Virus record (IMG/VR): IMGVR_UViG_3300009151_009555
Reading direction: 5' to 3' (one strand)
Length of the DNA stretch: 64,000 nucleotides
Source of the DNA: a virus
Of the stretch, positions 1-64,000 are shown one piece after another. The notes beneath the pieces were generated by a model. That model was not told the origin of the DNA, ran no database searches, and worked only from the letters and a program-made list of their open reading frames with translations. The position numbers and the translations under genes were made by a program. How positions within the stretch are numbered: position 1 is the first letter of the stretch; each line of letters starts with the position of its first letter.

Positions 1-297
1 TCATATTCCTATCTCTTTAAGTTTTTCTTCTCTTAGTATCTGTAGACATTCTGCCATTGGATACATTACGCCAATGGTATGAGACCACGACGTATTGGCT
101 TCATTGCTGTAGTCTCCATCCCATTTTCTGGGAAATCGTATCTCTATTCTAGATCCGACACCGTGAGGACCTTCCGCTATCTTATGAACGGTTCCTTCCA
201 CACCGATGAATTGTAACATTCCCTCCTCCCATCCAACCCGTGCTGAGTTGTCTTTGTCGAACTGGAACCCTTTTAATTTTTGACCTTTCTTTATCAT
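1..297 (-). CDS. hypothetical small protein with the C-terminal ...EEKLKEIGI tag; stop codon may lie beyond the window edge
   Basis: ORF 1..330 on the minus strand. The internal ATG at 297 overlaps the stop of the upstream gene (AAATATGA). The C-terminus carries the family motif KLKEIGI. Confidence 0.45.
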   Translation of the reverse strand: MIKKGQKLKGFQFDKDNSARVGWEEGMLQFIGVEGTVHKIAEGPHGVGSRIEIRFPRKWDGDYSNEANTSWSHTIGVMYPMAECLQILREEKLKEIGI

Positions 298-557
298 ATT
301 TCTTTGAGTTCTTCTTCTCTGGCATACCACTGGTCGCCTTCTTCGTCTGTGAAGTAGTAGATGTAACAGCTACCCTTCATTCCGCATTTGTCAATGGTTA
401 TGACCTTACCATCCATTTCTGCCTTATCTCCTTTATAGAATAGCGGCATGCTTATCCAATCAGGGAAAAGGTCAAGTACTTGTTGTGCCTTTGCTTTGTC
501 TCCGATTATCTCTTTTAATTTTCTCTCGAATCCTGATAAGTTGTCTAGTTCTTTCAT
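294..557 (-). CDS. hypothetical protein, 87 aa
   Basis: ORF track. It ends ...EEELKEI with ATATGA coupling to the next gene. Confidence 0.45.
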   Translation of the reverse strand: MKELDNLSGFERKLKEIIGDKAKAQQVLDLFPDWISMPLFYKGDKAEMDGKVITIDKCGMKGSCYIYYFTDEEGDQWYAREEELKEI

Positions 558-618
558 AGCTGCAATATACGGATAATATTCGATTATATTCCTATTTTAT
601 CTCCTACTTTAATATCTT

Positions 619-831
619 TCATATTCCTATTTCATTAAGTTGTCGTTCTCTCCATTCTTCGAGAGTTATGAATCTAGATTCTTTATATGTGTGTTGTTTA
701 CCAAAGTCGTTTATAATTTTTATACCACCAAATTCCCGATTGACTACATCATAACTGATACCATATCTTATTCCTTCCTGTGGTCTTCCTTTCCCCATCC
801 AATAAAAAGGTTCTATACAAACTACTTTCAT
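619..831 (-). CDS. hypothetical protein with C-terminal RERQLNEIGI tag
   Basis: ORF 619..870. The start was moved to the ATG at 831, which sits 4 nt after the stop of 836..1285. Confidence 0.45.
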   Translation of the reverse strand: MKVVCIEPFYWMGKGRPQEGIRYGISYDVVNREFGGIKIINDFGKQHTYKESRFITLEEWRERQLNEIGI

Positions 832-835
832 AGTC

Positions 836-1285
836 TTATTTCTTTGTAAGTTCTGTTGAATCGAAGCCAACGTTCTCAGCCACGCCTACTTTGTTTAATA
901 CCGTGATGTAAGTGTATTTTCCTTTTTGACTTCTTACATCGTAAGTCCCTGGGTACTTCTTCGCAAACGTACCTGATTTGAATACGACCTTATCTCCTGC
1001 AACGAATACCTCTGCGATAACTGGCTTATCCCAGCCTGGTACTAACTGATCTAATAACACTGGGTTTAATAAGTCATTCATCGCCTCACCAAAACTTTTA
1101 GTCTTACCAGCTGTTTGAACGTATCTGTCTAAGGCAGTGAAGGCACCAGGCATCTTAGCTAACTGACCACTGGCTTTGGCACCACTATATGAAGTTGTGA
1201 AGTTTCCAGTAGGTAGTTTCAAAGTAATGTAGTTGTGTTGAACATTAAGTTTCGGTGCTGCTATTTTCTTTGTCTTAGTTGCCAT
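836..1285 (-). CDS. hypothetical protein, 149 aa
   Basis: ORF track. No motif recognised. Confidence 0.5.
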   Translation of the reverse strand: MATKTKKIAAPKLNVQHNYITLKLPTGNFTTSYSGAKASGQLAKMPGAFTALDRYVQTAGKTKSFGEAMNDLLNPVLLDQLVPGWDKPVIAEVFVAGDKVVFKSGTFAKKYPGTYDVRSQKGKYTYITVLNKVGVAENVGFDSTELTKK

Positions 1286-1458
1286 ATGTTATATCGTTTG
1301 TGTTTAACAAAGATACTCAACTTTGTTGAGACTTCCAAAGGAAGTAGTGAACTTCGTGAACTCAGTAGTCATTTTATATGACTTAACAAGTGAGTAAGTA
1401 TCATATTCAATAAAACAAATAATAAAAATTCTTATATAACCTAAAAAATATATTTATT

Positions 1459-1629
1459 ATGGAAGAAGCAATGAGTGAAAGACCATCTTACGCATGGGAG
1501 AACAAACAATACTTATTAGAAGTATTTATGAACAAATTAGGAATCACTACAGAGGATCTTGAAAATGATCCAAGCTGGATGAAAGCTAAGATTAGAGAGT
1601 TCAATATCGATACGATATTAGAAAACTAA
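1459..1629 (+). CDS. possible small protein of 56 aa (MEEAMSERPSYAWENKQYLLEVFMNKLGITTEDLENDPSWMKAKIREFNIDTILEN)
   Basis: Read by eye; below the 60-aa cutoff of the ORF track. A hairpin plus T-run follows at about 1636..1668. Confidence 0.3.
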   Translation: MEEAMSERPSYAWENKQYLLEVFMNKLGITTEDLENDPSWMKAKIREFNIDTILEN

Positions 1630-1682
1630 TAAAGAAAGCCTTTGATTATTTCAGAGGCTTTTCTATTAATAATATATAATAA

Positions 1683-2414
1683 ATGAATTATATAACCACT
1701 ACATATTCGGAGTTTATGTTAAATGAGACATTAAAAACTCATGATATAAATTTAACATACAATAATGTAAATAGGGAGTTATCTCTTCTTCGCATAAATT
1801 TCACAATAAATATTAATATCAATAAAATTGAAATAACGTTATTAGATTTCCGATTTTTAAGGGATATTAAAAGTTATTTAGATGTTATAAATAACTTATT
1901 GATAGATAGACATGGGTGGTTTCCAAGTGAAATGGAAATAACAAATACATCAACATCAAAAACATTATTACCATATGATGAATCAATGTTATTGAGTGAT
2001 AATAACACATATTACCAAGATGTTAAAATAGTATATGAGGCAAAATATGATACATTAGTAAAGACACCAAATAAGTTATATCACTTATCTATACAAGAAT
2101 ATGAAAAAAATACTATTAAAAATGGATTAGTCGCAAAATCTAAATCTAAATTATCAAAACATTTAGATAGAATATACCTTTGTTCTGATGTGAAAGATTG
2201 TTATAATCTAATACCAAAGATGAATTTTATATATGGTATGCATAAGTATACTGATAAAAAAAATAAAATAAATACAAAATGGATTATCTATGAAATAGCG
2301 AGTAAAAAATTAGACTTGAAACTTTATATAGATCCAAATTATCCAAATAGCACTGCAGTTTATACAATAGATAATATATCCAGTAACAATTTAACTCCTT
2401 ATGATAAAGAGTAA
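1683..2414 (+). CDS. hypothetical Asn/Ile-rich protein, 243 aa
   Basis: Long ORF in very AT-rich DNA. No recognisable motif. Confidence 0.4.
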   Translation: MNYITTTYSEFMLNETLKTHDINLTYNNVNRELSLLRINFTINININKIEITLLDFRFLRDIKSYLDVINNLLIDRHGWFPSEMEITNTSTSKTLLPYDESMLLSDNNTYYQDVKIVYEAKYDTLVKTPNKLYHLSIQEYEKNTIKNGLVAKSKSKLSKHLDRIYLCSDVKDCYNLIPKMNFIYGMHKYTDKKNKINTKWIIYEIASKKLDLKLYIDPNYPNSTAVYTIDNISSNNLTPYDKE

Positions 2415-2419
2415 CCAGT

Positions 2420-3007
2420 TTATAATTCCAATAAAGGAACCTTTGTTCCATCAACTGCAGCTTTCTTGCAAAACCCATCATATAAAACAACTTCACCATC
2501 TTGAAAAGCATAATTACCATTATGGGTTCCTCTCCAGTTTGGACTGATATCATACATAGAGTTTGCTGCTCTTTCAACCTCTACATCATATTTAGAGAAA
2601 TCACTATACTCTAATACATCAACAGGACTTCTTAGTATAAGATAAGCTTCTGTATCTCCAAACGGTATTTTCCAAACACCATCTACTTTAACAAACCCCC
2701 GTGTTTTATTTAACATACAGTATTCATATAAGAATGGTGCCTCATGATAATCAAAGGTTATTTTAAAGACCTTACCATTATCTAATGAGAATACTGCACC
2801 AAAGACGCCGGCACCTAAGAACTCTTCAATCTTTCCAAACCTACTTTCAAATCTTTCTATATCTAAAGAATCGATAAACTTATCCATATTTTTTTCAACT
2901 TGTTCACTAACGATGTGTGATCTCATTATTAAGGATCTAAATCCTTTTCTTAATATGTCTTTTGTATTACTGGATACCATTTCATTAAATTTTCTAAGAT
3001 GTTTCAT
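2420..3007 (-). CDS. MK-N-terminal family member (MKHLRKFNE); possible protein-kinase-like ATP-binding fold
   Basis: N-terminus MKHLRKFNE. Contains a glycine loop LGAGVFGAV followed by VFKI (a VAIK-like lysine) and a DGF triplet. The upstream minus-strand sequence reads TATATAGTATATATG. Confidence 0.45.
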   Translation of the reverse strand: MKHLRKFNEMVSSNTKDILRKGFRSLIMRSHIVSEQVEKNMDKFIDSLDIERFESRFGKIEEFLGAGVFGAVFSLDNGKVFKITFDYHEAPFLYEYCMLNKTRGFVKVDGVWKIPFGDTEAYLILRSPVDVLEYSDFSKYDVEVERAANSMYDISPNWRGTHNGNYAFQDGEVVLYDGFCKKAAVDGTKVPLLEL

Positions 3008-3070
3008 ATATACTATATATATTTTTTGATTTTAAAAATAAATATATACTCTAATAAAATAAATACTATT

Positions 3071-3532
3071 ATGAAATACATTAAGTTATTCGAAAACTTC
3101 TCTGAAGAACCAAACACAATTACTGTTAAATTTTATGGTGATGATTTTATGAAACATTATTGGGAAGGAAGTCAAGGTATTAAAGTTTATCAAGAACATG
3201 GATTCGCTTCTAACTTTAAAAATCTTCAGGGTAAAGGTCATACAACTTATGGAGATGGCGGACTTGAAATGGAAAAAGATTATTATTATCCGCTATTTAA
3301 AGTAGTTGATAAAGAAAATATAAAAAATTCCTTCTGGTATTATATTGTATATGGTGGTGATGAAATAAATATAGTTCAGTCTTCAGAACATTCAGATCAA
3401 GGTATTGATATACCAAATAATTTCAATTCTTTAAAAACCATTACTCATAATTGGTATTGTAAATTTGACAATGGTGTTATTCCAGGTGAAAAAGACCACA
3501 GAGGATACTTTGAGATCGTATCTGTTAAATAA
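3071..3532 (+). CDS. MK-N-terminal family protein (MKYIKLFENF)
   Basis: ORF 2999..3532 trimmed to the ATG at 3071, which is preceded by AAATATATACTCTAATAAA. Confidence 0.55.
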   Translation: MKYIKLFENFSEEPNTITVKFYGDDFMKHYWEGSQGIKVYQEHGFASNFKNLQGKGHTTYGDGGLEMEKDYYYPLFKVVDKENIKNSFWYYIVYGGDEINIVQSSEHSDQGIDIPNNFNSLKTITHNWYCKFDNGVIPGEKDHRGYFEIVSVK

Positions 3533-3554
3533 TCTAAGAAAAAAAAATACTATT

Positions 3555-4031
3555 ATGAAACACATTAAAACATTCGAATCATACTCTGTAAACGAGAACT
3601 GGATCGGCGACGCATGGAACTGGATCAAAGAAAAACTTACTTCATGGATTTCTCGCTTGACTGGAGACTTCAAAGAAGGAGCTCAATATGCTATAGACTG
3701 GATCAAAGACAACTACGATATGATGAAAGAAACTGTAGAAGGATTAAGAAAAGCATCCGAAGTAGAAATAGAAAAGTTATTTAACTGGGTTAAATCTATT
3801 ACTTTGAATACAGACCAGATGATTCCTGCTATGGAGTCAGCAGAAGAATCTAAATCTATTCTAGATAAGATAGCTCGTATATCAGGAGCGTCTATTGCAA
3901 CTCTAGCTTGTTTTGGTGGTCCAGTAGCAGCACTTGCGGGATTGATTATGAGTAATGGTGTATTGTTTTTAGCAGGAGCTGTAGCTGCGGTAATCGCTTG
4001 GTCGATAGTTTCTGCAGTAGGAAATGAATAA
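3555..4031 (+). CDS. MK-N-terminal family protein (MKHIKTFESY) with C-terminal transmembrane helices
   Basis: ORF 3465..4031 trimmed to the ATG at 3555. The C-terminus is hydrophobic and Ala/Gly-rich. Confidence 0.55.
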   Translation: MKHIKTFESYSVNENWIGDAWNWIKEKLTSWISRLTGDFKEGAQYAIDWIKDNYDMMKETVEGLRKASEVEIEKLFNWVKSITLNTDQMIPAMESAEESKSILDKIARISGASIATLACFGGPVAALAGLIMSNGVLFLAGAVAAVIAWSIVSAVGNE

Positions 4032-4057
4032 GATAAAAAAATGAATAAGATAAAGAT

Positions 4058-4519
4058 ATGAAACATTTAAAAAGATTTAATGAAAGTAAAGAAGAAGAGT
4101 TTGATGTGGAATATATCAGACATTGCTTTGTAGATATAATCGACGAATTCAATCTAAAGATAGAAGATAAAAGCTTTAAAGAATATGATATGACAGATAA
4201 AGTGCACACAGAAGTTCCTTGTCTACAGATTGTAATCGACTTACCTAGGCTTAATGGAAGAATAGCTTTTGTAGGAGAAGTAAGCGAGTTTGAAAAGCAA
4301 TATGGTTTATGTAATGCTATAGAGGACTTGGTAAAAGCGAGCTCGGATCTAGCTAAGATATTAGAGACGGTGGATGTGGCGATTAAAAGATTGTCTGACG
4401 AATTTCCAGAGTATAAGTTCACTAACAACCATATCAATGATAAGTTGAAATCAAGAGTTCTATATGCGACTAAATCAGATGGTGATAAACCAAAGATGTT
4501 TATAACTATAACGAAATGA
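4058..4519 (+). CDS. MK-N-terminal family protein (MKHLKRFNES)
   Basis: ORF track. Same first 10 residues as the protein at 5012. Confidence 0.55.
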   Translation: MKHLKRFNESKEEEFDVEYIRHCFVDIIDEFNLKIEDKSFKEYDMTDKVHTEVPCLQIVIDLPRLNGRIAFVGEVSEFEKQYGLCNAIEDLVKASSDLAKILETVDVAIKRLSDEFPEYKFTNNHINDKLKSRVLYATKSDGDKPKMFITITK

Positions 4520-4974
4520 AAAGAATAAAAAGTTTTAAGTTATTCGAATCGGTCGATCCTGAAATAGTAGAGAAGGTATGTTCTTTATACGAGGATGTAA
4601 GGTCTATCGGGCATATCTTAGAAGAAGAAGGATTTGAGCCAGAGTATAAGATAACAGTGGTGTGCGTTCCTGAAGGAACTCTTCAGAAAGAGGTCAGAAC
4701 CATTCAGGTCAGAAAATCTGAAGAGATCAGAGGGTTCTTGAGAAGATACAACTTTATGAAACTGAGATGCTTCGTAGTAACTATAAGGAATGCCAATCCA
4801 AAAAATCTTGATCATAAAGAGTCTATTGATTTTTTCAAAGAAGAGGTCGATAGGTATTTCGCACTGTTGAAGGATCATCTGGATTATGTTCCAGAAGAGC
4901 ATATAAAAAAACAGATTTGGCATTCTACGGGACCGTACTATGATATATCTATATCTTCTGATTTTTTCAAATAA
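4516..4974 (+). CDS. MK-N-terminal family protein (MKRIKSFKLFES)
   Basis: ORF track. ATGA overlap with the upstream gene. Confidence 0.55.
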   Translation: MKRIKSFKLFESVDPEIVEKVCSLYEDVRSIGHILEEEGFEPEYKITVVCVPEGTLQKEVRTIQVRKSEEIRGFLRRYNFMKLRCFVVTIRNANPKNLDHKESIDFFKEEVDRYFALLKDHLDYVPEEHIKKQIWHSTGPYYDISISSDFFK

Positions 4975-4977
4975 TAT

Positions 4978-4994
4978 TTAATATATACTCTAAT
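4978..4994 (+). promoter_or_regulatory. class-A promoter-like motif TTTAATATATACTCTAAT, 18 nt upstream of the ATG
   Basis: One of at least 18 instances of the same motif immediately 5-prime of plus-strand MK-family genes. Confidence 0.5.
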
Positions 4995-5011
4995 AAAAAA
5001 ATAAACTAACT

Positions 5012-5410
5012 ATGAAACACTTAAAAAGATTTAACGAATCTGAGATACCAAATCCACATGCGTGGAGAAATAAGCCAGCTGCAGAAAAAGAAACAAACGT
5101 CTTAGATATGGTAAGAGGTGGTGATGTAAATGCTCTTGAAGACTTCTTACATGCAAATGAAGCAGACTTAAAAAGAAATGTTACTATGGCTGCAAAGTTT
5201 TCGGCACCAGGTACTCGTCATCAAAATAATGAAATATATGATTATGTAATGGATCACTATATCGATATAATCGATATGGAAGCTGTTGCTAAATGGTTGA
5301 AATATGACAGATCACATCGTGATTACGTGGCTTCAAAGTCTAATGGAAGAGACATTGATAGTGAAGGTAATGATTGGTATGGTTTCGATCATCCAGAAGA
5401 TCTTAAATAA
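5012..5410 (+). CDS. MK-N-terminal family protein (MKHLKRFNES)
   Basis: ORF track. Preceded by TTTAATATATACTCTAAT at 4978..4994 and followed by a terminator. Confidence 0.55.
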   Translation: MKHLKRFNESEIPNPHAWRNKPAAEKETNVLDMVRGGDVNALEDFLHANEADLKRNVTMAAKFSAPGTRHQNNEIYDYVMDHYIDIIDMEAVAKWLKYDRSHRDYVASKSNGRDIDSEGNDWYGFDHPEDLK

Positions 5411-5414
5411 TATT

Positions 5415-5443
5415 AAACCCATTCAAATCGAGTGGGTTTTTTT
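5415..5443. terminator. rho-independent terminator hairpin plus T-run
   Basis: AAACCCA...TGGGTTT stem followed by TTTTTTT. An A-run upstream gives it the potential to act on both strands. Confidence 0.5.
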
Positions 5444-5444
5444 A

Positions 5445-5633
5445 TCATGAGTTTTTCACATGACTTACATAAGATCCTATAGCGATTCCTGATAGTGTAG
5501 CCAGAGGTCCTACGAATTGTATAGGTATGAACTGGTCTAAAGTCAATTCAATACCGAATATAACAGTCCACAATATGGTTGGTAACAAGATGATTGATAC
5601 CAGTGCTGGAGTTTCTTTGATAAACTTTCTCAT
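5445..5633 (-). CDS. small membrane protein, 62 aa
   Basis: ORF track. Two hydrophobic helices. Confidence 0.4.
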   Translation of the reverse strand: MRKFIKETPALVSIILLPTILWTVIFGIELTLDQFIPIQFVGPLATLSGIAIGSYVSHVKNS

Positions 5634-5660
5634 TTTATTTTAATTTACTTTTATGAAATC

Positions 5661-6095
5661 TTAGTATTCAAACCTTTCGTCTAAATCAAATAGTTTGTCG
5701 AACTCTTCCTCTGGAAGATAATCAAGTTCTCCTATGACGCAGCAGACGAAGCTATGTGCTCTACCATATACTGGATAGTTATCCAGCACCTCTGATAGTA
5801 TCTTACCAATCTCTGTTATTGGTTTGACTTGTAGTCCAATCATAATCTCTTTCATGTTCATAACTTCATACGGGCCTTTGTCGTCGTAGCTGTATGTGCC
5901 GAACTTCTGTATGGCTTTATCAATCTTATTGATAAGATTGAGTGCATCGGGACTGATACTGACAGGTTGTTTCTTACTTCTAGTAATCTCGTCGATATAG
6001 TCGATTACGGACTCTGCTAATGAAGAGAACTCTTGTTGGTTCATTTTAGAGTCTGCCTCATTAAGCAGAGCGATGATTTTGTTTTCTATGTCCAT
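5661..6095 (-). CDS. hypothetical protein
   Basis: ORF 5661..6170 trimmed to the ATG at 6095 (MDIENKIIALL). The untrimmed N-terminus would read through the adjacent tRNA-like element. Confidence 0.45.
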   Translation of the reverse strand: MDIENKIIALLNEADSKMNQQEFSSLAESVIDYIDEITRSKKQPVSISPDALNLINKIDKAIQKFGTYSYDDKGPYEVMNMKEIMIGLQVKPITEIGKILSEVLDNYPVYGRAHSFVCCVIGELDYLPEEEFDKLFDLDERFEY

Positions 6096-6109
6096 AGTGT
6101 TTATTTTTG

Positions 6110-6215
6110 TTGTCAGGACAGGATTCGAACCTGTATGTTGAAAGTTCCGAATATCACACTCGCTTATCAACTATAATGCACTTCACTTTAGCGTATACCA
6201 TTCCGCCACCTGACT
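6110..6215 (-). tRNA. tRNA-like element, unusually long (about 106 nt); isotype unresolved
   Basis: The minus-strand reading has an acceptor AGTCAGG/CCTGACA (one mismatch) and a Leu/Ser-type D-arm GGCGGAATGGTATACGC. It has a T-arm ACAGG-TTCGAAT-CCTGT. About 56 nt lie between the D- and T-arms, too long for a standard class-II tRNA. Confidence 0.45.
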
Positions 6216-6235
6216 ATACAAATATAGTATTTATT

Positions 6236-6251
6236 TTTAATATATACTCAT
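6236..6251 (+). promoter_or_regulatory. class-A motif TTTAATATATACTCAT abutting the ATG at 6252
   Basis: Motif instance. Confidence 0.5.
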
Positions 6252-6881
6252 ATGAAGTACATAAAATTATTCGAAGCAAAAAAGACATATACACAGAAGT
6301 CAAAAGAACTTTATGATAAGTTTAATTCGCTTATAGACGAAGCGACCAAAATAGAAGTAGAGGATGTCATGAGATCCATTTTCGACATAACCGGATCGCC
6401 AACCAGCGAAAGTTATTATATAAGATGGAGTGTAAAGGGTACTAATAAGGCAGGCATTACATCGCCGCTTTTCCATGATGTGGATACTTATAAATTGGTC
6501 AAATACGCCTATGACAATCTTTTGCTGGGCAATCTTACTATGGATGCTTCTCTTTCCTATGATATTCAGTCGGTTAGAGATGAATTACTAGAGTTGGTAG
6601 AAGATGAAGTGGTTTATGTAAAGGAAACTTTAGAGTCTATGGGATATGAGTTTGACTACCAAAAATACGTTCCAACAACTGGTTCGCCCACCATAAGATT
6701 TCGTGTTATCAAAAAGGACGTGGATGGCTCTTCTATAATAGAAGATAGGGAATACTATTCTTCTTTGCCTAAGTCTATAATAAAGCCTTTTGGTTTATTT
6801 ATGATGCAGTACAAGGTTCCTGATGAAAAGGCCGCAGAGTTCGCCAATCTGTTGGGATCCGCTGACTGGTCCAAAGAATAA
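6252..6881 (+). CDS. MK-N-terminal family protein (MKYIKLFEA)
   Basis: ORF track. Preceded by TTTTTAATATATACTCAT directly at the ATG. Confidence 0.55.
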   Translation: MKYIKLFEAKKTYTQKSKELYDKFNSLIDEATKIEVEDVMRSIFDITGSPTSESYYIRWSVKGTNKAGITSPLFHDVDTYKLVKYAYDNLLLGNLTMDASLSYDIQSVRDELLELVEDEVVYVKETLESMGYEFDYQKYVPTTGSPTIRFRVIKKDVDGSSIIEDREYYSSLPKSIIKPFGLFMMQYKVPDEKAAEFANLLGSADWSKE

Positions 6882-6891
6882 AGTTTTTAAT

Positions 6892-7806
6892 ATGAAGTGG
6901 ATAAAGTTTTACGAGAATTTCAGACCGTCTGGTGGAATCCTTCCGGTCAGAGAGTTAAGACTAGAAGAGTTGAAAGAACTGCTTCGTAATAATTGTAATG
7001 ACTTTTTGGATATACTAAAGTCAGTAGACTATGACCTTGTCGGGGCGAAACAAAGTTTACTTTTCAGGAGGTCTCCAGACATGGGCGAAATTGTATACTC
7101 TAATCCAGGAAGTGCCGGCCACGAAAGAATAGCTCCTTATTCTCCGGTGGGTAACTACCATAACCTGATTATTTCTAATTTAGAATCATGGAAAGAGTAT
7201 CCAAAAAGAAACAAGTCTATATGTACTGGTAGATTCTCTAGGATAGAAATAGCACATGGTAAAGAAATCTATCTGGTTATACCATACGATAAAACAAGAA
7301 TAGGTATATCTCCAAGTATGGATATGTGGTTTGCTTTTAAAAAATTAACAAAGTATAAAGTACTTGCACCAACTGGAAATCAAAAATTTGATTATGAAAC
7401 ACCAGGATTGATTACAGACTGGTTCAAAAACATCATCGACGTGGTCTCTAAAAAGGCGGGATCACAAATAAGCGATGTTAGTTGGGCTGCCTTAAAACCT
7501 TATTTAGACCAAAGATACACTGATTTTGCCAAGGTTAAATACCAGTCACAGCCGGTTTCTAAAAAAGTAGAAGCACCTAAGTACTCTTATTTCCCTGAAT
7601 ACGATAGGAATCAAACACTACTCAATAATCTTGAAAGAGTATTAGATCCAAATGCACACGGGTTTAGTATTGGTTATATGAAAGACCTTCCAAGCATCTT
7701 CAGTCAAAAAAGTGCGGAATGTTGGTTTCAAGACGATTGTTTAATGGTCAAATGGAACCTTCTAAAAGATAAAGGAAAAGAAGAGATTCGTTCTATGTTC
7801 GAATAG
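6892..7806 (+). CDS. MK-N-terminal family protein (MKWIKFYENF), 304 aa
   Basis: ORF 6823..7806 trimmed to the internal ATG at 6892, which carries the family N-terminus. Confidence 0.5.
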   Translation: MKWIKFYENFRPSGGILPVRELRLEELKELLRNNCNDFLDILKSVDYDLVGAKQSLLFRRSPDMGEIVYSNPGSAGHERIAPYSPVGNYHNLIISNLESWKEYPKRNKSICTGRFSRIEIAHGKEIYLVIPYDKTRIGISPSMDMWFAFKKLTKYKVLAPTGNQKFDYETPGLITDWFKNIIDVVSKKAGSQISDVSWAALKPYLDQRYTDFAKVKYQSQPVSKKVEAPKYSYFPEYDRNQTLLNNLERVLDPNAHGFSIGYMKDLPSIFSQKSAECWFQDDCLMVKWNLLKDKGKEEIRSMFE

Positions 7807-8037
7807 AATTCTTATTTAATAAAACAAATTAGGAAGTTAAGAGAACCGTTTTTTTAAAAATCGTTGTCGTCGGCTGACGCCGAAAAGATGTGGTGCCTTG
7901 CGATTTATCTGATAAACTTTCTTCTATCTGAAATTATCTACTATTGCGTTGGCTAAGTCTGGAGACTTAGTTATATTATGTTCTGAAGAATAATATAAAT
8001 CATTTTTAATATATACTATAATAAATCAAATATAAGA

Positions 8038-8778
8038 ATGAAGTATTTAAAGAAATTCGAACTCTTCGAGAAGAAAGAAGAGAAATACACTGGCAAGAAT
8101 AGAATCATTCTATTAGGTCCACCAACTATTGGTAAATCAACTATTTCTAAGGCATTAGGTGAAAAGCTTGGATTAGAGGTTATATCACTTGATATGAACC
8201 AAATGAAGTTTGGTGGCTTCGGTGAAAAAGAAGAAGTTGAATGTGTAAAATGGACTCTTTCTAATAAAGTAAACACTCCAAGTATATTGGACTTTGGAGG
8301 TGGACATATCTACCAAGGAAATGCTAAAGATTTAATTAAAGGATATAATAACGTATTCGTTTTAATACCAAATGAAGACTATGAGTTAAGCAATGATATA
8401 CTGAGACAGAATTCAAGAACCCACGATATGAGAAAAATGATAGATCATATCTTAAATTCTCTTAAAAGTCCACGTTGTGAATTCTCAGATGATAAGAAAG
8501 AAAAAGCTATTGAGATTGCAAAGAAGATACATTCTGGTGGTACAGGTAAATTGGAAGAGAGTGATATACCTAAGGCAAGTTTAGATAAATTTGGTGAGGG
8601 TTTAAAAGGTGGATTTCATTCGGCTCCTAATTGGGATAAATACACCAACATGTATACTAAAAGACATGATAAGATAAATAGAAGTATAACAGATAATATC
8701 ATAGAAGCCTTTACTGAAAAGGGAAATAGAAGGTCTAAGTCTGCTATTGTAAATGATATTATAAAGAAATTGAAATAA
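8038..8778 (+). CDS. P-loop nucleotide/nucleoside kinase-like protein with MK-family N-terminus (MKYLKKFELFE)
   Basis: Walker A motif ILLGPPTIGKST, then a short kinase-like core (shikimate/adenylate-kinase-like arrangement). Confidence 0.5.
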   Translation: MKYLKKFELFEKKEEKYTGKNRIILLGPPTIGKSTISKALGEKLGLEVISLDMNQMKFGGFGEKEEVECVKWTLSNKVNTPSILDFGGGHIYQGNAKDLIKGYNNVFVLIPNEDYELSNDILRQNSRTHDMRKMIDHILNSLKSPRCEFSDDKKEKAIEIAKKIHSGGTGKLEESDIPKASLDKFGEGLKGGFHSAPNWDKYTNMYTKRHDKINRSITDNIIEAFTEKGNRRSKSAIVNDIIKKLK

Positions 8779-8780
8779 TA

Positions 8781-8960
8781 TTAAGATTTAAACAATCTTT
8801 TAATAAATCTCAATGTTTTACCTTTCTTTCTAGAATATCCAACATGTCCATTAGGAGTGTATACGTTCCAACTACCATTGTAATAAACTTCAACCTTATC
8901 ACCATTTTCAGTGAATAAGTCTCCTTCGACTGGATCGCTCGGTCGAACTGTATACATCAT
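8781..8960 (-). CDS. possible small protein of 59 aa (MMYTVRPSDPVEGDLFTENGDKVEVYYNGSWNVYTPNGHVGYSRKKGKTLRFIKRLFKS)
   Basis: Read by eye. Its ATG sits 1 nt after the stop of 8962..9222. Confidence 0.3.
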   Translation of the reverse strand: MMYTVRPSDPVEGDLFTENGDKVEVYYNGSWNVYTPNGHVGYSRKKGKTLRFIKRLFKS

Positions 8961-8961
8961 A

Positions 8962-9222
8962 TTACATATCAGATACTTCGATACTCAATGGAGTTCCATC
9001 GATTATCTCTGTGATCTCTTTGTCTAGAACTCCTTTAGGGACATAGTTGTTTATGTCGTTAACGCTCCATCTAAGACCTCTTAGTATAAGCATAATTTTT
9101 TTACCAACTGTTCGTTGTATATTCTCAATAGATTGTATCGCTTCATCTATTGTTCTAGGATTTTCGTCGTTGGCTACTGCCTTTTTGAAATCTCCTTTGG
9201 TGTCTACTATATTTACTATCAT
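8962..9222 (-). CDS. hypothetical protein, 86 aa
   Basis: ORF track. Confidence 0.45.
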   Translation of the reverse strand: MIVNIVDTKGDFKKAVANDENPRTIDEAIQSIENIQRTVGKKIMLILRGLRWSVNDINNYVPKGVLDKEITEIIDGTPLSIEVSDM

Positions 9223-9252
9223 ATATGTTTTATTATGATTATATCAATTTGT

Positions 9253-9504
9253 TTAGTCCAATATCTTCATCAACTGAAATTCTCTTTCTAACTGTTTAGA
9301 TGATGGTAATGTAGGTTTGTTATTGAACTGATACTTACTATCAATGTCGACTCCACGATGGTCACAGTTCCATGTCATTGACTTTCTGACCCATTCTTTT
9401 TCTTTGAAGTCGTATTCGAGTTTTTCTCTTCGGTGTATGGTATACCCGTTGACTACAACAATATGATGTGTTGTTTTTACTTCTTCTTGTTTCTTGAATA
9501 TCAT
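9253..9504 (-). CDS. hypothetical protein, 83 aa
   Basis: ORF track. Confidence 0.45.
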   Translation of the reverse strand: MIFKKQEEVKTTHHIVVVNGYTIHRREKLEYDFKEKEWVRKSMTWNCDHRGVDIDSKYQFNNKPTLPSSKQLEREFQLMKILD

Positions 9505-9583
9505 TGTATGTCGTATCGTTTCTACAAAGATAGTTTTTTATTTTTCAAAAATAATATATAAACAATAAAAAAAATATTTAAGA

Positions 9584-9931
9584 ATGAAACATATTAAAAA
9601 ATTTGAAAGTTTTTCTACTAATGAAGAGATAAGCTTTAAAGGAATCGCAGCAGGTGCGATGATGGCACTTATGACTGCTTGTCATAACGGTGAAGTAAAC
9701 GGTGAAGCATCAGATGTTTATACAGGTGATATGCTTGTTAAAAGAATCGAGATGGGTGGTGGAAAGCACAACTTTTTCTTAGTACACGGTGAAGACGAGC
9801 AAGGTAAACATGTTGAGTTTGCAACAGACAACCTTACTTTCAACGTAGGAGATTCTATACACGTCAACTTCGATAGTGAAGAAGCTTATCCTTTAGATGA
9901 TAGAAGCAATGTAGCAGAAATTGGATCGTAA
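9584..9931 (+). CDS. MK-N-terminal family protein (MKHIKKFESF) with a lipoprotein-like MALMTAC segment
   Basis: ORF track. A cysteine follows a hydrophobic stretch near the N-terminus. Confidence 0.5.
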   Translation: MKHIKKFESFSTNEEISFKGIAAGAMMALMTACHNGEVNGEASDVYTGDMLVKRIEMGGGKHNFFLVHGEDEQGKHVEFATDNLTFNVGDSIHVNFDSEEAYPLDDRSNVAEIGS

Positions 9932-9953
9932 TATACTATAATATAATAAAAAA

Positions 9954-9977
9954 GGGGACTAAATGGTCCCTTTTTTG
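9954..9977. terminator. terminator hairpin GGGAC/GTCCC plus T-run
   Basis: AAAAAGGGGACTAAATGGTCCCTTTTTT, lying between convergent genes. Confidence 0.5.
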
Positions 9978-10234
9978 TGTTTTAAAGCCAATATATGCTG
10001 TAGAAAGGGAAGAGATAGTTCGTTTATGGACACATGTTTCCCCGCTCCTGTTATGAGTCCATAGTTGGCGGTTCTTTCCATCCATTCTACGTCTCTTCGA
10101 TGAACTCTTATTCCGTCTATTATAATCTCAGACATGTTTATATCCTCTATAATAAATGTGTGGTCTATATCAGGATGTTTATACTCGCGGTGCTTATACT
10201 CCCTCATACTCTTCTGATAAAGAAAGCATATCAT
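9959..10234 (-). CDS. hypothetical protein
   Basis: ORF track. Start uncertain; overlaps the 3-prime end of 10194..10631. Confidence 0.35.
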   Translation of the reverse strand: MICFLYQKSMREYKHREYKHPDIDHTFIIEDINMSEIIIDGIRVHRRDVEWMERTANYGLITGAGKHVSINELSLPFLQHILALKHKKGTI

Positions 10235-10631
10235 CTAGATCTGCTTGGTTCCTAACCAACCAATCTTTGTAGAAGTCATGTAACATACCGTCTTCATCTT
10301 CGAAAGAACTTCTATCAATCCTCATAAAAGGATCTCCTTCGTAGTTTTCTTTGTCTTCTGCTAAGAAGTATCTAACACACTCTAATCCAGCCATAGAGTT
10401 TTGCTCGTTCCATACGTTGTATCCTTTTGTAGGTAGATAAAAGATGTTTGACTCTGGATGTCCTAACGACCCTCCTGTGTCCATAGCTACACATAACCCT
10501 TCTGCTATCATTTCGTCTAAGTGTTTAGCGATTGTTTCACCACCAGCAACTTTGACGATTCCAGACGTTCCTTGCCCTGTTCTTTTTTGCGTCTCGATGA
10601 ACGCCTTGTAAAATTCTTTCTTTGTCATCAT
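10194..10631 (-). CDS. hypothetical protein, 145 aa
   Basis: ORF track. Motif GGETIAKHLDEMIAEG; family not recognised. Confidence 0.45.
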   Translation of the reverse strand: MMTKKEFYKAFIETQKRTGQGTSGIVKVAGGETIAKHLDEMIAEGLCVAMDTGGSLGHPESNIFYLPTKGYNVWNEQNSMAGLECVRYFLAEDKENYEGDPFMRIDRSSFEDEDGMLHDFYKDWLVRNQADLDDMLSLSEEYEGV

Positions 10632-10640
10632 ATTTTGTTT

Positions 10641-10862
10641 TTATATTCCAATATCATTCAATCTAGCTTCTCTCCAATCTTGTTCATGCATGAAATGATT
10701 TGAATCGAATACGAACTTCAAACCATCTGAGTTTATAACATATTGATATCTATAATCATACTCATAAAAATAACCTTTCTTGAACAAAACATAGTCTACT
10801 GACTCGTTGAGTCCATATCGGTCGTTCTTGTTGTACTTTGTTTTTATGCAATAAACTTTCAT
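10641..10862 (-). CDS. C-terminal-tag family protein (...REARLNDIGI)
   Basis: ORF track. Confidence 0.5.
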   Translation of the reverse strand: MKVYCIKTKYNKNDRYGLNESVDYVLFKKGYFYEYDYRYQYVINSDGLKFVFDSNHFMHEQDWREARLNDIGI

Positions 10863-11116
10863 TCTATTCCTAATTGTGTAAGACTTATCTCTCTAAGCTC
10901 CGGTGCGAAATACTTTTTGAGTATGTCGTTGTCATCGAAGGAAATGAATCCGTGAGTTACTTCAACTCTATTCAGAGGATCTGGATTGCCGTCGCTATAT
11001 GTAAGGTGCCAACAGCTTTCGCCGGTAATATCTATTCGCCAGAGACCATATTTATACCGATTATTGAAGATCTCTTTGAATCCTATCTTCTCTATTTTTT
11101 CTATGAAGTCTTTCAT
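10859..11116 (-). CDS. C-terminal-tag family protein (...ISLTQLGIE)
   Basis: ORF 10859..11239 trimmed to the ATG at 11116, which overlaps the upstream stop (GGAATAGAATGA). Confidence 0.45.
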   Translation of the reverse strand: MKDFIEKIEKIGFKEIFNNRYKYGLWRIDITGESCWHLTYSDGNPDPLNRVEVTHGFISFDDNDILKKYFAPELREISLTQLGIE

Positions 11117-11403
11117 TCTATTCCAAGTGATTCTATTCTCATGTTTCTCAATACTGACTTCAGCATTGGTGTTATGTGTTTGGCATAAGTTGTATCTATA
11201 GAAGAGTATTCTTCTGATACAAAGTCCAGTACATAACATCCAGAACCATCAGTGCTTGAAAAAATTGCTACTCTGGTTCTTGCTATAACTTCTTTAGGAA
11301 TACCTATACCTCTCTCTACCTTTATCTGGTCGAGTTCGTCGTACAGCTTGGATTCTTTTAATGATCCATCCGTATTGTATGATATGTATAGGTACCCTTC
11401 CAT
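11113..11403 (-). CDS. C-terminal-tag family protein (...RIESLGIE)
   Basis: ORF track. Confidence 0.45.
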   Translation of the reverse strand: MEGYLYISYNTDGSLKESKLYDELDQIKVERGIGIPKEVIARTRVAIFSSTDGSGCYVLDFVSEEYSSIDTTYAKHITPMLKSVLRNMRIESLGIE

Positions 11404-11724
11404 TTATTTTTCCAATGCGATGTCTATCAGTTTATCTCTTATGTCGGTATGTGAGTATGTCTCTACTCCCATGTCGTAGTAGCCTTTGTACCTTACGCTG
11501 CCGTCAGACCAATAGTCTTCCCACCAACCGTGTCTCTTTCCGTATATGTAGTAGCCTTTGTTAAAGCATTTCCCATTACTCCAGTTGTATTCGAAGTAGC
11601 CGTGTTTGAGTCCGTCTACCCAAGTCTCTGTGAAGTGGAGTAGGCCATCAGAATGGTAGCAGGTGATTGAACCACTCTGCTTACCATCTATCTTAGTCCA
11701 GTTATTTCGAATACATTCTCCCAT
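11404..11724 (-). CDS. MORN-repeat protein
   Basis: Repeated Y-x-G-x-W/Y-x-x-G-x-x-H-G units (HGYFEYNWSNGK, GYYIYGKRHGWWEDYWSDG). Confidence 0.5.
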   Translation of the reverse strand: MGECIRNNWTKIDGKQSGSITCYHSDGLLHFTETWVDGLKHGYFEYNWSNGKCFNKGYYIYGKRHGWWEDYWSDGSVRYKGYYDMGVETYSHTDIRDKLIDIALEK

Positions 11725-11921
11725 TATCTAATTTCTTCTAGAAGGTCATAGACATCGTTTGATAAAGCTTCATACATGTCACCATCTTCGTCTTCTGATA
11801 AATCTACGATGTCGTTGTCAAGAAGGTAGTCTAGTGTTTGTTCTACTGCGTCGTCTAAATCTAACGATTCGTCTAATGTAGAATTGAACTCTACAATCTT
11901 TGTTTTTAGTTGCTTTTCCAT
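11724..11921 (-). CDS. small acidic protein, 65 aa
   Basis: ORF track. About 35% Asp/Glu. Confidence 0.4.
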   Translation of the reverse strand: MEKQLKTKIVEFNSTLDESLDLDDAVEQTLDYLLDNDIVDLSEDEDGDMYEALSNDVYDLLEEIR

Positions 11922-12391
11922 AATATTTAGTGTTAAGTTTATACAAATATAACAATTTTCTACGATATTCCGAGTTAATTTAGCATATATTCTCTTTTTG
12001 TTGACCTTTTTACTATGATTTTATTGTTAGGATATTTAGGATTCTTTGAGAAAAAACCGAAAGAAAAAACGAAAAAAATTTTTTTTCGCAAGCGAAACAT
12101 GCTATTTATTCGCCTCTGGCCTGCGGCACAAAGAACGAACATAAAGCATCTATCTTTCACTTAGAAGTTCTCTGAACACGACTTCGGTTGATTCACCATC
12201 TGGTCTTACGAAGATTAAATATCTTTTGTTGTTTATTATTCTTTCTTCTCTCCAACCAATCTTATTATGTTTTACGAGTTCATATACTTCATTGAGTTCT
12301 TTCATAAGTCTTTCATGTGTTTTTATAAAGATAATATATTATTTTAATATGATGTGGTTTTTTTAATCATAGTATTTAATATATATACTAT

Positions 12392-12988
12392 ATGAAATGG
12401 ATTAAATTATTCGAAGACTTTAACGGTGATGTATTAGAGGATGCTAAGGATATTCTTAGGCTTCACTTAGGTGAACTGGAAGAGATAGACTTTATCGGTG
12501 GAGTTCTTCAGGTCGAGATGTCGGATAAGTTAAAGGATCGAATAAGAGTCTATAAGTTATTAGAATCTCCTAATGTTAAGGATTTGAAAGCGTGTGAAGA
12601 ACACCTTGAACAAGAGACTGAAGGAGTTTCCTGGAACATCAACCTGGATTGGTATAGTGGACAGGTAGCCATCATCGGTATTGGTGAATCCATTGAGGAG
12701 TTTTTAGGTGAATGGTTGAGAGAAAGGTTTTCTGGATTGAAGAAGTTTGTTAGGGACCTAAAGAATGTAGGAGAAAGGAAACAGATATTCTACAGCGAAG
12801 GAAATGGTTTCGGAGTGTTTTACTACTACGAGGATGACACGCAAGACAAATCGGTTCATGTTTCCTTTCAAAAGATATGGGGCTTCTTCGGAACCGTTCT
12901 TTGCTTGGAAGATAGTCAGATAAGAACTATAGTTCATGAATGGCTACTTAAAGACTTCGGTCTTGATCTAGAACCAAAAATGTGGTAG
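12392..12988 (+). CDS. MK-N-terminal family protein (MKWIKLFEDF)
   Basis: ORF track. Preceded by TTTAATATATATACTAT at the ATG. Confidence 0.55.
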   Translation: MKWIKLFEDFNGDVLEDAKDILRLHLGELEEIDFIGGVLQVEMSDKLKDRIRVYKLLESPNVKDLKACEEHLEQETEGVSWNINLDWYSGQVAIIGIGESIEEFLGEWLRERFSGLKKFVRDLKNVGERKQIFYSEGNGFGVFYYYEDDTQDKSVHVSFQKIWGFFGTVLCLEDSQIRTIVHEWLLKDFGLDLEPKMW

Positions 12989-12990
12989 AT

Positions 12991-13392
12991 ATGAAACATA
13001 TAAAAACATACAAGATTTTCGAGTCTAGCCAGATATGGGACTTAGAAGACATTTGTCAAGAGATAAAGGACGAAGGGTTTAATGTTCTGATAAAAGGCGT
13101 AGAATGGGGAAAGACTCCATCATCTTTAGGAGAGGCGAAGGTAGATATAACTAACGGAAGCAGAAGAGGAAGTGGAATATCAGGAAGCAACTTCACGATG
13201 GTTCAGTCTATGAGAGACTTTCTTTTCAGACTTAAAGATTGGGCTAGAGAAGAAGGCTACGAGATATACGTGAGAAGTAACTATGGAATGCTACAGTTGA
13301 TTGATGACGGAAGAATCTTAGGTAGTGGATGTACGTGCTCTCCAAGGTACCCAGGCTTTACGATGCTTGAAATAAGCTTTGCTAAATTATGA
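12991..13392 (+). CDS. MK-N-terminal family protein (MKHIKTYKIFES)
   Basis: ORF 12982..13392 trimmed to the ATG at 12991. Confidence 0.55.
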   Translation: MKHIKTYKIFESSQIWDLEDICQEIKDEGFNVLIKGVEWGKTPSSLGEAKVDITNGSRRGSGISGSNFTMVQSMRDFLFRLKDWAREEGYEIYVRSNYGMLQLIDDGRILGSGCTCSPRYPGFTMLEISFAKL

Positions 13393-13982
13393 AACATATA
13401 AAGACATACAAGATTTTCGAGTCGGTTGAGTTGATAGATCGAGATGACATGGAAGAAATACTTCTTCCTCTAAAGGATATAGGAGTGGAATATGAAATCG
13501 GAGGAGAGCAGATTTTAGGAAAGGATTTTGTTTCTTTCGAGATAAGCAAATTCAAAGTAAGAGCATTGACTGTCCCTGATTTTACCAATATTACTAATAT
13601 GGTTGTCAATAGGGGTGAGATTTATATGGCTTCGTTTGATCCAAGACGAAACACTTATATGATTCTGAATCATGATGGTGGGAATGCACAAGAGTTTGTT
13701 CATGCGTCTCATTTAGAGATTATCGGATACAAATGGAAAGACTTACGTGACGAGGTTCTTCACCTTGTTTCTTTTATGCTTGATGAAGGTTACTTCTTTT
13801 TCTACAACAACAGTATAAAGATATCCGAAGTTGTAAACCCTAAGGGAAAGGGTTTGACATGGATGGAAGAAGATGTTTTAAACAAGACTGCTGGAAAGGG
13901 AATAGAGATGCTTGAGTCTTTGAGTCCTGAGGCTAGTATAGCGGAACTAAGGATTTCTTTTGCAAAGAAGCTAAATTCCTAA
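13389..13982 (+). CDS. MK-N-terminal family protein (MKHIKTYKIFES); tandem paralog of the preceding gene
   Basis: ORF track. ATGA overlap with the preceding gene and an identical 12-residue N-terminus. Confidence 0.55.
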   Translation: MKHIKTYKIFESVELIDRDDMEEILLPLKDIGVEYEIGGEQILGKDFVSFEISKFKVRALTVPDFTNITNMVVNRGEIYMASFDPRRNTYMILNHDGGNAQEFVHASHLEIIGYKWKDLRDEVLHLVSFMLDEGYFFFYNNSIKISEVVNPKGKGLTWMEEDVLNKTAGKGIEMLESLSPEASIAELRISFAKKLNS

Positions 13983-14432
13983 CTTTTTTAGTTTTCTATC
14001 TCTTATTTCTTGTATATCAGATATTTCACCAATCTCTTTGATTGCTTTCTTGTTTAACCACTTTGTTATCAAACATCCTTTGAATAATCCTATATAGTTG
14101 TTGCTTAGATATGAAATATTCAGACCGTAAGGAACTCCCTTTCTCTCACTTAAAGTCATTTCTTTCTCGTTCCATATATCCAATCCATATTCACGACCTT
14201 CTATATCTATGACATATCTATCTATACATGGCTGTTTTCCTTTATCGACTGCCTTTACTTTTACCTTACCTTTCTTTAGTAGTCTATGTAGACGCCATCT
14301 GTTCTTCCAGTATTTTGGTTCTCCCCAATATTCGTAGAATACCCACATACTTGCTGCGAATAACGGGAATAAGGTTATCATTATAACAATCGATAAAATA
14401 CTTTTTGAGTTGTCGTCGGTGAAGTGTGTCAT
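13971..14432 (-). CDS. C-terminal-tag family protein (...RKLKKLGI) with N-terminal transmembrane segment
   Basis: ORF track. Confidence 0.5.
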   Translation of the reverse strand: MTHFTDDNSKSILSIVIMITLFPLFAASMWVFYEYWGEPKYWKNRWRLHRLLKKGKVKVKAVDKGKQPCIDRYVIDIEGREYGLDIWNEKEMTLSERKGVPYGLNISYLSNNYIGLFKGCLITKWLNKKAIKEIGEISDIQEIRDRKLKKLGI

Positions 14433-14447
14433 TATGCTTGTTATGAT

Positions 14448-14813
14448 TTAATTTCCAAGAACCAGACTGAGAGCTTGTGTTCTCTTATCTTTTATTCTAC
14501 CTATTATGGTTCTATTGTGGTAGACATACATGTCACACCCACAACCACAGGAATCTCCTGAGTTTTTAGAAACGACTAAGTTTCCTTCTATGAAGGTAGT
14601 TTGTTCGGACCAGTCATACCCATCATTGAAGTAGTCTCTGGTATTTTTGCAGTGACGCACGTAGTGCTCTGCTTTCTTTATGGTGTTGAATATTATCATC
14701 AAATTTAAAAAGACCGATTCGTCTTTTAATCCATCGGAACAAATAGACTCGCTCGGTCTTATGCGAAACAAGCAGAGAGGCAAGGTCATGCTTGAGTTTT
14801 CCCTATCCTGCAT
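14448..14813 (-). CDS. hypothetical Cys-containing protein; start uncertain
   Basis: ORF track. The 5-prime part runs into a GC-rich palindromic patch. Confidence 0.35.
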   Translation of the reverse strand: MQDRENSSMTLPLCLFRIRPSESICSDGLKDESVFLNLMIIFNTIKKAEHYVRHCKNTRDYFNDGYDWSEQTTFIEGNLVVSKNSGDSCGCGCDMYVYHNRTIIGRIKDKRTQALSLVLGN

Positions 14814-14842
14814 AGGGGCCGGGAGTCCCTCCCGAATATCTT

Positions 14843-15031
14843 TTACTTTTTAAGTATGCTGTCTATTTTAGAATTTCTTTCCTCTTTTCTGTTTCTTAGA
14901 AGAATAGCGAACTCCATGAAAGCGATTGCTCGCTCGGTTCTTGTTATTTGTCCTGGTGCTGATTCCAATCCTCTATCTCTAAGTTCCAATAAGAACTCTA
15001 ATCTTTTCTTCTTTGTTTCTAATGCTTCCAT
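14843..15031 (-). CDS. small hypothetical protein, 62 aa
   Basis: ORF track. Confidence 0.3.
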   Translation of the reverse strand: MEALETKKKRLEFLLELRDRGLESAPGQITRTERAIAFMEFAILLRNRKEERNSKIDSILKK

Positions 15032-15128
15032 AATCTTTTTAAAATGTTATTGTGTGACTAATAGAACAAAGATATGTATATTTTTATAGTATACCTAAAA
15101 TATTTATATTTATTTTAATTATTTCCGA

Positions 15129-15518
15129 CTATTCTCTTATGAATTGCGTTGATTTTAATTTTACTCCTATGACTATCGATATAATCTCTGGGTTGCTCTT
15201 TGTCTTTATTTCGTATGTAGGCATCTCTCCCGATATGGAATAGTACCCAGTGAATGGCGATGGCTTTAGTGGATCCGCCACGTTCTTGATGAACTCGCCG
15301 GTGCCGACATTTCTATATGCTCTCAGTGATATAAGCGATATGTCGTTGGTTCCTTTTATGTTGCAGTCTTTAATCGTTTGTCCGTCTTCCGAGACGGTGA
15401 ATGTTATTCGCGCGTCCGTGTTCCTGTACGAATAGGTTCCCGCTGGAAGTTGCGCGAATATAAAGTTCGTCAGTGTCAATGCTAATAGTGTAAGTGCTTT
15501 TCTCATCTGGCTTTTCAT
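15129..15518 (-). CDS. secreted protein with Bacteroidetes-type signal peptide (...LTNFIFAQ)
   Basis: ORF 15129..15650 trimmed to the ATG at 15518, which begins MKSQMRKALTLLALTLTNFIFAQ. Confidence 0.5.
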   Translation of the reverse strand: MKSQMRKALTLLALTLTNFIFAQLPAGTYSYRNTDARITFTVSEDGQTIKDCNIKGTNDISLISLRAYRNVGTGEFIKNVADPLKPSPFTGYYSISGEMPTYEIKTKSNPEIISIVIGVKLKSTQFIRE

Positions 15519-15523
15519 TATCG

Positions 15524-15727
15524 TTATGCGAACTTTATATACACATGAACGTATGGTTCTGTCGGATCGAATCCGACCTGGTATGATTTGTATCCTAGTT
15601 CTACCATTTTTGAAACGGTTTCTGGTTTTGCGAAGATTGGTACTTGACACGAAGTGTTTCCTCTAGCTCGCGCGTTTTCTATTACCATAAGACAATAGTC
15701 TACTTCTTTTTGTATTTCTTTTTCCAT
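15524..15727 (-). CDS. hypothetical protein, 67 aa
   Basis: ORF track. Confidence 0.4.
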   Translation of the reverse strand: MEKEIQKEVDYCLMVIENARARGNTSCQVPIFAKPETVSKMVELGYKSYQVGFDPTEPYVHVYIKFA

Positions 15728-15734
15728 GTTTATT

Positions 15735-16313
15735 TTATTCCAAAATTTGATTTAGTTTATCCTCTCTCTTCTCGCTTCTAAGTTTGTACTTTGGAAGCAT
15801 CGTTATGTCCTTTATGCTGTAGATGCTGAAACGACTTGTTTGATATCTTTCTTTGGTGATAAGCCTCCCGAATATGGTGTAGACGTAGACGTCGTCTTCT
15901 ATCTCGCACTTTACGAAGTTTTTTGTGGCTTCGTCGAAGACCTCGTCGAAGTCCCATCTGCCTTCGTCCACGCACATCGTTACTATTGTAACTATAGTGA
16001 GTATGATGAACCCGATCCAAAGTCCCGCGTTCCCTCCGGCGTATTCCTTCCATCTGTAGATGTTCTTGTCCTTGCCCACGAGCGTTCCTCTTTTTCGCTG
16101 ACTATACGCTTCAATGCCATCGGAAGAATCGTACAGGTAGACCCATTCGCCGCCTATTTGCATTTCTTTGAGAATGACTCTTTCGTGCGTCTGGTCTGGT
16201 ATCGTTCCTGCGTAGGCGAAAAGTATACTGGTTATCACGATCATTATCGTCTTTACTATGTTGATTCTTATTAGTTCGAATAGGTATACGAACGGGAATA
16301 GTATTGCTTTCAT
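15735..16313 (-). CDS. membrane protein; paralog of 37495..38103
   Basis: Shares the N-terminal pattern MK..F..Y.F.L.R.N.VKTI and an internal TM plus acidic segment (DFDEVFDEATKNFVKCEIEDDVYVY versus FDFEKVFQATVSYYITCELEEGIYYY). Confidence 0.5.
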   Translation of the reverse strand: MKAILFPFVYLFELIRINIVKTIMIVITSILFAYAGTIPDQTHERVILKEMQIGGEWVYLYDSSDGIEAYSQRKRGTLVGKDKNIYRWKEYAGGNAGLWIGFIILTIVTIVTMCVDEGRWDFDEVFDEATKNFVKCEIEDDVYVYTIFGRLITKERYQTSRFSIYSIKDITMLPKYKLRSEKREDKLNQILE

Positions 16314-16564
16314 ATGAGTATTTTTTCTAGCTGTTTGTTTCTAAATTCTTCCAATGTGATGAATATCTTTGAGTTCTTTTTGGAGAAGGTTCCTTTATCG
16401 GTCTTTATATTGTATAGAGTCACGGGACAGCTCAGTTCGGAAGACCAGAAGCTTTCTTCTTCTTCAACATGGTATGTCTTATAGAGAGTAATGTCATCGG
16501 TGCACGTGTCGTGTCCTATCTTCGTGTTTACAAATACTACTTTCATATTAGAACTTGCTTGCAT
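16310..16564 (-). CDS. hypothetical protein (ends ...RNKQLEKILI, a degenerate C-terminal tag)
   Basis: ORF track. Confidence 0.45.
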   Translation of the reverse strand: MQASSNMKVVFVNTKIGHDTCTDDITLYKTYHVEEEESFWSSELSCPVTLYNIKTDKGTFSKKNSKIFITLEEFRNKQLEKILI

Positions 16565-16886
16565 TTTCTTTTAGGTGTTGATAGGATTTGTCAAAATCAT
16601 AATTATATTTTTCTAATGCAAAAGTACATTTAGTAGAACATAGACCTGTCTCTCTTCGAAGACGATTTACAATTTCAATCTTTTCTATTGAAACACCGCA
16701 TTCTCTACACAACATATTTTTATTTGAACAATCCTCGCAAACCAGGTCGCACGGTATGTGAGCGGTTGTTATATCGCAATTGCATTTGGTGCAGTTTCCC
16801 TGAGAGAAAGCGTGCAGCACAATTTTTCCTTTTAGGCATCTATCGCATTTCATAGGTTCGACTTGTTTGCGATTTGAACATACCAT
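16548..16886 (-). CDS. Cys-rich, zinc-ribbon-like protein
   Basis: More than 14 Cys arranged as C-x2-C pairs (CDRC, CTKCNC, CEDC, CREC). Confidence 0.45.
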   Translation of the reverse strand: MVCSNRKQVEPMKCDRCLKGKIVLHAFSQGNCTKCNCDITTAHIPCDLVCEDCSNKNMLCRECGVSIEKIEIVNRLRRETGLCSTKCTFALEKYNYDFDKSYQHLKENASKF

Positions 16887-17173
16887 CTTTTTTTGTCGGT
16901 TATGAGCCTTTCGTCGTAGTCGTAAAGTCCCATTATGGTTTTGCAGTGTACGCTGTCGATTTCAACAGAGTCTTTTTCGAAGTAAAGCAGACCGTTTCCT
17001 TTTCGATAGTTTAGTTTAATAGTGTCTTTGTCAACGACGGCGACCATTGTGAATGCCGTGTCCGAAATTGTTTTTAGTTGGTGGTTCCTGAATAGGCTTA
17101 TGACCTGTGCTTTGTAAAACACTGGCTGCTTTGCGCACGACATCAGTATCGATAAAAGTATCAAATATTTCAT
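16850..17173 (-). CDS. putative lipoprotein or secreted protein
   Basis: N-terminus MKYLILLSILMSCAKQ, with a Cys after a hydrophobic segment. Confidence 0.45.
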   Translation of the reverse strand: MKYLILLSILMSCAKQPVFYKAQVISLFRNHQLKTISDTAFTMVAVVDKDTIKLNYRKGNGLLYFEKDSVEIDSVHCKTIMGLYDYDERLITDKKRWYVQIANKSNL

Positions 17174-17427
17174 AGTCCTAGTTCGTTTAGTTTCTCTTCT
17201 CTCCTTACTGAAGTAGCAGATTCGGATAGTTCCAATTCGAGAACTTCTATTTCCTTTTTAGCTTCAGCTATCCTCAGTTGACACAGACTATCTTCTAGTC
17301 CACCACCATATGCTCTATCTATATCTTCGTAGTGCCAAAAATTTTTGACATATGACTTCAGAAAAGAAAGTTCTTTTTTCTTTTCTCTTCTTTCTTGTCC
17401 GCTTATTCTGAATGGGCTTTCGTTCAT
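17170..17427 (-). CDS. C-terminal-tag family protein (...REEKLNELGL)
   Basis: ORF track. Confidence 0.45.
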   Translation of the reverse strand: MNESPFRISGQERREKKKELSFLKSYVKNFWHYEDIDRAYGGGLEDSLCQLRIAEAKKEIEVLELELSESATSVRREEKLNELGL

Positions 17428-17449
17428 TCTACAAAGATAAAAATATTTT

Positions 17450-17644
17450 CTATATGTCGTATATCTTATCGAATTTAACTTCGAAGTCTTTTAGTTCTCT
17501 TGTATAGAGGTCACCATATTCAACATCTTCACGAGTATAGATGACTCCTGCCACCCATTCACCAATCTTCATTTTGGTTGTTGATATTACAATATAGACA
17601 TTACCAGTCTTTATATGTTTGAACCTATCGTTTTTGTTTACCAT
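17450..17644 (-). CDS. hypothetical protein, 64 aa
   Basis: ORF track. Confidence 0.4.
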   Translation of the reverse strand: MVNKNDRFKHIKTGNVYIVISTTKMKIGEWVAGVIYTREDVEYGDLYTRELKDFEVKFDKIYDI

Positions 17645-17661
17645 TTTTTTTTAGATTAACA

Positions 17662-18294
17662 CTATTTCTTTTTTATCATCCAAGATCCAAACCATTCTTT
17701 AGTGACTATGGGTTCGTAACCATTTTCGATACAAAACTCGTCGACTGCCGGGTTTACTCCAAACTCACCATGGTAGAATCCGTTACCACTATAGATATGT
17801 TTGTCTTTTCCATTTTCTTTGAAGTTTGGATCTTCGTTCCAGCTCATGTCGATATAATCATGTCCGCATAGATATCCACCTGGTTTAACCTTAGGATACC
17901 AAAGCTCTATATCTTGAACTACATAATCGTATGCATGGTTCGCGTCAATATAAACAAAGTCTAAAGATCCGTCTGTAAATATATCTGATGCTATTTCAGA
18001 ATTTGCTCTAACCATTACCGCTCGATTCTCATAACCTATCGTGTTATCTATGGCGGCTCCATAAATTTCACCTCTATCGAAGTTACCATGATTACTAGAA
18101 TCTATGTATTCGGTTGCATCTAACGGTGACCAAACATCTACCATATACAGAGTTCCATCCCATAGTTCTATTATCTCTTTAGAGAATTCTCCTTTGAAGG
18201 TTCCTACTTCGACCCCTTTACCATTAGGAAATTCAGATCCTATGGATTTCATCAACTCTTGTCTACTTATATCTTTCTTCTTTGCTAGATTCAT
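17662..18294 (-). CDS. class I SAM-dependent methyltransferase (Methyltransf_24 / O-methyltransferase-like)
   Basis: Motif I VEVGTFKGEFS. Later LDFVYIDANHAYDYVVQDIELWYPKVKPGGYLCGHDY, which is typical of that family. Confidence 0.6.
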   Translation of the reverse strand: MNLAKKKDISRQELMKSIGSEFPNGKGVEVGTFKGEFSKEIIELWDGTLYMVDVWSPLDATEYIDSSNHGNFDRGEIYGAAIDNTIGYENRAVMVRANSEIASDIFTDGSLDFVYIDANHAYDYVVQDIELWYPKVKPGGYLCGHDYIDMSWNEDPNFKENGKDKHIYSGNGFYHGEFGVNPAVDEFCIENGYEPIVTKEWFGSWMIKKK

Positions 18295-18439
18295 AAAATA
18301 AAATTATATTTTTTAATTTATACAAAGTAAAGTAGTTTTTGTTTTTAATATACTCTAGTGACTTTTCGATAAACAAGAAGTATGATTAAAACGATATTTA
18401 AAAATAATATATACATTATTATCAAAAAAAATAGAAACT

Positions 18440-19486
18440 ATGAGAAACTATAGATTAGAACAAGCATTCAAAACCTACAATAGAAGTATGGATGCGATAT
18501 ACATGGAACTTTATTCTTTGAAAGAATCTTGTTCTCCAAAGGAATGGACTCTTTTAAGAGAAACCTTCTTTGACAAAATAAAAGCGGTCATTGGAGGCAC
18601 AGCACATGCTGCTGGTAAAGCGGTAGGAAACGTTACTGGTGCGATAAGCAAATCAGTGGACTATGTTCATGATTTAGGAACTTCTGTATATGATAAAGGA
18701 GTAGAGCTTGGGAAGAAAGCGGTAGAGGTTACTAAAGACTTTTATAACAAAGCAAAAGGTGCTATTACTCAAGGTATCGAATCTATTAAAAAAGCACCAG
18801 GACAATTATGGGACTCAGTTACAAACTTATGTTCAACAGTTGCAGGTGAGATTGCAGAGACTTATAAAAAAGCAAAAGAAAAAGGTGAAGAATGGTTAAA
18901 AGCGGCTAAAGAAACAGCGGTAAACCTATATACTTCAATGGCAGAAGGGTTGACAAACTTATACGCATCTACAAAAGAATGGGCGACTAAAAATATGGAA
19001 GCATTCAAAAAGATGGTTATTGAGAAAAAAGCTGAACTTTTAGAAATTGCAACATCTGCGATGAAGTCTGCCAATGAAGCTATCAAAGATCTTGGTATAG
19101 CTGCTACAAAATATTTTGAAAAGTTTAAAGATGGTGCAATCAAAGTAGGTAAGAACATAGGACTGCTTGTAGGTGTATTAGTTGGTCTTCCTTTATATGG
19201 AGTTTATATAATGACCAAAAAGACTTATGAACTTGGTAATGATTTAGGTGCTGCAGCAGCAGCAGGTTTCAATAAACTTAAAGCAGGATTAGCAAATTCA
19301 TGGGAAGAGATAAAGGGTATTGGTGCAGAGATATCAAAACAATTCAAAGGTGGAAAAGAAGAAGCGGATGCAGCGTGGAACAATTTAGATGATGAACAAA
19401 AGGTAAAGATGGCTGGACAATTTGCAGGACTTGCAGTTGCAGAATCTTTTAGATATTTAAAAACATTTGAATCTTTCAATAGATAA
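18440..19486 (+). CDS. alpha-helical repeat protein (apolipoprotein/LEA-like), 348 aa
   Basis: Repeated K-A-x-x-x-A amphipathic units with a hydrophobic segment near the C-terminus. Possibly a structural or membrane-associated protein. Confidence 0.5.
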   Translation: MRNYRLEQAFKTYNRSMDAIYMELYSLKESCSPKEWTLLRETFFDKIKAVIGGTAHAAGKAVGNVTGAISKSVDYVHDLGTSVYDKGVELGKKAVEVTKDFYNKAKGAITQGIESIKKAPGQLWDSVTNLCSTVAGEIAETYKKAKEKGEEWLKAAKETAVNLYTSMAEGLTNLYASTKEWATKNMEAFKKMVIEKKAELLEIATSAMKSANEAIKDLGIAATKYFEKFKDGAIKVGKNIGLLVGVLVGLPLYGVYIMTKKTYELGNDLGAAAAAGFNKLKAGLANSWEEIKGIGAEISKQFKGGKEEADAAWNNLDDEQKVKMAGQFAGLAVAESFRYLKTFESFNR

Positions 19487-19495
19487 TAATAAAAA

Positions 19496-19521
19496 ATCGA
19501 CTTAACGGTCGATTTTTTTTT
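19496..19521 (+). terminator. terminator ATCGAC-TTAACG-GTCGAT plus T9, immediately followed by a class-A promoter
   Basis: Hairpin plus T-run directly after the stop of 18440..19486. Confidence 0.55.
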
Positions 19522-19533
19522 AATATATACTCT
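19518..19533 (+). promoter_or_regulatory. class-A motif TTTAATATATACTCT abutting the ATG at 19534
   Basis: Motif instance, directly after a terminator. Confidence 0.5.
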
Positions 19534-20241
19534 ATGATAAAGAAGTATAAAGATTTTTCAATTAACGAAGCGAAGGCTACCGAAGACGAAGAATATGACG
19601 TAAGACAGATATTGGCGGAACTTACACAGGATCTGGGATTCGAATTAGAACTAAGTAAAATTTATTATTCTGATAATAAAACACAATGGCATGAGAATTT
19701 CGACACACTTTGCCAAAATCCTGTTTTAAGAATACATCTTACCAAAAAGAACGAGCGTCTTGAAGAATCTACGATAGAAAAATTGCTTCCTTCAGTGCAT
19801 GAATGTGTGGATAGACTATCCGAGCTAGGAGAAGCAGAACTTATGAAGTTTTCTTTGGCAAGACCATATGTTACCAACAATACACTTGTCGATATTTTGA
19901 TAATGGTGACGATTGACGAAAAACCGGAGATTTCCGACCTGCCAGGGTTCTACGACTTTATAGATACTTTGAACAGAAGCTGGAGAAGCTTGAACAACAA
20001 AGTGACAAGATCATTCTCTATTGGAGAAAAAAACAAAGAGTCTGTTGTTCTGGAAAGGGAAGAGCATGGTGTTGCGACGTTTACAGAAGTTAAAGCATTG
20101 ATTAGAAAGATTTTCAATCCGTGGCCAAACAGAACTGGAAGAGAGTACGAATATGAGTTTCAAAAAGAAGGAGACAATGTAAGAATAAAATACAAAGGCT
20201 ACAAAAGATTGGACCGTATGGGTAGAGTAGTAGTTGATTAA
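19534..20241 (+). CDS. hypothetical protein, 235 aa (MIKKYKDF..., a weak family N-terminus)
   Basis: ORF track. TTTAATATATACTCT sits at the ATG. Confidence 0.5.
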   Translation: MIKKYKDFSINEAKATEDEEYDVRQILAELTQDLGFELELSKIYYSDNKTQWHENFDTLCQNPVLRIHLTKKNERLEESTIEKLLPSVHECVDRLSELGEAELMKFSLARPYVTNNTLVDILIMVTIDEKPEISDLPGFYDFIDTLNRSWRSLNNKVTRSFSIGEKNKESVVLEREEHGVATFTEVKALIRKIFNPWPNRTGREYEYEFQKEGDNVRIKYKGYKRLDRMGRVVVD

Positions 20242-20477
20242 ATACCAATCTCTCTGAGTTTCCTATCTCTTGAACCGACTTTGGTTTCCGAAAGTTCGAA
20301 TTCATAGAAGCTTCGTTGACCAGTGGTAGAAGCGTCGTCAAAAACACTTACTGTATAGATCCAGTCTGGTCCTATATGTCTTTTTTCAACTATGACTCCT
20401 TCTTTGCCGCTGTAGATTGATTGGTCGTGTATGGGTCTTATCTTCACGATATATCCAATTTCCAACTTCGAACTCAT
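20238..20477 (-). CDS. C-terminal-tag family protein (...RDRKLREIGI)
   Basis: ORF track. Confidence 0.5.
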   Translation of the reverse strand: MSSKLEIGYIVKIRPIHDQSIYSGKEGVIVEKRHIGPDWIYTVSVFDDASTTGQRSFYEFELSETKVGSRDRKLREIGI

Positions 20478-20716
20478 ATACCAAGCTCGCTTAGGTTGAC
20501 ACTTCTCAATATGTGTCTGGCTAATCTAACTGCCTCTTTTTTATCGATAACACCTCCTGCATACCCGTGTTGACCCCATTCTACACCAAAACCAAATCCT
20601 TCCACACCACCTGTAATCGCACTAGGTTCTTTTCCGATTTGTATCTTTCCTGCACCAGGAACGTCAAAGTATTCATAGTTTTCTTCGTTGAACTTTTTTA
20701 TTTCTTCTTCTGTCAT
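20474..20716 (-). CDS. C-terminal-tag family protein (...VNLSELGI)
   Basis: ORF 20474..20749 trimmed to the ATG at 20716, which overlaps the upstream stop. Confidence 0.45.
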   Translation of the reverse strand: MTEEEIKKFNEENYEYFDVPGAGKIQIGKEPSAITGGVEGFGFGVEWGQHGYAGGVIDKKEAVRLARHILRSVNLSELGI

Positions 20717-20925
20717 ATTCCAATCTTTTTTAGTTGTATCTCTCTCCATTCATCTATTGAAACGAATCTCAATGGCTGGTAGTATTCGCTGACTATTCCA
20801 CGTTCGTTCTTTATTACAACACAAAACGGATCTGCATAGTCAGAATCTATGCTGGTATACACTTTGTTTAGTGTAAGCTCTTCATCGTATCCTCTGTTGT
20901 CTATGCAGACCCATTGCTTGTTCAT
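20713..20925 (-). CDS. C-terminal-tag family protein (...REIQLKKIGI)
   Basis: ORF track. Confidence 0.5.
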   Translation of the reverse strand: MNKQWVCIDNRGYDEELTLNKVYTSIDSDYADPFCVVIKNERGIVSEYYQPLRFVSIDEWREIQLKKIGI

Positions 20926-20934
20926 ATATGTTTA

Positions 20935-20979
20935 ATGAAAAAATCCCAAAGAGTTGTCTTTGGGATTATTTTTTTTTAT
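20935..20979. terminator. bidirectional terminator (ATCCCAAAG-AGTTGT-CTTTGGGAT flanked by an A-run and a T-run)
   Basis: 9-bp stem with A6 upstream and T9 downstream. Confidence 0.55.
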
Positions 20980-20981
20980 TA

Positions 20982-21800
20982 TTATCTTATTGGAAGAGTA
21001 GCAGGAGCGTTACCAAAGATGATGGTTGTGTTTTTATTGTCTTTGATAATCTCTACTTTTTCTTTCTCAATCTCAAGTTGACGTAGTTGTAAATACTCTT
21101 GTGTGGTCATACCCATTTGATTTTGGTAGGCACGATCAGCAATCGCTTTGTTTATCTCTGCTTGTTTTCTAGAAAGTTCGGCATCGGCTCTTGCAGTCTG
21201 CGTAAGAATACTTTGGTTTTGAGCAGCCGTGTTTCTAGTTTCATTTAGAACTTGTTCTGGAGGTGTGATGGCACCAATGGATACTTGCATGATTGTTACA
21301 GGTAATCCAATACTTTTTGAGTATTTTACCATATTATTGTAGATTTCTTGCTCTAATTTGGCGGAAATCTCACGTTTACTTACTAAATCGAACATTTTGT
21401 ACACACAAGCTTTGTCTCTGACCATTGTTCGGAATGTAGCCATCAAAGAGTTTGTATACCAGTTTTCACCAAATTTTTCGTATAGTTTAGGTGTGTTACC
21501 ACTTTGTACTTGACATTTTAAGTTGGCACTGAATGAGATTGGTGTGTTATCCGAAGGCATCATGTTCGTGAATTCTTCTGTGATTGTGATAGGAGTTACG
21601 GTAAACTCTTTGTGGTCTGTTGTGAAAACACACCAAGTTGAACCTGTTGATACGGGAGATTCATCGACTCCTCCGTGTCCAAAGAACATAGGTTTATAAA
21701 CTAATACAGATTCTTGACCAGCATCTGGTTGAACTCTGTAACAAGATGTCAACATAGACACCGATAATACAAGCATTAAAATTTTCGTGATTGTTTTCAT
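20982..21800 (-). CDS. SPFH/band-7 (prohibitin/HflC-like) lipoprotein
   Basis: Signal peptide plus lipobox MLVLSVSMLTSC. The central region resembles an SPFH domain, with a coiled-coil tail (ARADAELSRKQAEINKAIADRAYQNQ). Confidence 0.55.
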   Translation of the reverse strand: MKTITKILMLVLSVSMLTSCYRVQPDAGQESVLVYKPMFFGHGGVDESPVSTGSTWCVFTTDHKEFTVTPITITEEFTNMMPSDNTPISFSANLKCQVQSGNTPKLYEKFGENWYTNSLMATFRTMVRDKACVYKMFDLVSKREISAKLEQEIYNNMVKYSKSIGLPVTIMQVSIGAITPPEQVLNETRNTAAQNQSILTQTARADAELSRKQAEINKAIADRAYQNQMGMTTQEYLQLRQLEIEKEKVEIIKDNKNTTIIFGNAPATLPIR

Positions 21801-21821
21801 ATTTTTATTTTTATTTATACA

Positions 21822-21836
21822 AATATAAGGATGTTT
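21822..21836 (-). promoter_or_regulatory. class-B box (minus-strand TCCTTATATTTGTAT; TAnnTTTG -7-like element) about 20 nt upstream of the ATG at 21800
   Basis: Recurs before minus-strand operon-first genes. Plus-strand ACAAATATAAGGA reads on the minus strand as TCCTTATATTTGT at 21822, 24677, 33886, 46852 and 61815; near-variants of the same box lie at 56475 and 58323. Confidence 0.45.
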
Positions 21837-21841
21837 TTTAA

Positions 21842-21856
21842 TTTAATATATACTCT
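21842..21856 (+). promoter_or_regulatory. class-A motif TTTAATATATACTCT abutting the ATG at 21857, within a divergent promoter region
   Basis: Motif instance. The same 56-nt gap also contains the minus-strand TCCTTATATTTGTATAA box. Confidence 0.5.
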
Positions 21857-22771
21857 ATGAAATATTTATTAGAATTCGACCAATATCTTAGTGATGACAT
21901 ACAAGACCTAAACAATGATGGTAAAAAAGAAAATCCAATCTCCGCATCTGCAAGTATAGGATTTAAAAATTTCGATCCTGAAAAAGTAGAAGTAATAGGA
22001 ACATATAAGGATGGTGCTTTTGTGGAGCTTTTCATAACCACTGCTGGTGTCATCAATGAAATAAACAAAGGCATCAAGGAAGAGACCAACAAATGGTATG
22101 GTACTTTTGGATACGAATACAGCTTAGACAAAGAAGCCTTTGATATAAAGATTGGAGAAGGAGTTATCAATACTGAATATCTTATGAAGATGGTGAACAA
22201 TAGGACGGTCTTCTACCATATATGTGAAAAAGAAAAAATCACGAACGGTGAAGATTTTTTGAATTTCATGAAAGACTTTTCGAATCTAGAGAAATACTAC
22301 CACTACAAAGGAATTTTTTTCAAAGCGGTTTTGGAAATACTAATTGCTGCAACACGAAAGGGAAACAAAGGTGAGAGAGCAGCGTTGAACTATTTTAGAT
22401 GGTTGATGAAGGTCAAAGGAACTCCAGTCACCATATATAAACCTACATTGAGAGAAGATGTCAGAGGTATAGACGGTAAGTTCAAATTCGAGAATAGTGA
22501 AATTGAAAAGACGATTCAGGTAAAGCCATATGAGAATTTTTCGATAGATAATAGAGTAGGTACTGCGACTTCCAACGGATCTTTATCGATGAATACTGAT
22601 ATTCTTATACTATACAAAGGAATAGGCACAAAAGTCGTAAGGAATAGCTCAGATGAAGAAGTTAGTTATCCTGACTTTAACTATATAATAGCAGACAAAA
22701 AAGATGTCAAAATAGTCGGAAATCAGTTTATTTTGACTAAATGGGAGTCAAAAGGTGAGAAAAAGAGATGA
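21857..22771 (+). CDS. MK-N-terminal family protein (MKYLLEFDQY), 304 aa
   Basis: ORF track. TTTAATATATACTCT sits directly at the ATG. Confidence 0.5.
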   Translation: MKYLLEFDQYLSDDIQDLNNDGKKENPISASASIGFKNFDPEKVEVIGTYKDGAFVELFITTAGVINEINKGIKEETNKWYGTFGYEYSLDKEAFDIKIGEGVINTEYLMKMVNNRTVFYHICEKEKITNGEDFLNFMKDFSNLEKYYHYKGIFFKAVLEILIAATRKGNKGERAALNYFRWLMKVKGTPVTIYKPTLREDVRGIDGKFKFENSEIEKTIQVKPYENFSIDNRVGTATSNGSLSMNTDILILYKGIGTKVVRNSSDEEVSYPDFNYIIADKKDVKIVGNQFILTKWESKGEKKR

Positions 22772-22887
22772 AAATAGTAAAATACTTCAAATTATTCGAA
22801 AGTAGGACTGCTGAGATTACAGACAAAGAGTTTGTGATGTTGGTTAAAGACAACTGTAAAAACTACTTAGCAAACCCTAAATACTAA
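22768..22887 (+). pseudogene. truncated 39-aa member of the MK-N-terminal family (MKIVKYFKLFES...), followed by an ORF-free remnant
   Basis: The family N-terminus is intact but a stop comes after 39 codons. Positions 22888..23055 carry no ORF in any frame. Confidence 0.35.
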
Positions 22888-23055
22888 AATCTGTAGTTTA
22901 AAATGAAATTCTTAATAGAATATAGAATGTTTGATATGTCTATTACCATTTGTTTAGCATCATTAGTTTGATTCTTATACGATTTATCTTTTTGATTCTG
23001 AATATTATTCTGAGTCCCTTTGGATATTTAACAGGTCCCATTCCATTTGTATGAC

Positions 23056-23283
23056 TCATTTTTTGTTTATTTTTTCAAGCATCCATTTCGCTCCTTCAAC
23101 AAATGAAAGTTCTTCTTCACATTCTTCTACTCTCAATGCCAAATCAATCTTTATGTCTCTTATCTCTTTTTTATTTTCTTCTTCGACAAGCTTCATGATT
23201 TTTCTGGTCAAAGATCCTGCGGTCTTTGTCCCGTCGTTTGCCCAATGCATTATTTGGGTTTCTATTTCTTGGTATAGTGTCAT
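23056..23283 (-). CDS. hypothetical protein, 75 aa
   Basis: ORF track. Confidence 0.45.
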   Translation of the reverse strand: MTLYQEIETQIMHWANDGTKTAGSLTRKIMKLVEEENKKEIRDIKIDLALRVEECEEELSFVEGAKWMLEKINKK

Positions 23284-23531
23284 AATCCTAATTTTGTCAG
23301 TTTTTCTTCTCTTAATCTTTCAAGGTCTTCGTTTCTTATATGTATGAAAAAATATCCTACTAAGCTTTCGTATTCGTTTAGTCTATATTGACTTATATCT
23401 AATCCAAACTTTTTTTCAAAAAGATCTACTATGAATACAAGACGTCTTACTTCAAGCTTCTTTACTTCTTCTACTAAAAGATCCGTAGTTGCTATGACTA
23501 CACCATTATGTTTTATTCCTATCTTATACAT
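23280..23531 (-). CDS. C-terminal-tag family protein (...REEKLTKLGL)
   Basis: ORF track. Confidence 0.45.
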   Translation of the reverse strand: MYKIGIKHNGVVIATTDLLVEEVKKLEVRRLVFIVDLFEKKFGLDISQYRLNEYESLVGYFFIHIRNEDLERLREEKLTKLGL

Positions 23532-23823
23532 GAAGTATTTTTTTCAGTTTGTTGTCTCTAATAACATCCTTGAATTCGTTTTCAAGCACTTCAAAGTCGT
23601 CTAAAGCGAAGTTTATCTGGTTTTTGCATCCGTTTTCGATATATGTACCGTTGTGATCGTTTTTTTTAAGTTCCAGACTGTATCTTTTCTCGAATCCCTT
23701 ATGCTCTTCGGGATTGTATATGGATATCGTGTATCTTTCATAAGACAGGAAGATACACTCGTCTCTTATAATAGAGAGATTGAATCCAATATCTTTCACA
23801 AAGTTTAAAAAGTCTTCTAACAT
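23524..23823 (-). CDS. hypothetical protein, 99 aa
   Basis: ORF track. Confidence 0.45.
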   Translation of the reverse strand: MLEDFLNFVKDIGFNLSIIRDECIFLSYERYTISIYNPEEHKGFEKRYSLELKKNDHNGTYIENGCKNQINFALDDFEVLENEFKDVIRDNKLKKILHV

Positions 23824-23841
23824 AGAACAAAGATAAGGAAA

Positions 23842-24168
23842 TTATTCTAATATTTTTCCAATCTTCCAATCTCTTAAAAAGGATTTGTAAGCGTCTATAA
23901 AAATATCGGTGTTTTTGATTTGCGAGATTACGTGCGATTTCTGGTCTATTCCATAAATTCGAAAGTCCATTGGGTCTTGTAACGTGCAGTTTACTTTTAG
24001 GTTGTTGTACTCGAACACTATTGTTCTTTCGTTCTGCGTTATGTGGTTCAGCAAGAAAGACATTTTTCTTGCTTGCTCGAGTTGCTCTTCGTTGAAGTGG
24101 TCGTCCCACTCACCTTTCATTATGTTGGCAAGGTTGTCTCTTAGGTATTTGTCGGTATCGTCTATCAT
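23842..24168 (-). CDS. hypothetical protein, 108 aa
   Basis: ORF track. Confidence 0.45.
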   Translation of the reverse strand: MIDDTDKYLRDNLANIMKGEWDDHFNEEQLEQARKMSFLLNHITQNERTIVFEYNNLKVNCTLQDPMDFRIYGIDQKSHVISQIKNTDIFIDAYKSFLRDWKIGKILE

Positions 24169-24674
24169 AGTATGGCTCTAAGTTTTCTGTCTCTCTTTTC
24201 TTCTATGCTCATTCCAAACCAGATTGTTTTCTCGTAGGCTACACGAAGTTCTTTCCAAGTAGGCATTTTGTCCCAGACACCGTATACGTCCATCGAATCG
24301 TGCCATAGTATCAGTCTTTGTATCTGGCTTTGCATGTCGTATGTATATGCCTTATATTCCGCACCGTCTCGCATTTTGGCGGTGTAAGTTTGTCGGTATT
24401 CCCAAGATCTTCTGACATCGAACCACTCTAGCTCGATGGTCTGGTCACAGGGAAGGTCGTTTAGAAAAACACCAAGCTTTGGATAATGCAGCAAATCATC
24501 TTCAATCTTTTCATATAGAAAGAATTGTCCGGTCCTAACACTTATATTTCCACTTAGAAAGTCTGTCTCGTTGTTGTTCAAATCAACTCCGTTTAAAAAG
24601 CGTTCTTCACCTTTTACATACTTAGGAAGCGGTAGCGTTCTTTCTTTTGACTTTAATAGTTCTTCTAGATTCAT
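24165..24674 (-). CDS. hypothetical protein, 169 aa
   Basis: ORF track. The minus-strand promoter-like box TCCTTATATTTGCC lies about 10 nt upstream of the ATG. Confidence 0.5.
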   Translation of the reverse strand: MNLEELLKSKERTLPLPKYVKGEERFLNGVDLNNNETDFLSGNISVRTGQFFLYEKIEDDLLHYPKLGVFLNDLPCDQTIELEWFDVRRSWEYRQTYTAKMRDGAEYKAYTYDMQSQIQRLILWHDSMDVYGVWDKMPTWKELRVAYEKTIWFGMSIEEKRDRKLRAIL

Positions 24675-24690
24675 ATGGCAAATATAAGGA

Positions 24691-25308
24691 TTATATTTTT
24701 CTAAATATCGTTATATCGTCTATTTCGATTTTTTCGAGATTTTCTATTGTCAATAAAACATCTCCGTGGCCGAGTCCCGAATTTGCGTTCTCTATTATCA
24801 AAGAGCCGCTTTCTATCTCACTAACTACTTTTTCATAAAAATCTTTTAGAGCTTTTGTAGTTCGATATGGTGAGTAACTATATACTATGTCATATTCTTT
24901 ATATGAATGATTCATTATATCATCTTCTATCAAATCTATTCCGTCTTTCCAAAAGTCTATAAGGTTTTCTTTCATGAAATCTATATAAGCGCTTTGTTTT
25001 TCTATTCCAAAAAATGAAAATGAATTTTTTGAATCCAATGATTGTAGATAAAAATCAAAAAGTGTAAAGCCTAATCCTATTCCACAATCAATCATTCTAT
25101 TAGAATCTTTTAGAAGGCCTCTTTCTTCTAATCGATTTATTAGAAATATATTCTGTTCTATATTACTTGTTATGTTATAGAATTCATTTCCTTCCAAAAA
25201 ACTTTCTGGTAAAGCAGTATTAAATTTTTGAGTCTCTTGAAAGTAAAGTACCAACTCTGGATTTGGTTCTACTTCTTCTGAATTTTTTGTATCTATAAAC
25301 TTTATCAT
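24691..25308 (-). CDS. class I SAM-dependent methyltransferase-like protein; paralog of 59023..59664
   Basis: Motif I IDCGIGLGFTLFD. Shared blocks IDQNIFL, GIEKQS.Y.D, DIVYSYSP, GS.LIEN.N.GLG. Confidence 0.5.
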   Translation of the reverse strand: MIKFIDTKNSEEVEPNPELVLYFQETQKFNTALPESFLEGNEFYNITSNIEQNIFLINRLEERGLLKDSNRMIDCGIGLGFTLFDFYLQSLDSKNSFSFFGIEKQSAYIDFMKENLIDFWKDGIDLIEDDIMNHSYKEYDIVYSYSPYRTTKALKDFYEKVVSEIESGSLIIENANSGLGHGDVLLTIENLEKIEIDDITIFRKI

Positions 25309-25520
25309 ATTCCTAGCTCGTTTAGTTTTTCTTCCCTAATCTCTTCTTGTGTTTTGAAGTATTTCTGACTCAGTTTTATCCAACGGAATTTGTCGTCGTA
25401 TATTATATAGGTGTTGTCTTTGAATTGTTCTGTGAATATTTCTTTATTGGCCAATTCGTACCATTTACCAACGGTTATTGACAGTCCGACATATTCGTTG
25501 TTTACACAAAGCACTTTCAT
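25305..25520 (-). CDS. C-terminal-tag family protein (...REEKLNELGI)
   Basis: ORF track. Confidence 0.5.
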   Translation of the reverse strand: MKVLCVNNEYVGLSITVGKWYELANKEIFTEQFKDNTYIIYDDKFRWIKLSQKYFKTQEEIREEKLNELGI

Positions 25521-26053
25521 ATTCCAATTTGATTTAGACTTACTTCTCTAATAAGATCCTTTACTATATCTCTCTGTGATTCTTTTATGTGTTTTTGGTA
25601 TATTTCAATAAAGTCTTTTTCTTTTATTTCACCTTCTTCGGAAATTATGGTATAGACTTCCTTCTTCATTTCATGAATATTCATGTATAGTTCGAAAGCA
25701 CCAGATCCCGAAACAGCAGGATTCACTCGTGTTCTTTCTACCATCGAGTCCAATATAGAAGATGCTTCTTTCATTTTCAGCTTGAAAAAATCATTGAACT
25801 CTATCAATCTGATAAAATCTTCCTTTTGAGATTCTGCACATCCGACACTACCGCTAGTTAAGTTCTTATTATCTGACCATATGACAATTCCGGTAAGTTT
25901 GGACGCCATCTGAGGCACAAAGTCCATCCATAATACATCCTCGCCTAGAAACCTCTTTATATGCTTGAATTCGGATTCCGATCTAATGATTACAGACAAG
26001 CCTCGATATCTAAGAGCCTCGCTTATTCTTTTGTCTCTGTTGATAGCAATCAT
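25517..26053 (-). CDS. C-terminal-tag family protein (...VSLNQIGI)
   Basis: ORF 25517..26185 trimmed to the ATG at 26053, which overlaps the upstream stop (GGAATATGA). Confidence 0.45.
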   Translation of the reverse strand: MIAINRDKRISEALRYRGLSVIIRSESEFKHIKRFLGEDVLWMDFVPQMASKLTGIVIWSDNKNLTSGSVGCAESQKEDFIRLIEFNDFFKLKMKEASSILDSMVERTRVNPAVSGSGAFELYMNIHEMKKEVYTIISEEGEIKEKDFIEIYQKHIKESQRDIVKDLIREVSLNQIGI

Positions 26054-26304
26054 ATTCCAAGTTCGTTTAGTTTGTCTTCTCTTTCCTTTTGCTTGTTTCT
26101 CGTGTTCCACAATTCTATGATGTCTTCCGGACGTGACTGGTTCCAATCCGCCCCGTCGCAAAGATAGCAGTCGTTGTTGGTGCAATGAATGTCATAATAC
26201 TGTTTTATTTTACCGGTTGTTTTCTCAAAACAATAGTCACTATTGTCTTCTATGATTTTCAATTTGGCTTCTGAGTTGCAGAATGGACACGGTTTTATAT
26301 TCAT
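26050..26304 (-). CDS. Lar-like zinc-ribbon protein (CPFC motif) with the C-terminal tag ...REDKLNELGI
   Basis: N-terminus MNIKPCPFCNSEAK plus a second Cys cluster, resembling the restriction-alleviation Lar family. Confidence 0.4.
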   Translation of the reverse strand: MNIKPCPFCNSEAKLKIIEDNSDYCFEKTTGKIKQYYDIHCTNNDCYLCDGADWNQSRPEDIIELWNTRNKQKEREDKLNELGI

Positions 26305-26495
26305 ATTTTTTTGCTTCTTCCTGGATGAAATTGTTGAAAATATTTTTCTTCTTTAGTATGTTCTTCGATTGCTTCTCTCTTGATCCGTTTTATGACGGTC
26401 TCTAAGTACGCTTCGATTAAGATTCTTTCGGGTGCTTTTTCCATTCTAAGTCCTTTAAGAATGTCATCTGTAATTTTTTCTGGTGTAAAGCTCAT
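26301..26495 (-). CDS. hypothetical protein, 64 aa
   Basis: ORF track. Confidence 0.4.
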   Translation of the reverse strand: MSFTPEKITDDILKGLRMEKAPERILIEAYLETVIKRIKREAIEEHTKEEKYFQQFHPGRSKKI

Positions 26496-26824
26496 ATTCC
26501 TAATGATTTTAGTTTTGTTTCTCTTTCTATTGATTTTCTGTTCTCTACTATTTCGTATAGTTCAAAAGAACTAATGTGTTTGTCATTGTATCTACACCAG
26601 CTTACTTCATAACACTCTGCTTGTGCCCAGTCATCGTCGTCTTCTGTAATATACGAATATCCGATTGAATATTTTTTATCGCCTATGAAAAATCGTATAT
26701 CTTCTCCTTGTTCCTCGCTATCGCAGATTTCGATAATCTTTCCATTAAGCTCACCTGATATGACTAACTTTTTTATATGAGCTCGTATTTTATCTGTATT
26801 CATATTCATATTGCAAATATACAA
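26492..26824 (-). CDS. C-terminal-tag family protein (...RETKLKSLGI)
   Basis: ORF track. Confidence 0.45.
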   Translation of the reverse strand: MYICNMNMNTDKIRAHIKKLVISGELNGKIIEICDSEEQGEDIRFFIGDKKYSIGYSYITEDDDDWAQAECYEVSWCRYNDKHISSFELYEIVENRKSIERETKLKSLGI

Positions 26825-26836
26825 AATGTTTTTAAA

Positions 26837-26869
26837 TAAAAAAAGTCAGACTTAATCTGACTTTTTTTA
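26837..26869. terminator. bidirectional terminator AGTCAGA-CTTAA-TCTGACT
   Basis: 7-bp stem with A-run and T-run on either side. Confidence 0.5.
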
Positions 26870-27145
26870 TTATTTAGGATTGTTTCTTTTCCATCCAAAG
26901 ATTCTTCTTTCTAGAAGACTGAATGTAAAGTTGAACTCTTTCATTAACCTTTCTGCGAATCTTTCGATTTCTTCTGCAGAAGCATCAATGTCATGTCCAT
27001 CTTCTCCTAATAACCTAATGATTTCCTCTCTACATCTTTCGAGAGTTATCGGTTGCATGTCTGATTGTTCGTTTAAAGATTCTGTAATCTCGCTGAACTT
27101 TTTAAAGTCTTTTTTCATAGAGTATATATAAAAAAAGTTAGTCAA
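26870..27145 (-). CDS. hypothetical protein, 91 aa
   Basis: ORF track. Confidence 0.45.
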   Translation of the reverse strand: MTNFFYIYSMKKDFKKFSEITESLNEQSDMQPITLERCREEIIRLLGEDGHDIDASAEEIERFAERLMKEFNFTFSLLERRIFGWKRNNPK

Positions 27146-27168
27146 ATTATTTGACTAACTTTTATTTT
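27130..27168. terminator. terminator AGTTAGTCAAA...TTTGACTAACT with flanking A/T runs
   Basis: 10-11-bp stem with A-run and T-run on either side; it follows the minus-strand gene 27167..27919. Confidence 0.5.
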
Positions 27169-27919
27169 AAAATGGATAAACGTTTTCAATCATTTCGAAT
27201 TTCTTCTTAGCGATTCTTTTAACTTTAGAGATAGGGAACTCCATGTCGTCGGTGTCAATCGCTTCTTCACAAGAGTAGCCCATGTTTGTCCAAGCGTCTG
27301 TGATGAACTCCCATTTGCCTTCGTTCTTCCATTGCTCGAAGGTATCTCGGATATCGTCTTCGTCTTTTTCTTCAATCTCTTCTTTTGAAAGGTAAGAGTC
27401 TTCTGTAATTTGACTCAATACCCATTCCTTAACTTCTTCAAAGTCTTCTTCTCCACTAACTGAATAAGCCGGATCACTGATTGAATCTTCTGCCAAAATT
27501 TCTTCGTCTTCTGTATAAACTCCGTCTCTTACAATAGCAGTTCCACAATTTGTTTCGTATTCGTCATACCAGTTGCAAACAACTTTGACATCGTCAAACT
27601 CTGCGGTGCAAATCTGGTATAGCTTGATTAAGAAACCATCTGGAAGATAGTTAGCAGTCTCAAGTTTGATGTTATCATCAACTCCACCTGTGATCCACTT
27701 AGTGCCAACATTATCGTAAAGCCAAGCGATAAGTACACCTTCGTCTGTTATAGGATACTCAGTCTCACCATTGTTGTATGGTCTTTTTAAATCTTCTTCT
27801 GTATAAAATGTTTTTACGATTGAAGTAGTGTCTCCGTTTGTTGTATCGAACATGTCGCAGATTTTATCCATCGCTTCTTGTGGTTCAATCTCAATTGTGT
27901 TGTAAATAATATTTGCCAT
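27167..27919 (-). CDS. highly acidic protein, 250 aa, transcribed directly after the cytosine methyltransferase
   Basis: About 28% Asp/Glu with many aromatic residues. No catalytic motif. Confidence 0.5.
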   Translation of the reverse strand: MANIIYNTIEIEPQEAMDKICDMFDTTNGDTTSIVKTFYTEEDLKRPYNNGETEYPITDEGVLIAWLYDNVGTKWITGGVDDNIKLETANYLPDGFLIKLYQICTAEFDDVKVVCNWYDEYETNCGTAIVRDGVYTEDEEILAEDSISDPAYSVSGEEDFEEVKEWVLSQITEDSYLSKEEIEEKDEDDIRDTFEQWKNEGKWEFITDAWTNMGYSCEEAIDTDDMEFPISKVKRIAKKKFEMIENVYPF

Positions 27920-27930
27920 TATATTTTATT

Positions 27931-28800
27931 TTAAAGTTTCATATATGAAAAGATGTGAGCAATGACATCAACAGTCCAACCGTTTCCAATCATCTTATAT
28001 CTCTGCGTTCTTGATGCAGATTCTGTGTAGTTGTCAGGAACGGTCTGAAGTCTTTCACATTCTACAGGAGTAAGTCTTCTACAAGGTTTACCAAGAGTTC
28101 TATAGTCAAGTACTCCAAGTCCACTAAGTTTGTAAAAACTAGCTACGATACAAGCTGCTTTACCGTCAAGTGGATTTTTGTGGTAGTCCCATCTTTTTTT
28201 TCCGTTTCTTAGACCATCCATATAAATCATTGCTTTTGGTGTCATAAGATGTTGTTTGTCAACTAAGTTATCATCTTCTAAAATATCTTTTAGAACAATA
28301 CCTTTATCTTCTGGTATATCAACACCAGTGATGTTTGTCCAATAAAGTCTCGGACGGTTCTGTCCAGAAAGAAGACTGGAATTGATGGCGATTGGCTCTA
28401 CACCAAGTTCTTTAGTGATGATATCTTGCCATTCTTTCTTCATTTTGACGTTTTCAAGCATAAAGTATTTAGGTTTCACTTCTCTTAAAACTCTTACGTA
28501 TTCCCAGAATATACCACTAGATCCTTCGAATCCCTTGCCATTTCCTGCGTTTGAGAAGCTTTGGCACGGACTTCCACCGAAAAGAAGGTCGATTTTAGGC
28601 AAATCAGAGCCTTTTACGTCTCTTACATCACCTAAATGTATGGTATTCGGGTAGTTTTTCTTTGTTATTCCAATAGCAAACTTGTCAATCTCCGACGCGT
28701 AATAGTTGTCGTATTTGATACCAAGTTTGTTTAGTGCAATCTGACCACACGACATTCCGTCGAATAGCGATAACACGTTTATGTTCTTACTTTGCTCCAT
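27931..28800 (-). CDS. dcm: DNA (cytosine-5)-methyltransferase
   Basis: Motif I LFDGMSCG, motif IV GGSPCQSFSNAG, motif VI ENVK. Confidence 0.9.
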   Translation of the reverse strand: MEQSKNINVLSLFDGMSCGQIALNKLGIKYDNYYASEIDKFAIGITKKNYPNTIHLGDVRDVKGSDLPKIDLLFGGSPCQSFSNAGNGKGFEGSSGIFWEYVRVLREVKPKYFMLENVKMKKEWQDIITKELGVEPIAINSSLLSGQNRPRLYWTNITGVDIPEDKGIVLKDILEDDNLVDKQHLMTPKAMIYMDGLRNGKKRWDYHKNPLDGKAACIVASFYKLSGLGVLDYRTLGKPCRRLTPVECERLQTVPDNYTESASRTQRYKMIGNGWTVDVIAHIFSYMKL

Positions 28801-28959
28801 TTAGTATTTTATTTATTTTAGACTCTTTTATCTCGGTCTTTGTTTAAAACATAGAATAAAAATGTTTACAGACCTAATTTTGTAATATATAATGAATGAT
28901 TTTAAAACTTATTAAGACTTACGTCAAATGGCGTATAAGAACTCGTTCTAACTGGTAGA

Positions 28960-29298
28960 TTAGTATGCGGTTGTATACTTAGCATCAAATCCACCTGTTT
29001 TTGTATATTCATCGTTGACTTCACCGCCTTCTAACCAAGAATCTTCTCCTTTCCAGGCTGAATTACTATATTCAGTCCACTCTGGTTCCCACAGCTTGTT
29101 TAGTTCGCTTAAAGTTTCTTCACTGAACTCTTCCCAGATTTCTTCAAGCTCGTATCTGTTTTCGTTAAGGTAAGATAAAAATTCTTCATCGCTTTCTCCT
29201 TCGAAAGGAAATGATATGTTTTTAAAATCTTGTGTATTTAAGTTAGCAACCTCAGTTGTATTATAAACCGTTACTCTTTCACATTTTCTAATTTGCAT
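28960..29298 (-). CDS. acidic hypothetical protein, 112 aa
   Basis: ORF track. Confidence 0.45.
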   Translation of the reverse strand: MQIRKCERVTVYNTTEVANLNTQDFKNISFPFEGESDEEFLSYLNENRYELEEIWEEFSEETLSELNKLWEPEWTEYSNSAWKGEDSWLEGGEVNDEYTKTGGFDAKYTTAY

Positions 29299-29315
29299 AA
29301 TTATTATTTTAAAAA

Positions 29316-29516
29316 TTAATATTCTTCGATTTCAAAATCTTCTATTTCTTCGTTTTTGATTTTATCCCACTCTAAATCTTGATCTGCTTGGTAGTCTAAA
29401 TCTGCCAAGAACGCGTCTGGATCTTGTTCGAATTGTTCTACCTGTTCGTCTGTAAGACTTGTTGAATACTTACATACAGTTGTGTAAGATTCAAACCATG
29501 TTAGTTTTTTTCCCAT
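29316..29516 (-). CDS. small acidic protein, 66 aa
   Basis: ORF track. Confidence 0.4.
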   Translation of the reverse strand: MGKKLTWFESYTTVCKYSTSLTDEQVEQFEQDPDAFLADLDYQADQDLEWDKIKNEEIEDFEIEEY

Positions 29517-29518
29517 GT

Positions 29519-29869
29519 TTATTTTATTATTTGATTTAACTTCATTTCTCTTATTATAGAAGGATTCAATAACAATGTTTCAGTATCAAACCACTGAAAT
29601 CTTTTTCCGCCATCATATGAATATACTGCAGATGTTTGTTCTGTTTCTTCTCGAAACACAATCTTGCTATGATCTAACTTAATAAAGCTGTAGAACGAAT
29701 AGTCGAACATTCTGTCTTCTGAATCGATGTTTTGGTAGATTATCTGAAAGGCATAAGTTCCCTTCATCGCTTCTTCAAGCATTTCTTCTATGTCGGATTT
29801 TAGAACCATCATGCGATGTTTTTGCATGTGACTTGTAATCTCATTTCGTATGTATTCTACTATCTCCAT
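29519..29869 (-). CDS. hypothetical protein, 116 aa
   Basis: ORF track. Confidence 0.45.
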   Translation of the reverse strand: MEIVEYIRNEITSHMQKHRMMVLKSDIEEMLEEAMKGTYAFQIIYQNIDSEDRMFDYSFYSFIKLDHSKIVFREETEQTSAVYSYDGGKRFQWFDTETLLLNPSIIREMKLNQIIK

Positions 29870-30002
29870 AGATTTTTTTTATCTTTTCTCTTCTTCGTCC
29901 TCTCTTACCTATTATCCAATGTATATGAAATAGATTTGTAGATGTTGGAGTCGGTAGTATACGGATCTTTCCGGTTCCACTCGGTAGCCAAATGTCTTTC
30001 AT
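29859..30002 (-). CDS. possible 47-aa ORF (MKDIWLPSGTGKIRILP...) overlapping its neighbours
   Basis: Its ATG overlaps the TGA of 29999..30451 (TATGA). It also overlaps the start of 29519..29869 in another frame. Confidence 0.25.
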
Positions 30003-30451
30003 AGCAAGTATTTGTCTATTATTCCTATAAACTCATATAACTCTGAATCTAAAAGATTTTGTTTTAGTTTGTTCAGATGTTCTTTACTTTCACATTCTGA
30101 TACTACCTTTTCGAATTCTACACTGGTTCCATTATAAAGAGCACTTATTGCATCTACTATAAAGATATTTCCAGACAAACTATCTTCGTTGATCTTTTTA
30201 ATCTTTTCGGTAAAAGTATTATGACAATCTTTGATGTATTCACGAGGAGTCATATCGCCTAATGTTTCTGCCATCAACTCTAGCATTGATTGTCTATCTA
30301 CTTCATATGTAGAATGTTTTAATAACATATCAAAAATAAACCCAACTACAAGTTCTCTATCTTCAATATGAGATAGTATAATTTCTAATTGTGATTTGTT
30401 TTGATAGGTCTTATCAAGTATACAATCATATATTTTATCTAAATCTGACAT
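29999..30451 (-). CDS. hypothetical protein, 150 aa
   Basis: ORF track. Confidence 0.45.
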   Translation of the reverse strand: MSDLDKIYDCILDKTYQNKSQLEIILSHIEDRELVVGFIFDMLLKHSTYEVDRQSMLELMAETLGDMTPREYIKDCHNTFTEKIKKINEDSLSGNIFIVDAISALYNGTSVEFEKVVSECESKEHLNKLKQNLLDSELYEFIGIIDKYLL

Positions 30452-30525
30452 AATATTATATTTTATACAAATGTAATAAAAAAACGGTAAAAAATATCTA
30501 ATATATAAAAAAAAATATTTTAAAT

Positions 30526-30735
30526 ATGGAAATTAAAGGAACTATAGTATTTACAGAAACTGGATTCATATTGACACCAAAAGATGGTGAAGTTGAAGTA
30601 TATCAAAAAAATGAAATAGTTGGAAATCAATATACGGTTTTAGATGGAATTAAATACAAATGGGTAAACCAACCTAAGAAGGTAGATACTATCATCGAGA
30701 TTTCTGACGAAGATGATTCTGACGAAGAAGAATAA
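30526..30735 (+). CDS. small protein with acidic C-terminus, 69 aa
   Basis: ORF track. Followed by the terminator AGCCGC-TTAGA-GCGGCT plus T7 at 30734..30763. Confidence 0.45.
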   Translation: MEIKGTIVFTETGFILTPKDGEVEVYQKNEIVGNQYTVLDGIKYKWVNQPKKVDTIIEISDEDDSDEEE

Positions 30736-30767
30736 AAAAAGCCGCTTAGAGCGGCTTTTTTTATTCA

Positions 30768-31322
30768 TTATTCTCCGTTTAATAACCAGTCAATCTTACT
30801 ATCTCTTATTGTATCTCTTCCAAGAACTTTGTTTATCTTGGACAAATTATCGTCTGTCATTTTCTTTAGATCATCGTTTTGCTGTGTTATGGCTTTCTCA
30901 TAGACTTCATAGAAAAATTGATAGACTTCTGAATCCAAATCACACCTATAATAATAGTTGTTGTATCCACTGGTTAGAATTATTCTTTTTATTTTGAAGT
31001 TGCTATAGGCAGAGAACTCTATTTTCAGTGTCACTGAATCTTTTTTGAACTCCATTTCATTGTAGCTAAAATTACATGACCAAGCATCTACTTTTATCGC
31101 ATGGAATAGCTGTTCGAAAGTATCCTGAATATAAGAATCGGTGTTGAACATATCTATGGATTTGAATCCATCTACATCAGTATCCAACTTTATTTTCTTA
31201 GGCCTTTCTTTGTTTATTTCTTTCTTTTGATCAACTTTTGGCTTTACTCCAAAGAAAGCGTAAAAAGGATCAAGTATCCAACTAATCATTCCCATATTGT
31301 TTAATTTTATAAATATACTCAA
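30768..31322 (-). CDS. hypothetical protein, 184 aa
   Basis: ORF track. Confidence 0.45.
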   Translation of the reverse strand: MSIFIKLNNMGMISWILDPFYAFFGVKPKVDQKKEINKERPKKIKLDTDVDGFKSIDMFNTDSYIQDTFEQLFHAIKVDAWSCNFSYNEMEFKKDSVTLKIEFSAYSNFKIKRIILTSGYNNYYYRCDLDSEVYQFFYEVYEKAITQQNDDLKKMTDDNLSKINKVLGRDTIRDSKIDWLLNGE

Positions 31323-31328
31323 AATTGA

Positions 31329-31574
31329 CTATATACCGATGCTTTTGAGCTTCTTTTCTCTCAATTTGCTTAGATATTCGTCTTTAGTTATAAACATGTC
31401 AGTCAAATGCGGACTGGTTCCTTTACTTTCTACCAAGAAACTTGCGACTATATTTCCGTGTTGGTCCGGTTGTACGTCCCTTAGGTTCACACGGATCGGA
31501 TTACACAAAGTACCATTGTTGTTGTTGTATCGGAAATCGCAGATAGATTCTATCAAGTCGTAGTCAAGTTTCAT
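31329..31574 (-). CDS. C-terminal-tag family protein (...REKKLKSIGI)
   Basis: ORF track. Confidence 0.5.
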   Translation of the reverse strand: MKLDYDLIESICDFRYNNNNGTLCNPIRVNLRDVQPDQHGNIVASFLVESKGTSPHLTDMFITKDEYLSKLREKKLKSIGI

Positions 31575-32203
31575 TTCTTTTTCTCCAGTTTTTTGACAAG
31601 TGCTCTTTCTGTTTTAAGATTTGATTTGGCAGTAAGATAGTTGGCAACCTGATCTTCAGTTACTGGCGTTATTACCTTCAACTGTTTTGTATATTCCCTT
31701 TTTATACTATCCCATCTGTAGTCAATCTCGGCATGATCCGTTATTGTGGCATAGCTGTATATACTCAACAAAGTATAATACCATTCTACACTGTCTGTGA
31801 CTTGTAACAGGAATTGGTTTCTATATTTGGCAAAAAACTTCTTTACTTCACCATCATCTGTCTTAGGCAAGAACTCCCATTCTTTTAGAGTAGATTTTTT
31901 AGTGGTTTTATCAAGTTTAGACTTTGAGAATATCTCTATGAATTTGGAGTAAAGCACGGACTTTTCATCCGCGACTTCAAGCAACGATCCAAGTTGAACT
32001 TCTCTTTTTAGAGAGTCTAAATATCCATCGATACTCACTTTCTCAAGTGTTTCAAATACTTCAATCGTTCCATCGGTATCGGTAAGCTTTTTAAGATTCT
32101 TAAGCATTTCCTTTTCCGTGTAGTAGAATTTTGTATCAGAATACGAATATTGGTTTTGAGGACCATAGACGTGCTTGAATGTTACTTTCCAAATCTTAGC
32201 CAT
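31571..32203 (-). CDS. hypothetical protein, 210 aa
   Basis: ORF track. Confidence 0.45.
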   Translation of the reverse strand: MAKIWKVTFKHVYGPQNQYSYSDTKFYYTEKEMLKNLKKLTDTDGTIEVFETLEKVSIDGYLDSLKREVQLGSLLEVADEKSVLYSKFIEIFSKSKLDKTTKKSTLKEWEFLPKTDDGEVKKFFAKYRNQFLLQVTDSVEWYYTLLSIYSYATITDHAEIDYRWDSIKREYTKQLKVITPVTEDQVANYLTAKSNLKTERALVKKLEKKK

Positions 32204-32209
32204 AGTTTA

Positions 32210-32557
32210 TTATTTTTCAGTTTCGTTTTCTCCTAAGACCTCATTGATCTTTTGGTCTCTGATGTAGTCTAATGTAGCAGCTTTGTAACGAGTCTCTTTA
32301 AACTCATAAGGCATTGCAAAAGAAACAGAGTCCCAGTATGGTGAATCCCAAGAAGAGTAAGTTCCTTCTAATTGAACAAAAAAGTTGTATTTCAAAAAAC
32401 TCATACAGATTGTGTACTCATTTCCATCTCCATAGTTTGCCTCATATACTACGCTGATTTCGTCTTTTTTACTATATGATTCGTTGTAAAGTTCGTAGAA
32501 CCAATCATAGTCTTGTGCATTTACTTTACTGATAATTTCGTCTCTTGTAATTTCCAT
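32210..32557 (-). CDS. hypothetical protein, 115 aa
   Basis: ORF track. Confidence 0.45.
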   Translation of the reverse strand: MEITRDEIISKVNAQDYDWFYELYNESYSKKDEISVVYEANYGDGNEYTICMSFLKYNFFVQLEGTYSSWDSPYWDSVSFAMPYEFKETRYKAATLDYIRDQKINEVLGENETEK

Positions 32558-32560
32558 TTT

Positions 32561-33280
32561 TTATTTGTTTTTAATAGTTGCATATTTTTTATAAAAGCTG
32601 GACTTTGTTGGTATCCAGTATTTTTCGTTCCAGTTCTGAATGACATAGTCTGCCAGCCAAACTGGGTGTAGTCTTGTAACCAAAGCTTGTTGTGCAAATT
32701 GGTAAGCGACTCTATCTGGACTATTCGGGAATCTTTCAATCGCTATAACGAAAGCTTCTTCAAACATAAGTTCAGTTTTGTCAATTTCTGACAAAGATAA
32801 GAATTTTTCCGGTAATGGCATAACTTCTTCTCCGTTTATTATTTTTTTATAAGTAGGATTTGGATTTAGCAACTGGTGCATTTCATCGTGTCCTACTTTT
32901 CTTCTTACTTTATCTTCAAAGAACTTTCCAGGTTTTACCTCAAACTCTGTTCTCTTTTGATCACCGTGTATAGTTACCCAATACTCTCTAAGCATTTTCA
33001 GAAACTCTGGAATAACTTTACATCCTTTTATCTGAAGGAATCTGATATCTGACATTGTCTTCTTCCAATGTATATCATAGATAGCATGAGAAACTTTCAA
33101 CGTATAGATTTCATTTACAGTCATTTCTCTATCTGGTGAGAAAGGCATGTAGTAGTACTCTTCCTTACCTACTATTGACTTCTTCATTTGTGACTCGTCA
33201 TTGGTAATCCAATCGATATCATTTGGCGTTCTAAAGTCGTCAAAGTATTTCTTTATCAAATGTGATCCAAATAGATGCAT
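32561..33280 (-). CDS. nucleotidyltransferase-fold (Pol-beta superfamily) protein
   Basis: The N-terminal segment LFGSHLIKKYFDDFRTPNDIDWI matches the hG[GS]-x(9-13)-DhD pattern. Confidence 0.4.
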   Translation of the reverse strand: MHLFGSHLIKKYFDDFRTPNDIDWITNDESQMKKSIVGKEEYYYMPFSPDREMTVNEIYTLKVSHAIYDIHWKKTMSDIRFLQIKGCKVIPEFLKMLREYWVTIHGDQKRTEFEVKPGKFFEDKVRRKVGHDEMHQLLNPNPTYKKIINGEEVMPLPEKFLSLSEIDKTELMFEEAFVIAIERFPNSPDRVAYQFAQQALVTRLHPVWLADYVIQNWNEKYWIPTKSSFYKKYATIKNK

Positions 33281-33864
33281 TATAAGAATATTTGTTTTAG
33301 TTGTAGTAATACTGATTTAAGTTGTTTAGGATTTTCAAAAGGATACATATATGTTCCTGGAGGTGTAGCAGTTTCAATAAACATAACTCGTGTGAAGTAT
33401 TCTTCTACAAAGAAACGAGATTCTGTTTTTTCTAAAATATTTGGACATTTTGGTTCTGATGTAAGAAGACCACATACCCAAGATCCTGCTTTCTTTTCTA
33501 AAAGGACATAAGGGTGTCTGAAAATTGGGTGCATAAGAACATCTCCTTTTTTGAATCTTGTAGGAACTTTCTTTTTCTTTGGACCACCAATAATAAGTTC
33601 TTCTGTTGGTTGAGAAGCAACGGTTGTTTTAACAGCAGGTGCGGGTGCTCCTGGAGCTACTGCGGTAAGAGGTGAGTCTGACAATGCGTTTACAAAAGAT
33701 TCAACTTCAGCCTTGTCTAATTTTAGCTTCATCTTTTTTACGAAAGACATTTTTGTGGTATTTGATACCATCTTATTTGGTAGTGCAGTAAGCCAACCTT
33801 GAAGTTTTTGAATATCGTATTGTCCTTTTATTTTTTCTTGAAGAATCTCCTTTGTCATGCTCAT
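33280..33864 (-). CDS. hypothetical protein, 194 aa
   Basis: ORF track. Pro/Ala-rich linker in the middle. Confidence 0.45.
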   Translation of the reverse strand: MSMTKEILQEKIKGQYDIQKLQGWLTALPNKMVSNTTKMSFVKKMKLKLDKAEVESFVNALSDSPLTAVAPGAPAPAVKTTVASQPTEELIIGGPKKKKVPTRFKKGDVLMHPIFRHPYVLLEKKAGSWVCGLLTSEPKCPNILEKTESRFFVEEYFTRVMFIETATPPGTYMYPFENPKQLKSVLLQLKQIFL

Positions 33865-34175
33865 AGTCTGTCTTGTTTGTTTTACAAATATAAGGAAATA
33901 TTTACAATCTACAAACCTAACTGAGAAAGTTTGTAATCACGAATGAATGTTTTTATGCTGACTTTTTTAAAATAACTGGCATGGAAGTATCTTCCATCGT
34001 CTATGTGAAAGTAGGTTTGATCCAGTCTTGCACCTTTTTTTCGTTTTCGTTTTTCTTGTCCTACTATAAGTACAAGCTCTTCTCCTAAGAAAAGGTAGGT
34101 ATTCCATGCTTCTGCAATGTTTCCCAGTACTGGCCGTGTGGCTTTTCTATTGTTGTTTCTGCGATATTTTGTTTT

Positions 34176-34577
34176 TTATATTCCTAAATCATTTAACTTT
34201 TTTCCTCTTATAAGAGCAGGGTTATGTATTGCGTATACTGAGTTCTTTGTTATTATTATACAATCTTCTATTATTCGATCAACTACCGATGTTCTCCAGT
34301 GTCCTACTGCCAACGAGTTTCCTATTTGAGGCGGACCGTCAAGAACTCCTTTTATAGAATGTCCTGCGTAGATGTTTGATCTCATTGACATTTTTGGTGT
34401 TCCTATGATTGCCTTATCTGTCTTCATGAATGAATATTCTTCTGAACAATGTTCTCTTAATATCTTTACATAAGAATCACACGGCTCGCCTGCGTTGTAG
34501 ACGACCATCATCATTTGTTTTTTGTCCTTTATAGGAGAAAGTATGGTTCCTATCTTGTATAGTTCTACTTCGTTCAT
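34176..34577 (-). CDS. C-terminal-tag family protein (...KKLNDLGI)
   Basis: ORF track. No coupled ATG follows the stop; about 310 nt of ORF-free DNA lie downstream. Confidence 0.45.
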   Translation of the reverse strand: MNEVELYKIGTILSPIKDKKQMMMVVYNAGEPCDSYVKILREHCSEEYSFMKTDKAIIGTPKMSMRSNIYAGHSIKGVLDGPPQIGNSLAVGHWRTSVVDRIIEDCIIITKNSVYAIHNPALIRGKKLNDLGI

Positions 34578-34792
34578 AGTCCAAGTTCTTTTAGCTTGTC
34601 GTCTCTTAGTTTAGAAATGAGTTCGTATTTATCGGATATGAATCTGGTTTCACTGATACGATTACCATTATCATCTTCTAAATCATAACCTCTCATAGAA
34701 TCTTCACCAACTATTTTAAACTGATGTCCTTTCTTGTATATCTTATTGTTAAACTCAAAGTCTTCTAAGAAGACAACTCTTTCACCTTTCAT
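34574..34792 (-). CDS. C-terminal-tag family protein (...RDDKLKELGL)
   Basis: ORF track. Confidence 0.45.
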   Translation of the reverse strand: MKGERVVFLEDFEFNNKIYKKGHQFKIVGEDSMRGYDLEDDNGNRISETRFISDKYELISKLRDDKLKELGL

Positions 34793-34804
34793 ATTTTTAC
34801 ATTT

Positions 34805-35164
34805 TTATATTCCTAAATCCGAAATCTTTTTTTCTCTGATTTCTACTTTCTTTATTTCGTACCAGTCGTTTAGTAGGTCTCTGGATTCGATTCCACTATT
34901 ACTATAAACTACTTCTTTTATGAACGACACCATACCAGCCTTACTTATTTCAAATGGTATTATCACGTTTTTAGAAAAAGATTTTTTTGTCTTCCAGTTT
35001 CTGATTAAGATTCTAAGAACATCTTTTTCTTGCCAAACAAATATTACATAAAGATGTGTGTCGCTATAGTGTCTTTCGTTATCCACAAACAATGAGGAAG
35101 ATTCCATCATCATTTCTTTAACGAAGTGTTCGTCGAGTACTTTAAATACTTTATCTTTCAGCAT
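34805..35164 (-). CDS. C-terminal-tag family protein (...REKKISDLGI)
   Basis: ORF track. Confidence 0.45.
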   Translation of the reverse strand: MLKDKVFKVLDEHFVKEMMMESSSLFVDNERHYSDTHLYVIFVWQEKDVLRILIRNWKTKKSFSKNVIIPFEISKAGMVSFIKEVVYSNSGIESRDLLNDWYEIKKVEIREKKISDLGI

Positions 35165-35375
35165 CGAATATTATCTTTAGTTTGTTATTTCTTATATCTA
35201 CTTTTGATAAAGGTTTTCGTCTTCCCTGATCGGCACACCAATAGCATCTTGCACCCTCATGTTGATAGTGTAGTGTAAATGTGTATGAGCAATCTTCGCA
35301 ATAATATTTATCGCAGGTATCGCAAATAAAATCTTCGTCTACATTTGTGGAATAACATATATGACAATGTATCAT
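35151..35375 (-). CDS. Cys-rich zinc-finger-like protein, 74 aa
   Basis: CHIC...CDTC...CEDC...CYWC pattern. Confidence 0.45.
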   Translation of the reverse strand: MIHCHICYSTNVDEDFICDTCDKYYCEDCSYTFTLHYQHEGARCYWCADQGRRKPLSKVDIRNNKLKIIFDAER

Positions 35376-35710
35376 ATTCCGAGATTGTTTAGTTTTCTTT
35401 CTCTTTCGATTGAGATTTTGTCGACCATTTCACATATTCTTTTATGTCCTTCTTCAGCTTCGTCGTATGTATGGTATCGTTCTTGGTAGTCGTCATGTTC
35501 GCCACCAAATACCATTGTCTCAAAAAGAACTGGAGTGCCGTCGCCTATTAGTCCGGACAATCCATGATCCATGGAAAGGAATACGGTAGATATTTTAGAT
35601 TGTCCAATTTCGGTACTGAATAAACGAGTGGTGATTGGTAAACTCGCGTCTATCATTTCCTGTATACCTCCAACAAGCTCTGTTTCTCTTCCGTTCAATC
35701 TATAATACAT
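35372..35710 (-). CDS. C-terminal-tag family protein (...RERKLNNLGI)
   Basis: ORF track. Confidence 0.45.
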   Translation of the reverse strand: MYYRLNGRETELVGGIQEMIDASLPITTRLFSTEIGQSKISTVFLSMDHGLSGLIGDGTPVLFETMVFGGEHDDYQERYHTYDEAEEGHKRICEMVDKISIERERKLNNLGI

Positions 35711-35730
35711 AACACAAATATAAGAATAAT

Positions 35731-35746
35731 TTTTAATATATACTTT
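35731..35746 (+). promoter_or_regulatory. class-A motif TTTTAATATATACTTT abutting the ATG at 35747
   Basis: Motif instance. Confidence 0.5.
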
Positions 35747-37273
35747 ATGAATAGTAAATTGTTTAGATACTCTGACTTTTTAAACGAGAGTAAGATAGAG
35801 ATGTTGCTTGAAGCAAACATAACGTACGGGGTTCTTTTTAGTAAGATGTTGGACCAAATAGATTCGCCGGTCGCAACGGCACTTTCAAACCTTTCTGGAA
35901 CGGAAGTAGACGTGAACACAAACTTTGTAGATGTCAACAGAGATAAAGACGATGTTGTTTTTTTCAAACCTGACGATAAGGTTTCTAAGGCGGCGATGAC
36001 TCCGCATCCAGGTGCTGCATATGACATGTTGAGTAAAAATGTATTGGGAGACGAATATAGGATTCCAGCAACGAATCAGATTGGTGAGATTGTAAAGGAA
36101 TACACAAAGGAAGAGGTTATGGCTATTTCAAGTGGTAATTTTGATTTTATGTACGACAACGGTGGAAAGCTGGTACTTTTTATGTGGAGAGATTCCAATG
36201 GTGTCGGTAAATGTTTTTATGATGTTAGATCGATTACTTTTGGACCTGAAGCAGTAAAGCAATCAGAGGTTAGTGTTGGAAGATTTGTAAGAGCCATTCT
36301 TAAAAAAGCAAATGTTGATTTCAAAGATTCTGAGATAGAAGACTTTGTTTACAAATACAGAGCAGAGGTTGCTAAACTTGGTGATGTTTTTTCTAGGTTT
36401 AAATTGCCTGAAGGTGAGGATATAAGAAAATACTATCATCACGATAAGTATGAAAATGATAAAGGAACTTTAGGAAGTTCTTGTATGAGATATAATAGGT
36501 GTCAGGAATATCTGGACATCTACGTGAAGAATCCAGATCAGTGCAAACTGGTGGTTCTTATGTCGGACGAAAAGGACGACGCGATATGCGGAAGGGCGAT
36601 TCTTTGGACCGACCACGAAGGTAGAAGATTGATGGACAGGATCTATACCAACAGGACACAGGACGAGCAGCTTTTCAAGGACTTTGCTAAAAAGAACGGA
36701 TTCTATCACAAAAGAAATCAGAACATGAGCGAATATGAACCTTTCATAACTCCTGATGGTGAAGAAGAGACTATAGGAACTAAAATAGTTCTTTCTCAAA
36801 TTTTGTACAGGTATTTTCCTTATATGGATAGTTTCAAATACTTCTTTGAAGGACATGGAGACAGACCATCATATCTTACAAACTCAAGCAGGTTTGACTA
36901 TGACTTCGAGCTTACCGATACGGATGGTGGAAATAGTAGTTCAAACGGTGGATGCGATTGTTGTGGTGGTGATGAAACCGTAGAATGCTACGAATGTAAT
37001 GGTAGAGGAAGCTTTAGATGTCAGAACTGCGATGATGGAGTTATCGAATGTGATACTTGTGGTGGTGCACACGAAATGGAATGTACTGACTGTGATGGAT
37101 CTGGAAAAAATGAAGATGATAGTGAATGTTCGGGATGCTCAGGAACTGGAACACATACTTGTGAAAATTGTGGTGGTGAGGATATAGTGTGTGACGAATG
37201 TAGCGGTGAAGGAAGAATCGAATGTGATGATTGTGTAGGAAACGGTAGTGTTCCTTGTCCAGATTGTCAATAA
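35747..37273 (+). CDS. large protein; N-terminal domain paralogous to 52546..54405 (GSSCMRY.RC core) plus C-terminal DnaJ-type CxxCxGxG zinc-finger repeats
   Basis: Shared block LGSSCMRYNRCQEYLDIYVKNPDQCKLVVLMSDE...GRAILW. The C-terminal 100 aa hold at least 8 CxxC units, many as CxxCxGxG. TTTTAATATATACTTT sits directly at the ATG. Confidence 0.6.
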   Translation: MNSKLFRYSDFLNESKIEMLLEANITYGVLFSKMLDQIDSPVATALSNLSGTEVDVNTNFVDVNRDKDDVVFFKPDDKVSKAAMTPHPGAAYDMLSKNVLGDEYRIPATNQIGEIVKEYTKEEVMAISSGNFDFMYDNGGKLVLFMWRDSNGVGKCFYDVRSITFGPEAVKQSEVSVGRFVRAILKKANVDFKDSEIEDFVYKYRAEVAKLGDVFSRFKLPEGEDIRKYYHHDKYENDKGTLGSSCMRYNRCQEYLDIYVKNPDQCKLVVLMSDEKDDAICGRAILWTDHEGRRLMDRIYTNRTQDEQLFKDFAKKNGFYHKRNQNMSEYEPFITPDGEEETIGTKIVLSQILYRYFPYMDSFKYFFEGHGDRPSYLTNSSRFDYDFELTDTDGGNSSSNGGCDCCGGDETVECYECNGRGSFRCQNCDDGVIECDTCGGAHEMECTDCDGSGKNEDDSECSGCSGTGTHTCENCGGEDIVCDECSGEGRIECDDCVGNGSVPCPDCQ

Positions 37274-37498
37274 CTAATCTATACCTAAATATTTAAGAAT
37301 AGAATCTCGCCTCTCATTAAGAGGAGCGAGGTCTTTTTCATATACCCATGTTAGGTGACGGTCTTCTTCTCGATCGCATATGGTTGATATAAAATATTTT
37401 TCGTGGTTTCTCATTTTCTCCAACACGATACATTTTCCAGGAAACCATTCTTTCATATTGTGTCCTTCACAGAACTCTACTATCTGACCGATTCTCAT
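37274..37498 (-). CDS. hypothetical protein, 74 aa
   Basis: ORF track. Confidence 0.4.
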   Translation of the reverse strand: MRIGQIVEFCEGHNMKEWFPGKCIVLEKMRNHEKYFISTICDREEDRHLTWVYEKDLAPLNERRDSILKYLGID

Positions 37499-38103
37499 AC
37501 ACCAATCTCTTCAAGCTTACTTACTCTGTTTTGAGTTTTTGTTTTCCATACAGGACAACTTTTGATGTTTGTCATGTTGTATATTCTGAAGGCTTTGGCA
37601 ACATAGTTGTATTCATTACCTAAAGGTCTGTCTGACTTACCAAGAAATCTTTCTCCATAGAAGTAGTAGTATATGCCTTCTTCGAGCTCGCACGTTATGT
37701 AGTATGATACGGTTGCTTGAAATACTTTTTCAAAATCGAAGCTCAAATCATTATCAGCTGCGAATATTCCAACGATTGGAAATATACAAAGTACGACAAA
37801 CACTACCCATATAAGTATATTTAGATCGTTATATGAATATGATATTATCTTTCCGTTTTTTATCTGAGGTACTTTATCAAATGTCTGTACCTCATATGTA
37901 AACTGACTATTGGATATATCCTGTGTTACATAGAAGTATTGTCCATCTTTCTGATATTGATAGTCAATCTTGTCTTCGTTTCTGATATCTTTTAGACTGT
38001 TCAAAAATGGTGCTACGACTGCAATCAATATACAAGCAATAGTCTTTATGAGGTTTGTTCTTAAAAGATTGAATGTGTAAAGAAGTGCGAATGGCATTTT
38101 CAT
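37495..38103 (-). CDS. membrane protein; paralog of 15735..16313 (ends ...VSKLEEIGV)
   Basis: See the paralog description at 15735..16313. Confidence 0.5.
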   Translation of the reverse strand: MKMPFALLYTFNLLRTNLIKTIACILIAVVAPFLNSLKDIRNEDKIDYQYQKDGQYFYVTQDISNSQFTYEVQTFDKVPQIKNGKIISYSYNDLNILIWVVFVVLCIFPIVGIFAADNDLSFDFEKVFQATVSYYITCELEEGIYYYFYGERFLGKSDRPLGNEYNYVAKAFRIYNMTNIKSCPVWKTKTQNRVSKLEEIGV

Positions 38104-38122
38104 ATTATTTAACTTTAGAATC

Positions 38123-38665
38123 TTACCAAGTAAGACGGTTGTGTTTAAAAAAATCTTTATGAATGGTTCCGTTGTCGACTAATGTGAATAACATGTTTCC
38201 CAATGCTTTAGCTTTCATGTCGAACTCTTCAAAAGTTCCGTTATTGGTTATAACCATATCGGCGGCACTCATAGTTATTTTGTTAGTGTTTTCTTCTGTC
38301 CCTAAACGCTTAGACGCGTCTACCCATATGATTACATCGAATAAGTCTTTTGATGCCTTAAACTCTTCCAAATCACGCATACCAACATAGCAGTCGTATC
38401 CTTTCAGGATGTCTTTTGCCAAACGAGCACGGTCGTTTTTGTTGTAGCCACAAATCATTTTATACCATAGTGTTCTATGATTCACTCTGTCTTCAAAACA
38501 TTGTTCCATAGTCGAATAACCAAACTCTTCTGCAATCTCGTCGAAGATGAATATCTCCATGGCCATTTCGGACGAAGATTTGAACGTCATTCCAAAATGT
38601 TCGTTAAGACGCTCTGCCAATGTATCTTTCCCATTGCGAGCCGTTCCCAGAATTAAAATCTTCAT
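38123..38665 (-). CDS. deoxynucleoside monophosphate kinase (T4 gp1-like)
   Basis: P-loop ILGTARNGKDT and C-terminal MVITNNGTFEEF. These resemble my recollection of T4 dNMP kinase (FLSGVKRSGKDT ... LVITNDGSLEELF). Confidence 0.55.
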   Translation of the reverse strand: MKILILGTARNGKDTLAERLNEHFGMTFKSSSEMAMEIFIFDEIAEEFGYSTMEQCFEDRVNHRTLWYKMICGYNKNDRARLAKDILKGYDCYVGMRDLEEFKASKDLFDVIIWVDASKRLGTEENTNKITMSAADMVITNNGTFEEFDMKAKALGNMLFTLVDNGTIHKDFFKHNRLTW

Positions 38666-39028
38666 TTAGTCTTTATTAAAGTATTTGTCTACTTGAACTG
38701 CGGCAATTGCAAGTAAAATTGAGAATCCTAATGCACCTAATATCCAAATAGGACTATCGGTTAGTGCTGCCATAATACCTGGTACAATGATTGTTGTGAG
38801 CCAAGCGGCAATAAGAATAGGAGTAGTTGCTTTCTTTTTAGCAATTTTATTCTTTCTTTCGGACCAAACTAATCTTTCAAGTGCGTCTTCCATGTCTTTT
38901 CCGTATGCTGGAACAACATGAGTAGTACCATCCAATTCTTGGATAGTTACACTATATTTAAAATAACCTGGGTGGTCTTTACTTTCTCTGATTAATGTAC
39001 AATCAATCGCTTTTCTTCTTGTTTTCAT
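38666..39028 (-). CDS. membrane protein with two C-terminal TM helices, 120 aa
   Basis: ORF track. Hydrophobic C-terminus. Confidence 0.45.
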   Translation of the reverse strand: MKTRRKAIDCTLIRESKDHPGYFKYSVTIQELDGTTHVVPAYGKDMEDALERLVWSERKNKIAKKKATTPILIAAWLTTIIVPGIMAALTDSPIWILGALGFSILLAIAAVQVDKYFNKD

Positions 39029-39092
39029 ATCTTATTATTATACTGCAAATATATGAATAGTTTTTGAATAATATAAAAATAATATATAACAT

Positions 39093-39731
39093 ATGAAAAT
39101 ATTAAAATCATTCAAAGTTTTTGAAAGTGGTCTTCTAAGTGAGGTTCCTACTCATTTTATCCCACTCAATAGTGTTGGATACTATATAGATCCAAATGAT
39201 GGTATGACTTATGCTATGTTGAAAAATGGTGGATATGAAGACGAACCATATCCGTCAGATGAAGTTTTTGAAGAGGATGGTGAACCATGGGAAGTACTTT
39301 CCGACGAAGATAAAGCTACAGTAAACTCTGTATGGAGAAGTTGTGAGGAAGTGGTAAAGCCTTTGATAGATTGGAATCTTATAGAAGATATCAAAGATGT
39401 TGCTTTAGCAAACGAGATATTCGACAAGGGATATACTTTAAAAGTAGAGGTCAAAGAACAAGACGTTGCAGAAAACATCTATGTTGAATGGATCGCTCAT
39501 GATAAAGACGACAAACACTATTATAAATTCTTCAAACAAATTTTTAGTCAGATAGAAAACACCAATGGTGATTTTTCTTATAAGATATCGGTATATAGAA
39601 AAGGACCTGCTGGAGGATATTTACCAATACCCAAAGGATCAAAAGATGAGATAGATGTTTTAGAAATGATTGCACAGGTAAAAGGAATGAATCCTGATAA
39701 AGAGTTAAGAATATTCTATTCGAAATGGTAA
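39093..39731 (+). CDS. MK-N-terminal family protein (MKILKSFKVFESGLL)
   Basis: ORF track. Its N-terminus closely matches the minus-strand gene 45784..46326 (MRIIKSFKMFESGLP). Confidence 0.5.
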   Translation: MKILKSFKVFESGLLSEVPTHFIPLNSVGYYIDPNDGMTYAMLKNGGYEDEPYPSDEVFEEDGEPWEVLSDEDKATVNSVWRSCEEVVKPLIDWNLIEDIKDVALANEIFDKGYTLKVEVKEQDVAENIYVEWIAHDKDDKHYYKFFKQIFSQIENTNGDFSYKISVYRKGPAGGYLPIPKGSKDEIDVLEMIAQVKGMNPDKELRIFYSKW

Positions 39732-39934
39732 AGAGATTGGATCTTCATGGAATAAAGCACGTCGATGTAGAAGTGTTAGTAGAGGACTTCGTTCTCTCTG
39801 CCAAGCCTACGTGTTATATAGTCACTGGAAACTCCACCACAATGAAGAAGAAATCGATAGAGATTTTAGAAAGACACGGATTCAAATGGATGATAATGTC
39901 TCACAACCTTGGGGAAATCATAATAACAGGATGA
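39725..39934 (+). CDS. Smr-domain protein, 69 aa
   Basis: LDLHGIKHVDVEVLVEDFV...YIVTGNSTT...ILERHG matches the Smr (small MutS-related) pattern. Confidence 0.55.
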   Translation: MVKRLDLHGIKHVDVEVLVEDFVLSAKPTCYIVTGNSTTMKKKSIEILERHGFKWMIMSHNLGEIIITG

Positions 39935-40626
39935 AGACAATTTTATTTTTAATACTATTACCATTTAGTATTTTTTCACAACAGGATACAATAAGAGATA
40001 CGGTTAAGGTTTCTTTGGACAACAATATAAACGGTGCTTATACAAAGTACAACAATAGTAATATTGTAAACATTGGATTTGTTGGAGACAACTCTTTATC
40101 TTATAAGAAATTTAAATTGACCACTACTAGCAACTATGCACTTTCTTTTAAAAACATAATAACTGCCAATGAGTTTGTTGAGAAGACTAATGTTGGATAT
40201 GGAAACGCATTTCTTTCACACATCTACACAAATTCTTTTGTTAGATCAATAAAGAACGACAACTCATTTGGTATTGGATACGGACATAAGTTTAAAATAT
40301 CAAAAGTTGATTTAGGATTATCCTACGCAATTCTTTATCAAAGAACATCATATCTAAATAATACTTATATTGAGGTTGAAAGAAGTTCTTTTAGAGGAAA
40401 GATAAAGTATAATGGTAATCTTGTTGGATTTTCTACTGAGATGTACTATCAACCAAGTTTTAAGTCGATGAAAAACTATATCATTTATGGAAACGTGAAG
40501 TTAGTTTTTCTACCAAAGAAAAAGCTAAACTTTATTTTACAAGATGCAATCAACTATATAAGTACAAGCAAGGTTAAAATGCTTCATAACCTCGCGTTTG
40601 GAGTTGGATATACTTTTAAGAATTGA
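39931..40626 (+). CDS. secreted outer-membrane beta-barrel-like protein
   Basis: ORF 39811..40626 trimmed to the ATG at 39931. Signal peptide MKTILFLILLPFSIFSQQD, then alternating hydrophobic and polar strands with many G/Y/N, ending GVGYTFKN. Confidence 0.4.
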   Translation: MKTILFLILLPFSIFSQQDTIRDTVKVSLDNNINGAYTKYNNSNIVNIGFVGDNSLSYKKFKLTTTSNYALSFKNIITANEFVEKTNVGYGNAFLSHIYTNSFVRSIKNDNSFGIGYGHKFKISKVDLGLSYAILYQRTSYLNNTYIEVERSSFRGKIKYNGNLVGFSTEMYYQPSFKSMKNYIIYGNVKLVFLPKKKLNFILQDAINYISTSKVKMLHNLAFGVGYTFKN

Positions 40627-41256
40627 TTAGTGATTACTCTTTTCTTTACTATCTAAAGAAAAGAATTCGTCGTTTACTATAGGGCTTTCTTTTGTAGTCT
40701 CTGTAGTTTTCTTTGGAGTTTCTTTCCCTTTTTTCTTAACAAGCTTTAGATATATGCAGCTAATTTCTTCAAAAGAAAGGTTAGATTTCTTACCATTTAT
40801 GTCTATAGTACATGCGACTACATTTCCTTCGATATATCCTTTTTCTGAATCGATTCTATCAAAACTTCTTGCGTTTGGACCATCTTCTGTAAAAATTTTG
40901 TTTGTATAGTAACATGTTTTATATTCTAACATTCTTCTAACATACTCAAAGCTTAAGTTGAATTGAAGTTTTCTATCTTGGGCAGATTGGTATATGTTTA
41001 TGAGTTTTTTTGCAACTTCTACATCACTTATACAAGATTGTCTTATTTGTTGAGTTATTTGTGGTTTTTGCTCTATTGTTTGTACTTGTATTGGGTTTTC
41101 TACACTTTTTTCTGTTATTTGTACTTGTATTGGGTTTTCTACCTTTTTTTCTGTTATTTGTACAGGTGTTTGTTCTTTAGATATAGGAGTTTTTGTTTCT
41201 TTTCGAACTGTTCTAGCTTTTCTTTTAGGCTTTAGTTCTTGTTCTTTTTCTTCCAT
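40627..41256 (-). CDS. protein with N-terminal tandem repeat (PIQVQITEKSVEN x2) and a C-terminal basic region
   Basis: A nucleotide tandem repeat of about 39 nt x2 lies at 41070..41170. The C-terminal segment FDRIDSEKGYIEGNVVACTIDINGKKS has a weak HNH/His-Me-like flavour. Confidence 0.4.
   Translation of the reverse strand: MEEKEQELKPKRKARTVRKETKTPISKEQTPVQITEKKVENPIQVQITEKSVENPIQVQTIEQKPQITQQIRQSCISDVEVAKKLINIYQSAQDRKLQFNLSFEYVRRMLEYKTCYYTNKIFTEDGPNARSFDRIDSEKGYIEGNVVACTIDINGKKSNLSFEEISCIYLKLVKKKGKETPKKTTETTKESPIVNDEFFSLDSKEKSNH
41070..41170. repeat. tandem direct repeat of about 39 nt x2 inside gene 40627..41256
   Basis: TTTTCTGTTATTTGTACTTGTATTGGGTTTTCTAC occurs twice in tandem, encoding PIQVQITEKSVEN repeats. 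Confidence 0.6.
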
Positions 41257-41303
41257 TTATGTGTGTTATGTTTGGAAGTTATATGGTAAATATTTCAAAT
41301 AGT

Positions 41304-41549
41304 TTAAACTAATGATATGAAGTTCAAAGCTTGACTTTCTAAAACAAAATGAGGTATATTTTCTTTATACCAAAAGTTACATACATAAACTTTTCCACCA
41401 TTGGTGTCGTTTGTTATCTCAACTACATCAAAAGTACTAGAGTCTGAATTAAATCCAAATCTTATTCTTTTAGGTTTTGTAGTTACGGTTCCTATTTTTT
41501 GCATAATGGTTACATCACTACCACTATATTGTATGTTTAGATTTGACAT
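41304..41549 (-). CDS. hypothetical protein, 81 aa
   Basis: ORF track. Confidence 0.4.
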   Translation of the reverse strand: MSNLNIQYSGSDVTIMQKIGTVTTKPKRIRFGFNSDSSTFDVVEITNDTNGGKVYVCNFWYKENIPHFVLESQALNFISLV

Positions 41550-41550
41550 T

Positions 41551-41751
41551 TCATGTATTTTTTATTTTATCTGCAATACTTTTGGTGTACAGTTCTTCTA
41601 GATCTGCTTCCAATTCTTTATCGGAAATTTTTCTATTTCGAACAGCATCATGCCATTCATTTGATTCAAATCTTTTATATACAGAATATTTACCATTATC
41701 TTCTACATAGATAATAGTGTATTTCATTTCTATAGATTTTACTATATTCAT
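41551..41751 (-). CDS. hypothetical protein, 66 aa
   Basis: ORF track. Confidence 0.4.
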   Translation of the reverse strand: MNIVKSIEMKYTIIYVEDNGKYSVYKRFESNEWHDAVRNRKISDKELEADLEELYTKSIADKIKNT

Positions 41752-42068
41752 CAGTTCATTATTATTTCTTCTAATCTAAATGCAGCATTGCAGATTATCT
41801 CTTTATTTGGATGCATATCATTTGGACATTTTAGAAGAAATTCAAACTCTTTGTTTTCTTCTAATTTTACATTCAAAAGAATCTTTGTATTCAGTGGCCA
41901 TTTTTCTTCATCTGTAGAAGATTCAATCTTCAAATCGACCAAGAAGGGATGGCGGTGTAAACTCCATTCTATTTCATCCACTACTACAACTACATATTCA
42001 TGTACTTTGCTTTTGGACAATCTAAATTTTATTTTTGTTCCTACTTTAAATTCTGAAAAGTCTACCAT
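41751..42068 (-). CDS. hypothetical protein, 105 aa
   Basis: ORF track. Confidence 0.45.
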   Translation of the reverse strand: MVDFSEFKVGTKIKFRLSKSKVHEYVVVVVDEIEWSLHRHPFLVDLKIESSTDEEKWPLNTKILLNVKLEENKEFEFLLKCPNDMHPNKEIICNAAFRLEEIIMN

Positions 42069-42425
42069 AATATTTATTTTTTAAATATAATAACAATCTA
42101 TATATTAAAATATGAATTTTGTTTATTTTTTAAAAAGTTTTATTTTTCAATATAAATTCAAAAAAAGTTATTATATTTGTAAAAATATTCAAAAGGGAGA
42201 AAACTTTTTTAATATATAAGAATATAAATAAAGTCAAAAAGATTTGGTGGAATGAAAAACTCTACATATCTTTGTAAAAGAATTAAAAACAACAATTAAA
42301 AAACTAAATAAAATGAGAACAATTATCAACATAGAAGCGATAGGATATGCATATGAGGCGGGGAGCCTTGTAAGTAGACTGTCTTTGTCTGTTGAGTAGT
42401 TTTCAAGATTACGAAATTCGATAAA

Positions 42426-42453
42426 CCCAGTCTCAAAAAGACTGGGTTTTTTT
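42426..42453 (+). terminator. terminator CCCAGTCT-CAAAA-AGACTGGG plus T7, just upstream of the tRNA array
   Basis: 8-bp perfect stem plus T-run. No protein gene ends here, so it may terminate a small RNA. Confidence 0.45.
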
Positions 42454-42463
42454 GTTTATATAT

Positions 42464-42537
42464 GGTCCGTTAGTGAAGTGGTTTAACACGTCTCACTTTC
42501 TATGAGAAGATCATGGGTTCGAATCCCATACGGACTA
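42464..42537 (+). tRNA. tRNA with anticodon TTC (Glu-like), atypical U at position 37
   Basis: Acceptor GGTCCGT/ACGGACT (G1-U72), anticodon stem TCTCA/TGAGA, loop CTTTCTA, T-arm ATGGG-TTCGAAT-CCCAT. No CCA encoded. Confidence 0.65.
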
Positions 42538-42545
42538 CAAAATAT

Positions 42546-42628
42546 TGGAAGGTGGCCGAGTGGTTAAAGGCGGCAGACTGTAAATCTGCTCTCGCAAGAG
42601 TACGGGGGTTCGAATCCCTCCCTTCCAA
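42546..42628 (+). tRNA. tRNA-Tyr (GTA), class II with long variable arm (bacterial type)
   Basis: TGGAAGG acceptor, GGCCGAGTGGTTAAAGGC D-arm, GCAGA-CTGTAAA-TCTGC anticodon arm, 13-nt variable arm, T-arm GGGGG-TTCGAAT-CCCTC. Confidence 0.85.
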
Positions 42629-42675
42629 CAACCAGGTTCTGGTAATCTATTAAGTTAGTTTAACAGAATCAAAAT

Positions 42676-42747
42676 GGTCCATTCGTCTAGTGGTAAGGAC
42701 GTTAGGTTTTCAACCTAGAGACAGGGGTTCAATTCCCCTATGGACTG
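42676..42747 (+). tRNA. tRNA-Glu (TTC)
   Basis: GGTCCAT acceptor, D-arm GTCTAGTGGTAAGGAC, loop TTTTCAA, T-arm AGGGG-TTCAATT-CCCCT. 72 nt. Confidence 0.85.
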
Positions 42748-42753
42748 CAATAT

Positions 42754-42820
42754 GCCGGTGAACGGGTGGAAGCCAGGTCTGTAAAACCTTTGCTCGTGGG
42801 TTCGATACCCACCAACGGCA
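42754..42820 (+). tRNA. degenerate, short tRNA-like sequence (67 nt; GTA anticodon loop, Tyr-like); possible tRNA pseudogene
   Basis: Good T-arm GTGGG-TTCGATA-CCCAC. The acceptor GCCGGTG/CAACGGC has a G-A mismatch, the D-arm cannot be folded canonically, and the anticodon stem has 4 bp. Confidence 0.35.
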
Positions 42821-42825
42821 CATAT

Positions 42826-42899
42826 TGGTAAGTAGCTTAGACGGTAGAAGCATGTGTCTTATACACACAAGATAGTGGGTTCGATACCCACCTTACCAA
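42826..42899 (+). tRNA. tRNA-Ile (TAT)
   Basis: Acceptor TGGTAAG/CTTACCA, D-stem GCTT/AAGC, anticodon arm TGTGT-CTTATAC-ACACA (anticodon UAU, reads AUA), T-arm GTGGG-TTCGATA-CCCAC. Confidence 0.75.
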
Positions 42900-42910
42900 C
42901 AACAAAATAT

Positions 42911-42998
42911 GCAGGTGTCGCCTAGTTGGTCGATGGCTCCGGATTTCCAATCCGGTCAGATAAGGTTCACATCGTGGGTTCGAATCCCACTACCTGCT
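42911..42998 (+). tRNA. tRNA with anticodon TCC (Gly) but a class-II-like 18-nt variable region; discriminator U
   Basis: Acceptor GCAGGTG/TACCTGC, D-arm GCCTAGTTGGTCGATGGC, anticodon arm CCGGA-TTTCCAA-TCCGG, variable region TCAGATAAGGTTCACATC, T-arm GTGGG-TTCGAAT-CCCAC. Confidence 0.65.
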
Positions 42999-43038
42999 CA
43001 AACCGAATAGAGACAAGTGCTCATTTAATATATATTAA

Positions 43039-43785
43039 ATGAAACCTTGGGATGAAAATGAATTAAGTTTGGCAATATCTATGATAGAGTCAAAAAAAAC
43101 TTATAAAGAGATAAGTGAAAAATTAAATAGAAGCGAAAGAAGTATTAGAGAAAAACTGAGAAGAAATGGATATAAATATTTTGATTTTATAGATATTTAT
43201 GAAGATTTAAAATGTATAGAGTGTGATAAAATATTTACAGATAAAAAAATAAATAATAGAAAATTCTGCACAAGATCTTGCTCGGTTAAATTTAATAATA
43301 AATTTAAAATAAAAAATGGAAATTATGCAGTTAAAAATTCAATTGAAAAGGATTGTAAATTCTGTAATAAAAAATTAGTAAATAAAGAAAGAGTTAAAAC
43401 GTTTTGTAATAAAAAGTGTCAAAAAAATTATGAAAGGAAAATAATTTATGAAAAAATAGAAAAAGGAACATATGAATATAAAAATTCTAGAAAATATAAA
43501 GATTATTTAATTGATAAATATGGTAATAAATGTATGAAATGTGAATGGTGTGAGATTAATGAAGTAACAGGTAAAGTTCCAATTCAATTAGAACATAAAG
43601 ATGGTAATTCAAATAATAACAATCTTAATAATTTAGAGTTACTTTGTCCTAATTGTCATTCTTTAACTAGCACATATGGTTACCTAAACAAGGGTAATGG
43701 TAGGGATGAACGAAAAAAATATAGAGATTATATAAAAAATCTAACATTAGATGAATTGATTGAAATGAAAATAAAAATTGGATAG
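43039..43785 (+). mobile_element. HNH homing-endonuclease gene (N-terminal HTH-like region plus C-terminal HNH motif) inserted within the tRNA cluster
   Basis: The protein has IQLEHKDGNSNNNNLNNLELLCPNCHS (HNH motif) and several C-x2-C pairs. It is extremely AT-rich even for this genome and is flanked by tRNAs on both sides. Confidence 0.75.
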
Positions 43786-43847
43786 AATATAAAAAGACTT
43801 GAGTTTCAAAGTACACGAAACAACGAAGGTTAGTCTTCCTTCAATTT

Positions 43848-43921
43848 GGGGCTATGGTGACAACTGGCTAACACACCGCACTTGCAATGCGGAGATGGGG
43901 TATCGTACACCCCTAGCTCCA
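43848..43921 (+). tRNA. probable tRNA-Ala (TGC) with G3-U70 and an atypical T-loop (ATCGTAC)
   Basis: Acceptor GGGGCTA/TAGCTCC with a G3-T70 wobble, anticodon arm CCGCA-CTTGCAA-TGCGG, T-stem GGGGT/ACCCC. The T-loop has A54/T58 instead of T54/A58. Confidence 0.55.
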
Positions 43922-43947
43922 CAAAATTAAAAAAAATAAAAAGCAAT

Positions 43948-44241
43948 ATGAAAAAAGAATTTGATGAGAGTAAAGAAATTTTACTTAAAACATTAAATAA
44001 ATTACCAAAAGTAGATGGATATTTAGGTTATCTAGTTAATAAACATAATAATAATGTTGTATCTTTGTTTGAAGATAAAGAAGATACTATTATGTATCAT
44101 CAGTTAATGTTGTTGGTTATTGAAAAATATGAGTTTGATTGTGGTAATTATACAACTAATGGGATGACATATAAATTAAATAAAGATTGGGATGAAATAG
44201 TGATAGAATATGGTGGTTCATTATTACTACCATTTTTATAA
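43948..44241 (+). CDS. hypothetical protein, 97 aa (MKKEFDESKEILLK...)
   Basis: ORF 43882..44241 trimmed so it does not run through the tRNA. Its start lies inside a 29-nt cassette AAAAAAAATAAAAAGCAATATGAAAAAA that is repeated at 44243. Confidence 0.4.
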   Translation: MKKEFDESKEILLKTLNKLPKVDGYLGYLVNKHNNNVVSLFEDKEDTIMYHQLMLLVIEKYEFDCGNYTTNGMTYKLNKDWDEIVIEYGGSLLLPFL

Positions 44242-44262
44242 ATAAAAAAAATAAAAAGCAAT

Positions 44263-44406
44263 ATGAAAAAAAGTAAAGAAGTATTAACAGGAAGTTTTGA
44301 ATCATCAAAAGAAAAAATGAGAAGAGATACAAATGATCATGTATTTAAGTTTATAACAAAGATGATAAAACGAAAAGGGAAAAAAAAATTAAAAACTAAT
44401 GTATAA
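44263..44406 (+). CDS. possible small basic protein, 47 aa
   Basis: Starts in the second copy of the 29-nt cassette. Below the ORF-track cutoff. Confidence 0.25.
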   Translation: MKKSKEVLTGSFESSKEKMRRDTNDHVFKFITKMIKRKGKKKLKTNV

Positions 44407-44674
44407 ATTAACTAATGGTATGTGGATTCAAATTGTATTTTGTAAACCACCTAAAGAAACAGAAGAAGAAAAAATTGTTTTAGAATACACCGAAATGTTA
44501 AACTTATCAAAAGGTTGGTCAGTTATTACAGCTTATAAAGTAGAAAGTGAAAATTTCCCAACTGATAAGTGGGGTGTTGTTTTATTACGTGATGATAAAG
44601 AAATGGCTGAACATCATTTAAAACTTGCTGAGAAATCTAAACAATGTTTTGAGTTGATGAAATTGCGAGAATAG
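44399..44674 (+). CDS. hypothetical protein, 91 aa
   Basis: ORF track. Its stop overlaps the first 10 nt of tRNA-Gly. Confidence 0.4.
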   Translation: MYKLTNGMWIQIVFCKPPKETEEEKIVLEYTEMLNLSKGWSVITAYKVESENFPTDKWGVVLLRDDKEMAEHHLKLAEKSKQCFELMKLRE

Positions 44675-44736
44675 CTCAGTGGTAGAGCATCTGGTTGCCA
44701 ATCAGAAGGTCGCGGGTTCAAGCCCCGTTTCTCGCT
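44665..44736 (+). tRNA. tRNA-Gly (GCC)
   Basis: GCGAGAA/TTCTCGC acceptor, D-arm GCTCAGTGGTAGAGC, loop TTGCCAA, T-arm GCGGG-TTCAAGC-CCCGT, discriminator U. Confidence 0.9.
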
Positions 44737-44740
44737 CAAA

Positions 44741-44814
44741 GGGGAATTAGCTCAGTTGGCTAGAGCGCTTGCCTGGCAGGCAAGAGGTGACCGGTTCAAT
44801 CCCGGTATTCTCCA
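44741..44814 (+). tRNA. tRNA-Ala (GGC) with G3-U70
   Basis: GGGGAAT/ATTCTCC acceptor with a G3-T70 wobble, D-arm GCTCAGTTGGCTAGAGC, anticodon arm CTTGC-CTGGCAG-GCAAG, T-arm ACCGG-TTCAATC-CCGGT. Confidence 0.9.
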
Positions 44815-44891
44815 CAAAATATTAGGTGGCTTAGAAAACCTTCCTTATATTTGTATAAGTAATAACAACTATCATTTTTCTTTGTCAAAAG

Positions 44892-45413
44892 GTGGAGAAA
44901 AAATTTCAAAGAAATTTGAAAAAAAAAGAAAAATGTAGTATGAAAACAAACAAAGACCAATTTGGTGACCGTATGAAAATGTTCGCTCTGAAAGGAATCA
45001 AAAAAGAAACTAAAAAAATAATTATGAAATTAAATGAAATTTTATCCTCAAGTGAGGAATTGACAAGAGTTTACTCAACAAATAATTACGATCTATTTGG
45101 ATTTATTGATGGTAATAGAAATGTAAATAACTCAAATCTTAAAAAGATTAAAGAGTCTATGAGTAAAAAACATTTTATATCTAAGACTATGAAATTTGAT
45201 AATGAATTAATTAAGGATTTTATTATTGAGAAAGATCCTACCGTAAAAAGAAAAAATATCATTTTTGAAAATGTTTATATTTCAGGAGAATTAATAATGG
45301 CTCCTTACAGAGAACTTATTTGGTCTAATAAATTTAGTGTTAAGTTAGAAGACTACGAACTTAGACTAAAAGAAAAGTCGAGAGATAATAAACTTAATGA
45401 ATTGGGAATATAG
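44892..45413 (+). CDS. plus-strand member of the C-terminal-tag family (...RDNKLNELGI); start uncertain (alternative ATG at 44940)
   Basis: ORF track. Followed by the terminator GAGGTTT-T-AAACCTC plus T8 at 45414..45442. Confidence 0.45.
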   Translation: MEKKFQRNLKKKEKCSMKTNKDQFGDRMKMFALKGIKKETKKIIMKLNEILSSSEELTRVYSTNNYDLFGFIDGNRNVNNSNLKKIKESMSKKHFISKTMKFDNELIKDFIIEKDPTVKRKNIIFENVYISGELIMAPYRELIWSNKFSVKLEDYELRLKEKSRDNKLNELGI

Positions 45414-45473
45414 AAAAAAGAGGTTTTAAACCTCTTTTTTTGTTTTTGGGAAGTTTTTTCTCACAGAGAACTT

Positions 45474-45773
45474 ATGAACAAAAACGGATCTGACAAGCAA
45501 GAGATGCTTTTCCAAAAAGGAATCAACTGGAATGATTATCCGGCGTTCTTCAAAAGAGGAACCTACGTTCAGAGAAAAAGAGTTCTGACTCCATTCACAT
45601 CAGAAGAGATTGAAAAACTTCCAGTAAAACACAATGCTAGAAAAGATCCTAACTATGTGATTGAAAGATGGATTGTTGATAGAGTTGATCTACCACCTCT
45701 TTCAAAGATTGAAAACAAATCAGATGTTATTATCTGGGGTAAAGATGTAGAACTAAAAAGTCCAGCTGAATAG
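45474..45773 (+). CDS. hypothetical protein, 99 aa
   Basis: ORF track. Followed by a bidirectional hairpin CCAGCT-GAAT-AGCTGG plus T7 at 45761..45787. Confidence 0.45.
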   Translation: MNKNGSDKQEMLFQKGINWNDYPAFFKRGTYVQRKRVLTPFTSEEIEKLPVKHNARKDPNYVIERWIVDRVDLPPLSKIENKSDVIIWGKDVELKSPAE

Positions 45774-45783
45774 CTGGACTTTT

Positions 45784-46326
45784 TTATTTTATGTTAAAAG
45801 TAAATTTTATGGTTCCGTCTTTCAAATCATCTGGTTCCTGTTCTAGTTCATCGAGTGCTTGGTTGAATTTGTCGGTTACATCTTCTATAGTCTTTGTATG
45901 TCCATTCTTTTGACCTTTTGCAGACTTTCCAAAGAATTCGAATCCTACAAAATCAATATTTCCATTTAGTAGTTCAGAAATAGCGTCTTTCAATTCGTCT
46001 GTTATAATAGCTTGTTTGAATTCTGTATTAAGTTCAGAGTATTTTAGATTGGTTCCTCCTGTAACAACTTCTTCACCCCATTCGTTTTCGTGTTCATCCC
46101 AATAGTCAGCAAAACGTAATACAACTTCTATCATAGTTCCAAATTTGCTTTCGTTAGGTGTTATGAATACCAAATATTGTTTTTTCAATTTCTTTCCGTC
46201 TTTTTCGTAAGTTGCATTTGGATAGTAGTGTCCATCTAATATTTCTTTTATTCTTAATTTTATTGGCTCATAGTCTTTGTATGGAAGTCCAGATTCGAAC
46301 ATTTTGAAACTTTTTATTATTCTCAT
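45784..46326 (-). CDS. MK-N-terminal family protein on the minus strand (MRIIKSFKMFESGLP)
   Basis: ORF track. The first 15 residues closely match 39093..39731. Confidence 0.5.
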   Translation of the reverse strand: MRIIKSFKMFESGLPYKDYEPIKLRIKEILDGHYYPNATYEKDGKKLKKQYLVFITPNESKFGTMIEVVLRFADYWDEHENEWGEEVVTGGTNLKYSELNTEFKQAIITDELKDAISELLNGNIDFVGFEFFGKSAKGQKNGHTKTIEDVTDKFNQALDELEQEPDDLKDGTIKFTFNIK

Positions 46327-46352
46327 TTTTTAAAATTGTACTTTATGTATAT

Positions 46353-46393
46353 ATAAAAAAAGCGTGTCAAAAAATTGACACGCTTTATAAAAT
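46353..46393 (-). terminator. terminator GCGTGTCAA-AAAA-TTGACACGC with T7 on the minus strand
   Basis: 9-bp stem, downstream of the minus-strand gene 46409..46837. Confidence 0.55.
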
Positions 46394-46408
46394 TTTGTAT
46401 GAGATATT

Positions 46409-46837
46409 TTATCCGATTACTTCTTTGATAACTTCAGATACGACTTTTCTATCTACTGGTAATCCTGCAAACTCTTTCATGATTTGACCGATGTTTGTTA
46501 TACCTGCAACTTTTAAATCTGTTATCTTATTAAAGATTTCTTCTTTTGATAATTGCTTTGGAAGATAAGCTTCAATAATTGCTAATTCTACTACGGCTTG
46601 TACTATATCTTCACCTTTGCCATCAACTGGTGATAATGACTTTATTGTCTCGTTTAAAGACTTTACCGTTTTGTTCAAGATCTTTATAATTTCATCATCT
46701 GATAAAGTTTCAACTCCTGTATTCTTTTCAATAGTTTGAATTTCACCTTTAATTACAGATAGCAAGTTCTTTGCTACGGTGTTCTTCGCTCTGAATGCAG
46801 TCATGTAGTCTGCACTGATTCTTTCTTTTAGTGTCAT
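46409..46837 (-). CDS. GatB/YqeY-domain protein
   Basis: ORF 46409..46879 trimmed to the ATG at 46837 (MTLKERISADY...). The internal block AIIEAYLPKQLSKEEIFNKI matches the YqeY pattern AIIEEYLPKQLSEEEI. The minus-strand box TCCTTATATTTACAA lies about 20 nt upstream. Confidence 0.6.
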   Translation of the reverse strand: MTLKERISADYMTAFRAKNTVAKNLLSVIKGEIQTIEKNTGVETLSDDEIIKILNKTVKSLNETIKSLSPVDGKGEDIVQAVVELAIIEAYLPKQLSKEEIFNKITDLKVAGITNIGQIMKEFAGLPVDRKVVSEVIKEVIG

Positions 46838-47229
46838 GTCTTTTTGTTTTAGGTTGTAAATATAAGGAGGATTTTTCAATCCACCAAATATGAAGAGTTG
46901 GAACGCCTGTCGATTATGGTTGGAACCCTAGAACCTTGTGTATCGACTTTTAGTGACCTCATCACTTAGGATTACCTTTTAATATGCTTTCGCCTCGGTT
47001 GAGCAGTGTTACCATTCTGCTCGTTTAATTTCTTCATAGATTGGAATTTATCATATAAAAAAGTGTTTATACCAATCAATTTACACTTTTACACCTTTCG
47101 ATTCTTTATATATCTATAATACGGGGCAGTTCATCATTTTTTATGAAAGGTGTAAACTTATTCACTGACTACTTACTGCAATTTTAAAAATCGATCAAAT
47201 CATTCTGAAAGATTTTATATATAACTTAT

Positions 47230-47448
47230 ATGAGTGAGTTGCTTAAAAAGTTGGGAATAGAGAAGGAAAAAGTTTTCAATAAAGACTTTGACTACTTCTA
47301 TGACCTTTATAAACAGAAAGCTTTGGACTATGGAAGAAAAGGTGAACTTAGGTTTTTAAAAGAACGTGGTAAAGTCATCATCTATGTTGTTATGGATGAC
47401 ATTGGTTGTCCTGATTCAGACGAAGATGATCAAATTTATCTAGACTGA
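47230..47448 (+). CDS. hypothetical protein, 72 aa
   Basis: ORF track. Preceded by TTTATATATAACTTAT at the ATG. Confidence 0.45.
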   Translation: MSELLKKLGIEKEKVFNKDFDYFYDLYKQKALDYGRKGELRFLKERGKVIIYVVMDDIGCPDSDEDDQIYLD

Positions 47449-48027
47449 TTTTTTGTAGAGAATAGATTCGACTATCTCACAGAAGATGTTTCCTATAAGA
47501 AGATGAGACTCGTTTATTCTAGGTCGATTGTTTGATGGTACTGATATGATTTCACCACAACATTCTGACATAAGTCCTGGGTCTTCACCGGTAAGTCCTA
47601 TTGTCTTCATTCCTAATCTATTTGCCATATTTAGTGCGTTGATTACACTTTTAGAATTTCCTGATGAAGAAACTGCTATAAGCATGTCACCTGGATTTCC
47701 TTGTGCTAATATCATTCTAGCATAGACTTCATCAAAAGAGTATTGATTCGAAATAGATGTTATGTATGATGAGTTTGTATGTAGAGCCTCTACATTAAGA
47801 GGTGGTCTATCATAATAGAATATTCCAGTTAGTTGAGATGCAATCTGTTGTGTTATTGTTGCCGACCCACCATTACCACATAGCAGTATCTTTCCACCAT
47901 TCTTCAATGTCGCTGCGATTTCTTTAGATACTACATCTATTGTAAATACCAATACATCATCTTCTATGATAGAGTTTTTAATTATCATAGATTCTCTAAA
48001 TCTATCTTTTATATATTGGTTATCCAT
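47440..48027 (-). CDS. gmhA: phosphoheptose isomerase (sedoheptulose-7-phosphate isomerase, SIS domain)
   Basis: KILLCGNGGSA...QIASQLTG and LIAVSSSGNSKSVINA match the GmhA signature blocks (E. coli [23 protein letters not shown] / LLGISTSGNSANVIKA, as recalled). Confidence 0.85.
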   Translation of the reverse strand: MDNQYIKDRFRESMIIKNSIIEDDVLVFTIDVVSKEIAATLKNGGKILLCGNGGSATITQQIASQLTGIFYYDRPPLNVEALHTNSSYITSISNQYSFDEVYARMILAQGNPGDMLIAVSSSGNSKSVINALNMANRLGMKTIGLTGEDPGLMSECCGEIISVPSNNRPRINESHLLIGNIFCEIVESILYKKSV

Positions 48028-48118
48028 AATAATTATATTTTTAATAATTAAAATGTTTTATTTATCTATTAAGACATCGATAGTTAAATATATACTTTAA
48101 TTAAAAAAAGTAGTTAAA

Positions 48119-51100
48119 ATGATACTTATTCAACAGATTTCAAATCTAGATTTAGAATATATTGATGATATAAAAGAATGCCTAAGACATAATGTTTTAA
48201 ACCCTATAATAGACACAATTGTAATTTTTTCAAATTGTAAGAATTTTGAAAGTAGTATAAAAATAGATTCCAGAAAAATAAAGTATTTTGAAGTTGAAAT
48301 TGACCTTTTCGAGATGATGAAATATGGTAAGAAAAACTCTAAAAATTTCATAATATATAGCTCACCATTTTTAAAGTTTGGTATTGATTTAAAGAAGGTG
48401 ATGACTTTCGACATGGAAAATGTTTTAAAAGAGGAAAATTGTTACTACATCTTCGATAAACGATTGGATATTAAAAATAAAAGAAATATAGAGGATATTT
48501 TAGATGGTCAAAAGCTACCAAATAGTTTGAATCTACAAAAGATGGGCTATTACACAAAAGGATTTCAATATAATTCTTACGATTGGAAAGTTTCAAGAAC
48601 ATATAAAGAGAAGAAGGTTGAATTAATATCTGAGAAGTTTGAATTACCTAAAATACCTAATAAAGTTGAACAAAAAATAATTGATATAATACCATCAAAA
48701 AGAGTTGGTATTAAAAAATTAGATGTGGTTATTGTATCTGTGAACTATAATGATTTTTTGATAGTTTCTTTAGAGAACAATATAGATATTTTTGAAAATA
48801 TAACAGTTGTTACTTCATCTAGTGACTTTCTATGTCAAAAGATATGTGAGAAGTTTGGGGTAAAATGTATTGTTACTGATGTGATGTATGAGAATAATGC
48901 AGTTTTCAATAAAGGTAAAGCTATAAATGAGGGAATAAGGTCTATTATGGATCCAGACTACATTCTTTTACTAGATGCGGATATTGTTGTTATGAATAAA
49001 ATAGATTTAGATACTTTAGAAGATAACTTTTTATATACATCCGAAAGATATATTGTTCCAAACTATGATTCGTATAAAAGATATATTTATGGTGATAATG
49101 AAAAATTCCGAGTTGATCCAGATAATGGTTTAGGATTTTTTCAATTGTTTAATTATTCCAAAGGAATAAAATATTCAGAACTTTTTGATAATGCTGCAGT
49201 TTCTGATATTAAATTTAGAGACAAATTCAAAGAAAAAAGAAATATTGGTAAAAGGGTATTACACTTAGGTACTGATTCTAATTGGGATGGTAGAAAATCA
49301 AAAATATTTTTGAATTATAATGAATTTATATTTCTTTTAGAAAAAAAACCATTTGATATAAATTCATATTTTGATAAAATCTATTGTCTTAATTTAGATA
49401 GAAGAGTTGATAGGTGGGAGATAGTGGATCACATGTTCAAAAAAAACAACATAAATGTAGAACGATTTTCTGCCATAGATGGAGAAAAGATATCGGATCT
49501 GGAATTTTCGGACACTGGCTTAGACGAGGATCAATGTAGTAATAAAGGTCTGATAGAAAACAAAAATTCGCTGGCTTGTCTTTTAAGCCATCTTGAGATA
49601 ATAAAAGAAGCTAAACTAAACAATTATAAAAGAATATTGATATTTGAAGATGATGTTGTATTTTCCAAATCATTTAAGAAAGATATATCGAAAATAGAAT
49701 CATATAATTGGAAGCTTTTGTATTTAGGGGCAAGTCAGTTTGACTGGGAAAATATTGAAATAAGCAACAATCATTATAAATGCAGAAAGACATTGGGAAC
49801 ATTCGCGTATGCGATTGATTCCAGTATCTATGACGATATAATTGGTGTGCTTTCGAAAAGAGAGAAATCGATTGACAACATACTTTCGGATATACAAAAA
49901 AAATACAAAAGGAGTTCGTTTGTTGCTTACCCAAACATAGTAATTTCTGATGTTTCCGATTCTGATATAAGAAAATCAAAAGACAAAATCGATTATGCAA
50001 AAATAGTAAGGTGGGACATGAGTAATTTTGAATTTACGAAGATTTTAAAAAAGGTCAGTATTGTCATACCATGCTACAATCAGTCGGAATTTTTAATCGA
50101 ATGTATAGATAGTTGCTTGTCACAAACCGTTTTACCAGATTCTATATTGGTTCTGTTGATGGATAAGAAATCAATCTCGATGAAGCAACTTTTGAAATCC
50201 AAATCCAAAAAAATAAAATGTTTTATATCGAATAGAAGATATTTGTCGAATGCCAGGAACTATCTAATAGACAAAGTAGATACCGAATACTTCATACCAC
50301 TTGATGCCGATGATAAGATACCATCGAACTTTATCGAGGAAATATCATTGATAGATGCTGATGTCGTCTATGTAGGATCCAAATATTTTGGAGGTGTTTC
50401 TGGATGCTGGCCAAATCCAATAACAGAAGAAATCAATTGGTCAAAGCTAACGACTTTTAGAAGAAATTCATTGGTCTGCACTGCTTTGATAAAAAAAGAT
50501 TCGTTTATGAAATCTGGAAGGTACAGTGATAATCTCTGGGCGTTCGAAGACATGGATCTCTGGATAAAGATGTACAAGAACGGCATGGATTTCAAGAAAT
50601 GTAATGGGACTTTCTTAAGCTATAGAAAGTATTTGTCTCAAAATTCTCTACTATCTAAGACAAACTCGGATTCGAAAAACACAGAAATTCTTAAAAAGGA
50701 AATAATGAAGGATAGTTTCTATTCAAAGACCCCTAAGATAATACACTGGGTTTGGCTTGGGAAACGGCCGGTTCCTCAGGAAGTAATCGATACATGGTAT
50801 AGAAATCTTCCAGATTCTGAATGGCGTTATATGATGTGGAATGAAGAAAACTTCGATATGGAATCATGTGATTTTTTGAAGAAGGCCTATTCACTGAAAA
50901 AATATGGAATATGTGTCGACTATATCAGAGCAAAGGTGTTACATGATTTTGGTGGAATATGGCTAGATGCAGATTGTGTCATAAACTGTGATATATCACC
51001 ATTTTTGCAATGGGACTTTTTCGCCAGCTGGGAAAATGAGAGCTACCTAAACATAGGATTGATAGGGTGTAGCCCAAATCTTGTCGCGATGAAGAATATA

Positions 51101-51433
51101 CTTGACTATTATACAGATATAAAAGTTTCGGAAAATGTATTGGTTTCAAACCATTCTTTTGTTAAAGAGATAGGGACCGGGCCTATGGTTCTGACTAGAG
51201 AGATTTTGAAGATAGAAGATATCATGAATGGTGGATTTTCGAATAGCTTCGAGAAGGATGGTAAGAGATACCTTATCGAGACACCGGACGTATTTGTTTT
51301 AGATGATTCGGAAAATGGTCATATCAATTACGCGGTGCATCTGTTTGATGGATCTTGGACGGATAAGAAAGAAGAATGGTCGGTCGTTGTGAGAAATTCC
51401 TACGATTCGTGGAAAATAAAGAACAGAATATGA
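48119..51433 (+). CDS. 1104-aa multi-domain glycosyltransferase (GT-A/DxD domain, GT25-like, GT2, GT32-like)
   Basis: Domain 1: VVIVSVNYND...LLLDADIVV. Domain 2: YCLNLDRRVDRWEIV...FSAIDG...LIFEDD (GT25/Lic2B-like). Domain 3: VSIVIPCYNQSEFLIECIDSCLSQT...LDADDKI (GT2). Domain 4: IIHWVWLGKRPVP...DYIRAKVLHDFGGIWLDADCV (GT32/Och1-like). Confidence 0.85.
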   Translation: MILIQQISNLDLEYIDDIKECLRHNVLNPIIDTIVIFSNCKNFESSIKIDSRKIKYFEVEIDLFEMMKYGKKNSKNFIIYSSPFLKFGIDLKKVMTFDMENVLKEENCYYIFDKRLDIKNKRNIEDILDGQKLPNSLNLQKMGYYTKGFQYNSYDWKVSRTYKEKKVELISEKFELPKIPNKVEQKIIDIIPSKRVGIKKLDVVIVSVNYNDFLIVSLENNIDIFENITVVTSSSDFLCQKICEKFGVKCIVTDVMYENNAVFNKGKAINEGIRSIMDPDYILLLDADIVVMNKIDLDTLEDNFLYTSERYIVPNYDSYKRYIYGDNEKFRVDPDNGLGFFQLFNYSKGIKYSELFDNAAVSDIKFRDKFKEKRNIGKRVLHLGTDSNWDGRKSKIFLNYNEFIFLLEKKPFDINSYFDKIYCLNLDRRVDRWEIVDHMFKKNNINVERFSAIDGEKISDLEFSDTGLDEDQCSNKGLIENKNSLACLLSHLEIIKEAKLNNYKRILIFEDDVVFSKSFKKDISKIESYNWKLLYLGASQFDWENIEISNNHYKCRKTLGTFAYAIDSSIYDDIIGVLSKREKSIDNILSDIQKKYKRSSFVAYPNIVISDVSDSDIRKSKDKIDYAKIVRWDMSNFEFTKILKKVSIVIPCYNQSEFLIECIDSCLSQTVLPDSILVLLMDKKSISMKQLLKSKSKKIKCFISNRRYLSNARNYLIDKVDTEYFIPLDADDKIPSNFIEEISLIDADVVYVGSKYFGGVSGCWPNPITEEINWSKLTTFRRNSLVCTALIKKDSFMKSGRYSDNLWAFEDMDLWIKMYKNGMDFKKCNGTFLSYRKYLSQNSLLSKTNSDSKNTEILKKEIMKDSFYSKTPKIIHWVWLGKRPVPQEVIDTWYRNLPDSEWRYMMWNEENFDMESCDFLKKAYSLKKYGICVDYIRAKVLHDFGGIWLDADCVINCDISPFLQWDFFASWENESYLNIGLIGCSPNLVAMKNILDYYTDIKVSENVLVSNHSFVKEIGTGPMVLTREILKIEDIMNGGFSNSFEKDGKRYLIETPDVFVLDDSENGHINYAVHLFDGSWTDKKEEWSVVVRNSYDSWKIKNRI

Positions 51434-52563
51434 GAGTAGCAGTATTCAACAACTATAAAGAGCATCTTTTTGTAGATCCTAAACCTACAGGTATAAGAAA
51501 TGTGATAGATTATGACAATATAGGAAATATTGTATTCTTAGAATCCATTTCAAGAGAACTGGATGCGGATTCTATAAGCATTTATGATTTTATACTAAAC
51601 TATAAATTGTATGAAGAAAGATATGATATGCTCATACTTTCATTAGCAAATATGGTTTCTCCTGGATATAGCATTTCTGAAGATTTTATGACGGCGTTGG
51701 AGAAGACCAAGATACCAATCTGTATATTCTCAATAGGAGTTCAGGCACAGACAGAAGATGAGCTTTATAAAAATACATTGAGTTCAAATGTTAGAAGAAT
51801 ATTAGAACTATCTAATAAAAGTGGAACAACTATTGGATTGAGAGGTGAGACGACAAAGGCTTATTTAGATAGAGAAGGAGTCAAGAACACGCATGTAATT
51901 GGATGTCCGTCACTGTTCTATAAGAAAAGCATACCTATCAAAAATGGAACTGGACCGAAAGATATATTACTTAGTGGTGGGTTTGAAGGATATTGGAGAG
52001 ATCCTCTATCGAAGATGTTCAATTTTGGATATAAATATTGCAGGTCCTATCTGGTCCAAAGTGAGTCCAGGATTCTATTTGACAAATATAAAATATCGGA
52101 GATAGAGTTGAATACATGGAATGTTTCCAAAGAAAAGAAATCATATCTGATGTGCAGAGGTTATGACTATCTTTATTATTGTCATCCGAATCTAGACAAA
52201 TTAGATTTGGAAAATTGGTTTATAGATAATTCGATTTTCCTAAACGATTTTGATAATTGGATGGAGTCGATGAACACGTATGATATGCATATAGGTGCTA
52301 GGTTTCATGGATCTGTTATGAGCACACTAGCTGGAGTACCTACGTTGATATTGGTAGGAGATTTAAGAGTTAAGGAGTTTGTGGAATTCCACGGTTTACC
52401 AAACATGAACATCTTCGACTTCGATGAAGATGTTAAGCCAAAAGATTTATATGATATGATTGATTATCAAAAATATGAAAGTAGATATGATAATCTTAAA
52501 TCTAACTACATCGGATATTTGAATAGAAATGGCTTGGAGTTTAAGTTAAATCCAACCCTCTAA
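51430..52563 (+). CDS. polysaccharide pyruvyl transferase-like protein (CsaB/WcaK family), tentative
   Basis: ORF 51376..52563 trimmed to the ATG at 51430, which overlaps the GT stop (ATATGA). The C-terminal block MHIGARFHGSVMSTLAGVPTLIL resembles the conserved C-terminal region of pyruvyl transferases. Confidence 0.4.
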   Translation: MRVAVFNNYKEHLFVDPKPTGIRNVIDYDNIGNIVFLESISRELDADSISIYDFILNYKLYEERYDMLILSLANMVSPGYSISEDFMTALEKTKIPICIFSIGVQAQTEDELYKNTLSSNVRRILELSNKSGTTIGLRGETTKAYLDREGVKNTHVIGCPSLFYKKSIPIKNGTGPKDILLSGGFEGYWRDPLSKMFNFGYKYCRSYLVQSESRILFDKYKISEIELNTWNVSKEKKSYLMCRGYDYLYYCHPNLDKLDLENWFIDNSIFLNDFDNWMESMNTYDMHIGARFHGSVMSTLAGVPTLILVGDLRVKEFVEFHGLPNMNIFDFDEDVKPKDLYDMIDYQKYESRYDNLKSNYIGYLNRNGLEFKLNPTL

Positions 52564-54405
52564 GTTATTAAGTCTTCTTTTCAAAGATTGAAGTAAATAA
52601 CGGTTTGCTTTGATATAGTCTTCGTCGTTCAAGAAATCTTTGTTGTCTGGCTCATTAAAGACTAATCTTTTTTGTCTTCCAGAACCTAATACTCCTTCCA
52701 TGTTTTCTATCTGGTTTATCTTCTCTTTTAAATCTTTAAGTATTGTTTGCTTAGTCATTGCATCCATTTTGTAGTTGTACGCAAACCTGTCAGTCCAATA
52801 GAAGCTCTTCTCATTTGTTTTAAGTCCAAGTGCTTGACAATCTTCTGATATAAAGTTTCCTTTCTCAGTTTTGAAGACTTTTACACCATGGTCGTTGAAG
52901 TAGTATTTTCCGTTTTCTCCTTTGCTGAGTACGTCACCTGCAATATAGTCGCTGTCGTGTTCAAACTTTTTAAGATATTCTCCACACTCCATACTATCAA
53001 GACTCACCATGTTTTTGTCTTGGTCTGAAAGTGTTTCGGTTCCTGTTCTACATTCTTGTAGGTCCGAATCTTCTTCTATCCAGTTTATACACTGCATTTG
53101 GTCATCCTCCAAAAAGTTATCGTCGTACCATTCAGAATAAACGGAATCGTTTTCGTGTATCCAGTTTCCGGTTACACAGTCTCTTATTATAGAACTATAC
53201 TCATCTGGATACCATCCTCTATTTGATCCGTACTCGACGTGCATTGCGTCCTCTCTGTATATCCAGTCTCCCAAAGGATCTGAATAGATTGCCTCGCTTT
53301 CTGGTATTCTACAGTCGAAATAGTCAGACCATTTTCCTGAAGTGTCGTCATATGAACCATCAGTATGTGTCATTATGTAACAACCTTCGTAGTCTTCGTC
53401 ATCGTCGTTTATTAAAAGGTTTTTGGATCTCAAAAGCCTTTTGAATGTGTCCATATAAGGATACATATCGAAGTCGTGGCTTTTTAACTCTACGGTTGCT
53501 CTTAAGCCGAAGTATTCTTCATCACCTAGCTTGAAGTCTTTGCTTGCTCCGTATTGTGATGTAAGTCTTTTAAGCCATCCTTGCTTGTCTGCGTATTGTT
53601 GAAACATCAATTTTGTTGCATCATCTATGGCATAGATTCTATCCATGTAGTATTCAACATTATCTATGTTAATCTCTTTTATTTTCCAGATTAGAACTCT
53701 TCCTCTAATCTCTTCACCATCTTCACTTTTTAGTATCAATAGTCTACAAACTTCTGGGTTTTCAGAGTAGATGTTTAAGTATTGACCACATCTTGGATAT
53801 CTCATACAAGAGCTTCCAAGCTCTCCTGTTTCGAACTCGTATTGCTTTTCGTTATACCAATGTTTTATTTCATTGCCTTCTACCAATACGAATTCTGCAT
53901 CAGTGTCTCCAATCTTTTTGAAAAGGTTTGTAAACTCTTCTACTTCTTTGTTATTGTATTTATCAGGAAAAATTTGATTTACAAGTTTGGCAATCTTAGC
54001 ATCACTTCTTGCTTTGTCTTTAAGACTCCAGGGTTCGCTGTTGTATATGTAGTTCACGTCGCTTTGTGATATCGTTCCGTCTTCTATTTTTGTATGGATT
54101 CTACTGAGTGCATCTAGTCCGACACCATGTATTTTTGTAAACTCTTCAATTGATTTCTTTAAAGAATTGACTGCTTTTTTTATTTGTGTAAATGAAAAGT
54201 ATCCTTCTTTATCAGACATACCAATAAAAGTCATATCTGGTTTTACGTCTGTATATTCGACATCTATTAAGTCTTTTGCAATCTTATTTTTTAAACTAAG
54301 TTTGTATAAAGAATCTTTGAACTCTTTTGTATAATAAATCATTGATTCATTTACTACGTTCTCAAACAATCTTTCACCTAAAAATGTGTTATATCTTGAT
54401 ATCAT
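52546..54405 (-). CDS. large acidic protein, 619 aa; paralog of the N-terminal domain of 35747..37273
   Basis: Shared block HWYNEKQYEFETGELGSSCMRYPRCGQYLNIYSENPEVCRLLILKSEDGEEIRGRVLIW. The C-terminal half is Asp/Glu/Trp/Tyr-rich. Confidence 0.6.
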   Translation of the reverse strand: MISRYNTFLGERLFENVVNESMIYYTKEFKDSLYKLSLKNKIAKDLIDVEYTDVKPDMTFIGMSDKEGYFSFTQIKKAVNSLKKSIEEFTKIHGVGLDALSRIHTKIEDGTISQSDVNYIYNSEPWSLKDKARSDAKIAKLVNQIFPDKYNNKEVEEFTNLFKKIGDTDAEFVLVEGNEIKHWYNEKQYEFETGELGSSCMRYPRCGQYLNIYSENPEVCRLLILKSEDGEEIRGRVLIWKIKEINIDNVEYYMDRIYAIDDATKLMFQQYADKQGWLKRLTSQYGASKDFKLGDEEYFGLRATVELKSHDFDMYPYMDTFKRLLRSKNLLINDDDEDYEGCYIMTHTDGSYDDTSGKWSDYFDCRIPESEAIYSDPLGDWIYREDAMHVEYGSNRGWYPDEYSSIIRDCVTGNWIHENDSVYSEWYDDNFLEDDQMQCINWIEEDSDLQECRTGTETLSDQDKNMVSLDSMECGEYLKKFEHDSDYIAGDVLSKGENGKYYFNDHGVKVFKTEKGNFISEDCQALGLKTNEKSFYWTDRFAYNYKMDAMTKQTILKDLKEKINQIENMEGVLGSGRQKRLVFNEPDNKDFLNDEDYIKANRYLLQSLKRRLNNLEGWI

Positions 54406-54470
54406 AACATATATATAAAAAAATCTATATTAAAAAATAATATATAGAGTATAAAAAAAATATTTAAATT

Positions 54471-54722
54471 ATGGAAAATCCTAAGTACTTAGTGAATATA
54501 CACTATTCTAATCCTTATAGAAGTGGATCAATAGGAACAATGTCTGCTAGTGGACTATGGGAAACATTACCAGTTACTTCAGGTGGATGGTTCGTAGCAA
54601 CTATGCCAGAAATAAGAATTTCTGCAACAGGTTCAACTTATGCGGATGCATTAAATGCTCTTTTAGTAATTGCTACAGCATCGACTACATACGACGCTGC
54701 TCAAGGTCCAGTGAAAAACTAA
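54471..54722 (+). CDS. hypothetical protein, 83 aa
   Basis: ORF track. AATAATATATAGAGTAT lies upstream. Confidence 0.45.
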   Translation: MENPKYLVNIHYSNPYRSGSIGTMSASGLWETLPVTSGGWFVATMPEIRISATGSTYADALNALLVIATASTTYDAAQGPVKN

Positions 54723-54746
54723 TAGTATATTTTCTATATAATTTTT

Positions 54747-54977
54747 ATGGGTAAATATATTGTTGGGTTTGGTAGTGAAATGACCGATATGCCTTTGTCT
54801 TTTTTTGAAGGACTTAGTATATTAAGGGAAGAACTTGTCGGAGATACTTATTTCATAAAGTTTGAAAACGGTGATTCTGATATGACTTTCTGTATACATC
54901 AAAATGAATACAAGCGTGTAAAGATTGATTTGAGAGATAAGAAGATACAAAATATTATAAACAAAAAAGAGAGCTAA
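54747..54977 (+). CDS. hypothetical protein, 76 aa
   Basis: ORF track. Followed by the terminator AGAGAGC-TAAT-GCTCTCT plus T8 at 54963..54993. Confidence 0.45.
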   Translation: MGKYIVGFGSEMTDMPLSFFEGLSILREELVGDTYFIKFENGDSDMTFCIHQNEYKRVKIDLRDKKIQNIINKKES

Positions 54978-54990
54978 TGCTCTCTTTTTT

Positions 54991-55152
54991 TTATTTCTCT
55001 TTAGTTGCAATCCAAATTAGTATATAGATCCAAAATGCTGATGGTATAAATATAAATCCTATTCTCCAAACAATTGCTGAAATGTTCGTTGAGTCTTCCA
55101 ATCCTCCACAGACTCCTGCTATGTAGGAATTTTTTCGTCTTTTAAATTCCAT
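54991..55152 (-). CDS. PspC-domain small membrane protein, 53 aa
   Basis: Read by eye: MEFKRRKNSYIAGVCGGLEDSTNISAIVWRIGFIFIPSAFWIYILIWIATKEK. The IAGVCGGL motif plus a following TM helix is the PspC signature. Confidence 0.5.
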   Translation of the reverse strand: MEFKRRKNSYIAGVCGGLEDSTNISAIVWRIGFIFIPSAFWIYILIWIATKEK

Positions 55153-55154
55153 TT

Positions 55155-55586
55155 TTATTTAAGTGTTTCGTTTATTCGTTGTTCTCTGAATGATTGCATG
55201 TCCATATTTGTTTCTTTAAACTCAAAAAATGTTAAATTGACCATCTTATCATATTGTTGAGCTTCTTCTTTACTCGCCTTAGGATGTAAGACATTTTCAT
55301 AGGATGACCAGATATCTTTCTTCTCAATCATACCATATTTCTCAACAAGTTTTTTGTTGAAGTCTTCATATGTATCGATATCAACTGTCAAAATTTCTTC
55401 CATATCGTATGAGTAGTTTGCGATGTTTTCGGTCTTGAACTCTTCTATGTTCAGATCCTCGACTTTTTTTATGGCATCTTCTTTCGAGAAGACTATGGTA
55501 TCCGGTGTTCCACCGCCACCATCAAACTCCGAATATATGTTGTCGTCGTATTCGAATCCTTTTCTTAAAATAACATATGCTTTCAT
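55155..55586 (-). CDS. hypothetical acidic protein, 143 aa
   Basis: ORF track. Confidence 0.45.
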   Translation of the reverse strand: MKAYVILRKGFEYDDNIYSEFDGGGGTPDTIVFSKEDAIKKVEDLNIEEFKTENIANYSYDMEEILTVDIDTYEDFNKKLVEKYGMIEKKDIWSSYENVLHPKASKEEAQQYDKMVNLTFFEFKETNMDMQSFREQRINETLK

Positions 55587-56041
55587 ATTCCTAATTGATT
55601 TAATTTTATACTTCTTTTTTTCTTTTCGTCCATAAGTATCTCTACTTCATGTCTTTTAAGCCAAGACCCGGTCATGAAGTTTAGTATGGCTTGTTTGTTT
55701 GCTGGATCTTTGGCGTAGCTGTCGTGTGATCTATAGTCGATTGCTTTTACCTTTACACTATCCACGGATACTTCCAAAATCTCTACTTCGTATGTAACAG
55801 TGAACGGAATAGGTTTTTCATCGTCGCTGCCTTTAGTTGATAGTCCGTATCCTGGAACAATCGCGTTGTCTCCTGGTTCTATCTCAACAAGTTCTTGTGC
55901 GTCTTCTTTGGTTTTGTTTAGATCCAATTTTGCTTTGTCTAACTCTTTGTTCAGTTCTATCACTTTGGTAAATAAAATCATAGCAAATACGATAGATATT
56001 AAAGTAAGAGATGCTAAAACAAGCATTATTATATTAGTCAT
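55583..56041 (-). CDS. membrane-anchored C-terminal-tag family protein (...KRSIKLNQLGI)
   Basis: ORF track. N-terminal TM helix. Confidence 0.5.
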   Translation of the reverse strand: MTNIIMLVLASLTLISIVFAMILFTKVIELNKELDKAKLDLNKTKEDAQELVEIEPGDNAIVPGYGLSTKGSDDEKPIPFTVTYEVEILEVSVDSVKVKAIDYRSHDSYAKDPANKQAILNFMTGSWLKRHEVEILMDEKKKRSIKLNQLGI

Positions 56042-56453
56042 TTCCTAAAAGTTTTGTAAGGTTTGCGTTTCTGTTTATAATATTGTCTCCACCAACAAGC
56101 TTTTTGATATGATCGACTGAATATTTGTATGATGTTCCGTTTGGTGCTTGTGCAATGACCGGGTATTTTCTATTCTTTGTTTTGATGTCTGTGATGATCA
56201 TCTCTCCCATGTTTGCATTAAACGACAAGCCGATTACGTTTTGAGTAAATCCTAATCTACGGCATATACCTTCATAGATAGAATCTACTTTCTCGCTTTT
56301 TTCGGTAGTCGAAACTTTCATTGTCGCTGAATAGTATGCACTGTTGTATTTTATGGATCCAAAAGATATGGATACACCTTCTTCTTTTTCGATTTGAGCA
56401 ATTGCTGCTTGTATCTTCGCTTGTACTTTGTTTATCTTAGTATCTGTTATCAT
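56034..56453 (-). CDS. hypothetical protein
   Basis: ORF 56034..56480 trimmed to the ATG at 56453 (MITDTKINKV). Confidence 0.4.
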   Translation of the reverse strand: MITDTKINKVQAKIQAAIAQIEKEEGVSISFGSIKYNSAYYSATMKVSTTEKSEKVDSIYEGICRRLGFTQNVIGLSFNANMGEMIITDIKTKNRKYPVIAQAPNGTSYKYSVDHIKKLVGGDNIINRNANLTKLLGND

Positions 56454-56528
56454 ATCTTTTCCCTTTCTACAAATATACAAAAAATGCCGATATAAAATAT
56501 ATCGGCATTAAAAAAATACTAAAAAAGA

Positions 56529-56849
56529 TTATTTCTTCTCACCAGTAATAATCTTGACATTGGTTGTAACTGCGTCCATCATGTCTTTCATTGCTTCGTG
56601 ATAAGCGATAAAAGCTTTGTGGTACTTCATGTTGTTTTCCAATATCTCTTTCGAGTTTTTAAGAGTAGATTCAGTTCCTTTGGTGAAAGTATTGAATACT
56701 TCAAATGGATTTGTGAACATGTTCTTAACAAGCTCGTTTGTATCCAAATTGGATTTGGATTTCTCAGACATGTCTTTATAGACAGTTGTCAATGTTTCTT
56801 TTTGAATTTCGGCCATCTTTTGCCAGTTTTCCATTATTTTTTCTATCAT
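56529..56849 (-). CDS. hypothetical protein, 106 aa
   Basis: ORF track. Confidence 0.45.
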   Translation of the reverse strand: MIEKIMENWQKMAEIQKETLTTVYKDMSEKSKSNLDTNELVKNMFTNPFEVFNTFTKGTESTLKNSKEILENNMKYHKAFIAYHEAMKDMMDAVTTNVKIITGEKK

Positions 56850-56869
56850 ATCTATTTTATTTAATTTTT

Positions 56870-57301
56870 TTAAAAAGTTGGAGGTTCTATCAATTTTTCT
56901 GAAGATTCTTCTTCATTTTTAAGATTCTCTGCAACATATTCCAAATAATCAATATTTTGCTTAGTACTTTCTGTGACATTATCGGAATATTCCAAAATAG
57001 AATCTATTTTAGTATCTCTTTCTAATATTTTGAATTTCTGTTTCAGAAAATCTTCAATCTCATTGCTGAAGCTTACATTGTTCTTCTTCAGCTCGTCGTA
57101 GTATGGTTTTCCCAATACATTGAGTGTTGATATCATCATTGCTGTAGTTCCGTCTATATAACCAGATACTTCTACATCTTCTCCCAATATGTGGTACTTT
57201 GTTTTAGCTATAGTAGTAGTATTGAAAATAGTTCCTTGTAATCCACTACTACTAATCGTGGTAGAGTTGCTATTGTAATATGGATTTAAATGTATTGCCA
57301 T
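56870..57301 (-). CDS. hypothetical protein, 143 aa
   Basis: ORF track. Confidence 0.45.
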   Translation of the reverse strand: MAIHLNPYYNSNSTTISSSGLQGTIFNTTTIAKTKYHILGEDVEVSGYIDGTTAMMISTLNVLGKPYYDELKKNNVSFSNEIEDFLKQKFKILERDTKIDSILEYSDNVTESTKQNIDYLEYVAENLKNEEESSEKLIEPPTF

Positions 57302-57386
57302 ATTTTTTATATTAAATATTTTGAAAAAGTTGAAAAACGGGTTTTAAAAGTAAATATATACAATATAAAAAAATAAAAATTATAAT

Positions 57387-58028
57387 ATGAAACATATTAA
57401 AACATTTGAAAGTTTTTCTCCAGTAAATGAAGAATTCTTAGGATTGGACAGACTTTGGGATAAAGCTAAAGATGCTGTTTCTGCTTGGGCTGACAGAAGA
57501 AAAAAAGCTGCGGCTGAAGGATTACTACAAGTTATTGATTCAAAAGGAGAAGATCCAGAAATGCAAAAAGCATTAGCTGATATGAAAGCGGCTGCTACAA
57601 GATTATCTCCAGAAGATAAAGAAATTATTGCTTCTTTTGCAGAAGGAAATATTCCTGAAGTTCCAGAAGGACCTGAAGATGTTGAGATTAAAGAAATTGC
57701 GGAATCTTTGAGAAGTAAAAAACTTATCAGAGAATCTATTCAGATTATTTTAGAAGAAGAAGGTTTGGCCGCAAAAATCGCTAAATACTTAGGTTTAAGT
57801 GTTGCTTCTATTTCTTTTGTTACTTGCATTATAAGTGTTATCAAAATGGCTATTATAGGTCATGGATATACTGTGATATTTGCAGGATTAACATTAGGAA
57901 CTATTGTAGGAATCTTAATGGGTGCTACTTTCTTAGCAGCTATTATTGGTGGTATAGGTTATGCTAATGATATGGAAGATCCAAAACCGAGAATTCCATC
58001 TGGCCGTCCACAACCACGAAGAAGATAA
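57387..58028 (+). CDS. MK-N-terminal family protein (MKHIKTFESF) with C-terminal TM helices and a Pro/Arg tail
   Basis: ORF track. TAAATATATACAATAT lies 17 nt upstream. A terminator follows at 58044..58077. Confidence 0.55.
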   Translation: MKHIKTFESFSPVNEEFLGLDRLWDKAKDAVSAWADRRKKAAAEGLLQVIDSKGEDPEMQKALADMKAAATRLSPEDKEIIASFAEGNIPEVPEGPEDVEIKEIAESLRSKKLIRESIQIILEEEGLAAKIAKYLGLSVASISFVTCIISVIKMAIIGHGYTVIFAGLTLGTIVGILMGATFLAAIIGGIGYANDMEDPKPRIPSGRPQPRRR

Positions 58029-58055
58029 TAAAAATATTGAAAATAAAAAAGAGAG

Positions 58056-58292
58056 TTATTTGCTCTCTTTTTTGTTTTCAATATCTTTTAACTGTTTTTC
58101 AACTTCTGCGTCTATACCAGATTCTTTAAGACAAAACTTAACGATAAAGTAGTTAATAAACAAAATCATAATCGCAAATGGAATACTTGTGAAGATTTCT
58201 TTCAATCCTACCAAAGATAATATAAAGATAAACATTACCAACGTGAAGATGTGGTGTATCGTTTTATAGTTTTTTAAATAAAAGTTTTTCAT
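58056..58292 (-). CDS. small membrane protein, 78 aa
   Basis: ORF track. Two hydrophobic helices. Confidence 0.4.
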   Translation of the reverse strand: MKNFYLKNYKTIHHIFTLVMFIFILSLVGLKEIFTSIPFAIMILFINYFIVKFCLKESGIDAEVEKQLKDIENKKESK

Positions 58293-58339
58293 AGTTTCTC
58301 TGTTTTGATTTGTTTGTTTTACAAATATACGAATCTTTT

Positions 58340-58774
58340 TTAGATACCCAAATTTTTTAGAGATTTTTCTCTTTTAAATGATTTAATTTTTGCTTGGTCC
58401 ATTGTTTCTTCTTGTCTTCTACAAACTTCCACTATGTCGTTTTTTAATATTCTTCCCAGCCAGTCTATATGTACAAAGGTATAGATTCTCTTTTCATCTA
58501 TCTCACTATCGAGATGTTGAATCATAGTATATCCTTTATTGTGTTTATATTTTCTGATTGATCCAAAGTCGTATATCTTTGTCTTGTTGATCCAACCAAC
58601 CGGTATCGTCTTCCTGAACCGCGGAAGGTATATCAGATATATTATGATACTATGTAGAAAAGAGATACCCTTCCATTTTATGGAAATAGCCTCTAATATA
58701 ATGTATAGAATAAATAGACATCCGGCTATTCCTAGCGAGATTATTATAGTTCCGTCTTTGAGTATTTCTATCAT
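58340..58774 (-). CDS. membrane C-terminal-tag family protein (...EKSLKNLGI)
   Basis: ORF track. Confidence 0.5.
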   Translation of the reverse strand: MIEILKDGTIIISLGIAGCLFILYIILEAISIKWKGISFLHSIIIYLIYLPRFRKTIPVGWINKTKIYDFGSIRKYKHNKGYTMIQHLDSEIDEKRIYTFVHIDWLGRILKNDIVEVCRRQEETMDQAKIKSFKREKSLKNLGI

Positions 58775-58813
58775 ATTTTCACCAAAGATAGTTCTTTTTT
58801 ATATATATATTCT

Positions 58814-59026
58814 ATGAATAAAATTATTTTTGGCTTATTACTTCTTTTCTCATGTGCGGCCAAAGGACCTAACTATAGCAACAATAGAAATGGAGAACAA
58901 AGGATGAACACCGTTTTGAAAGAGGGTAAGAGAATGAGAAAACAGATGTCTAATGCCAGAAAAAAAGGTGCACGTGAGAAAATAGGAATCACGCTAAGCC
59001 CTAAAAAAAGAAGAAAATACGTATGA
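58814..59026 (+). CDS. small basic putative lipoprotein, 70 aa
   Basis: N-terminus MNKIIFGLLLLFSCAAK with a Cys after a hydrophobic stretch. TTTTTATATATATATTCT lies at the ATG. Confidence 0.45.
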   Translation: MNKIIFGLLLLFSCAAKGPNYSNNRNGEQRMNTVLKEGKRMRKQMSNARKKGAREKIGITLSPKKRRKYV

Positions 59027-59664
59027 GTGAAAGAAAAACACTTGGATTATCACCACTTATCATAGTTGAACCAAATTCGACTCTTGTGGAATATTACCAA
59101 AAAGCAAAGGAATTTGAAATGAGAGAGATGTTAGTTAGTAAGGTAGATGGTGATGAATGGCTTTATATACAAAGTAACATAGACCAAAACATATTCTTAC
59201 TAAAGAAATTAGAAAATCTTGGATTGATTCCAGATTCTGGAAAGATATGTGATTGTGGAATTGGACTGGGAACAGCGATATTTGACATCTATTTACAGTC
59301 TAAAGATCTTGGAAAAAAATACTCCTTCGTAGGAATAGAAAAACAATCAAAATACGTAGACTATCTTATTAAAGAACTTTTGTCATTTTGGAATGATGAT
59401 TTGGAAATAATATTAGGGGATTTAATGTGTCAAAGATATGACAATTTTGATATTGTCTATAGTTATACTCCCTTTAAGGATGTTGAAAAGCTAAGACAGT
59501 TCTATCTTAAAGTAATATCTGAAATGTCTGAAGGATCTATTCTGATTGAAAATAAAAATTGGGGATTAGGAGAAGGTGAAATTCTTTCTTCTATATCAGA
59601 TGATATAACGCCAATCGATTTGGATGGATTGACAGTATTTCAAAAAAAAAGCGTATCTAAATGA
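59023..59664 (+). CDS. class I SAM-dependent methyltransferase-like protein; paralog of 24691..25308
   Basis: Motif I ICDCGIGLGTAIFD and the same shared blocks as its paralog. A terminator follows at 59643..59677. Confidence 0.5.
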   Translation: MSERKTLGLSPLIIVEPNSTLVEYYQKAKEFEMREMLVSKVDGDEWLYIQSNIDQNIFLLKKLENLGLIPDSGKICDCGIGLGTAIFDIYLQSKDLGKKYSFVGIEKQSKYVDYLIKELLSFWNDDLEIILGDLMCQRYDNFDIVYSYTPFKDVEKLRQFYLKVISEMSEGSILIENKNWGLGEGEILSSISDDITPIDLDGLTVFQKKSVSK

Positions 59665-59676
59665 TACGCTTTTTTA

Positions 59677-61785
59677 TTAGTTGATTCCTAAGGAAGTTAT
59701 TTTTTTGTCTCGTAAGAAACTTTTTAGCTTGTTTATATCGTGATCTTCATCAATCTCGATTATTTTCGTTCCCTCTGGGAAGTCAAGGAAAGGTTCACCT
59801 CCACCCTGTATGTAAACAAGATCATCATTTGGATCGAAGTCTGTTGCGAATCCGCCTTTTTCAAGTTTTACTCCAACTCTGATTGTACCTTGAAAGTTTG
59901 GAATCAATAGTGCCGATGTTCCACCAAGCTCGTCTGTACCGTTTTTATTGATGAATTTCTCATACTCTTTGAAAGTAGTCGCAGAAGCGAATCCTGCAGT
60001 TTCGAAGTAGATGTCGTCTTTTCTCTGACCACCGACTCTGATATCTAAACCATAGAAGTCGTCTGTTAAAGTTACATCAGCATCACTATAGTGTGCAGTA
60101 TCTGGAGCACTCCATAAAATTACATCTGTTGGTTCGTCATAAGTCAAAAGCTCTTGAGTTTGGTATCCGTTATCAACCTCGATAGTTTCTTTGGATGATT
60201 CTAAGCCTTTGAAATCTTCATCAGTAACCTCGTCAGTAACTTCTTCTTTCTCATAAGAGTTTGACCCTGCTGCTTTGTCGAAATCAGGATCTTGCTCGAA
60301 TCCTTTTTTAATCATCTTAGCAACAAGTTGGTGCCAGTTTAAAGTTCCACTATATGTAATGTCTCCATCATCGTTTAAGTTAAACTTACCATCAATATCG
60401 ATTGATTTGATAGATTTCTGTATTGTGTTTAACTCAATAAAGTCTTTTTTGATTTGGTCAAGTTCGTCTTCGGTAAGTTCTTCGGTACTCTTATTCAAAT
60501 AATCTTTAGAGTAGTCAGATCCTTTCTTAGCAATCTTAATCAAATTATATCCTTCAGTAAGCATATTAAAAAGAACATCTTTTTTAAGCTTCATGATATC
60601 AGCGATTTTGTCCGCGATGTGTCGAGACGATTCGTCTAACCCAGTGTCGTGTTTCTTTTCTTCTGATACAAAGAATACATAACCATTTGGTTCTTCGTTA
60701 GGTTGCATCGTATCAAGTCTAGTCTCAAGAATACCAAGTTTTTCTTTATTCTCAGTAATCTTAGATTCTGCTTGTTTGACATCCATCTTAAACTTGTTGA
60801 TTTCTTTCTGATGGTCTTCGATACGAGATTTAAGTTCGTTGACTTTGTCTTCGTTCATCTTACGGAAAGACTCTTCCATAAAAGAAAGTGCAACTGATTT
60901 TGTTTCTTCAACTGGTTCTTCAACTACTACGATTTCTTCTTCAACAACTTCATCTGTTGTTTCTGTATCGTCTGAATCACCAAACAACATATCTAATACT
61001 GACAATCCTTTGTCAGATAATTCTTTGATTTCTTCCATCTTTTTATCTTCTTCTTCAAATATTGATCTTAGTTTATCAATCGGTTTTTCGTTTTCTACTT
61101 CTAAGTAACATCTTTTTCCATCGATGTCTGCAAACTCTAAGTTTGCCACTACGAACTTTTGTGCATAACCAGTAACATCTGTTTCATCAATCTCGTCAAT
61201 CAATCGTTGAATCATAGCAGCATCAGAAAAGTTTGTTCCTTCTTGCTCTTCGAACTTAATAGTTCCTTCGTCACAGATTGTAATCTTAAAGATAGCACCT
61301 TCTAACATACCAGATAATTTCTCACCTTTCACAAAAGCGATGTCTCTGATATATCGAATCTTAGCACCGTTTACAGCAGATACGAAGCTTAAGAATTTTC
61401 TTTTCGGCTTGAACTCACCAATGATAATTTCTTTAACTTCTTCAACTTCTTCAGTTGATTCTTCTTTACTAACCGGTAAGAATTCCTTTTTCAATTCATG
61501 ATCATAAACTTCTTGTCCTAAGTTCTTATCGTTTATGAAGTCTTGGATAAATTTGGTAAAATTAAAATCTTCAAAATATTCTTGCATATGTTTATCATTT
61601 GGATAAATAACCAATTCGTCATTTACTACTTCTAAGAAACAAGTACAATCTTCCCAAGCATCGCCAGGTCCTTCATCGCCAACATAAACTAATATTTTAG
61701 TTTTTTTCTCACCATCTTTAGATTCAAAATGAGTAATGTTTGTTTTCTTTCTTACTATTAATGTAGCCGTTTTTTCCGTTAACAT
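59677..61785 (-). CDS. 702-aa acidic coiled-coil protein ending with a tag variant (...RDKKITSLGIN)
   Basis: ORF track. Long Glu/Asp-rich and coiled-coil central region. The minus-strand box GTTCCTTATATTTGTTGAA lies upstream. Confidence 0.55.
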   Translation of the reverse strand: MLTEKTATLIVRKKTNITHFESKDGEKKTKILVYVGDEGPGDAWEDCTCFLEVVNDELVIYPNDKHMQEYFEDFNFTKFIQDFINDKNLGQEVYDHELKKEFLPVSKEESTEEVEEVKEIIIGEFKPKRKFLSFVSAVNGAKIRYIRDIAFVKGEKLSGMLEGAIFKITICDEGTIKFEEQEGTNFSDAAMIQRLIDEIDETDVTGYAQKFVVANLEFADIDGKRCYLEVENEKPIDKLRSIFEEEDKKMEEIKELSDKGLSVLDMLFGDSDDTETTDEVVEEEIVVVEEPVEETKSVALSFMEESFRKMNEDKVNELKSRIEDHQKEINKFKMDVKQAESKITENKEKLGILETRLDTMQPNEEPNGYVFFVSEEKKHDTGLDESSRHIADKIADIMKLKKDVLFNMLTEGYNLIKIAKKGSDYSKDYLNKSTEELTEDELDQIKKDFIELNTIQKSIKSIDIDGKFNLNDDGDITYSGTLNWHQLVAKMIKKGFEQDPDFDKAAGSNSYEKEEVTDEVTDEDFKGLESSKETIEVDNGYQTQELLTYDEPTDVILWSAPDTAHYSDADVTLTDDFYGLDIRVGGQRKDDIYFETAGFASATTFKEYEKFINKNGTDELGGTSALLIPNFQGTIRVGVKLEKGGFATDFDPNDDLVYIQGGGEPFLDFPEGTKIIEIDEDHDINKLKSFLRDKKITSLGIN

Positions 61786-61814
61786 ATTTTAAATTTTAGA
61801 TTTATTCAACAAAT

Positions 61815-61831
61815 ATAAGGAACTTATTTTA
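61815..61831 (-). promoter_or_regulatory. class-B box GTTCCTTATATTTGTTG upstream of the 702-aa gene
   Basis: Motif instance. Confidence 0.45.
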
Positions 61832-61888
61832 ATAAAAAAGAAAATACACTAAAAAAGCGGATTTAATTTCATGTAACATCATGATATA

Positions 61889-63124
61889 CTATATACTTAT
61901 ATTTACTTTGTCGTAAATTTTTACTCTGGCCATAAGTTCTGTTCCTAACTTTTCAACAATACCAACTACTAATGCATTACCCATAAAAAACGCTCTTTTT
62001 GTCGGTGTGACACCTTCTATGTAAGTATGATTGTCAGGAAACATATTTAATCTTTCAAGTTCTAAAGGTGTTAGTCTTCTATGTGTGTCTCCTACTTTAA
62101 TAACATGTTTGAATCTCGACGCGGATTTCCCACCCTCACCAGTTATGATTGTTCTTGAAGGTTTGTCGATTGGATCTGGAAAAGTCATTCCACCTTCTGA
62201 ATAAAAATATTCAAATCCATCTGCAGTAGTTCTTTTCTCTTTTTTCGCACCTTTCAGGTATTCCCATTTTGTTAAATCATCTACAAAGAATTCTTTTTCG
62301 ATTTTTCCAGATTCTAAAATATCTCCTAATACTGTTCTTGGTCCACTATAATCAGCAGCTACTTTCTTAGTCATTACCATACCATCTATCATCACTCCAG
62401 AGTTTTCAAAAGGAGATGTTTTCTTTCCTTTGTTGAAGTCAGAAGATACAGAAAGAATATCTCCTTTTATGTTGAAATGAAGAAACCTTTCTTCGTTTTT
62501 GATTGTAGGAAAAGATCTTGTTGATATTCCATTATCAATAAGCCAAGCCGCTTGATTTTCTTTTATTGTTTCGTAGATGTCAGTTCCTTTTAAGAATCCC
62601 ATTATGAAAACTCTTTTCCTTCTTTGAGGCATTCCATAGTCCGCAGCATTGATTACTCTCCACTCTACAGCATAACCAAGTTCTTCTAAGCTTTTTAGAA
62701 TGACCGCAAAGTCTCTGCCCCTTTGTGCTGTTGGTGATTTCAATATTCTATCTACGTTCTCTAAAAGAATGTATTTAGGTTTTACTTCTTTATCTCTAAG
62801 AATTTTGTGTATTGACCACCAAAGAACTCCTTTCTTTCCAATAAGTCCTTTTGAGTTTTGTGATGTACTTGCTACAGAATAATCTTGACATGGAAATCCA
62901 CCAACTAATAAATCAAAGTCTGGCATCTTACTTACATCAACATCATTCACATCTATGTTTGTGTGTCCATCAGATCCAAATCTTGCTTCATAAACTTCAG
63001 AAGCCCATTGTTTTTTTGTACTTGGTTCCCATTGATTACTGAATACCACTTCATATCCACCAGCTCTTTCAAGTCCTACTCTGAATCCACCAACACCTGC
63101 AAAAAGTTCTGCTACTCTTATCAT
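61889..63124 (-). CDS. dcm: DNA (cytosine-5)-methyltransferase, second copy
   Basis: Motif I LFAGVGGFRVG, motif IV GGFPCQDYS, motif VI LLENVDRIL. Confidence 0.9.
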   Translation of the reverse strand: MIRVAELFAGVGGFRVGLERAGGYEVVFSNQWEPSTKKQWASEVYEARFGSDGHTNIDVNDVDVSKMPDFDLLVGGFPCQDYSVASTSQNSKGLIGKKGVLWWSIHKILRDKEVKPKYILLENVDRILKSPTAQRGRDFAVILKSLEELGYAVEWRVINAADYGMPQRRKRVFIMGFLKGTDIYETIKENQAAWLIDNGISTRSFPTIKNEERFLHFNIKGDILSVSSDFNKGKKTSPFENSGVMIDGMVMTKKVAADYSGPRTVLGDILESGKIEKEFFVDDLTKWEYLKGAKKEKRTTADGFEYFYSEGGMTFPDPIDKPSRTIITGEGGKSASRFKHVIKVGDTHRRLTPLELERLNMFPDNHTYIEGVTPTKRAFFMGNALVVGIVEKLGTELMARVKIYDKVNISI

Positions 63125-63453
63125 ATTCCTAATTTCTCTAGTTTTTTATCTCTTCTCCATTGTTCATCTGGTCGAACTGTTCCTGGATGAAGAGTTGTCG
63201 TATAGTTTTTGTTGTCTGTTATGTTTAACCTCCACCCATACGCATACTTTATATATCCAGACACTACGTAGTTGCCGTAGTATTCTGTTGCACCTTTACT
63301 TGTTTTCTCACATGTCATTCCTATAGGATACCATCTTTTGAGTATCTCTTCCTGTATGTTGTGTGTTGTATGATTGAATCTATAAAGTTCTTCTTGTGTA
63401 TTCTTACCTTCATATTCCCAATACGTCATTGCTTTCTTTCCGTATGTACTCAT
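63121..63453 (-). CDS. C-terminal-tag family protein (...RDKKLEKLGI)
   Basis: ORF track. Confidence 0.5.
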   Translation of the reverse strand: MSTYGKKAMTYWEYEGKNTQEELYRFNHTTHNIQEEILKRWYPIGMTCEKTSKGATEYYGNYVVSGYIKYAYGWRLNITDNKNYTTTLHPGTVRPDEQWRRDKKLEKLGI

Positions 63454-63869
63454 ATAGATTCTTCTAATAGGTTATCAAGCTTTGAATCTCTGTTCTCCGC
63501 CAATGTTTTTATTTCTTGAACAAATATTCGATATATCTTTTTCTCGTTTATTATGTTGAGTGATATGTTTGCGGTCGGTCCTGCATATCCGTTCGATGTA
63601 GAAGATATTATTGGATTGTCTATTATAATCGTCTTTAGAAATTCGTATCCAATAGGAAGTATGGTTTCAAACTCCATTTCTTTTTTTATCTGAAAGAAGA
63701 AAGATTTATTTTCAGGTCCATATTCATGCATCGTTTCTATCTCGACTATTGCCAAAAAAGTTCCATCTAGTATATTTACATCCACAACTTTAGAAAAAGG
63801 AGGAACTTCAATACGTACATTGTCTGTATAGTCGTTCATCAACTGGTTGTATGTCTTAAATTTCTTCAT
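63450..63869 (-). CDS. hypothetical protein, 139 aa
   Basis: ORF track. Confidence 0.45.
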   Translation of the reverse strand: MKKFKTYNQLMNDYTDNVRIEVPPFSKVVDVNILDGTFLAIVEIETMHEYGPENKSFFFQIKKEMEFETILPIGYEFLKTIIIDNPIISSTSNGYAGPTANISLNIINEKKIYRIFVQEIKTLAENRDSKLDNLLEESI

Positions 63870-63903
63870 ACTATTTATATGATTATATAAAAAATGGTTT
63901 AAC

Positions 63904-63935
63904 TAAAAAAGAGGAATACCCGAAGATATTCCTCT
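63904..63935 (-). terminator. minus-strand terminator GAGGAATA-loop-TATTCCTC plus T6
   Basis: 8-bp stem. The T-run is on the minus strand, downstream of the partial tRNA. Confidence 0.45.
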
Positions 63936-63968
63936 CATAAAGAACTATGATGTTCTTTTACACAAACG

Positions 63969-64000
63969 TGGTCCAGGAGGGACTCGAACCCCCGACTTCA
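63969..64000 (-). tRNA. 3-prime part of a minus-strand tRNA truncated by the window edge
   Basis: The minus-strand reading ...GGGGG-TTCGAGT-CCCTC-CTGGACC-A is a T-arm plus acceptor 3-prime half. Confidence 0.4.

Follow-up and report, generated by a model that had tools for sequence, protein, structure and literature searches.

A probably working phage tRNA array with four structurally unusual tRNAs and an inserted HNH gene

Layout of the array and its insertions

The window, by which we mean the whole 64,000-nucleotide stretch of IMG/VR record IMGVR_UViG_3300009151_009555, holds a cluster of nine plus-strand tRNA genes at 42464-44814. A previous sequence-only reading had described a tRNA island of nine tRNA or tRNA-like genes, several of them non-canonical, interrupted by an HNH endonuclease gene. 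This picture is supported and the details it listed are present in the sequence: ARAGORN calls eight tRNAs, and Rfam RF00005 (gathering score 29 bits) recovers the same eight at 47-71.5 bits and adds a ninth match at 42754-42820 with 29.4 bits. The set was read from a 64-kb window of the genome, and other tRNAs may lie elsewhere. On its 5' side the array is bounded by a hairpin at 42423..42449. The features are as follows, the starts of the eight ARAGORN genes being those given by that program.

42423..42449, plus strand: terminator-like hairpin with an 11-bp stem and a T tract, directly upstream of the first tRNA
42464..42537, plus strand: tRNA-Glu(UUC) with U37, anticodon loop CUUUCUA, G1.U72, A73 (ARAGORN; Rfam 66.4 bits)
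42546..42628, plus strand: tRNA-Tyr(GUA), class II, U1-A72, A73 (ARAGORN; Rfam 62.1 bits)
42676..42747, plus strand: tRNA-Glu(UUC) with the canonical loop UUUUCAA, G1.U72, G73 (ARAGORN; Rfam 65.7 bits)
42754..42820, plus strand: compact 67-nt tRNA(GUA)-like gene (Rfam 29.4 bits; missed by ARAGORN)
42826..42899, plus strand: tRNA-Ile(UAU), U1-A72, A73 (ARAGORN; Rfam 64.2 bits)
42911..42998, plus strand: tRNA-Gly(UCC), class-II body plan, 18-nt variable loop, U73 (ARAGORN, as 89 nt; Rfam 55.5 bits)
43003..43794, plus strand: HNH cassette; ORF 43039-43785, 248 aa, N-terminal HTH and C-terminal HNH
43824..43843, plus strand: spacer hairpin GAAGG-TTAGTCTT-CCTTC just 5' of the Ala-TGC gene, kept in contigs L035, L080 and L072
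43848..43921, plus strand: tRNA-Ala(UGC), G3.U70, A73, A54/U58 (T loop AUCGUAC) (ARAGORN; Rfam 47 bits)
43925..43956, plus strand: cassette copy 1, a 32-nt A-rich 5'UTR plus start codon
43948..44241, plus strand: 97-aa ORF between the two cassette copies
44240..44271, plus strand: cassette copy 2, 32 nt, aligning to the single L035 copy at 1489-1519
44263..44406, plus strand: 47-aa basic ORF, which follows Ala-TGC in relatives (86% identity in L033, L035, L038 and L080)
44399..44674, plus strand: 91-aa ORF, 70% identical to L072 5873-6070; its 3' end overlaps tRNA-Gly(GCC) by 10 nt
44665..44736, plus strand: tRNA-Gly(GCC), canonical, U73 (ARAGORN; Rfam 71.5 bits)
44741..44814, plus strand: tRNA-Ala(GGC), canonical, G3.U70, A73 (ARAGORN; Rfam 63.2 bits)
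44940..45758, plus strand: broken Thg1-like (3'-5' nucleotidyltransferase) gene, intact in L001 and L002

The U1-A72 pair of the Tyr and Ile tRNAs and the G1.U72 pair of both Glu tRNAs correct the earlier reading. None of the nine genes encodes CCA, and N73-C-A is the 3' context of all of them. Host RNase P and an enzyme of 3' processing would presumably release them from a common precursor, after which a CCA-adding enzyme presumably completes the ends. That the DNA belongs to a phage is indicated by its IMG/VR relatives and by the homology of the array to one in the 642-kb phage LR756502.1. The GC content is about 30-33%, the GmhA relatives are mostly from Bacteroidota, and the host is probably a member of the Bacteroidota.

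The interruption by an HNH gene is confirmed by a match of the ORF to phrog_1271 (4e-21) and by empty sites, the cassette being a clean 792-nt insertion at a site that in L035 and L080 is an unbroken spacer of 44 nt. In more than ten other arrays HNH homologs are found 2-30 nt from tRNAs, and a free-standing, putative homing-endonuclease cassette would have landed 4 nt past the Gly tRNA. A duplicated 29-nt cassette at 43929 and 44243 had also been reported; there are indeed two copies, 97% identical, but they are 32 nt long, begin at 43925 and 44240, and are not a free-standing repeat but the flank of an inserted ORF. This 97-aa ORF has no homolog in the relatives compared and no Pfam or PHROG match, and would have entered via recombination between the 32-nt 5'UTR cassettes. 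In the adjacent Thg1-like gene, residues 1-15 (44940-44984) and 170-270 (45456-45758) are left, and an unrelated ORF and a terminator at 45413-45441 stand in place of the palm domain; the catalytic domain would have been lost through another insertion.

Four structurally unusual tRNAs

Relatives of the odd tRNAs were retrieved with patterns drawn from the window's own genes, and the parts covered by the patterns are therefore invariant by construction. For all four, relatives with compensatory stem changes exist in independent phage contigs. The TTC tRNA with U37 noticed earlier is the first gene of the array (42464; CTTTCTA in DNA letters), and its anticodon arm recurs in four different Glu backbones, with compensatory change in 12 of 21 pairs. 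Equally present is the Ala-TGC gene with G3-U70 and a swapped A54/T58 (T loop ATCGTAC); G3.U70 is kept in 8/8 divergent genes, 11 of 20 pairs are compensatory, and a relative occurs in LR756502.1. The 67-nt element carries a GTA anticodon and A73; its D arm is truncated, its variable loop measures 5 nt, and G5.A68 is a mismatch. It had been called degenerate, which is right as to the sequence being there but wrong as to its nature, because the element is part of a conserved compact family. It has homologs in L135, L137, L167, L126, L101/L138 and L033 and eight further model matches; in an alignment that was fitted to the model, 95.8% of cells are paired and 13 of 16 pairs show compensatory change.

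The null explanation of the sequence-only reading was that these genes are pseudogenes decaying from duplicated tRNAs, to be recognised by covariance scores below threshold. Against the 29 bits of the model, the Gly(UCC), U37 and Ala(UGC) genes reach 55.5, 66.4 and 47.0 bits; the 67-nt element is marginal, matched by Rfam and missed by ARAGORN. Two of its stem pairs are mismatched, it lacks a proper D stem, and it is absent from the syntenic site in L072, in which the counterpart of Ala-TGC likewise has no ARAGORN call. Decay would fit these observations, but not the 47-66 bits of the other three genes, nor the finding that in each of the four families every helix shows compensatory change. 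The covariation largely refutes decay, which we regard as very improbable. As judged from their sequences, the four odd tRNAs are members of conserved families of structurally unusual phage tRNAs, not decayed copies, and would be functional members of them.

The Gly-TCC gene has the U73 and the 18-nt class-II-like variable region ascribed to it, TCAGATAAGGTTCACATC, together with a 3-bp D stem of class-II type. No hairpin is predicted for this loop (0.0 kcal/mol), so that the class II label concerns shape only. The gene is identical in five independent contigs (L033, L035, L038, L072 and L080), in which the adjoining tRNAs are just 84-93% identical and tRNA-Tyr(GUA), in L033, L035, L072 and L080, 88-89%. 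This identity could partly reflect co-conversion by flanking HNH genes (window and L035) and not selection. Elsewhere, the variable loop is retained in L084, where the anticodon stem is compensated, L252 conserves 16 of 18 loop positions although the stems have diverged, and in the long-variable-loop Gly/Lys scaffold 100% of cells are paired, with compensatory change in six pairs.

A long variable arm with U73 recalls the Ser identity marks of allo-tRNAs, which are long variable arms with G73 or U73 (PMC5389517), and the tRNA(UCC) might be charged by seryl-tRNA synthetase and recode GGA as Ser in the allo-tRNA manner. We find this scarcely credible. The variable loop has no stable stem and the acceptor/T branch is 7/5 instead of 8/4 or 9/3. 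The discriminators of 70 long-variable-loop class-I tRNAs follow the amino acid of the anticodon and not Ser (Cys U73 in 8/8, Gly U73 in 7/8, Asn G73 in 8/10, Ile A73 in 6/6). GGA is moreover the commonest Gly codon of the phage, so recoding would be proteome-wide.

The swapped T loop could be followed in a census of 1289 unique phage tRNAs, a sample biased by the same retrieval: positions 54/58 are T/A in 1184, A/T in 66, A/A in 12 and T/T in one. They covary (Fisher p = 2e-96), and A60 is a third linked change, found in 44 of 66 swapped loops vs 21 of 1184 canonical ones. We found no description of a phage A54-U58 partner swap in the literature searched. At least one structural variant occurs in 70 of 103 non-redundant arrays.

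It is possible, but rather unlikely, that the variants are tolerated drift with no special function, in which duplication, anticodon switching and gene conversion have spread acceptable alternatives, aided within and between arrays by homing-endonuclease co-conversion. Near-identical swapped T loops do sit on different isotypes of one array (for example, in L002, ATCGTAA on Glu, Asn, Val and Ile), HNH genes adjoin the long Gly tRNA in the window and L035, and the 12 A54/A58 cases represent an intermediate state, which is functional in eukaryotic initiator tRNA and tRNA-Ala (PMC7912444, PMC7566577). Against drift speak a variable loop conserved beyond its surrounding helices, a U37 arm kept across four diverged backbones, the three-way linkage of 54, 58 and 60, and L072, which carries the identical Gly tRNA without an adjacent HNH gene.

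Decoding and other possible roles

In 83 ORFs of the window ATA makes up 51% of Ile codons, GGA 52% of Gly, GAA 73% of Glu and GCA 43% of Ala. The array decodes the favourite codons of the phage, and the codon-usage argument made earlier for AUA and GGA is borne out on the phage side. The set would decode the Gly and Ala boxes fully, plus Glu, Tyr and AUA-Ile, the most used codons included. The long Gly(UCC) and Ala(UGC) genes are the only decoders in the window of the commonest Gly and Ala codons, which also speaks against decay, as do their retained identity determinants. These match the anticodons (U73 in Gly; G3.U70 and A73 in Ala; A73 in the GUA element), so that the odd tRNAs most probably receive the cognate amino acid and serve in translation.

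Some of them may instead act off the ribosome, as aminoacyl donors to a transferase (Mom, or Fem-type in the cell wall), tRNase decoys or regulatory tRNA-like RNAs. There are precedents in Mom, which modifies DNA using Gly-tRNA-Gly (PMC13219725), in the irregular tRNAs of Mukai et al. that are charged yet unused in translation (PMC5389517), and in several tRNA-like stable RNAs of unknown function annotated in the T5 tRNA region; the GUA mini-tRNA furthermore shares its anticodon with a normal tRNA-Tyr 125 nt away. We nevertheless think it improbable. Codon usage agrees with a role in decoding, a non-exhaustive scan of 37 window ORFs showed neither a Mom-like GNAT nor a Fem-like gene, and the 14-tRNA array of L126 has no GUA gene besides the mini-tRNA.

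The odd shapes could also have been kept as poor substrates for putative host tRNA nucleases or for enzymes that modify T loops or anticodon loops, in which case phage translation would survive tRNA-targeting immunity. The A54/U58 swap eliminates U54 and A58, the targets of T-loop methylation, and the variants are conserved and recurrent across many anticodons and most of the arrays counted above. There are published precedents for loop changes by which phage tRNAs withstand anticodon nucleases, as predicted or as shown: PMC10264068, PARIS and T5 tRNA-Lys (PMC11464382), retron-Eco7 and tRNA-Tyr (PMC11555353) and Schlafen (PMC13056530). The published resistance changes, though, concern the anticodon loop or stem, and neither the T loop nor the variable arm. 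A canonical partner with the same anticodon is found in the locus for 20-22% of variant tRNAs vs 12% of canonical ones, and such partners being few, the variants are mostly not back-up copies. We hold evasion to be a tentative idea, which would supplement the best explanation and not replace it. That explanation, which we consider likely from the sequence evidence, is that a large AT-rich environmental phage has here a working tRNA array, with functional odd genes, which mobile DNA later remodelled.

Comparison with known systems

The tRNA cluster of phage T4 contains the gene for SegB, a free-standing homing endonuclease of the GIY-YIG type that promotes inheritance of the flanking tRNA genes. 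The window likewise has a free-standing endonuclease gene inside a phage tRNA cluster, here a putatively homing HNH enzyme. The 32-nt cassettes resemble the PeSLs of T4-type phages, short repeated promoter/5'UTR cassettes that flank small ORFs and shuffle them by recombination. Both are repeated and flank a small ORF, but those of the window have no recognisable promoter or stem-loop, and a search found only two good copies. Nematode nev-tRNAs, the V-arm tRNA-Gly and tRNA-Ile of Hamashima et al. (a work cited in PMC5389517), also combine Gly and Ile anticodons with a variable arm of class II, but they are eukaryotic and reportedly charged with Leu, and the discriminator in the window fits Gly.

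Long variable arms on anticodons other than those of Ser, Leu and Tyr are known from allo-tRNAs and selC* tRNA-Cys (Mukai et al. 2017, PMC5389517; review PMC7609411), and in selC* the long arm leaves the Cys identity (U73, GCA) intact, which also holds for the phage long-variable-loop Cys genes. In allo-tRNAs and selC* the acceptor/T branch is 8/4 or 9/3 and the D arms are Sec-like, whereas the window Gly tRNA has a 7/5 branch, a 3-bp D stem of Tyr/Leu type and an unpaired variable loop. The T loops of eukaryotic initiator tRNA and tRNA-Ala (PMC7912444, PMC7566577) share with the phage variant A54 in place of U/T, A60 and a closing pair other than U54/A58, but they keep A58 in an A54-A58 purine pair, whereas the phage variant is an A54-U58 swap. 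Mitochondrial tRNA-Ser(AGY) (PMC4013460) resembles the 67-nt element in that only a loop is left of the D stem while the T arm and acceptor are normal; it has its own dedicated factors, whereas the phage element keeps the D-region GG and a canonical T loop. Known bacterial tRNAs are, in a passage of a 2024 paper (PMC11551756), all canonical cloverleaves.

Arrays of the same kind are found in the huge "Mahaphages" LR756502.1 (642 kb) and LR745206.1 (635 kb), with the homologous order Glu-Tyr-Glu-...-Ile(UAU)-Gly(UCC)-Gly(GCC)-Ala(UGC). Their Ala-UGC gene shares its acceptor and D arm with the window gene and likewise has an A54/U58 T loop, and the array includes a long-variable-loop Glu and a swapped-loop Glu(CUC), but its Gly(UCC) genes, unlike that of the window, are short. 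In the paper on these genomes (Al-Shayeb et al. 2020, PMC7162821) phage tRNAs were reported to differ from those of hosts, and Bacteroidetes hosts were predicted; these structural variants are not described there.

A match in layout is the tRNA region of phage T5 (AY543070, ~28-41 kb). It is also a dense one-strand tRNA array among tiny ORFs, HNH genes (F-TflI, F-TflII and F-TflIV) abut or overlap its tRNA genes, and it holds tRNA-like RNAs and a pseudo-tRNA. It has no sequence similarity to the window, and its tRNAs differ in encoding CCA and in having only canonical T loops and variable regions. The four odd tRNA variants look undescribed, and the layout of the array in which they lie matches the known tRNA region of T5.

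The tRNA island and the codons it reads

ARAGORN finds eight plus-strand tRNA genes in the 64-kb window, all of them within 42464-44815, and no others. The Rfam tRNA model RF00005, for which membership was taken as a covariance-model score of at least 29 bits (the gathering threshold) over the full-length model, recovers the same eight (47-71.5 bits) and adds a ninth at 42754-42820, so the nine tRNA or tRNA-like genes of the sequence-only reading all stand. Their scores are 71.5, 66.4, 65.7, 64.2, 63.2, 62.1, 55.5, 47.0 and 29.4 bits, and each match covers model positions 1-71. The lowest score belongs to a 67-nt element with anticodon GUA, which is marginal in Rfam (29.4 against 29) and uncalled by ARAGORN. 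That the odd genes might be decayed pseudogenes scoring under the covariance threshold was the alternative offered at first; all nine reach 29 bits, the 67-nt element narrowly, and it can be set aside.

The island anticodons are UAU (Ile), UCC and GCC (Gly), UGC and GGC (Ala), UUC twice (Glu) and GUA (Tyr). Counted over 83 non-overlapping ORFs of the window (49.8 kb), ATA makes up 51% of the Ile codons and is the fourth commonest codon overall, and GGA accounts for 52% of Gly, GAA for 73% of Glu and GCA for 43% of Ala. An AUA-reading tRNA had been thought useful to an AT-rich phage, and on the phage side the usage of ATA and GGA agrees with this. The set decodes the Gly and Ala boxes in full together with the heaviest A-ending codons of the phage, and the commonest Gly and Ala codons have no other decoder in the window than the odd genes Gly(UCC) and Ala(UGC).

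At the acceptor end, tRNA-Tyr and tRNA-Ile have U1-A72, and both tRNA-Glu genes have G1·U72, a pair that most phage tRNA-Glu(UUC) genes in our sample share (35/59) and that is invariant in the subfamily with U37. Glu identity of the E. coli type is G1-C72 and A37. None of the nine genes encodes CCA; N73-C-A follows in all of them (trailers, 42538-44818), the trailer is CAA in eight, and C74 is encoded without a full CCA in 458 of the 1289 unique tRNAs of the sampled arrays. The island would be transcribed polycistronically and then processed by the host, with CCA added after processing, and its tRNAs would be charged with their cognate amino acids and used on the ribosome. A sigma-70 promoter scan gave 21 sites against 20.2 in shuffled sequence and no promoter was assigned, and a YrlA/Y-RNA-like match at 42769-42885 lies far under its threshold (23 against 69 bits). 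The hairpin listed first below may be a processing or regulatory signal. L numbers denote the phage and metagenome loci that were compared.

43824-43843: spacer hairpin GAAGG-TTAGTCTT-CCTTC, directly 5' of tRNA-Ala(UGC); kept in L035, L080 and L072
44940-45758: Thg1-like gene remnant downstream of the island, residues 1-15 and 170-270 only
47440-54405: sugar-gene cluster with a GmhA-like phosphoheptose isomerase, a 1104-aa protein with three glycosyltransferase domains, and a polysaccharide pyruvyl transferase

Families of variant tRNAs

The tRNA-Gly(UCC) gene (89 nt) has the U73 and the variable region of 18 nt that were first read, and the ARAGORN and Infernal alignments show these again, with a 3-bp D stem of class-II type; class II begins at variable regions of more than 10 nt. 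No pairs are predicted in this region (0.0 kcal/mol), and sister tRNAs on the scaffold carry ordinary variable-arm hairpins (-1.8 to -4.5 kcal/mol). The anticodon and discriminator of a Leu, Ser or Tyr tRNA are absent, with UCC and U73 in their place, and the acceptor/T-stem branch is 7/5, not the 8/4 or 9/3 of allo-tRNA. Bacterial tRNA-Gly is determined by U73, G1-C72, C2-G71, G3-C70, C35 and C36; the window gene has all of these except at 3:70, where it has A-U, as do the short Gly(UCC) genes of L001, L002 and the huge-phage assembly LR756502.1.

A stretch of 94 nt at this gene is 100% identical in L033, L035 and L038, where the neighbouring tRNAs reach 84-93%, and the identical tRNA is also present in L072 and L080. 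L084 has the same variable loop on a compensated anticodon stem (CCGGA/TCCGG to CCAGA/TCTGG). Elsewhere the acceptor and D-arm scaffold comes with other long variable arms (L037, L043), with a short one (L058), or with a Lys(UUU) anticodon and A73 (L044, L046). Seven distinct sequences of the Gly/Lys scaffold have 100% of cells paired and six pairs changed on both sides, values for pairing and covariation that no shuffle matched. The variable loop of L252 is identical to that of the window gene at 16 of 18 positions while compensated changes separate the acceptor (7/14 identical) and the anticodon stems (6/10), and the loop motif GAUAAR..UCAC.UC recurs in L202 and L216. Since the loop is kept where the stems diverge and its motif recurs, this points to a sequence-specific role of the variable loop.

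The tRNA-Glu(UUC) with U37 that had been described is the first gene of the array and has the anticodon loop CUUUCUA. Its arm, TCTCA-CTTTCTA-TGAGA, sits on four different Glu backbones (L178; L179/184/185; L180; L182, which is the window), and in an alignment with the A37 homolog of L001 12 of the 21 pairs are compensatory and G1·U72 is invariant. A pyrimidine at position 37 is rare in the sample (39/1276), with a concentration in Asp(GUC) (18) and Glu (6).

The 67-nt element has A73, a 5-nt variable loop, a cut-down D arm and a G5·A68 mismatch. The sequence-only reading was right about its presence but took it for degenerate, and the existence of a family with compensatory changes speaks against decay. 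Homologs uncalled by ARAGORN were located through their common anticodon arm, four of them were used for a covariance model, and the model added members in L167, L101/L138 and L033. Fitted to this model, an alignment of nine rows, two of them tRNAs of ordinary length (L187 Leu-UAA and L271 Cys-GCA), has 95.8% of cells paired and 13 of 16 pairs compensatory, and a purine-purine mismatch at 5:68 (G·A or A·G) in five rows. The element is the sole GUA gene in the 14-tRNA array of L126, and is absent from the syntenic site of L072. Its 3' part is 84% identical over 50 nt to a gene of Pectobacterium phage CBB (L287 1472-1544) that is annotated as 'tRNA-Pyl', with an amber-reading CUA anticodon and an HNH endonuclease gene close by in the array.

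In tRNA-Ala(UGC) the sequence and the alignments bear out both G3·U70 and the T loop AUCGUAC, with A54 and U58, that had been pointed out. The Ala identity marks, G3·U70 and A73, occur in both window Ala genes. Nine distinct Ala(UGC) genes with A54/U58 have very different backbones, and one more lies in LR756502.1; eight of them, when aligned, all have G3·U70, and 11 of 20 pairs are compensatory.

The island genes are shown to exist, to fold as tRNAs and to be conserved with covariation, with identity marks that fit their anticodons and a set that fits the phage codon usage. The odd tRNAs are not decaying, as each is in a family from independent contigs with compensatory changes.

We pooled 1714 ARAGORN calls from the fetched loci (1289 unique sequences), a sample that is biased because the loci were retrieved with patterns from the window, the neighbouring genes within each locus being unselected. 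Positions 54/58 are T/A in 1184 sequences, A/T in 66, A/A in 12, C/A in 8, G/G in 5 and T/T in one (Fisher p = 2e-96 for the association). A double change should cost more against the ARAGORN consensus than one change alone, and an artefact of detection is therefore an improbable source of the excess of A54/U58. The swapped loops span 23 anticodons, have A60 in 44 of 66 cases against 21 of 1184 canonical loops, and have G55 in place of U55 in 10 of 66, which suggests a distinct T-loop architecture, more than a simple swap.

Long variable regions occur on class-I tRNAs in 70 unique sequences. Their discriminators match the isotype (U73 in Cys 8/8 and Gly 7/8, G73 in Asn 8/10, A73 in Ile 6/6 and Pro 4/4, C73 in His 2/2), which argues for cognate charging and against identity as Ser, Leu or Tyr. 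Given these statistics, the 7/5 branch of the long Gly tRNA and its unpaired loop, the idea that it is mischarged with Ser was rejected. One option for the persistence of the odd architectures is that they serve roles outside the ribosome. The converse form also occurs, with short variable loops on Leu and Tyr tRNAs. Short tRNA-Leu genes of 74-76 nt (L135 2891-3202; L002 15660-15733; L180 2082-2156; L187 2073-2146) are class-II isoacceptors in a class-I build and mirror the long Gly, Lys and Cys genes.

At least one variant type is present in 70 of 103 non-redundant arrays, and none was found in phage T5, the classical tRNA-rich phage. The idea that a variant is a back-up beside a canonical tRNA with the same anticodon was dropped as weakly supported (20-22% against 12%). 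A 16-mer metagenome scan gave 51 hits, mainly chance matches in unrelated DNA, and the viral and metagenome scans together found tRNA starts at only 9 of 55 new loci. A tRNA-Gly with anticodon ACC replaces the GCC gene of the window in L033 (4591-4663), L035 (1660-1732), L038 (234-306) and L080 (3222-3294), and other A34 anticodons in the sampled arrays are Ser-ACT, Ser-AGA, Ile-AAT, Asn-ATT, Asp-ATC and Leu-AAG. In bacteria A34 is normally confined to tRNA-Arg(ACG).

Insertions and neighbouring genes

The HNH gene that was noticed inside the island is an ORF at 43039-43785, matching phrog_1271 at 4e-21 and further HNH PHROGs. With Pfam HNH_3 it scores 0.0023, under the cutoff of that model, and the motif EHKDGN...N...CPNCH is legible; the protein has an HTH-like region N-terminally and the HNH motif C-terminally. 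The insert of 792 nt (43003-43794) lies exactly between CTGCTCAA and AAAGACTT, 4 nt beyond the Gly tRNA, where L035 and L080 have an unbroken Gly-Ala spacer of 44 nt and L072 likewise has an empty site. In more than ten other arrays a homolog is found at a distance of 2-30 nt from a tRNA gene, and relatives of the L035 type carry a different HNH gene on the opposite side of the Gly tRNA, overlapping its 5' end. In this the window gene behaves as free-standing homing endonucleases do, those of the T5 tRNA region for example, and it is putatively a homing gene. Homing also enters another option for the persistence of the odd architectures, in which they would be tolerated drift that was spread by gene conversion and homing.

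The cassette that was thought to be duplicated over 29 nt is indeed duplicated, but measures 32 nt (43925-43956 and 44240-44271, 97% identical). The copies bracket an extra 97-aa ORF in the window, and L035 has a single copy, 5' of a 48-aa ORF, so we read the doubling as the footprint of an insertion, by recombination between short 5'UTR/start sequences. Comparison with the relatives, which retain the 47-aa and 91-aa island ORFs, shows both the HNH gene and the 97-aa ORF to be insertions. Neither the small island ORFs nor the insert within the Thg1-like gene had a match above noise in Pfam, PHROG or NCBIfam.

The Thg1-like family performs 3'-5' nucleotide addition to tRNA. In the window remnant the palm (catalytic) domain is supplanted by an unrelated 158-aa ORF and a terminator, with an in-frame stop between the remnants, and the intact N-terminal palm plus Thg1C that defines a Thg1-like protein (TLP) was not found in it. 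An intein or intron was rejected, as the palm domain is wholly missing and the in-frame stop and terminator intervene. Intact Thg1-like genes lie within the tRNA arrays of L001, L002, L017, L026 and L027, and such a gene is set into the tRNA array of several large phages. On the minus strand 1.2 kb upstream of the island, a 209-aa ORF (40627-41256; 55% identity to its L038 homolog) matches PHROGs of Srd anti-sigma factor, HNH endonuclease and endonuclease VII (1.5e-23 to 1.7e-8).

Relatives, host and known systems

The GC content of the window varies between 26 and 38%, and its genes include DNA methyltransferases, glycosyltransferases and the GmhA-like gene, with few recognisable phage structural genes. 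Megablast against GenBank phages found no close relative and only two tRNA fragments of about 50 nt, and the matches of a distant blastn search were limited to huge-phage assemblies and part of a suppressor-type tRNA of phage CBB. The array of L072 reads Glu-Tyr-Glu-Ile(UAU)-Gly(UCC, 89 nt)-Gly(GCC)-Ala(GGC), that of L033, L035, L038 and L080 Tyr-...-Gly(UCC, 89 nt)-Ala(UGC)-Gly(ACC)-Ala(GGC), and a homologous array is present in LR756502.1 (642 kb). Bacteroidetes hosts have been predicted for genomes above 634 kb (Al-Shayeb et al., PMC7162821). The nearest bacterial relatives of the window GmhA (44-55% identity) are nearly all Bacteroidota MAGs, from which a host in the Bacteroidota is likely.

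Phage tRNA genes are usually regarded as ordinary copies that patch codon usage, and a newer view, that they replace host tRNAs destroyed by immunity, has focused only on the anticodon loop. The conserved variation described here reaches the core architecture, that is the T-loop 54-58 pair, the variable arm and the D arm, and recurs in the majority of the sampled arrays from large environmental phages. We tentatively propose, as a reading that is rather improbable as a whole, that the island is an instance of a widespread, apparently undescribed repertoire of conserved non-canonical phage tRNAs, kept by uncoupling from host tRNA-directed nucleases or modification enzymes with synthetase and ribosome use intact. 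This repertoire would comprise A54-U58 T loops, in most cases joined by A60; class-I isoacceptors that have a class-II body and variable loops that are long and in some cases conserved in sequence; Leu and Tyr tRNAs that lack the long arm, the 67-nt form with reduced D arm among them; and U37 in Glu and Asp tRNAs. Persistence through evasion of such nucleases or modification enzymes is an option that has precedents (PMC10264068, PMC11464382, PMC11555353, PMC13056530).

If charged and used, the variants would widen the limits of bacterial synthetases, EF-Tu, RNase P and ribosomes, and would offer natural scaffolds for orthogonal tRNA design, as well as candidates in which resistance to tRNA-targeting defences can be tested. 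The usual tRNA finders call too few of these genes or label them wrongly, as with the 67-nt family missed by ARAGORN. We found no description of A54-U58 T loops, of class-I phage tRNAs with long variable regions and a 7/5 branch, or of phage tRNAs with a reduced D arm in the literature, of which our coverage is incomplete.

In its general layout the island, with small ORFs and HNH genes among the tRNAs, follows the pattern known from T5 and T4. Allo-tRNA and selC* have similar long arms, but branch 8/4 or 9/3 where the window Gly is 7/5, and the nematode nev-tRNAs resemble the phage variants but are eukaryotic. Eukaryotic initiator tRNA and tRNA-Ala have A54 and A60 like the phage T loops, but retain A58, and the mitochondrial tRNAs that lack a D arm resemble the 67-nt element but belong to a different system. 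The variant tRNAs are thus akin to several known oddities without belonging to any of them.

What the first reader, a model, noticed from the sequence alone, without database searches (positions are those of the whole stretch)
47440..52563. Heptose-isomerase, four-domain glycosyltransferase and pyruvyl-transferase module
A clear GmhA (sedoheptulose-7-P isomerase) is divergently adjacent to a single 1104-aa polypeptide. That polypeptide fuses four glycosyltransferase domains (GT-A DxD, GT25-like, GT2, GT32-like). A pyruvyl-transferase-like gene follows, translationally coupled by ATATGA. A phage building a heptose-containing, possibly pyruvylated glycan could be remodelling host surface polysaccharide (superinfection exclusion) or glycosylating virion proteins. 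Hypermodifying DNA is less likely but possible, given the dNMP kinase and two Dcm enzymes elsewhere.
Basis: partly seen in the sequence, partly recalled or inferred. Interest (0 to 1): 0.8.

Follow-up and report, generated by a model that had tools for sequence, protein, structure and literature searches.

The report
Swappable sugar-chain cassette in huge phage
A huge bacteriophage carries one giant enzyme made of five sugar-transferase modules plus a pyruvate-adding enzyme, a cassette that is swapped between near-identical phage strains, while the neighbouring "heptose isomerase" has lost its catalytic residues and belongs to the phage backbone rather than to the cassette.

Summary
The three genes lie at the stated coordinates. 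The 1104-aa protein has four DxD-bearing GT-A glycosyltransferase domains (a divergent GT2-like domain, GT25, GT2, GT32). It also has a fifth, N-terminal GT-A-like domain without DxD. A PF04230 pyruvyl transferase follows with an ATGA stop/start overlap.

The "clear GmhA" claim fails. All four zinc/catalytic positions (H61, E65, Q172, H180) are Q, Q, N, N throughout the phage clade. The closest cellular homologues (~50% identity) keep them. The gene is under strong purifying selection (dN/dS 0.02-0.10). It is present in relatives with or without a cassette at this site. No other heptose-pathway or NDP-sugar gene turned up in the 64 kb.

The cassette is a hypervariable island. Seven related haplotypes carry five different cassettes, and two carry none. 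Two backbones that differ by dS 0.016 differ through an in-frame swap of the C-terminal transferase domains plus the accessory genes.

The window is closest to the published 634-735 kb huge phages, whose predicted hosts are Bacteroidetes.

Most likely function: cytoplasmic assembly of a short, pyruvate-capped, strain-specific oligosaccharide. The acceptor is probably a phage (virion) protein, as in giant viruses. That acceptor is inferred, not shown.

The parts
47440..48027 (-). GmhA-like SIS-domain protein (195 aa). It keeps the phosphate-binding loops but has lost all Zn/catalytic residues. It is a backbone gene, not part of the cassette.
   Evidence: SIS_2 E=3.6e-28. NCBIfam GmhA equivalogs score below cutoff. 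Q61, Q65, I69, Q95, N172, N180 replace H, E, R, D, Q, H. dN/dS is 0.02-0.10. The gene is present with or without a cassette.
48028..48118 (.). Divergent 91-bp intergenic spacer forming the left edge of the variable island. An ATATAAT element lies about 8 bp upstream of the GmhA-like ATG.
   Evidence: 11% GC. ATATAAT is conserved in all 7 loci, including those without a cassette. The sigma-70 scan is not above the shuffled background.
48119..48553 (+). GT domain A (aa 1-145): a non-catalytic GT-A/nucleotidyl-transferase-like fold that tracks the phage backbone. Proposed to be an adaptor domain.
48554..48709 (+). Lys-rich linker (aa 146-197), predicted to be disordered.
   Evidence: pLDDT <50. 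pI 9.65.
48710..49348 (+). GT domain B (aa 198-410): a divergent GT2-like GT-A domain. It is the conserved 'head' catalytic domain of the family.
49355..50038 (+). GT domain C (aa 413-640): GT25.
   Evidence: PF01755 E=6.3e-17. PDB hits to ColGalT1 and Mimivirus R655. E510-D-D512 conserved 19/19.
50051..50713 (+). GT domain D (aa 645-865): GT2.
   Evidence: PF00535 E=8.1e-18. D729-A-D-D732 conserved 19/19. A recombination breakpoint lies just upstream, near aa 620-650.
50714..51433 (+). GT domain E (aa 866-1104): GT32-like (Gly_transf_sug), followed by the stop codon.
   Evidence: PF04488 E=1.6e-6, above cutoff. D950-A-D952 conserved 19/19.
51430..52563 (+). Polysaccharide pyruvyl transferase family protein (377 aa), translationally coupled to the GT by an ATGA overlap.
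   Evidence: PF04230 E=9.7e-15. Full-length homology (<=32% identity) to bacterial proteins annotated as PS pyruvyl transferase. R138, R291, H293, D311 and R313 are invariant across phage and bacterial members. No TM segment.
52546..54405 (-). 619-aa backbone gene of unknown function forming the right edge of the island. Its end overlaps the pyruvyl-transferase end convergently by 18 bp.
   Evidence: It flanks the site in all 7 haplotypes. Homology between the swapped haplotypes L006 and L008 resumes in its last ~270 bp. It belongs to a multi-copy family with 7-15 places per huge-phage genome.

Best explanation
The locus is a strain-variable glycan-synthesis cassette inserted at a fixed site in the genome of a huge phage. 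The closest published genomes are the 634-735 kb phages predicted to infect Bacteroidetes.

The cassette has two genes. The first encodes a soluble 1104-aa 'assembly-line' polypeptide made of five modules:
- an N-terminal GT-A-like domain A that is non-catalytic and specific to the backbone;
- a flexible linker;
- four DxD-bearing GT-A glycosyltransferase domains: B (divergent GT2-like), GT25, GT2 and GT32.
The second gene, translationally coupled to the first, encodes a polysaccharide pyruvyl transferase.

Inferred mechanism. Using host nucleotide sugars and PEP, the four catalytic domains add about four sugars in the cytoplasm. The pyruvyl transferase then caps the chain with an anionic pyruvate ketal. 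The conserved head (A plus B) selects and primes a conserved acceptor. The exchangeable tail domains and accessory enzymes set the strain-specific outer structure. In relatives the accessory enzyme may instead be a sulfo-, methyl-, acetyl-, cytidylyl- or LicD-type transferase. The acceptor is most probably a phage-encoded, likely virion-surface, protein, by analogy with the autonomous capsid and fibril glycosylation of chloroviruses and Megavirinae. This last step is inference.

The adjacent GmhA-like gene is not part of the cassette. It is a conserved backbone gene derived from a real GmhA. Its Zn/catalytic residues have all become Gln or Asn while the phosphate-binding loops are retained. 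It is therefore predicted to bind a sugar phosphate (or a partner protein) rather than to make heptose.
For: Shown.
- Domain content and conserved metal motifs.
- No TM segments in any of the proteins.
- The GT and pyruvyl transferase are coupled by ATGA here and in L092.
- About 120 homologues share the A/B head (up to 98% identity) but carry shuffled C-terminal domains: GT25, GT2, GT32, Branch, GT4, Glyco_trans_1_2, PF04765 and CTP_transf. Breakpoints lie at about aa 410 and 640.
- Per-domain mosaicism and a GC step from 25% (A, B) to 38% (E).
- Seven haplotypes of the same backbone site carry five different cassettes, and two carry none.
- L006 and L008 have GmhA-like dS=0.016. Their DNA is 95.7% identical through GT residues 1 to about 620 and then unrelated until the 3' end of the 617-aa gene.
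- In a census of 16 related loci, the neighbours are further GTs, pyruvyl-, methyl- and sulfo-transferases, LicD, acetyltransferase, deacetylase, epimerase and aminotransferase. No Wzx, Wzy, phosphoglycosyl transferase, ABC exporter, oligosaccharyltransferase or TET appeared among the families listed.

For a phage-specific acceptor.
- Domain B relatives were found in 73 viral loci but in only 1 of 185,579 prokaryotic species genomes.
- Domain A has 11 hits in 1.84 billion proteins; 9 are 646-1350-aa proteins matched from residue 1.
- Domain A tracks the phage backbone.
- In L041 the homologous GT lies between the T4-type portal and the prohead protease/MCP genes.
- Stand-alone B-like GTs lie 1.5-2.4 kb from gp23-like MCP genes.
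- The best viral structural matches are giant-virus multi-domain GTs.
- Megavirus pairs a three-GT-domain protein with a pyruvyltransferase for fibril glycans (PMC10117803). PBCV-1 A111/114R is a cytoplasmic three-domain GT acting on the capsid protein (PMC7826918).

For the GmhA-like reading; PMC4697000; PMC5387315.
Against: - No glycan, acceptor or activity has been observed; everything beyond domain identity is inference.
- In the window itself no structural gene lies near the cassette. The positional link to head genes comes from relatives only 30-44% identical in domain B.
- In the stand-alone cases one or two opposite-strand genes of unknown function lie between the MCP gene and the GT.
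- GT25, GT2 and GT32 domains and pyruvyl transferases are typical of LPS, LOS and capsule pathways, so a host glycolipid acceptor is not excluded.
- The genome scan for domain B used only two peptide patterns, so distant bacterial homologues would be missed.
- Loci without a cassette at this site may carry one elsewhere in genomes I could not read in full.
- The GmhA-like protein could use an unrecognised catalytic mechanism.
Confidence: 0.55

Rival explanations
1. Host-envelope remodelling. The soluble multi-GT and the pyruvyl transferase act at the cytoplasmic face of the inner membrane on a host lipid-linked glycan (LOS/LPS core, an O-unit or a capsule repeat). This changes the cell surface during the long infection cycle of a huge phage, giving superinfection exclusion or receptor masking.
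For: GT25, GT2 and GT32 are families well known from LOS/LPS and capsule synthesis, and bacterial pyruvyl transferases act on lipid-linked repeat units (established knowledge; Pfam names). The closest annotated pyruvyl-transferase homologues are bacterial. Strain-level cassette turnover resembles O-antigen and capsule loci.
Against: There are no membrane segments. No Wzx, Wzy, PGT, ABC-transporter or Gtr-type partner appeared in the listed families of a census of 16 related loci. The head domains A and B are essentially absent from prokaryotic genomes. Domain A co-varies with the phage backbone rather than being host-like.
Confidence: 0.25
2. GmhA, the multi-GT and the pyruvyl transferase form one module that makes a heptose-containing, pyruvylated glycan.
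For: The genes are adjacent and divergent. The protein belongs to the GmhA family. Heptose does occur in phage-made glycans on DNA (bioRxiv 10.1101/2023.12.21.572611).
Against: Q, Q, N, N occupy the Zn/catalytic positions across the whole phage clade, while cellular homologues at ~50% identity keep H, E, Q, H. E-to-Q mutants are reported inactive (PMC4697000), and E65/H183 variants give truncated LOS (PMC5387315). The gene is retained at the same site without any cassette. The same GT plus pyruvyl-transferase cassette occurs in a T4-like backbone with no GmhA-like gene in the 8-kb flanks examined. No GmhB, HldE or HldD was found in the window.
Confidence: 0.06
3. DNA hypermodification. The GT domains build an oligosaccharide on 5-hydroxymethyl-pyrimidines of phage DNA to evade restriction.
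For: Phages do attach mono- to tri-saccharides to 5hmC with GT-A or GT-B enzymes (bioRxiv 10.1101/2023.12.21.572611). The window has two C5-cytosine methyltransferases. In the T4-like lineage the cassette lies 5-8 kb from a thymidylate-synthase-family gene and a Fapy glycosylase. Cassette diversity would fit an arms race with restriction systems.
Against: No TET/JBP or ThyS-like Pfam hit appeared among about 105 window ORFs, and the nearest methyltransferase is 9.3 kb away behind more than ten unrelated genes. Four to five GT domains with pyruvyl, sulfo, methyl or LicD decoration exceed any DNA glycan reported. The GT domains are acidic to neutral (pI 5.0-6.6, one at 8.8) with no obvious basic DNA-binding domain. 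Domain A tracks the phage backbone, whereas DNA would be a universal acceptor.
Confidence: 0.07
4. Alternative role for the GmhA-like protein alone. It might act like DiaA or HobA, binding DnaA or a phage initiator as a tetrameric scaffold. Or it might act as a dominant-negative or sequestering inhibitor that forms mixed tetramers with host GmhA or traps sedoheptulose-7-P.
For: DiaA and HobA are GmhA-fold proteins that lost the catalytic Glu (PMC4697000). The phage protein keeps L190 followed by an aromatic residue (Y191, 100% conserved) where DiaA has L190-F191. The GmhA active site is shared between two subunits, since Q175 comes from the neighbouring monomer (PMC5387315). The protein is ~50% identical to Bacteroidota and Ignavibacteria GmhA. 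All replacements are amide isosteres (E to Q, H to Q/N, D to Q, Q to N) with the phosphate loops kept. dN/dS is 0.02-0.10.
Against: It scores higher against GmhA than against DiaA (160 vs 115 bits, both below cutoff). Canonical cellular GmhAs near this clade also carry an aromatic F at position 191, so the signature is not diagnostic. No binding data exist.
Confidence: 0.4

Closest known systems
Chlorovirus PBCV-1 A111/114R (and A064R) multi-domain glycosyltransferases
   Different: That is a eukaryotic virus whose acceptor (major capsid protein Vp54) and glycan structure are known. There is no sequence relationship beyond the GT-A fold. The phage protein has five modules, an N-terminal non-catalytic GT-A-like domain, and documented in-frame swapping of domains between strains.
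Megavirinae fibril-glycosylation clusters (Mimivirus L143 pyruvyltransferase; Megavirus Mg539 three-GT-domain protein next to Mg538 pyruvyltransferase)
   Same: A multi-domain GT is paired with a pyruvyl transferase, and the cassettes vary between clades (PMC10117803). Giant-virus multi-domain GTs are the best viral structural matches of domain B.
   Different: Those clusters have 6-33 genes and include their own NDP-sugar synthesis. The phage cassette has two genes, and no sugar-activation enzyme was found in the window. Here the variation is at strain level.
Mycobacteriophage virion O-glycosylation (Freeman et al. 2023, cited in PMC12619734)
   Same: Phage-encoded GTs glycosylate capsid and tail-tube proteins in the host cytoplasm. 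This is precedent for virion glycans in tailed phages.
   Different: Those are separate small GT genes in 50-60 kb actinophages. No multi-domain fusion, pyruvyl transferase or relationship to domains A/B is known to me. No homologue of the GT head or of the pyruvyl transferase was found in 50,697 phage records.
Phage MT/5mYOX(TET)-dependent DNA glycosyltransferase gene clusters (Pyle et al., bioRxiv 10.1101/2023.12.21.572611)
   Same: Phage GT-A and GT-B enzymes related to LPS and teichoic-acid enzymes, sometimes acting in sequence, sometimes adding heptose. C5-methyltransferases are present in the same genome.
   Different: Those clusters sit beside a methyltransferase and a TET/ThyS enzyme, and their GT-A enzymes carry a JGT-like R...DDD...EDY/F signature. 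Neither the neighbourhood nor a TET was found here.
DiaA / HobA and the Colwellia 'GmhA' with Glu-to-Gln (PDB 2YVA, 5BY2)
   Same: GmhA-fold tetramer proteins in which the catalytic Glu is replaced (Ser, Asn or Gln) and isomerase activity is doubted or absent (PMC4697000).
   Different: The phage protein derives from a canonical GmhA lineage (~50% identical to enzymes with an intact site). It has replaced all four Zn/catalytic residues plus R69 and D94. It scores lower against DiaA than against GmhA.
E. coli K4 chondroitin polymerase (K4CP) and other bifunctional GT-A/GT-A enzymes
   Different: K4CP is a two-domain polymerase making a repeating polysaccharide. Here there are four different catalytic domains, which suggests a defined oligosaccharide rather than a polymer (inference).

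Membership tests
GmhA (sedoheptulose-7-phosphate isomerase) | SIS fold and family-level sequence similarity | tested here: met
   SIS_2 E=3.6e-28. PDB GmhA chains E=3.5e-41 over 188 residues.
GmhA (sedoheptulose-7-phosphate isomerase) | Score above the curated equivalog cutoff | tested here: not met
   NF010546 159.6 vs 276; NF010547 156 vs 320; TIGR00441 151.6 vs 209.45.
GmhA (sedoheptulose-7-phosphate isomerase) | Catalytic/Zn residues H61, E65, Q172, H180 (E. coli numbering; H64, E68, Q175, H183 in B. pseudomallei) | tested here: not met
   The positions are Q, Q, N, N in the query and in 41 of 41 clade members (>=95% each), while 74 cellular homologues have H, E, Q, H. The role of these residues comes from PMC4697000 and PMC5387315.
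GmhA (sedoheptulose-7-phosphate isomerase) | Phosphate-binding loops (GNGGS; S/T-x-S-G-x-S) | tested here: met
   C50-G-N-G-G-S55 and S120-S-S-G-N-S125 are shared-invariant with cellular GmhA.
GmhA (sedoheptulose-7-phosphate isomerase) | Pathway partners (GmhB, HldE/HldA+HldC, HldD) encoded nearby | tested here: not met
   No such Pfam family among about 105 window ORFs. The rest of the phage genome could not be read.
GmhA (sedoheptulose-7-phosphate isomerase) | Isomerase activity | not testable with these tools
   Needs an enzyme assay or gmhA complementation.
DiaA (DnaA initiator-associating protein) | Score above the equivalog cutoff; L190-F191 DnaA-binding signature | tested here: inconclusive
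   NF008138 scores 115.4 vs cutoff 352, so that part is not met. The protein has L190-Y191. The signature comes from PMC4697000 but also occurs in canonical GmhAs, so it is not diagnostic.
GT-A fold glycosyltransferase, GT2-like (domain B, aa 198-410) | GT-A fold with a DxD metal site | tested here: met
GT-A fold glycosyltransferase, GT2-like (domain B, aa 198-410) | Pfam GT2 gathering score | tested here: not met
   PF00535 scores 17.8 bits vs 23.3. It is a divergent, virus-restricted subfamily.
GT25 (domain C) | PF01755 above the gathering score, with a conserved acidic motif | tested here: met
   62.5 bits vs 24. E510-D511-D512 conserved 19/19. PDB hits to ColGalT1 and Mimivirus R655.
GT2 (domain D) | PF00535 above the gathering score, with DxD | tested here: met
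   65.4 bits vs 23.3. D729-A-D-D732 conserved 19/19.
GT32-like (domain E) | PF04488 (sugar-binding region with DXD) above the gathering score | tested here: met
   29.1 bits vs 23. D950-A-D952 conserved 19/19. CAZy assignment was not tested.
Active GT-A glycosyltransferase (domain A, aa 1-145) | GT-A fold plus a DxD or other catalytic acidic motif | tested here: not met
Polysaccharide pyruvyl transferase (PF04230) | Pfam gathering score and full-length homology to annotated family members | tested here: met
   55.6 bits vs 25.3. 90-98% coverage alignments to bacterial family members. Invariant R, H and D positions are shared.
Polysaccharide pyruvyl transferase (PF04230) | Equivalence to a characterised enzyme (CsaB) or to a solved structure | tested here: not met
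   TIGR03609 scores 25.3 vs 213. No PDB match by sequence or by profile.
Phage DNA-glycan hypermodification cluster (MT + 5mYOX/ThyS + GT) | GT adjacent to a C5-methyltransferase and a TET/JBP or ThyS-type enzyme | tested here: not met
   The nearest methyltransferase starts 9.3 kb away (61889). There is no TET_JBP or Thymidylat_synt hit in the window. In T4-like relatives a ThyA-family gene lies 5-8 kb away, which is weak.
Seroconversion / O-antigen or capsule loci (Gtr, Wzx/Wzy or ABC pathways) | Membrane components: GtrA/B/C, an initiating phosphoglycosyl transferase, a flippase, a polymerase or an exporter | tested here: not met
   Maximum 19-residue hydropathy <1.5 for all cassette proteins. 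None of these families appeared in the neighbour census.
Autonomous viral glycosylation machinery (chlorovirus / Megavirinae type) | Soluble multi-domain viral GTs plus glycan-decorating enzymes, varying by clade | tested here: met
   PMC7826918; PMC10117803.
Autonomous viral glycosylation machinery (chlorovirus / Megavirinae type) | Glycan demonstrated on a virion protein | not testable with these tools
   Needs virions, glycoproteomics or glycan staining.

The most novel reading that the evidence does not exclude
Huge phages and T4-like phages of aquatic Bacteroidota run an autonomous virion-glycosylation system like that of giant viruses. One polypeptide carries a backbone-matched docking domain, a priming transferase and exchangeable elongating transferases. 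New surface glycotypes (pyruvylated, sulfated, methylated) arise by in-frame recombination at domain boundaries between co-infecting phages. Next to it, a catalytically dead GmhA copy acts as a substrate trap or dominant-negative subunit against host heptose synthesis, or as a DiaA-like hijacker of replication initiation.
Probability: 0.25. Interest if true: 0.78.

Novelty: new variant of a known kind. Interest (0 to 1): 0.55.

Why it matters
If the product decorates virions, this would extend autonomous viral glycosylation from giant eukaryotic viruses and a few actinophages to huge and T4-like phages of environmental Bacteroidota.

It would also show a simple diversity generator. Whole catalytic domains are swapped in frame within one ORF, on backbones that are otherwise nearly identical. 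That would give a tractable system for asking why phages need strain-specific surface glycans: decoy, adhesion to polysaccharide-rich particles, or evasion of host or grazer recognition.

The natural five-module enzyme could also serve as a scaffold for one-pot oligosaccharide synthesis.

Separately, the finding is a caution for metagenome annotation. A gene auto-annotated as 'D-sedoheptulose 7-phosphate isomerase' (the JGI names), and therefore likely to be counted as an auxiliary metabolic gene, lacks every catalytic residue. It is probably a pseudoenzyme with a different role.

Tried and rejected
- Near-identity DNA search of the locus against 50,697 phage records: no match. The full-length GT gave only weak single-domain hits.
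- PHROGs: nothing informative for the pyruvyl transferase, the 619-aa protein or domain B.
- PDB sequence and profile searches gave no hits for the pyruvyl transferase, the 619-aa and 702-aa proteins, the L092 446-aa and 411-aa proteins or the L065 504-aa protein. I therefore could not show that the L092-type cassettes abut head genes, nor identify the genes between MCP and GT in the stand-alone loci.
- Exact-sequence look-up of the window's own GT (P0121): not on record.
- The sigma-70 promoter and terminator scan of the locus was no better than shuffled sequence, so no promoter claim is made beyond the conserved ATATAAT.
- I considered the 619-aa neighbour as the glycan acceptor. It is acidic, multi-copy and always adjacent. 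In Cellulophaga phages, however, its homologue sits among non-structural genes beside a peptidase, so there is no support.
- tblastn of a stand-alone B-like GT against isolated phages: no match.
- E. coli GmhA numbering came from a sequence recalled from memory. It was used only for numbering and was cross-checked against the PDB alignment and the residue numbers in PMC4697000 and PMC5387315.

Full report
**1. Observation**

- 47440-48027 (-), 195 aa;
- 48119-51433 (+), 1104 aa;
- a gene whose homologue-supported start is the ATG at 51430. This start overlaps the GT stop as ATGA and gives 377 aa ending at 52563.

The first two genes are divergent across a 91-bp spacer of 11% GC. The end of the pyruvyl-transferase gene overlaps, convergently by 18 bp, a 619-aa gene on the minus strand.

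**2. The 1104-aa protein**

Pfam finds three domains above gathering score: GT25 (aa 419-545, E=6e-17), GT2 (647-780, E=8e-18) and the GT32-type Gly_transf_sug domain (888-959, E=1.6e-6). The N-terminal 410 residues have no significant Pfam match; GT2 scores 17.8 bits, below the cutoff.

BLAST breakpoints among 120 homologues define five modules: A 1-145, a linker 146-197, B 198-410, C 413-640, D 645-865 and E 866-1104.

| Module | Evidence | Reading |
|---|---|---|

Across 19 full-length homologues the acidic motifs are invariant: D286-A-D288 in B, E510-D-D512 in C, D729-A-D-D732 in D and D950-A-D952 in E.

No protein of the locus has a TM-like segment.

**3. The pyruvyl transferase**

PF04230 matches at E=9.7e-15, above the cutoff. 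There is full-length but low-identity (<=32%) homology to bacterial proteins annotated as polysaccharide pyruvyl transferases. Arg, His and Asp positions are invariant across phage and bacterial members.

It is not a CsaB equivalog. It has no detectable relative of solved structure. It has no homologue in 50,697 phage records.

**4. The 'GmhA'**

The protein belongs to the GmhA/DiaA SIS family but lies below every NCBIfam equivalog cutoff.

The PDB alignment shows Gln at both H64 and E68, and Asn at both Q175 and H183, of B. pseudomallei GmhA. The three best PDB hits are engineered point-mutant chains, two of them H64Q and E68Q.

These four residues bind the catalytic zinc, with Q175 contributed by the neighbouring subunit. 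E65 and H183 variants give truncated LOS (PMC5387315). E-to-Q mutants are reported inactive (PMC4697000).

I aligned 120 homologues:
- All 41 members of the phage clade (69-94% identical) carry Q61, Q65, I69, Q95, N172, N180.
- The next relatives, 74 sequences at about 50% identity, where named assigned to Ignavibacteria, Bacteroidota or Chloroflexota MAGs (most are unnamed), carry the canonical H, E, R, D, Q, H.
- Fifty-two other positions are invariant in both groups, including both phosphate-binding loops.

Pairwise dN/dS is 0.02-0.10 with dS at or above 1. This is a selected, functional protein with a remodelled, non-catalytic pocket, not a decaying gene.

No GmhB, HldE, HldD or any NDP-sugar enzyme appears among about 105 window ORFs scanned with Pfam.

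**5. Context and relatives**

Four backbone proteins of the window have their best or only phage-database matches in LR745206.1 (634,780 bp), LR756502.1 (642 kb), LR756501/3 (735 kb) and LR756504 (636 kb). Genomes of these sizes are the huge phages described in PMC7162821, where the genomes above 634 kb are predicted to replicate in Bacteroidetes. Weaker homologues occur in Cellulophaga phages.

Looking up contigs that encode close GmhA-like proteins gives seven haplotypes of one backbone site. The order is [617-624-aa gene] - [variable content] - [GmhA-like] - [70-aa gene] - [YqeY].

| Haplotype | Content between the flanking genes |
|---|---|
| Window | 1104-aa GT + pyruvyl transferase |
| L006/7 | 1373-aa GT (GT25 + Branch + GT2) + cytidylyltransferase |
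| L008 | 1215-aa GT (GT25 + Glyco_trans_1_2) + 483-aa protein + pyruvyl transferase |
| L012/13 | 938-aa GT + 226-aa protein |
| L017 | 1415-aa GT + methyltransferase-like protein |
| L003-5 | Nothing |
| L014-16 | Nothing |

L006 and L008 encode identical GmhA-like proteins (dS 0.016). Their DNA is 95.7% identical through GT residues 1 to about 620. It is then unrelated until the last ~270 bp of the 617-aa gene. This is an in-frame replacement of the C-terminal transferase domains together with the accessory genes.

In the window's own GT, per-domain identities confirm the mosaic:
- P0123 matches at A 97%, B 98%, C 79%, with D and E unrelated.
- Orthologues from a T4-like lineage match at A 7-31%, B 45-57%, C 51-60%, D 64-66%, E 67-74%.
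- GC rises from 25% in A and B to 38% in E.

**6. The cassette elsewhere**

The same A-B-GT25-GT2-GT32 protein (53% identical) with the same ATGA-coupled pyruvyl transferase (62% identical) sits in contigs of about 39-150 kb from a T4-like lineage (L092's own contig is 39 kb). These encode PolB, ThyA, a Fapy glycosylase, an M28 peptidase and a RimB-like protein, with no GmhA-like gene in the 8-kb flanks examined. In L093 and L009 a sulfotransferase replaces the pyruvyl transferase.

A Pfam census of neighbours at 16 non-redundant loci lists:
- further GT2/GT7C enzymes (6 loci);
- pyruvyl transferases (5);
- several SAM methyltransferases;
- LicD (3);
- an epimerase, a cytidylyltransferase, a hexapeptide acyltransferase, a PIG-L deacetylase and a DegT aminotransferase.

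It lists no Wzx, Wzy, initiating phosphoglycosyl transferase, ABC exporter, oligosaccharyltransferase or TET.

**7. Who has the head domains**

Pattern scans for domain B found 73 loci in IMG/VR. They found one locus, a 3.7-kb contig of a MAG, in 185,579 species-representative prokaryotic genomes. That scan used only two peptide patterns.

An exhaustive HMMER search of 1.84 billion representative proteins with domain A found 11 proteins. Nine of them are 646-1350-aa proteins matched from residue 1; the other two are an 84-aa fragment and a weak internal repeat match.

Domain A is missing from some orthologues in other lineages.

Domain A is thus narrow in distribution, dispensable in some lineages, and tracks the phage backbone rather than the downstream catalytic domains. 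That pattern is what one expects of an adaptor for a lineage-specific partner. This is inference.

**8. Positional hints on the acceptor**

In L041 and L043 an 852-aa homologue (B-like domain plus GT25) lies between the T4-type portal gene and the prohead protease, scaffold-position and gp23 MCP genes.

In about ten loci with stand-alone B-like GTs (about 30% identical) the order is portal, protease, a 367-384-aa protein, gp23-like MCP, one or two opposite-strand genes of unknown function, then the GT. Those intervening genes could not be identified, so this is weaker.

The best viral structural neighbours of domain B are giant-virus multi-domain GTs, including one fused to a pyruvyl-transferase annotation.

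**9. Mechanism proposed**

Shown:
- five GT-A modules, four with intact metal sites;
- a coupled pyruvyl transferase;
- solubility of all cassette proteins;
- domain-level recombination;
- independence of the cassette from the GmhA-like gene.

Inferred:
- The enzyme uses host NDP-sugars, since none is made by the window's genes.
- Each catalytic domain adds one sugar.
- The PEP-dependent pyruvyl transferase adds an anionic cap. A sulfotransferase does so in sister cassettes, which suggests that a negative charge is the selected property.
- The A/B head targets and primes a conserved, phage-specific acceptor.
- The outer part of the glycan is diversified by swapping tail domains.

I rank the acceptors as follows:
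- virion protein, about 0.4-0.45 on its own;
- host glycolipid, about 0.25;
- DNA, about 0.07.

The confidence of 0.55 attached to the best explanation as a whole reflects the shown parts (domain content, cassette behaviour, dead GmhA site) together with this inferred acceptor.

The GmhA-like protein is predicted to bind a phosphosugar or a protein partner without isomerising. A DiaA-like role or a dominant-negative/sequestering role is possible but untested.

**10. Comparison with known systems**

The closest functional analogues are PBCV-1 A111/114R (PMC7826918) and the Megavirinae fibril-glycan clusters, in which a three-GT-domain protein sits beside a pyruvyltransferase (PMC10117803). Mycobacteriophage virion glycosylation is the phage precedent. 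The MT/TET-dependent DNA glycosylation clusters (bioRxiv 10.1101/2023.12.21.572611) are the main alternative, and their defining neighbourhood is absent here.

I found no paper describing phage-encoded pyruvyl transferases or five-module phage GTs. The library does not cover all journals.

**11. Verdict**

The sequence observation is largely right and the heptose interpretation is wrong.

What is there is a new variant of a known kind. It is a viral autonomous-glycosylation-type cassette in huge and T4-like environmental phages. It is notable for packing five GT-A modules into one chain and for strain-level, in-frame domain swapping. Beside it sits a conserved GmhA-derived pseudoenzyme.

Interest is moderate (0.55). 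The anatomy and evolution are well supported, while the acceptor and the biological role remain open.

Noticed in passing
window 42464-44815: Cluster of 8 tRNA genes (Glu x2, Tyr, Ile-TAT, Gly x2, Ala x2). An HNH-endonuclease-like ORF (43039-43785, phrog_1271) sits inside the cluster.
   Followed up: partly
window 61889-63124 (-) and 27931-28800 (-): Two C5-cytosine DNA methyltransferases (PF00145, E=1e-65 and 3e-45). The adjacent 702-aa protein (59677-61785) has no family or PDB match, but is 46% identical to a gene of the 634-kb phage LR745206.1.
   Followed up: partly
window 52546-54405 (-) and 35747-37273 (+): The 619-aa and 508-aa proteins appear to belong to one multi-copy family, with 7-15 matching places per genome in the 634-735 kb huge phages. 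Both match the same gene of Cellulophaga phages (Callevirus), where it lies next to a peptidase. Function unknown.
   Followed up: partly
window 46409-46879 (-) and neighbours: A YqeY-like protein (PF09424), plus weak Thg1C, EF-Ts_N and EF-P OB hits among small ORFs that were not localised. Relatives L006, L012 and L017 carry Thg1, and L006 and L012 also carry an AlaRS-family fragment, next to YqeY. This looks like a translation/tRNA-repair gene neighbourhood.
   Followed up: no
L041 4691-8506 and 12466-14286: Both the T4-type portal gene and the prohead-protease gene of this IMG/VR contig carry inteins (Intein_splicing; LAGLIDADG in the protease). They flank the 852-aa GT.
   Followed up: no
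L093 10940-11620; L009 13185-13895: In orthologous cassettes a Sulfotransfer_3 gene occupies exactly the position of the pyruvyl transferase. This suggests the two anionic capping enzymes are interchangeable.
   Followed up: partly
L001/L021-L040/L092/L093, upstream of the GT: In the T4-like lineage the GT cassette always follows the same divergent triad: an M28-type peptidase (~360 aa), a ~176-aa protein and a RimB-like/Zn_protease protein (~133 aa). The meaning is unknown. A peptidase also neighbours the 619-aa-family gene in Cellulophaga phages.
   Followed up: no
L014-L016 (e.g. L014 3281-3988); L003 19115-20636: Backbone relatives carry a GH16 glycoside hydrolase (L014-16). L003 carries an FGE-sulfatase-domain protein followed by a YkuD-like protein. 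These fit hosts that degrade algal polysaccharides.
   Followed up: no
window 48028-48118 and the aligned region of L003-L017: An invariant ATATAAT lies about 8 bp upstream of the GmhA-like start codon in all seven loci, with or without a cassette. L003's gene call (211 aa) probably starts 16 codons too early.
   Followed up: partly
window, ORFs not localised: Single Pfam hits to a restriction-alleviation protein Lar, a Methyltransf_24 SAM methyltransferase and a dNMP kinase (DNMK) among 79 small ORFs. More than 85% of window ORFs have no Pfam match.
   Followed up: no
P0041-P0044 (homologues of window 47440-48027): These are intermediate GmhA-like sequences, 69-73% identical to the query. They keep D94, and one keeps H61, but all have already lost E65 and H180 (patterns SNCFD..PHN and SHCYD..PHN). 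This suggests stepwise loss of the active site.
   Followed up: no
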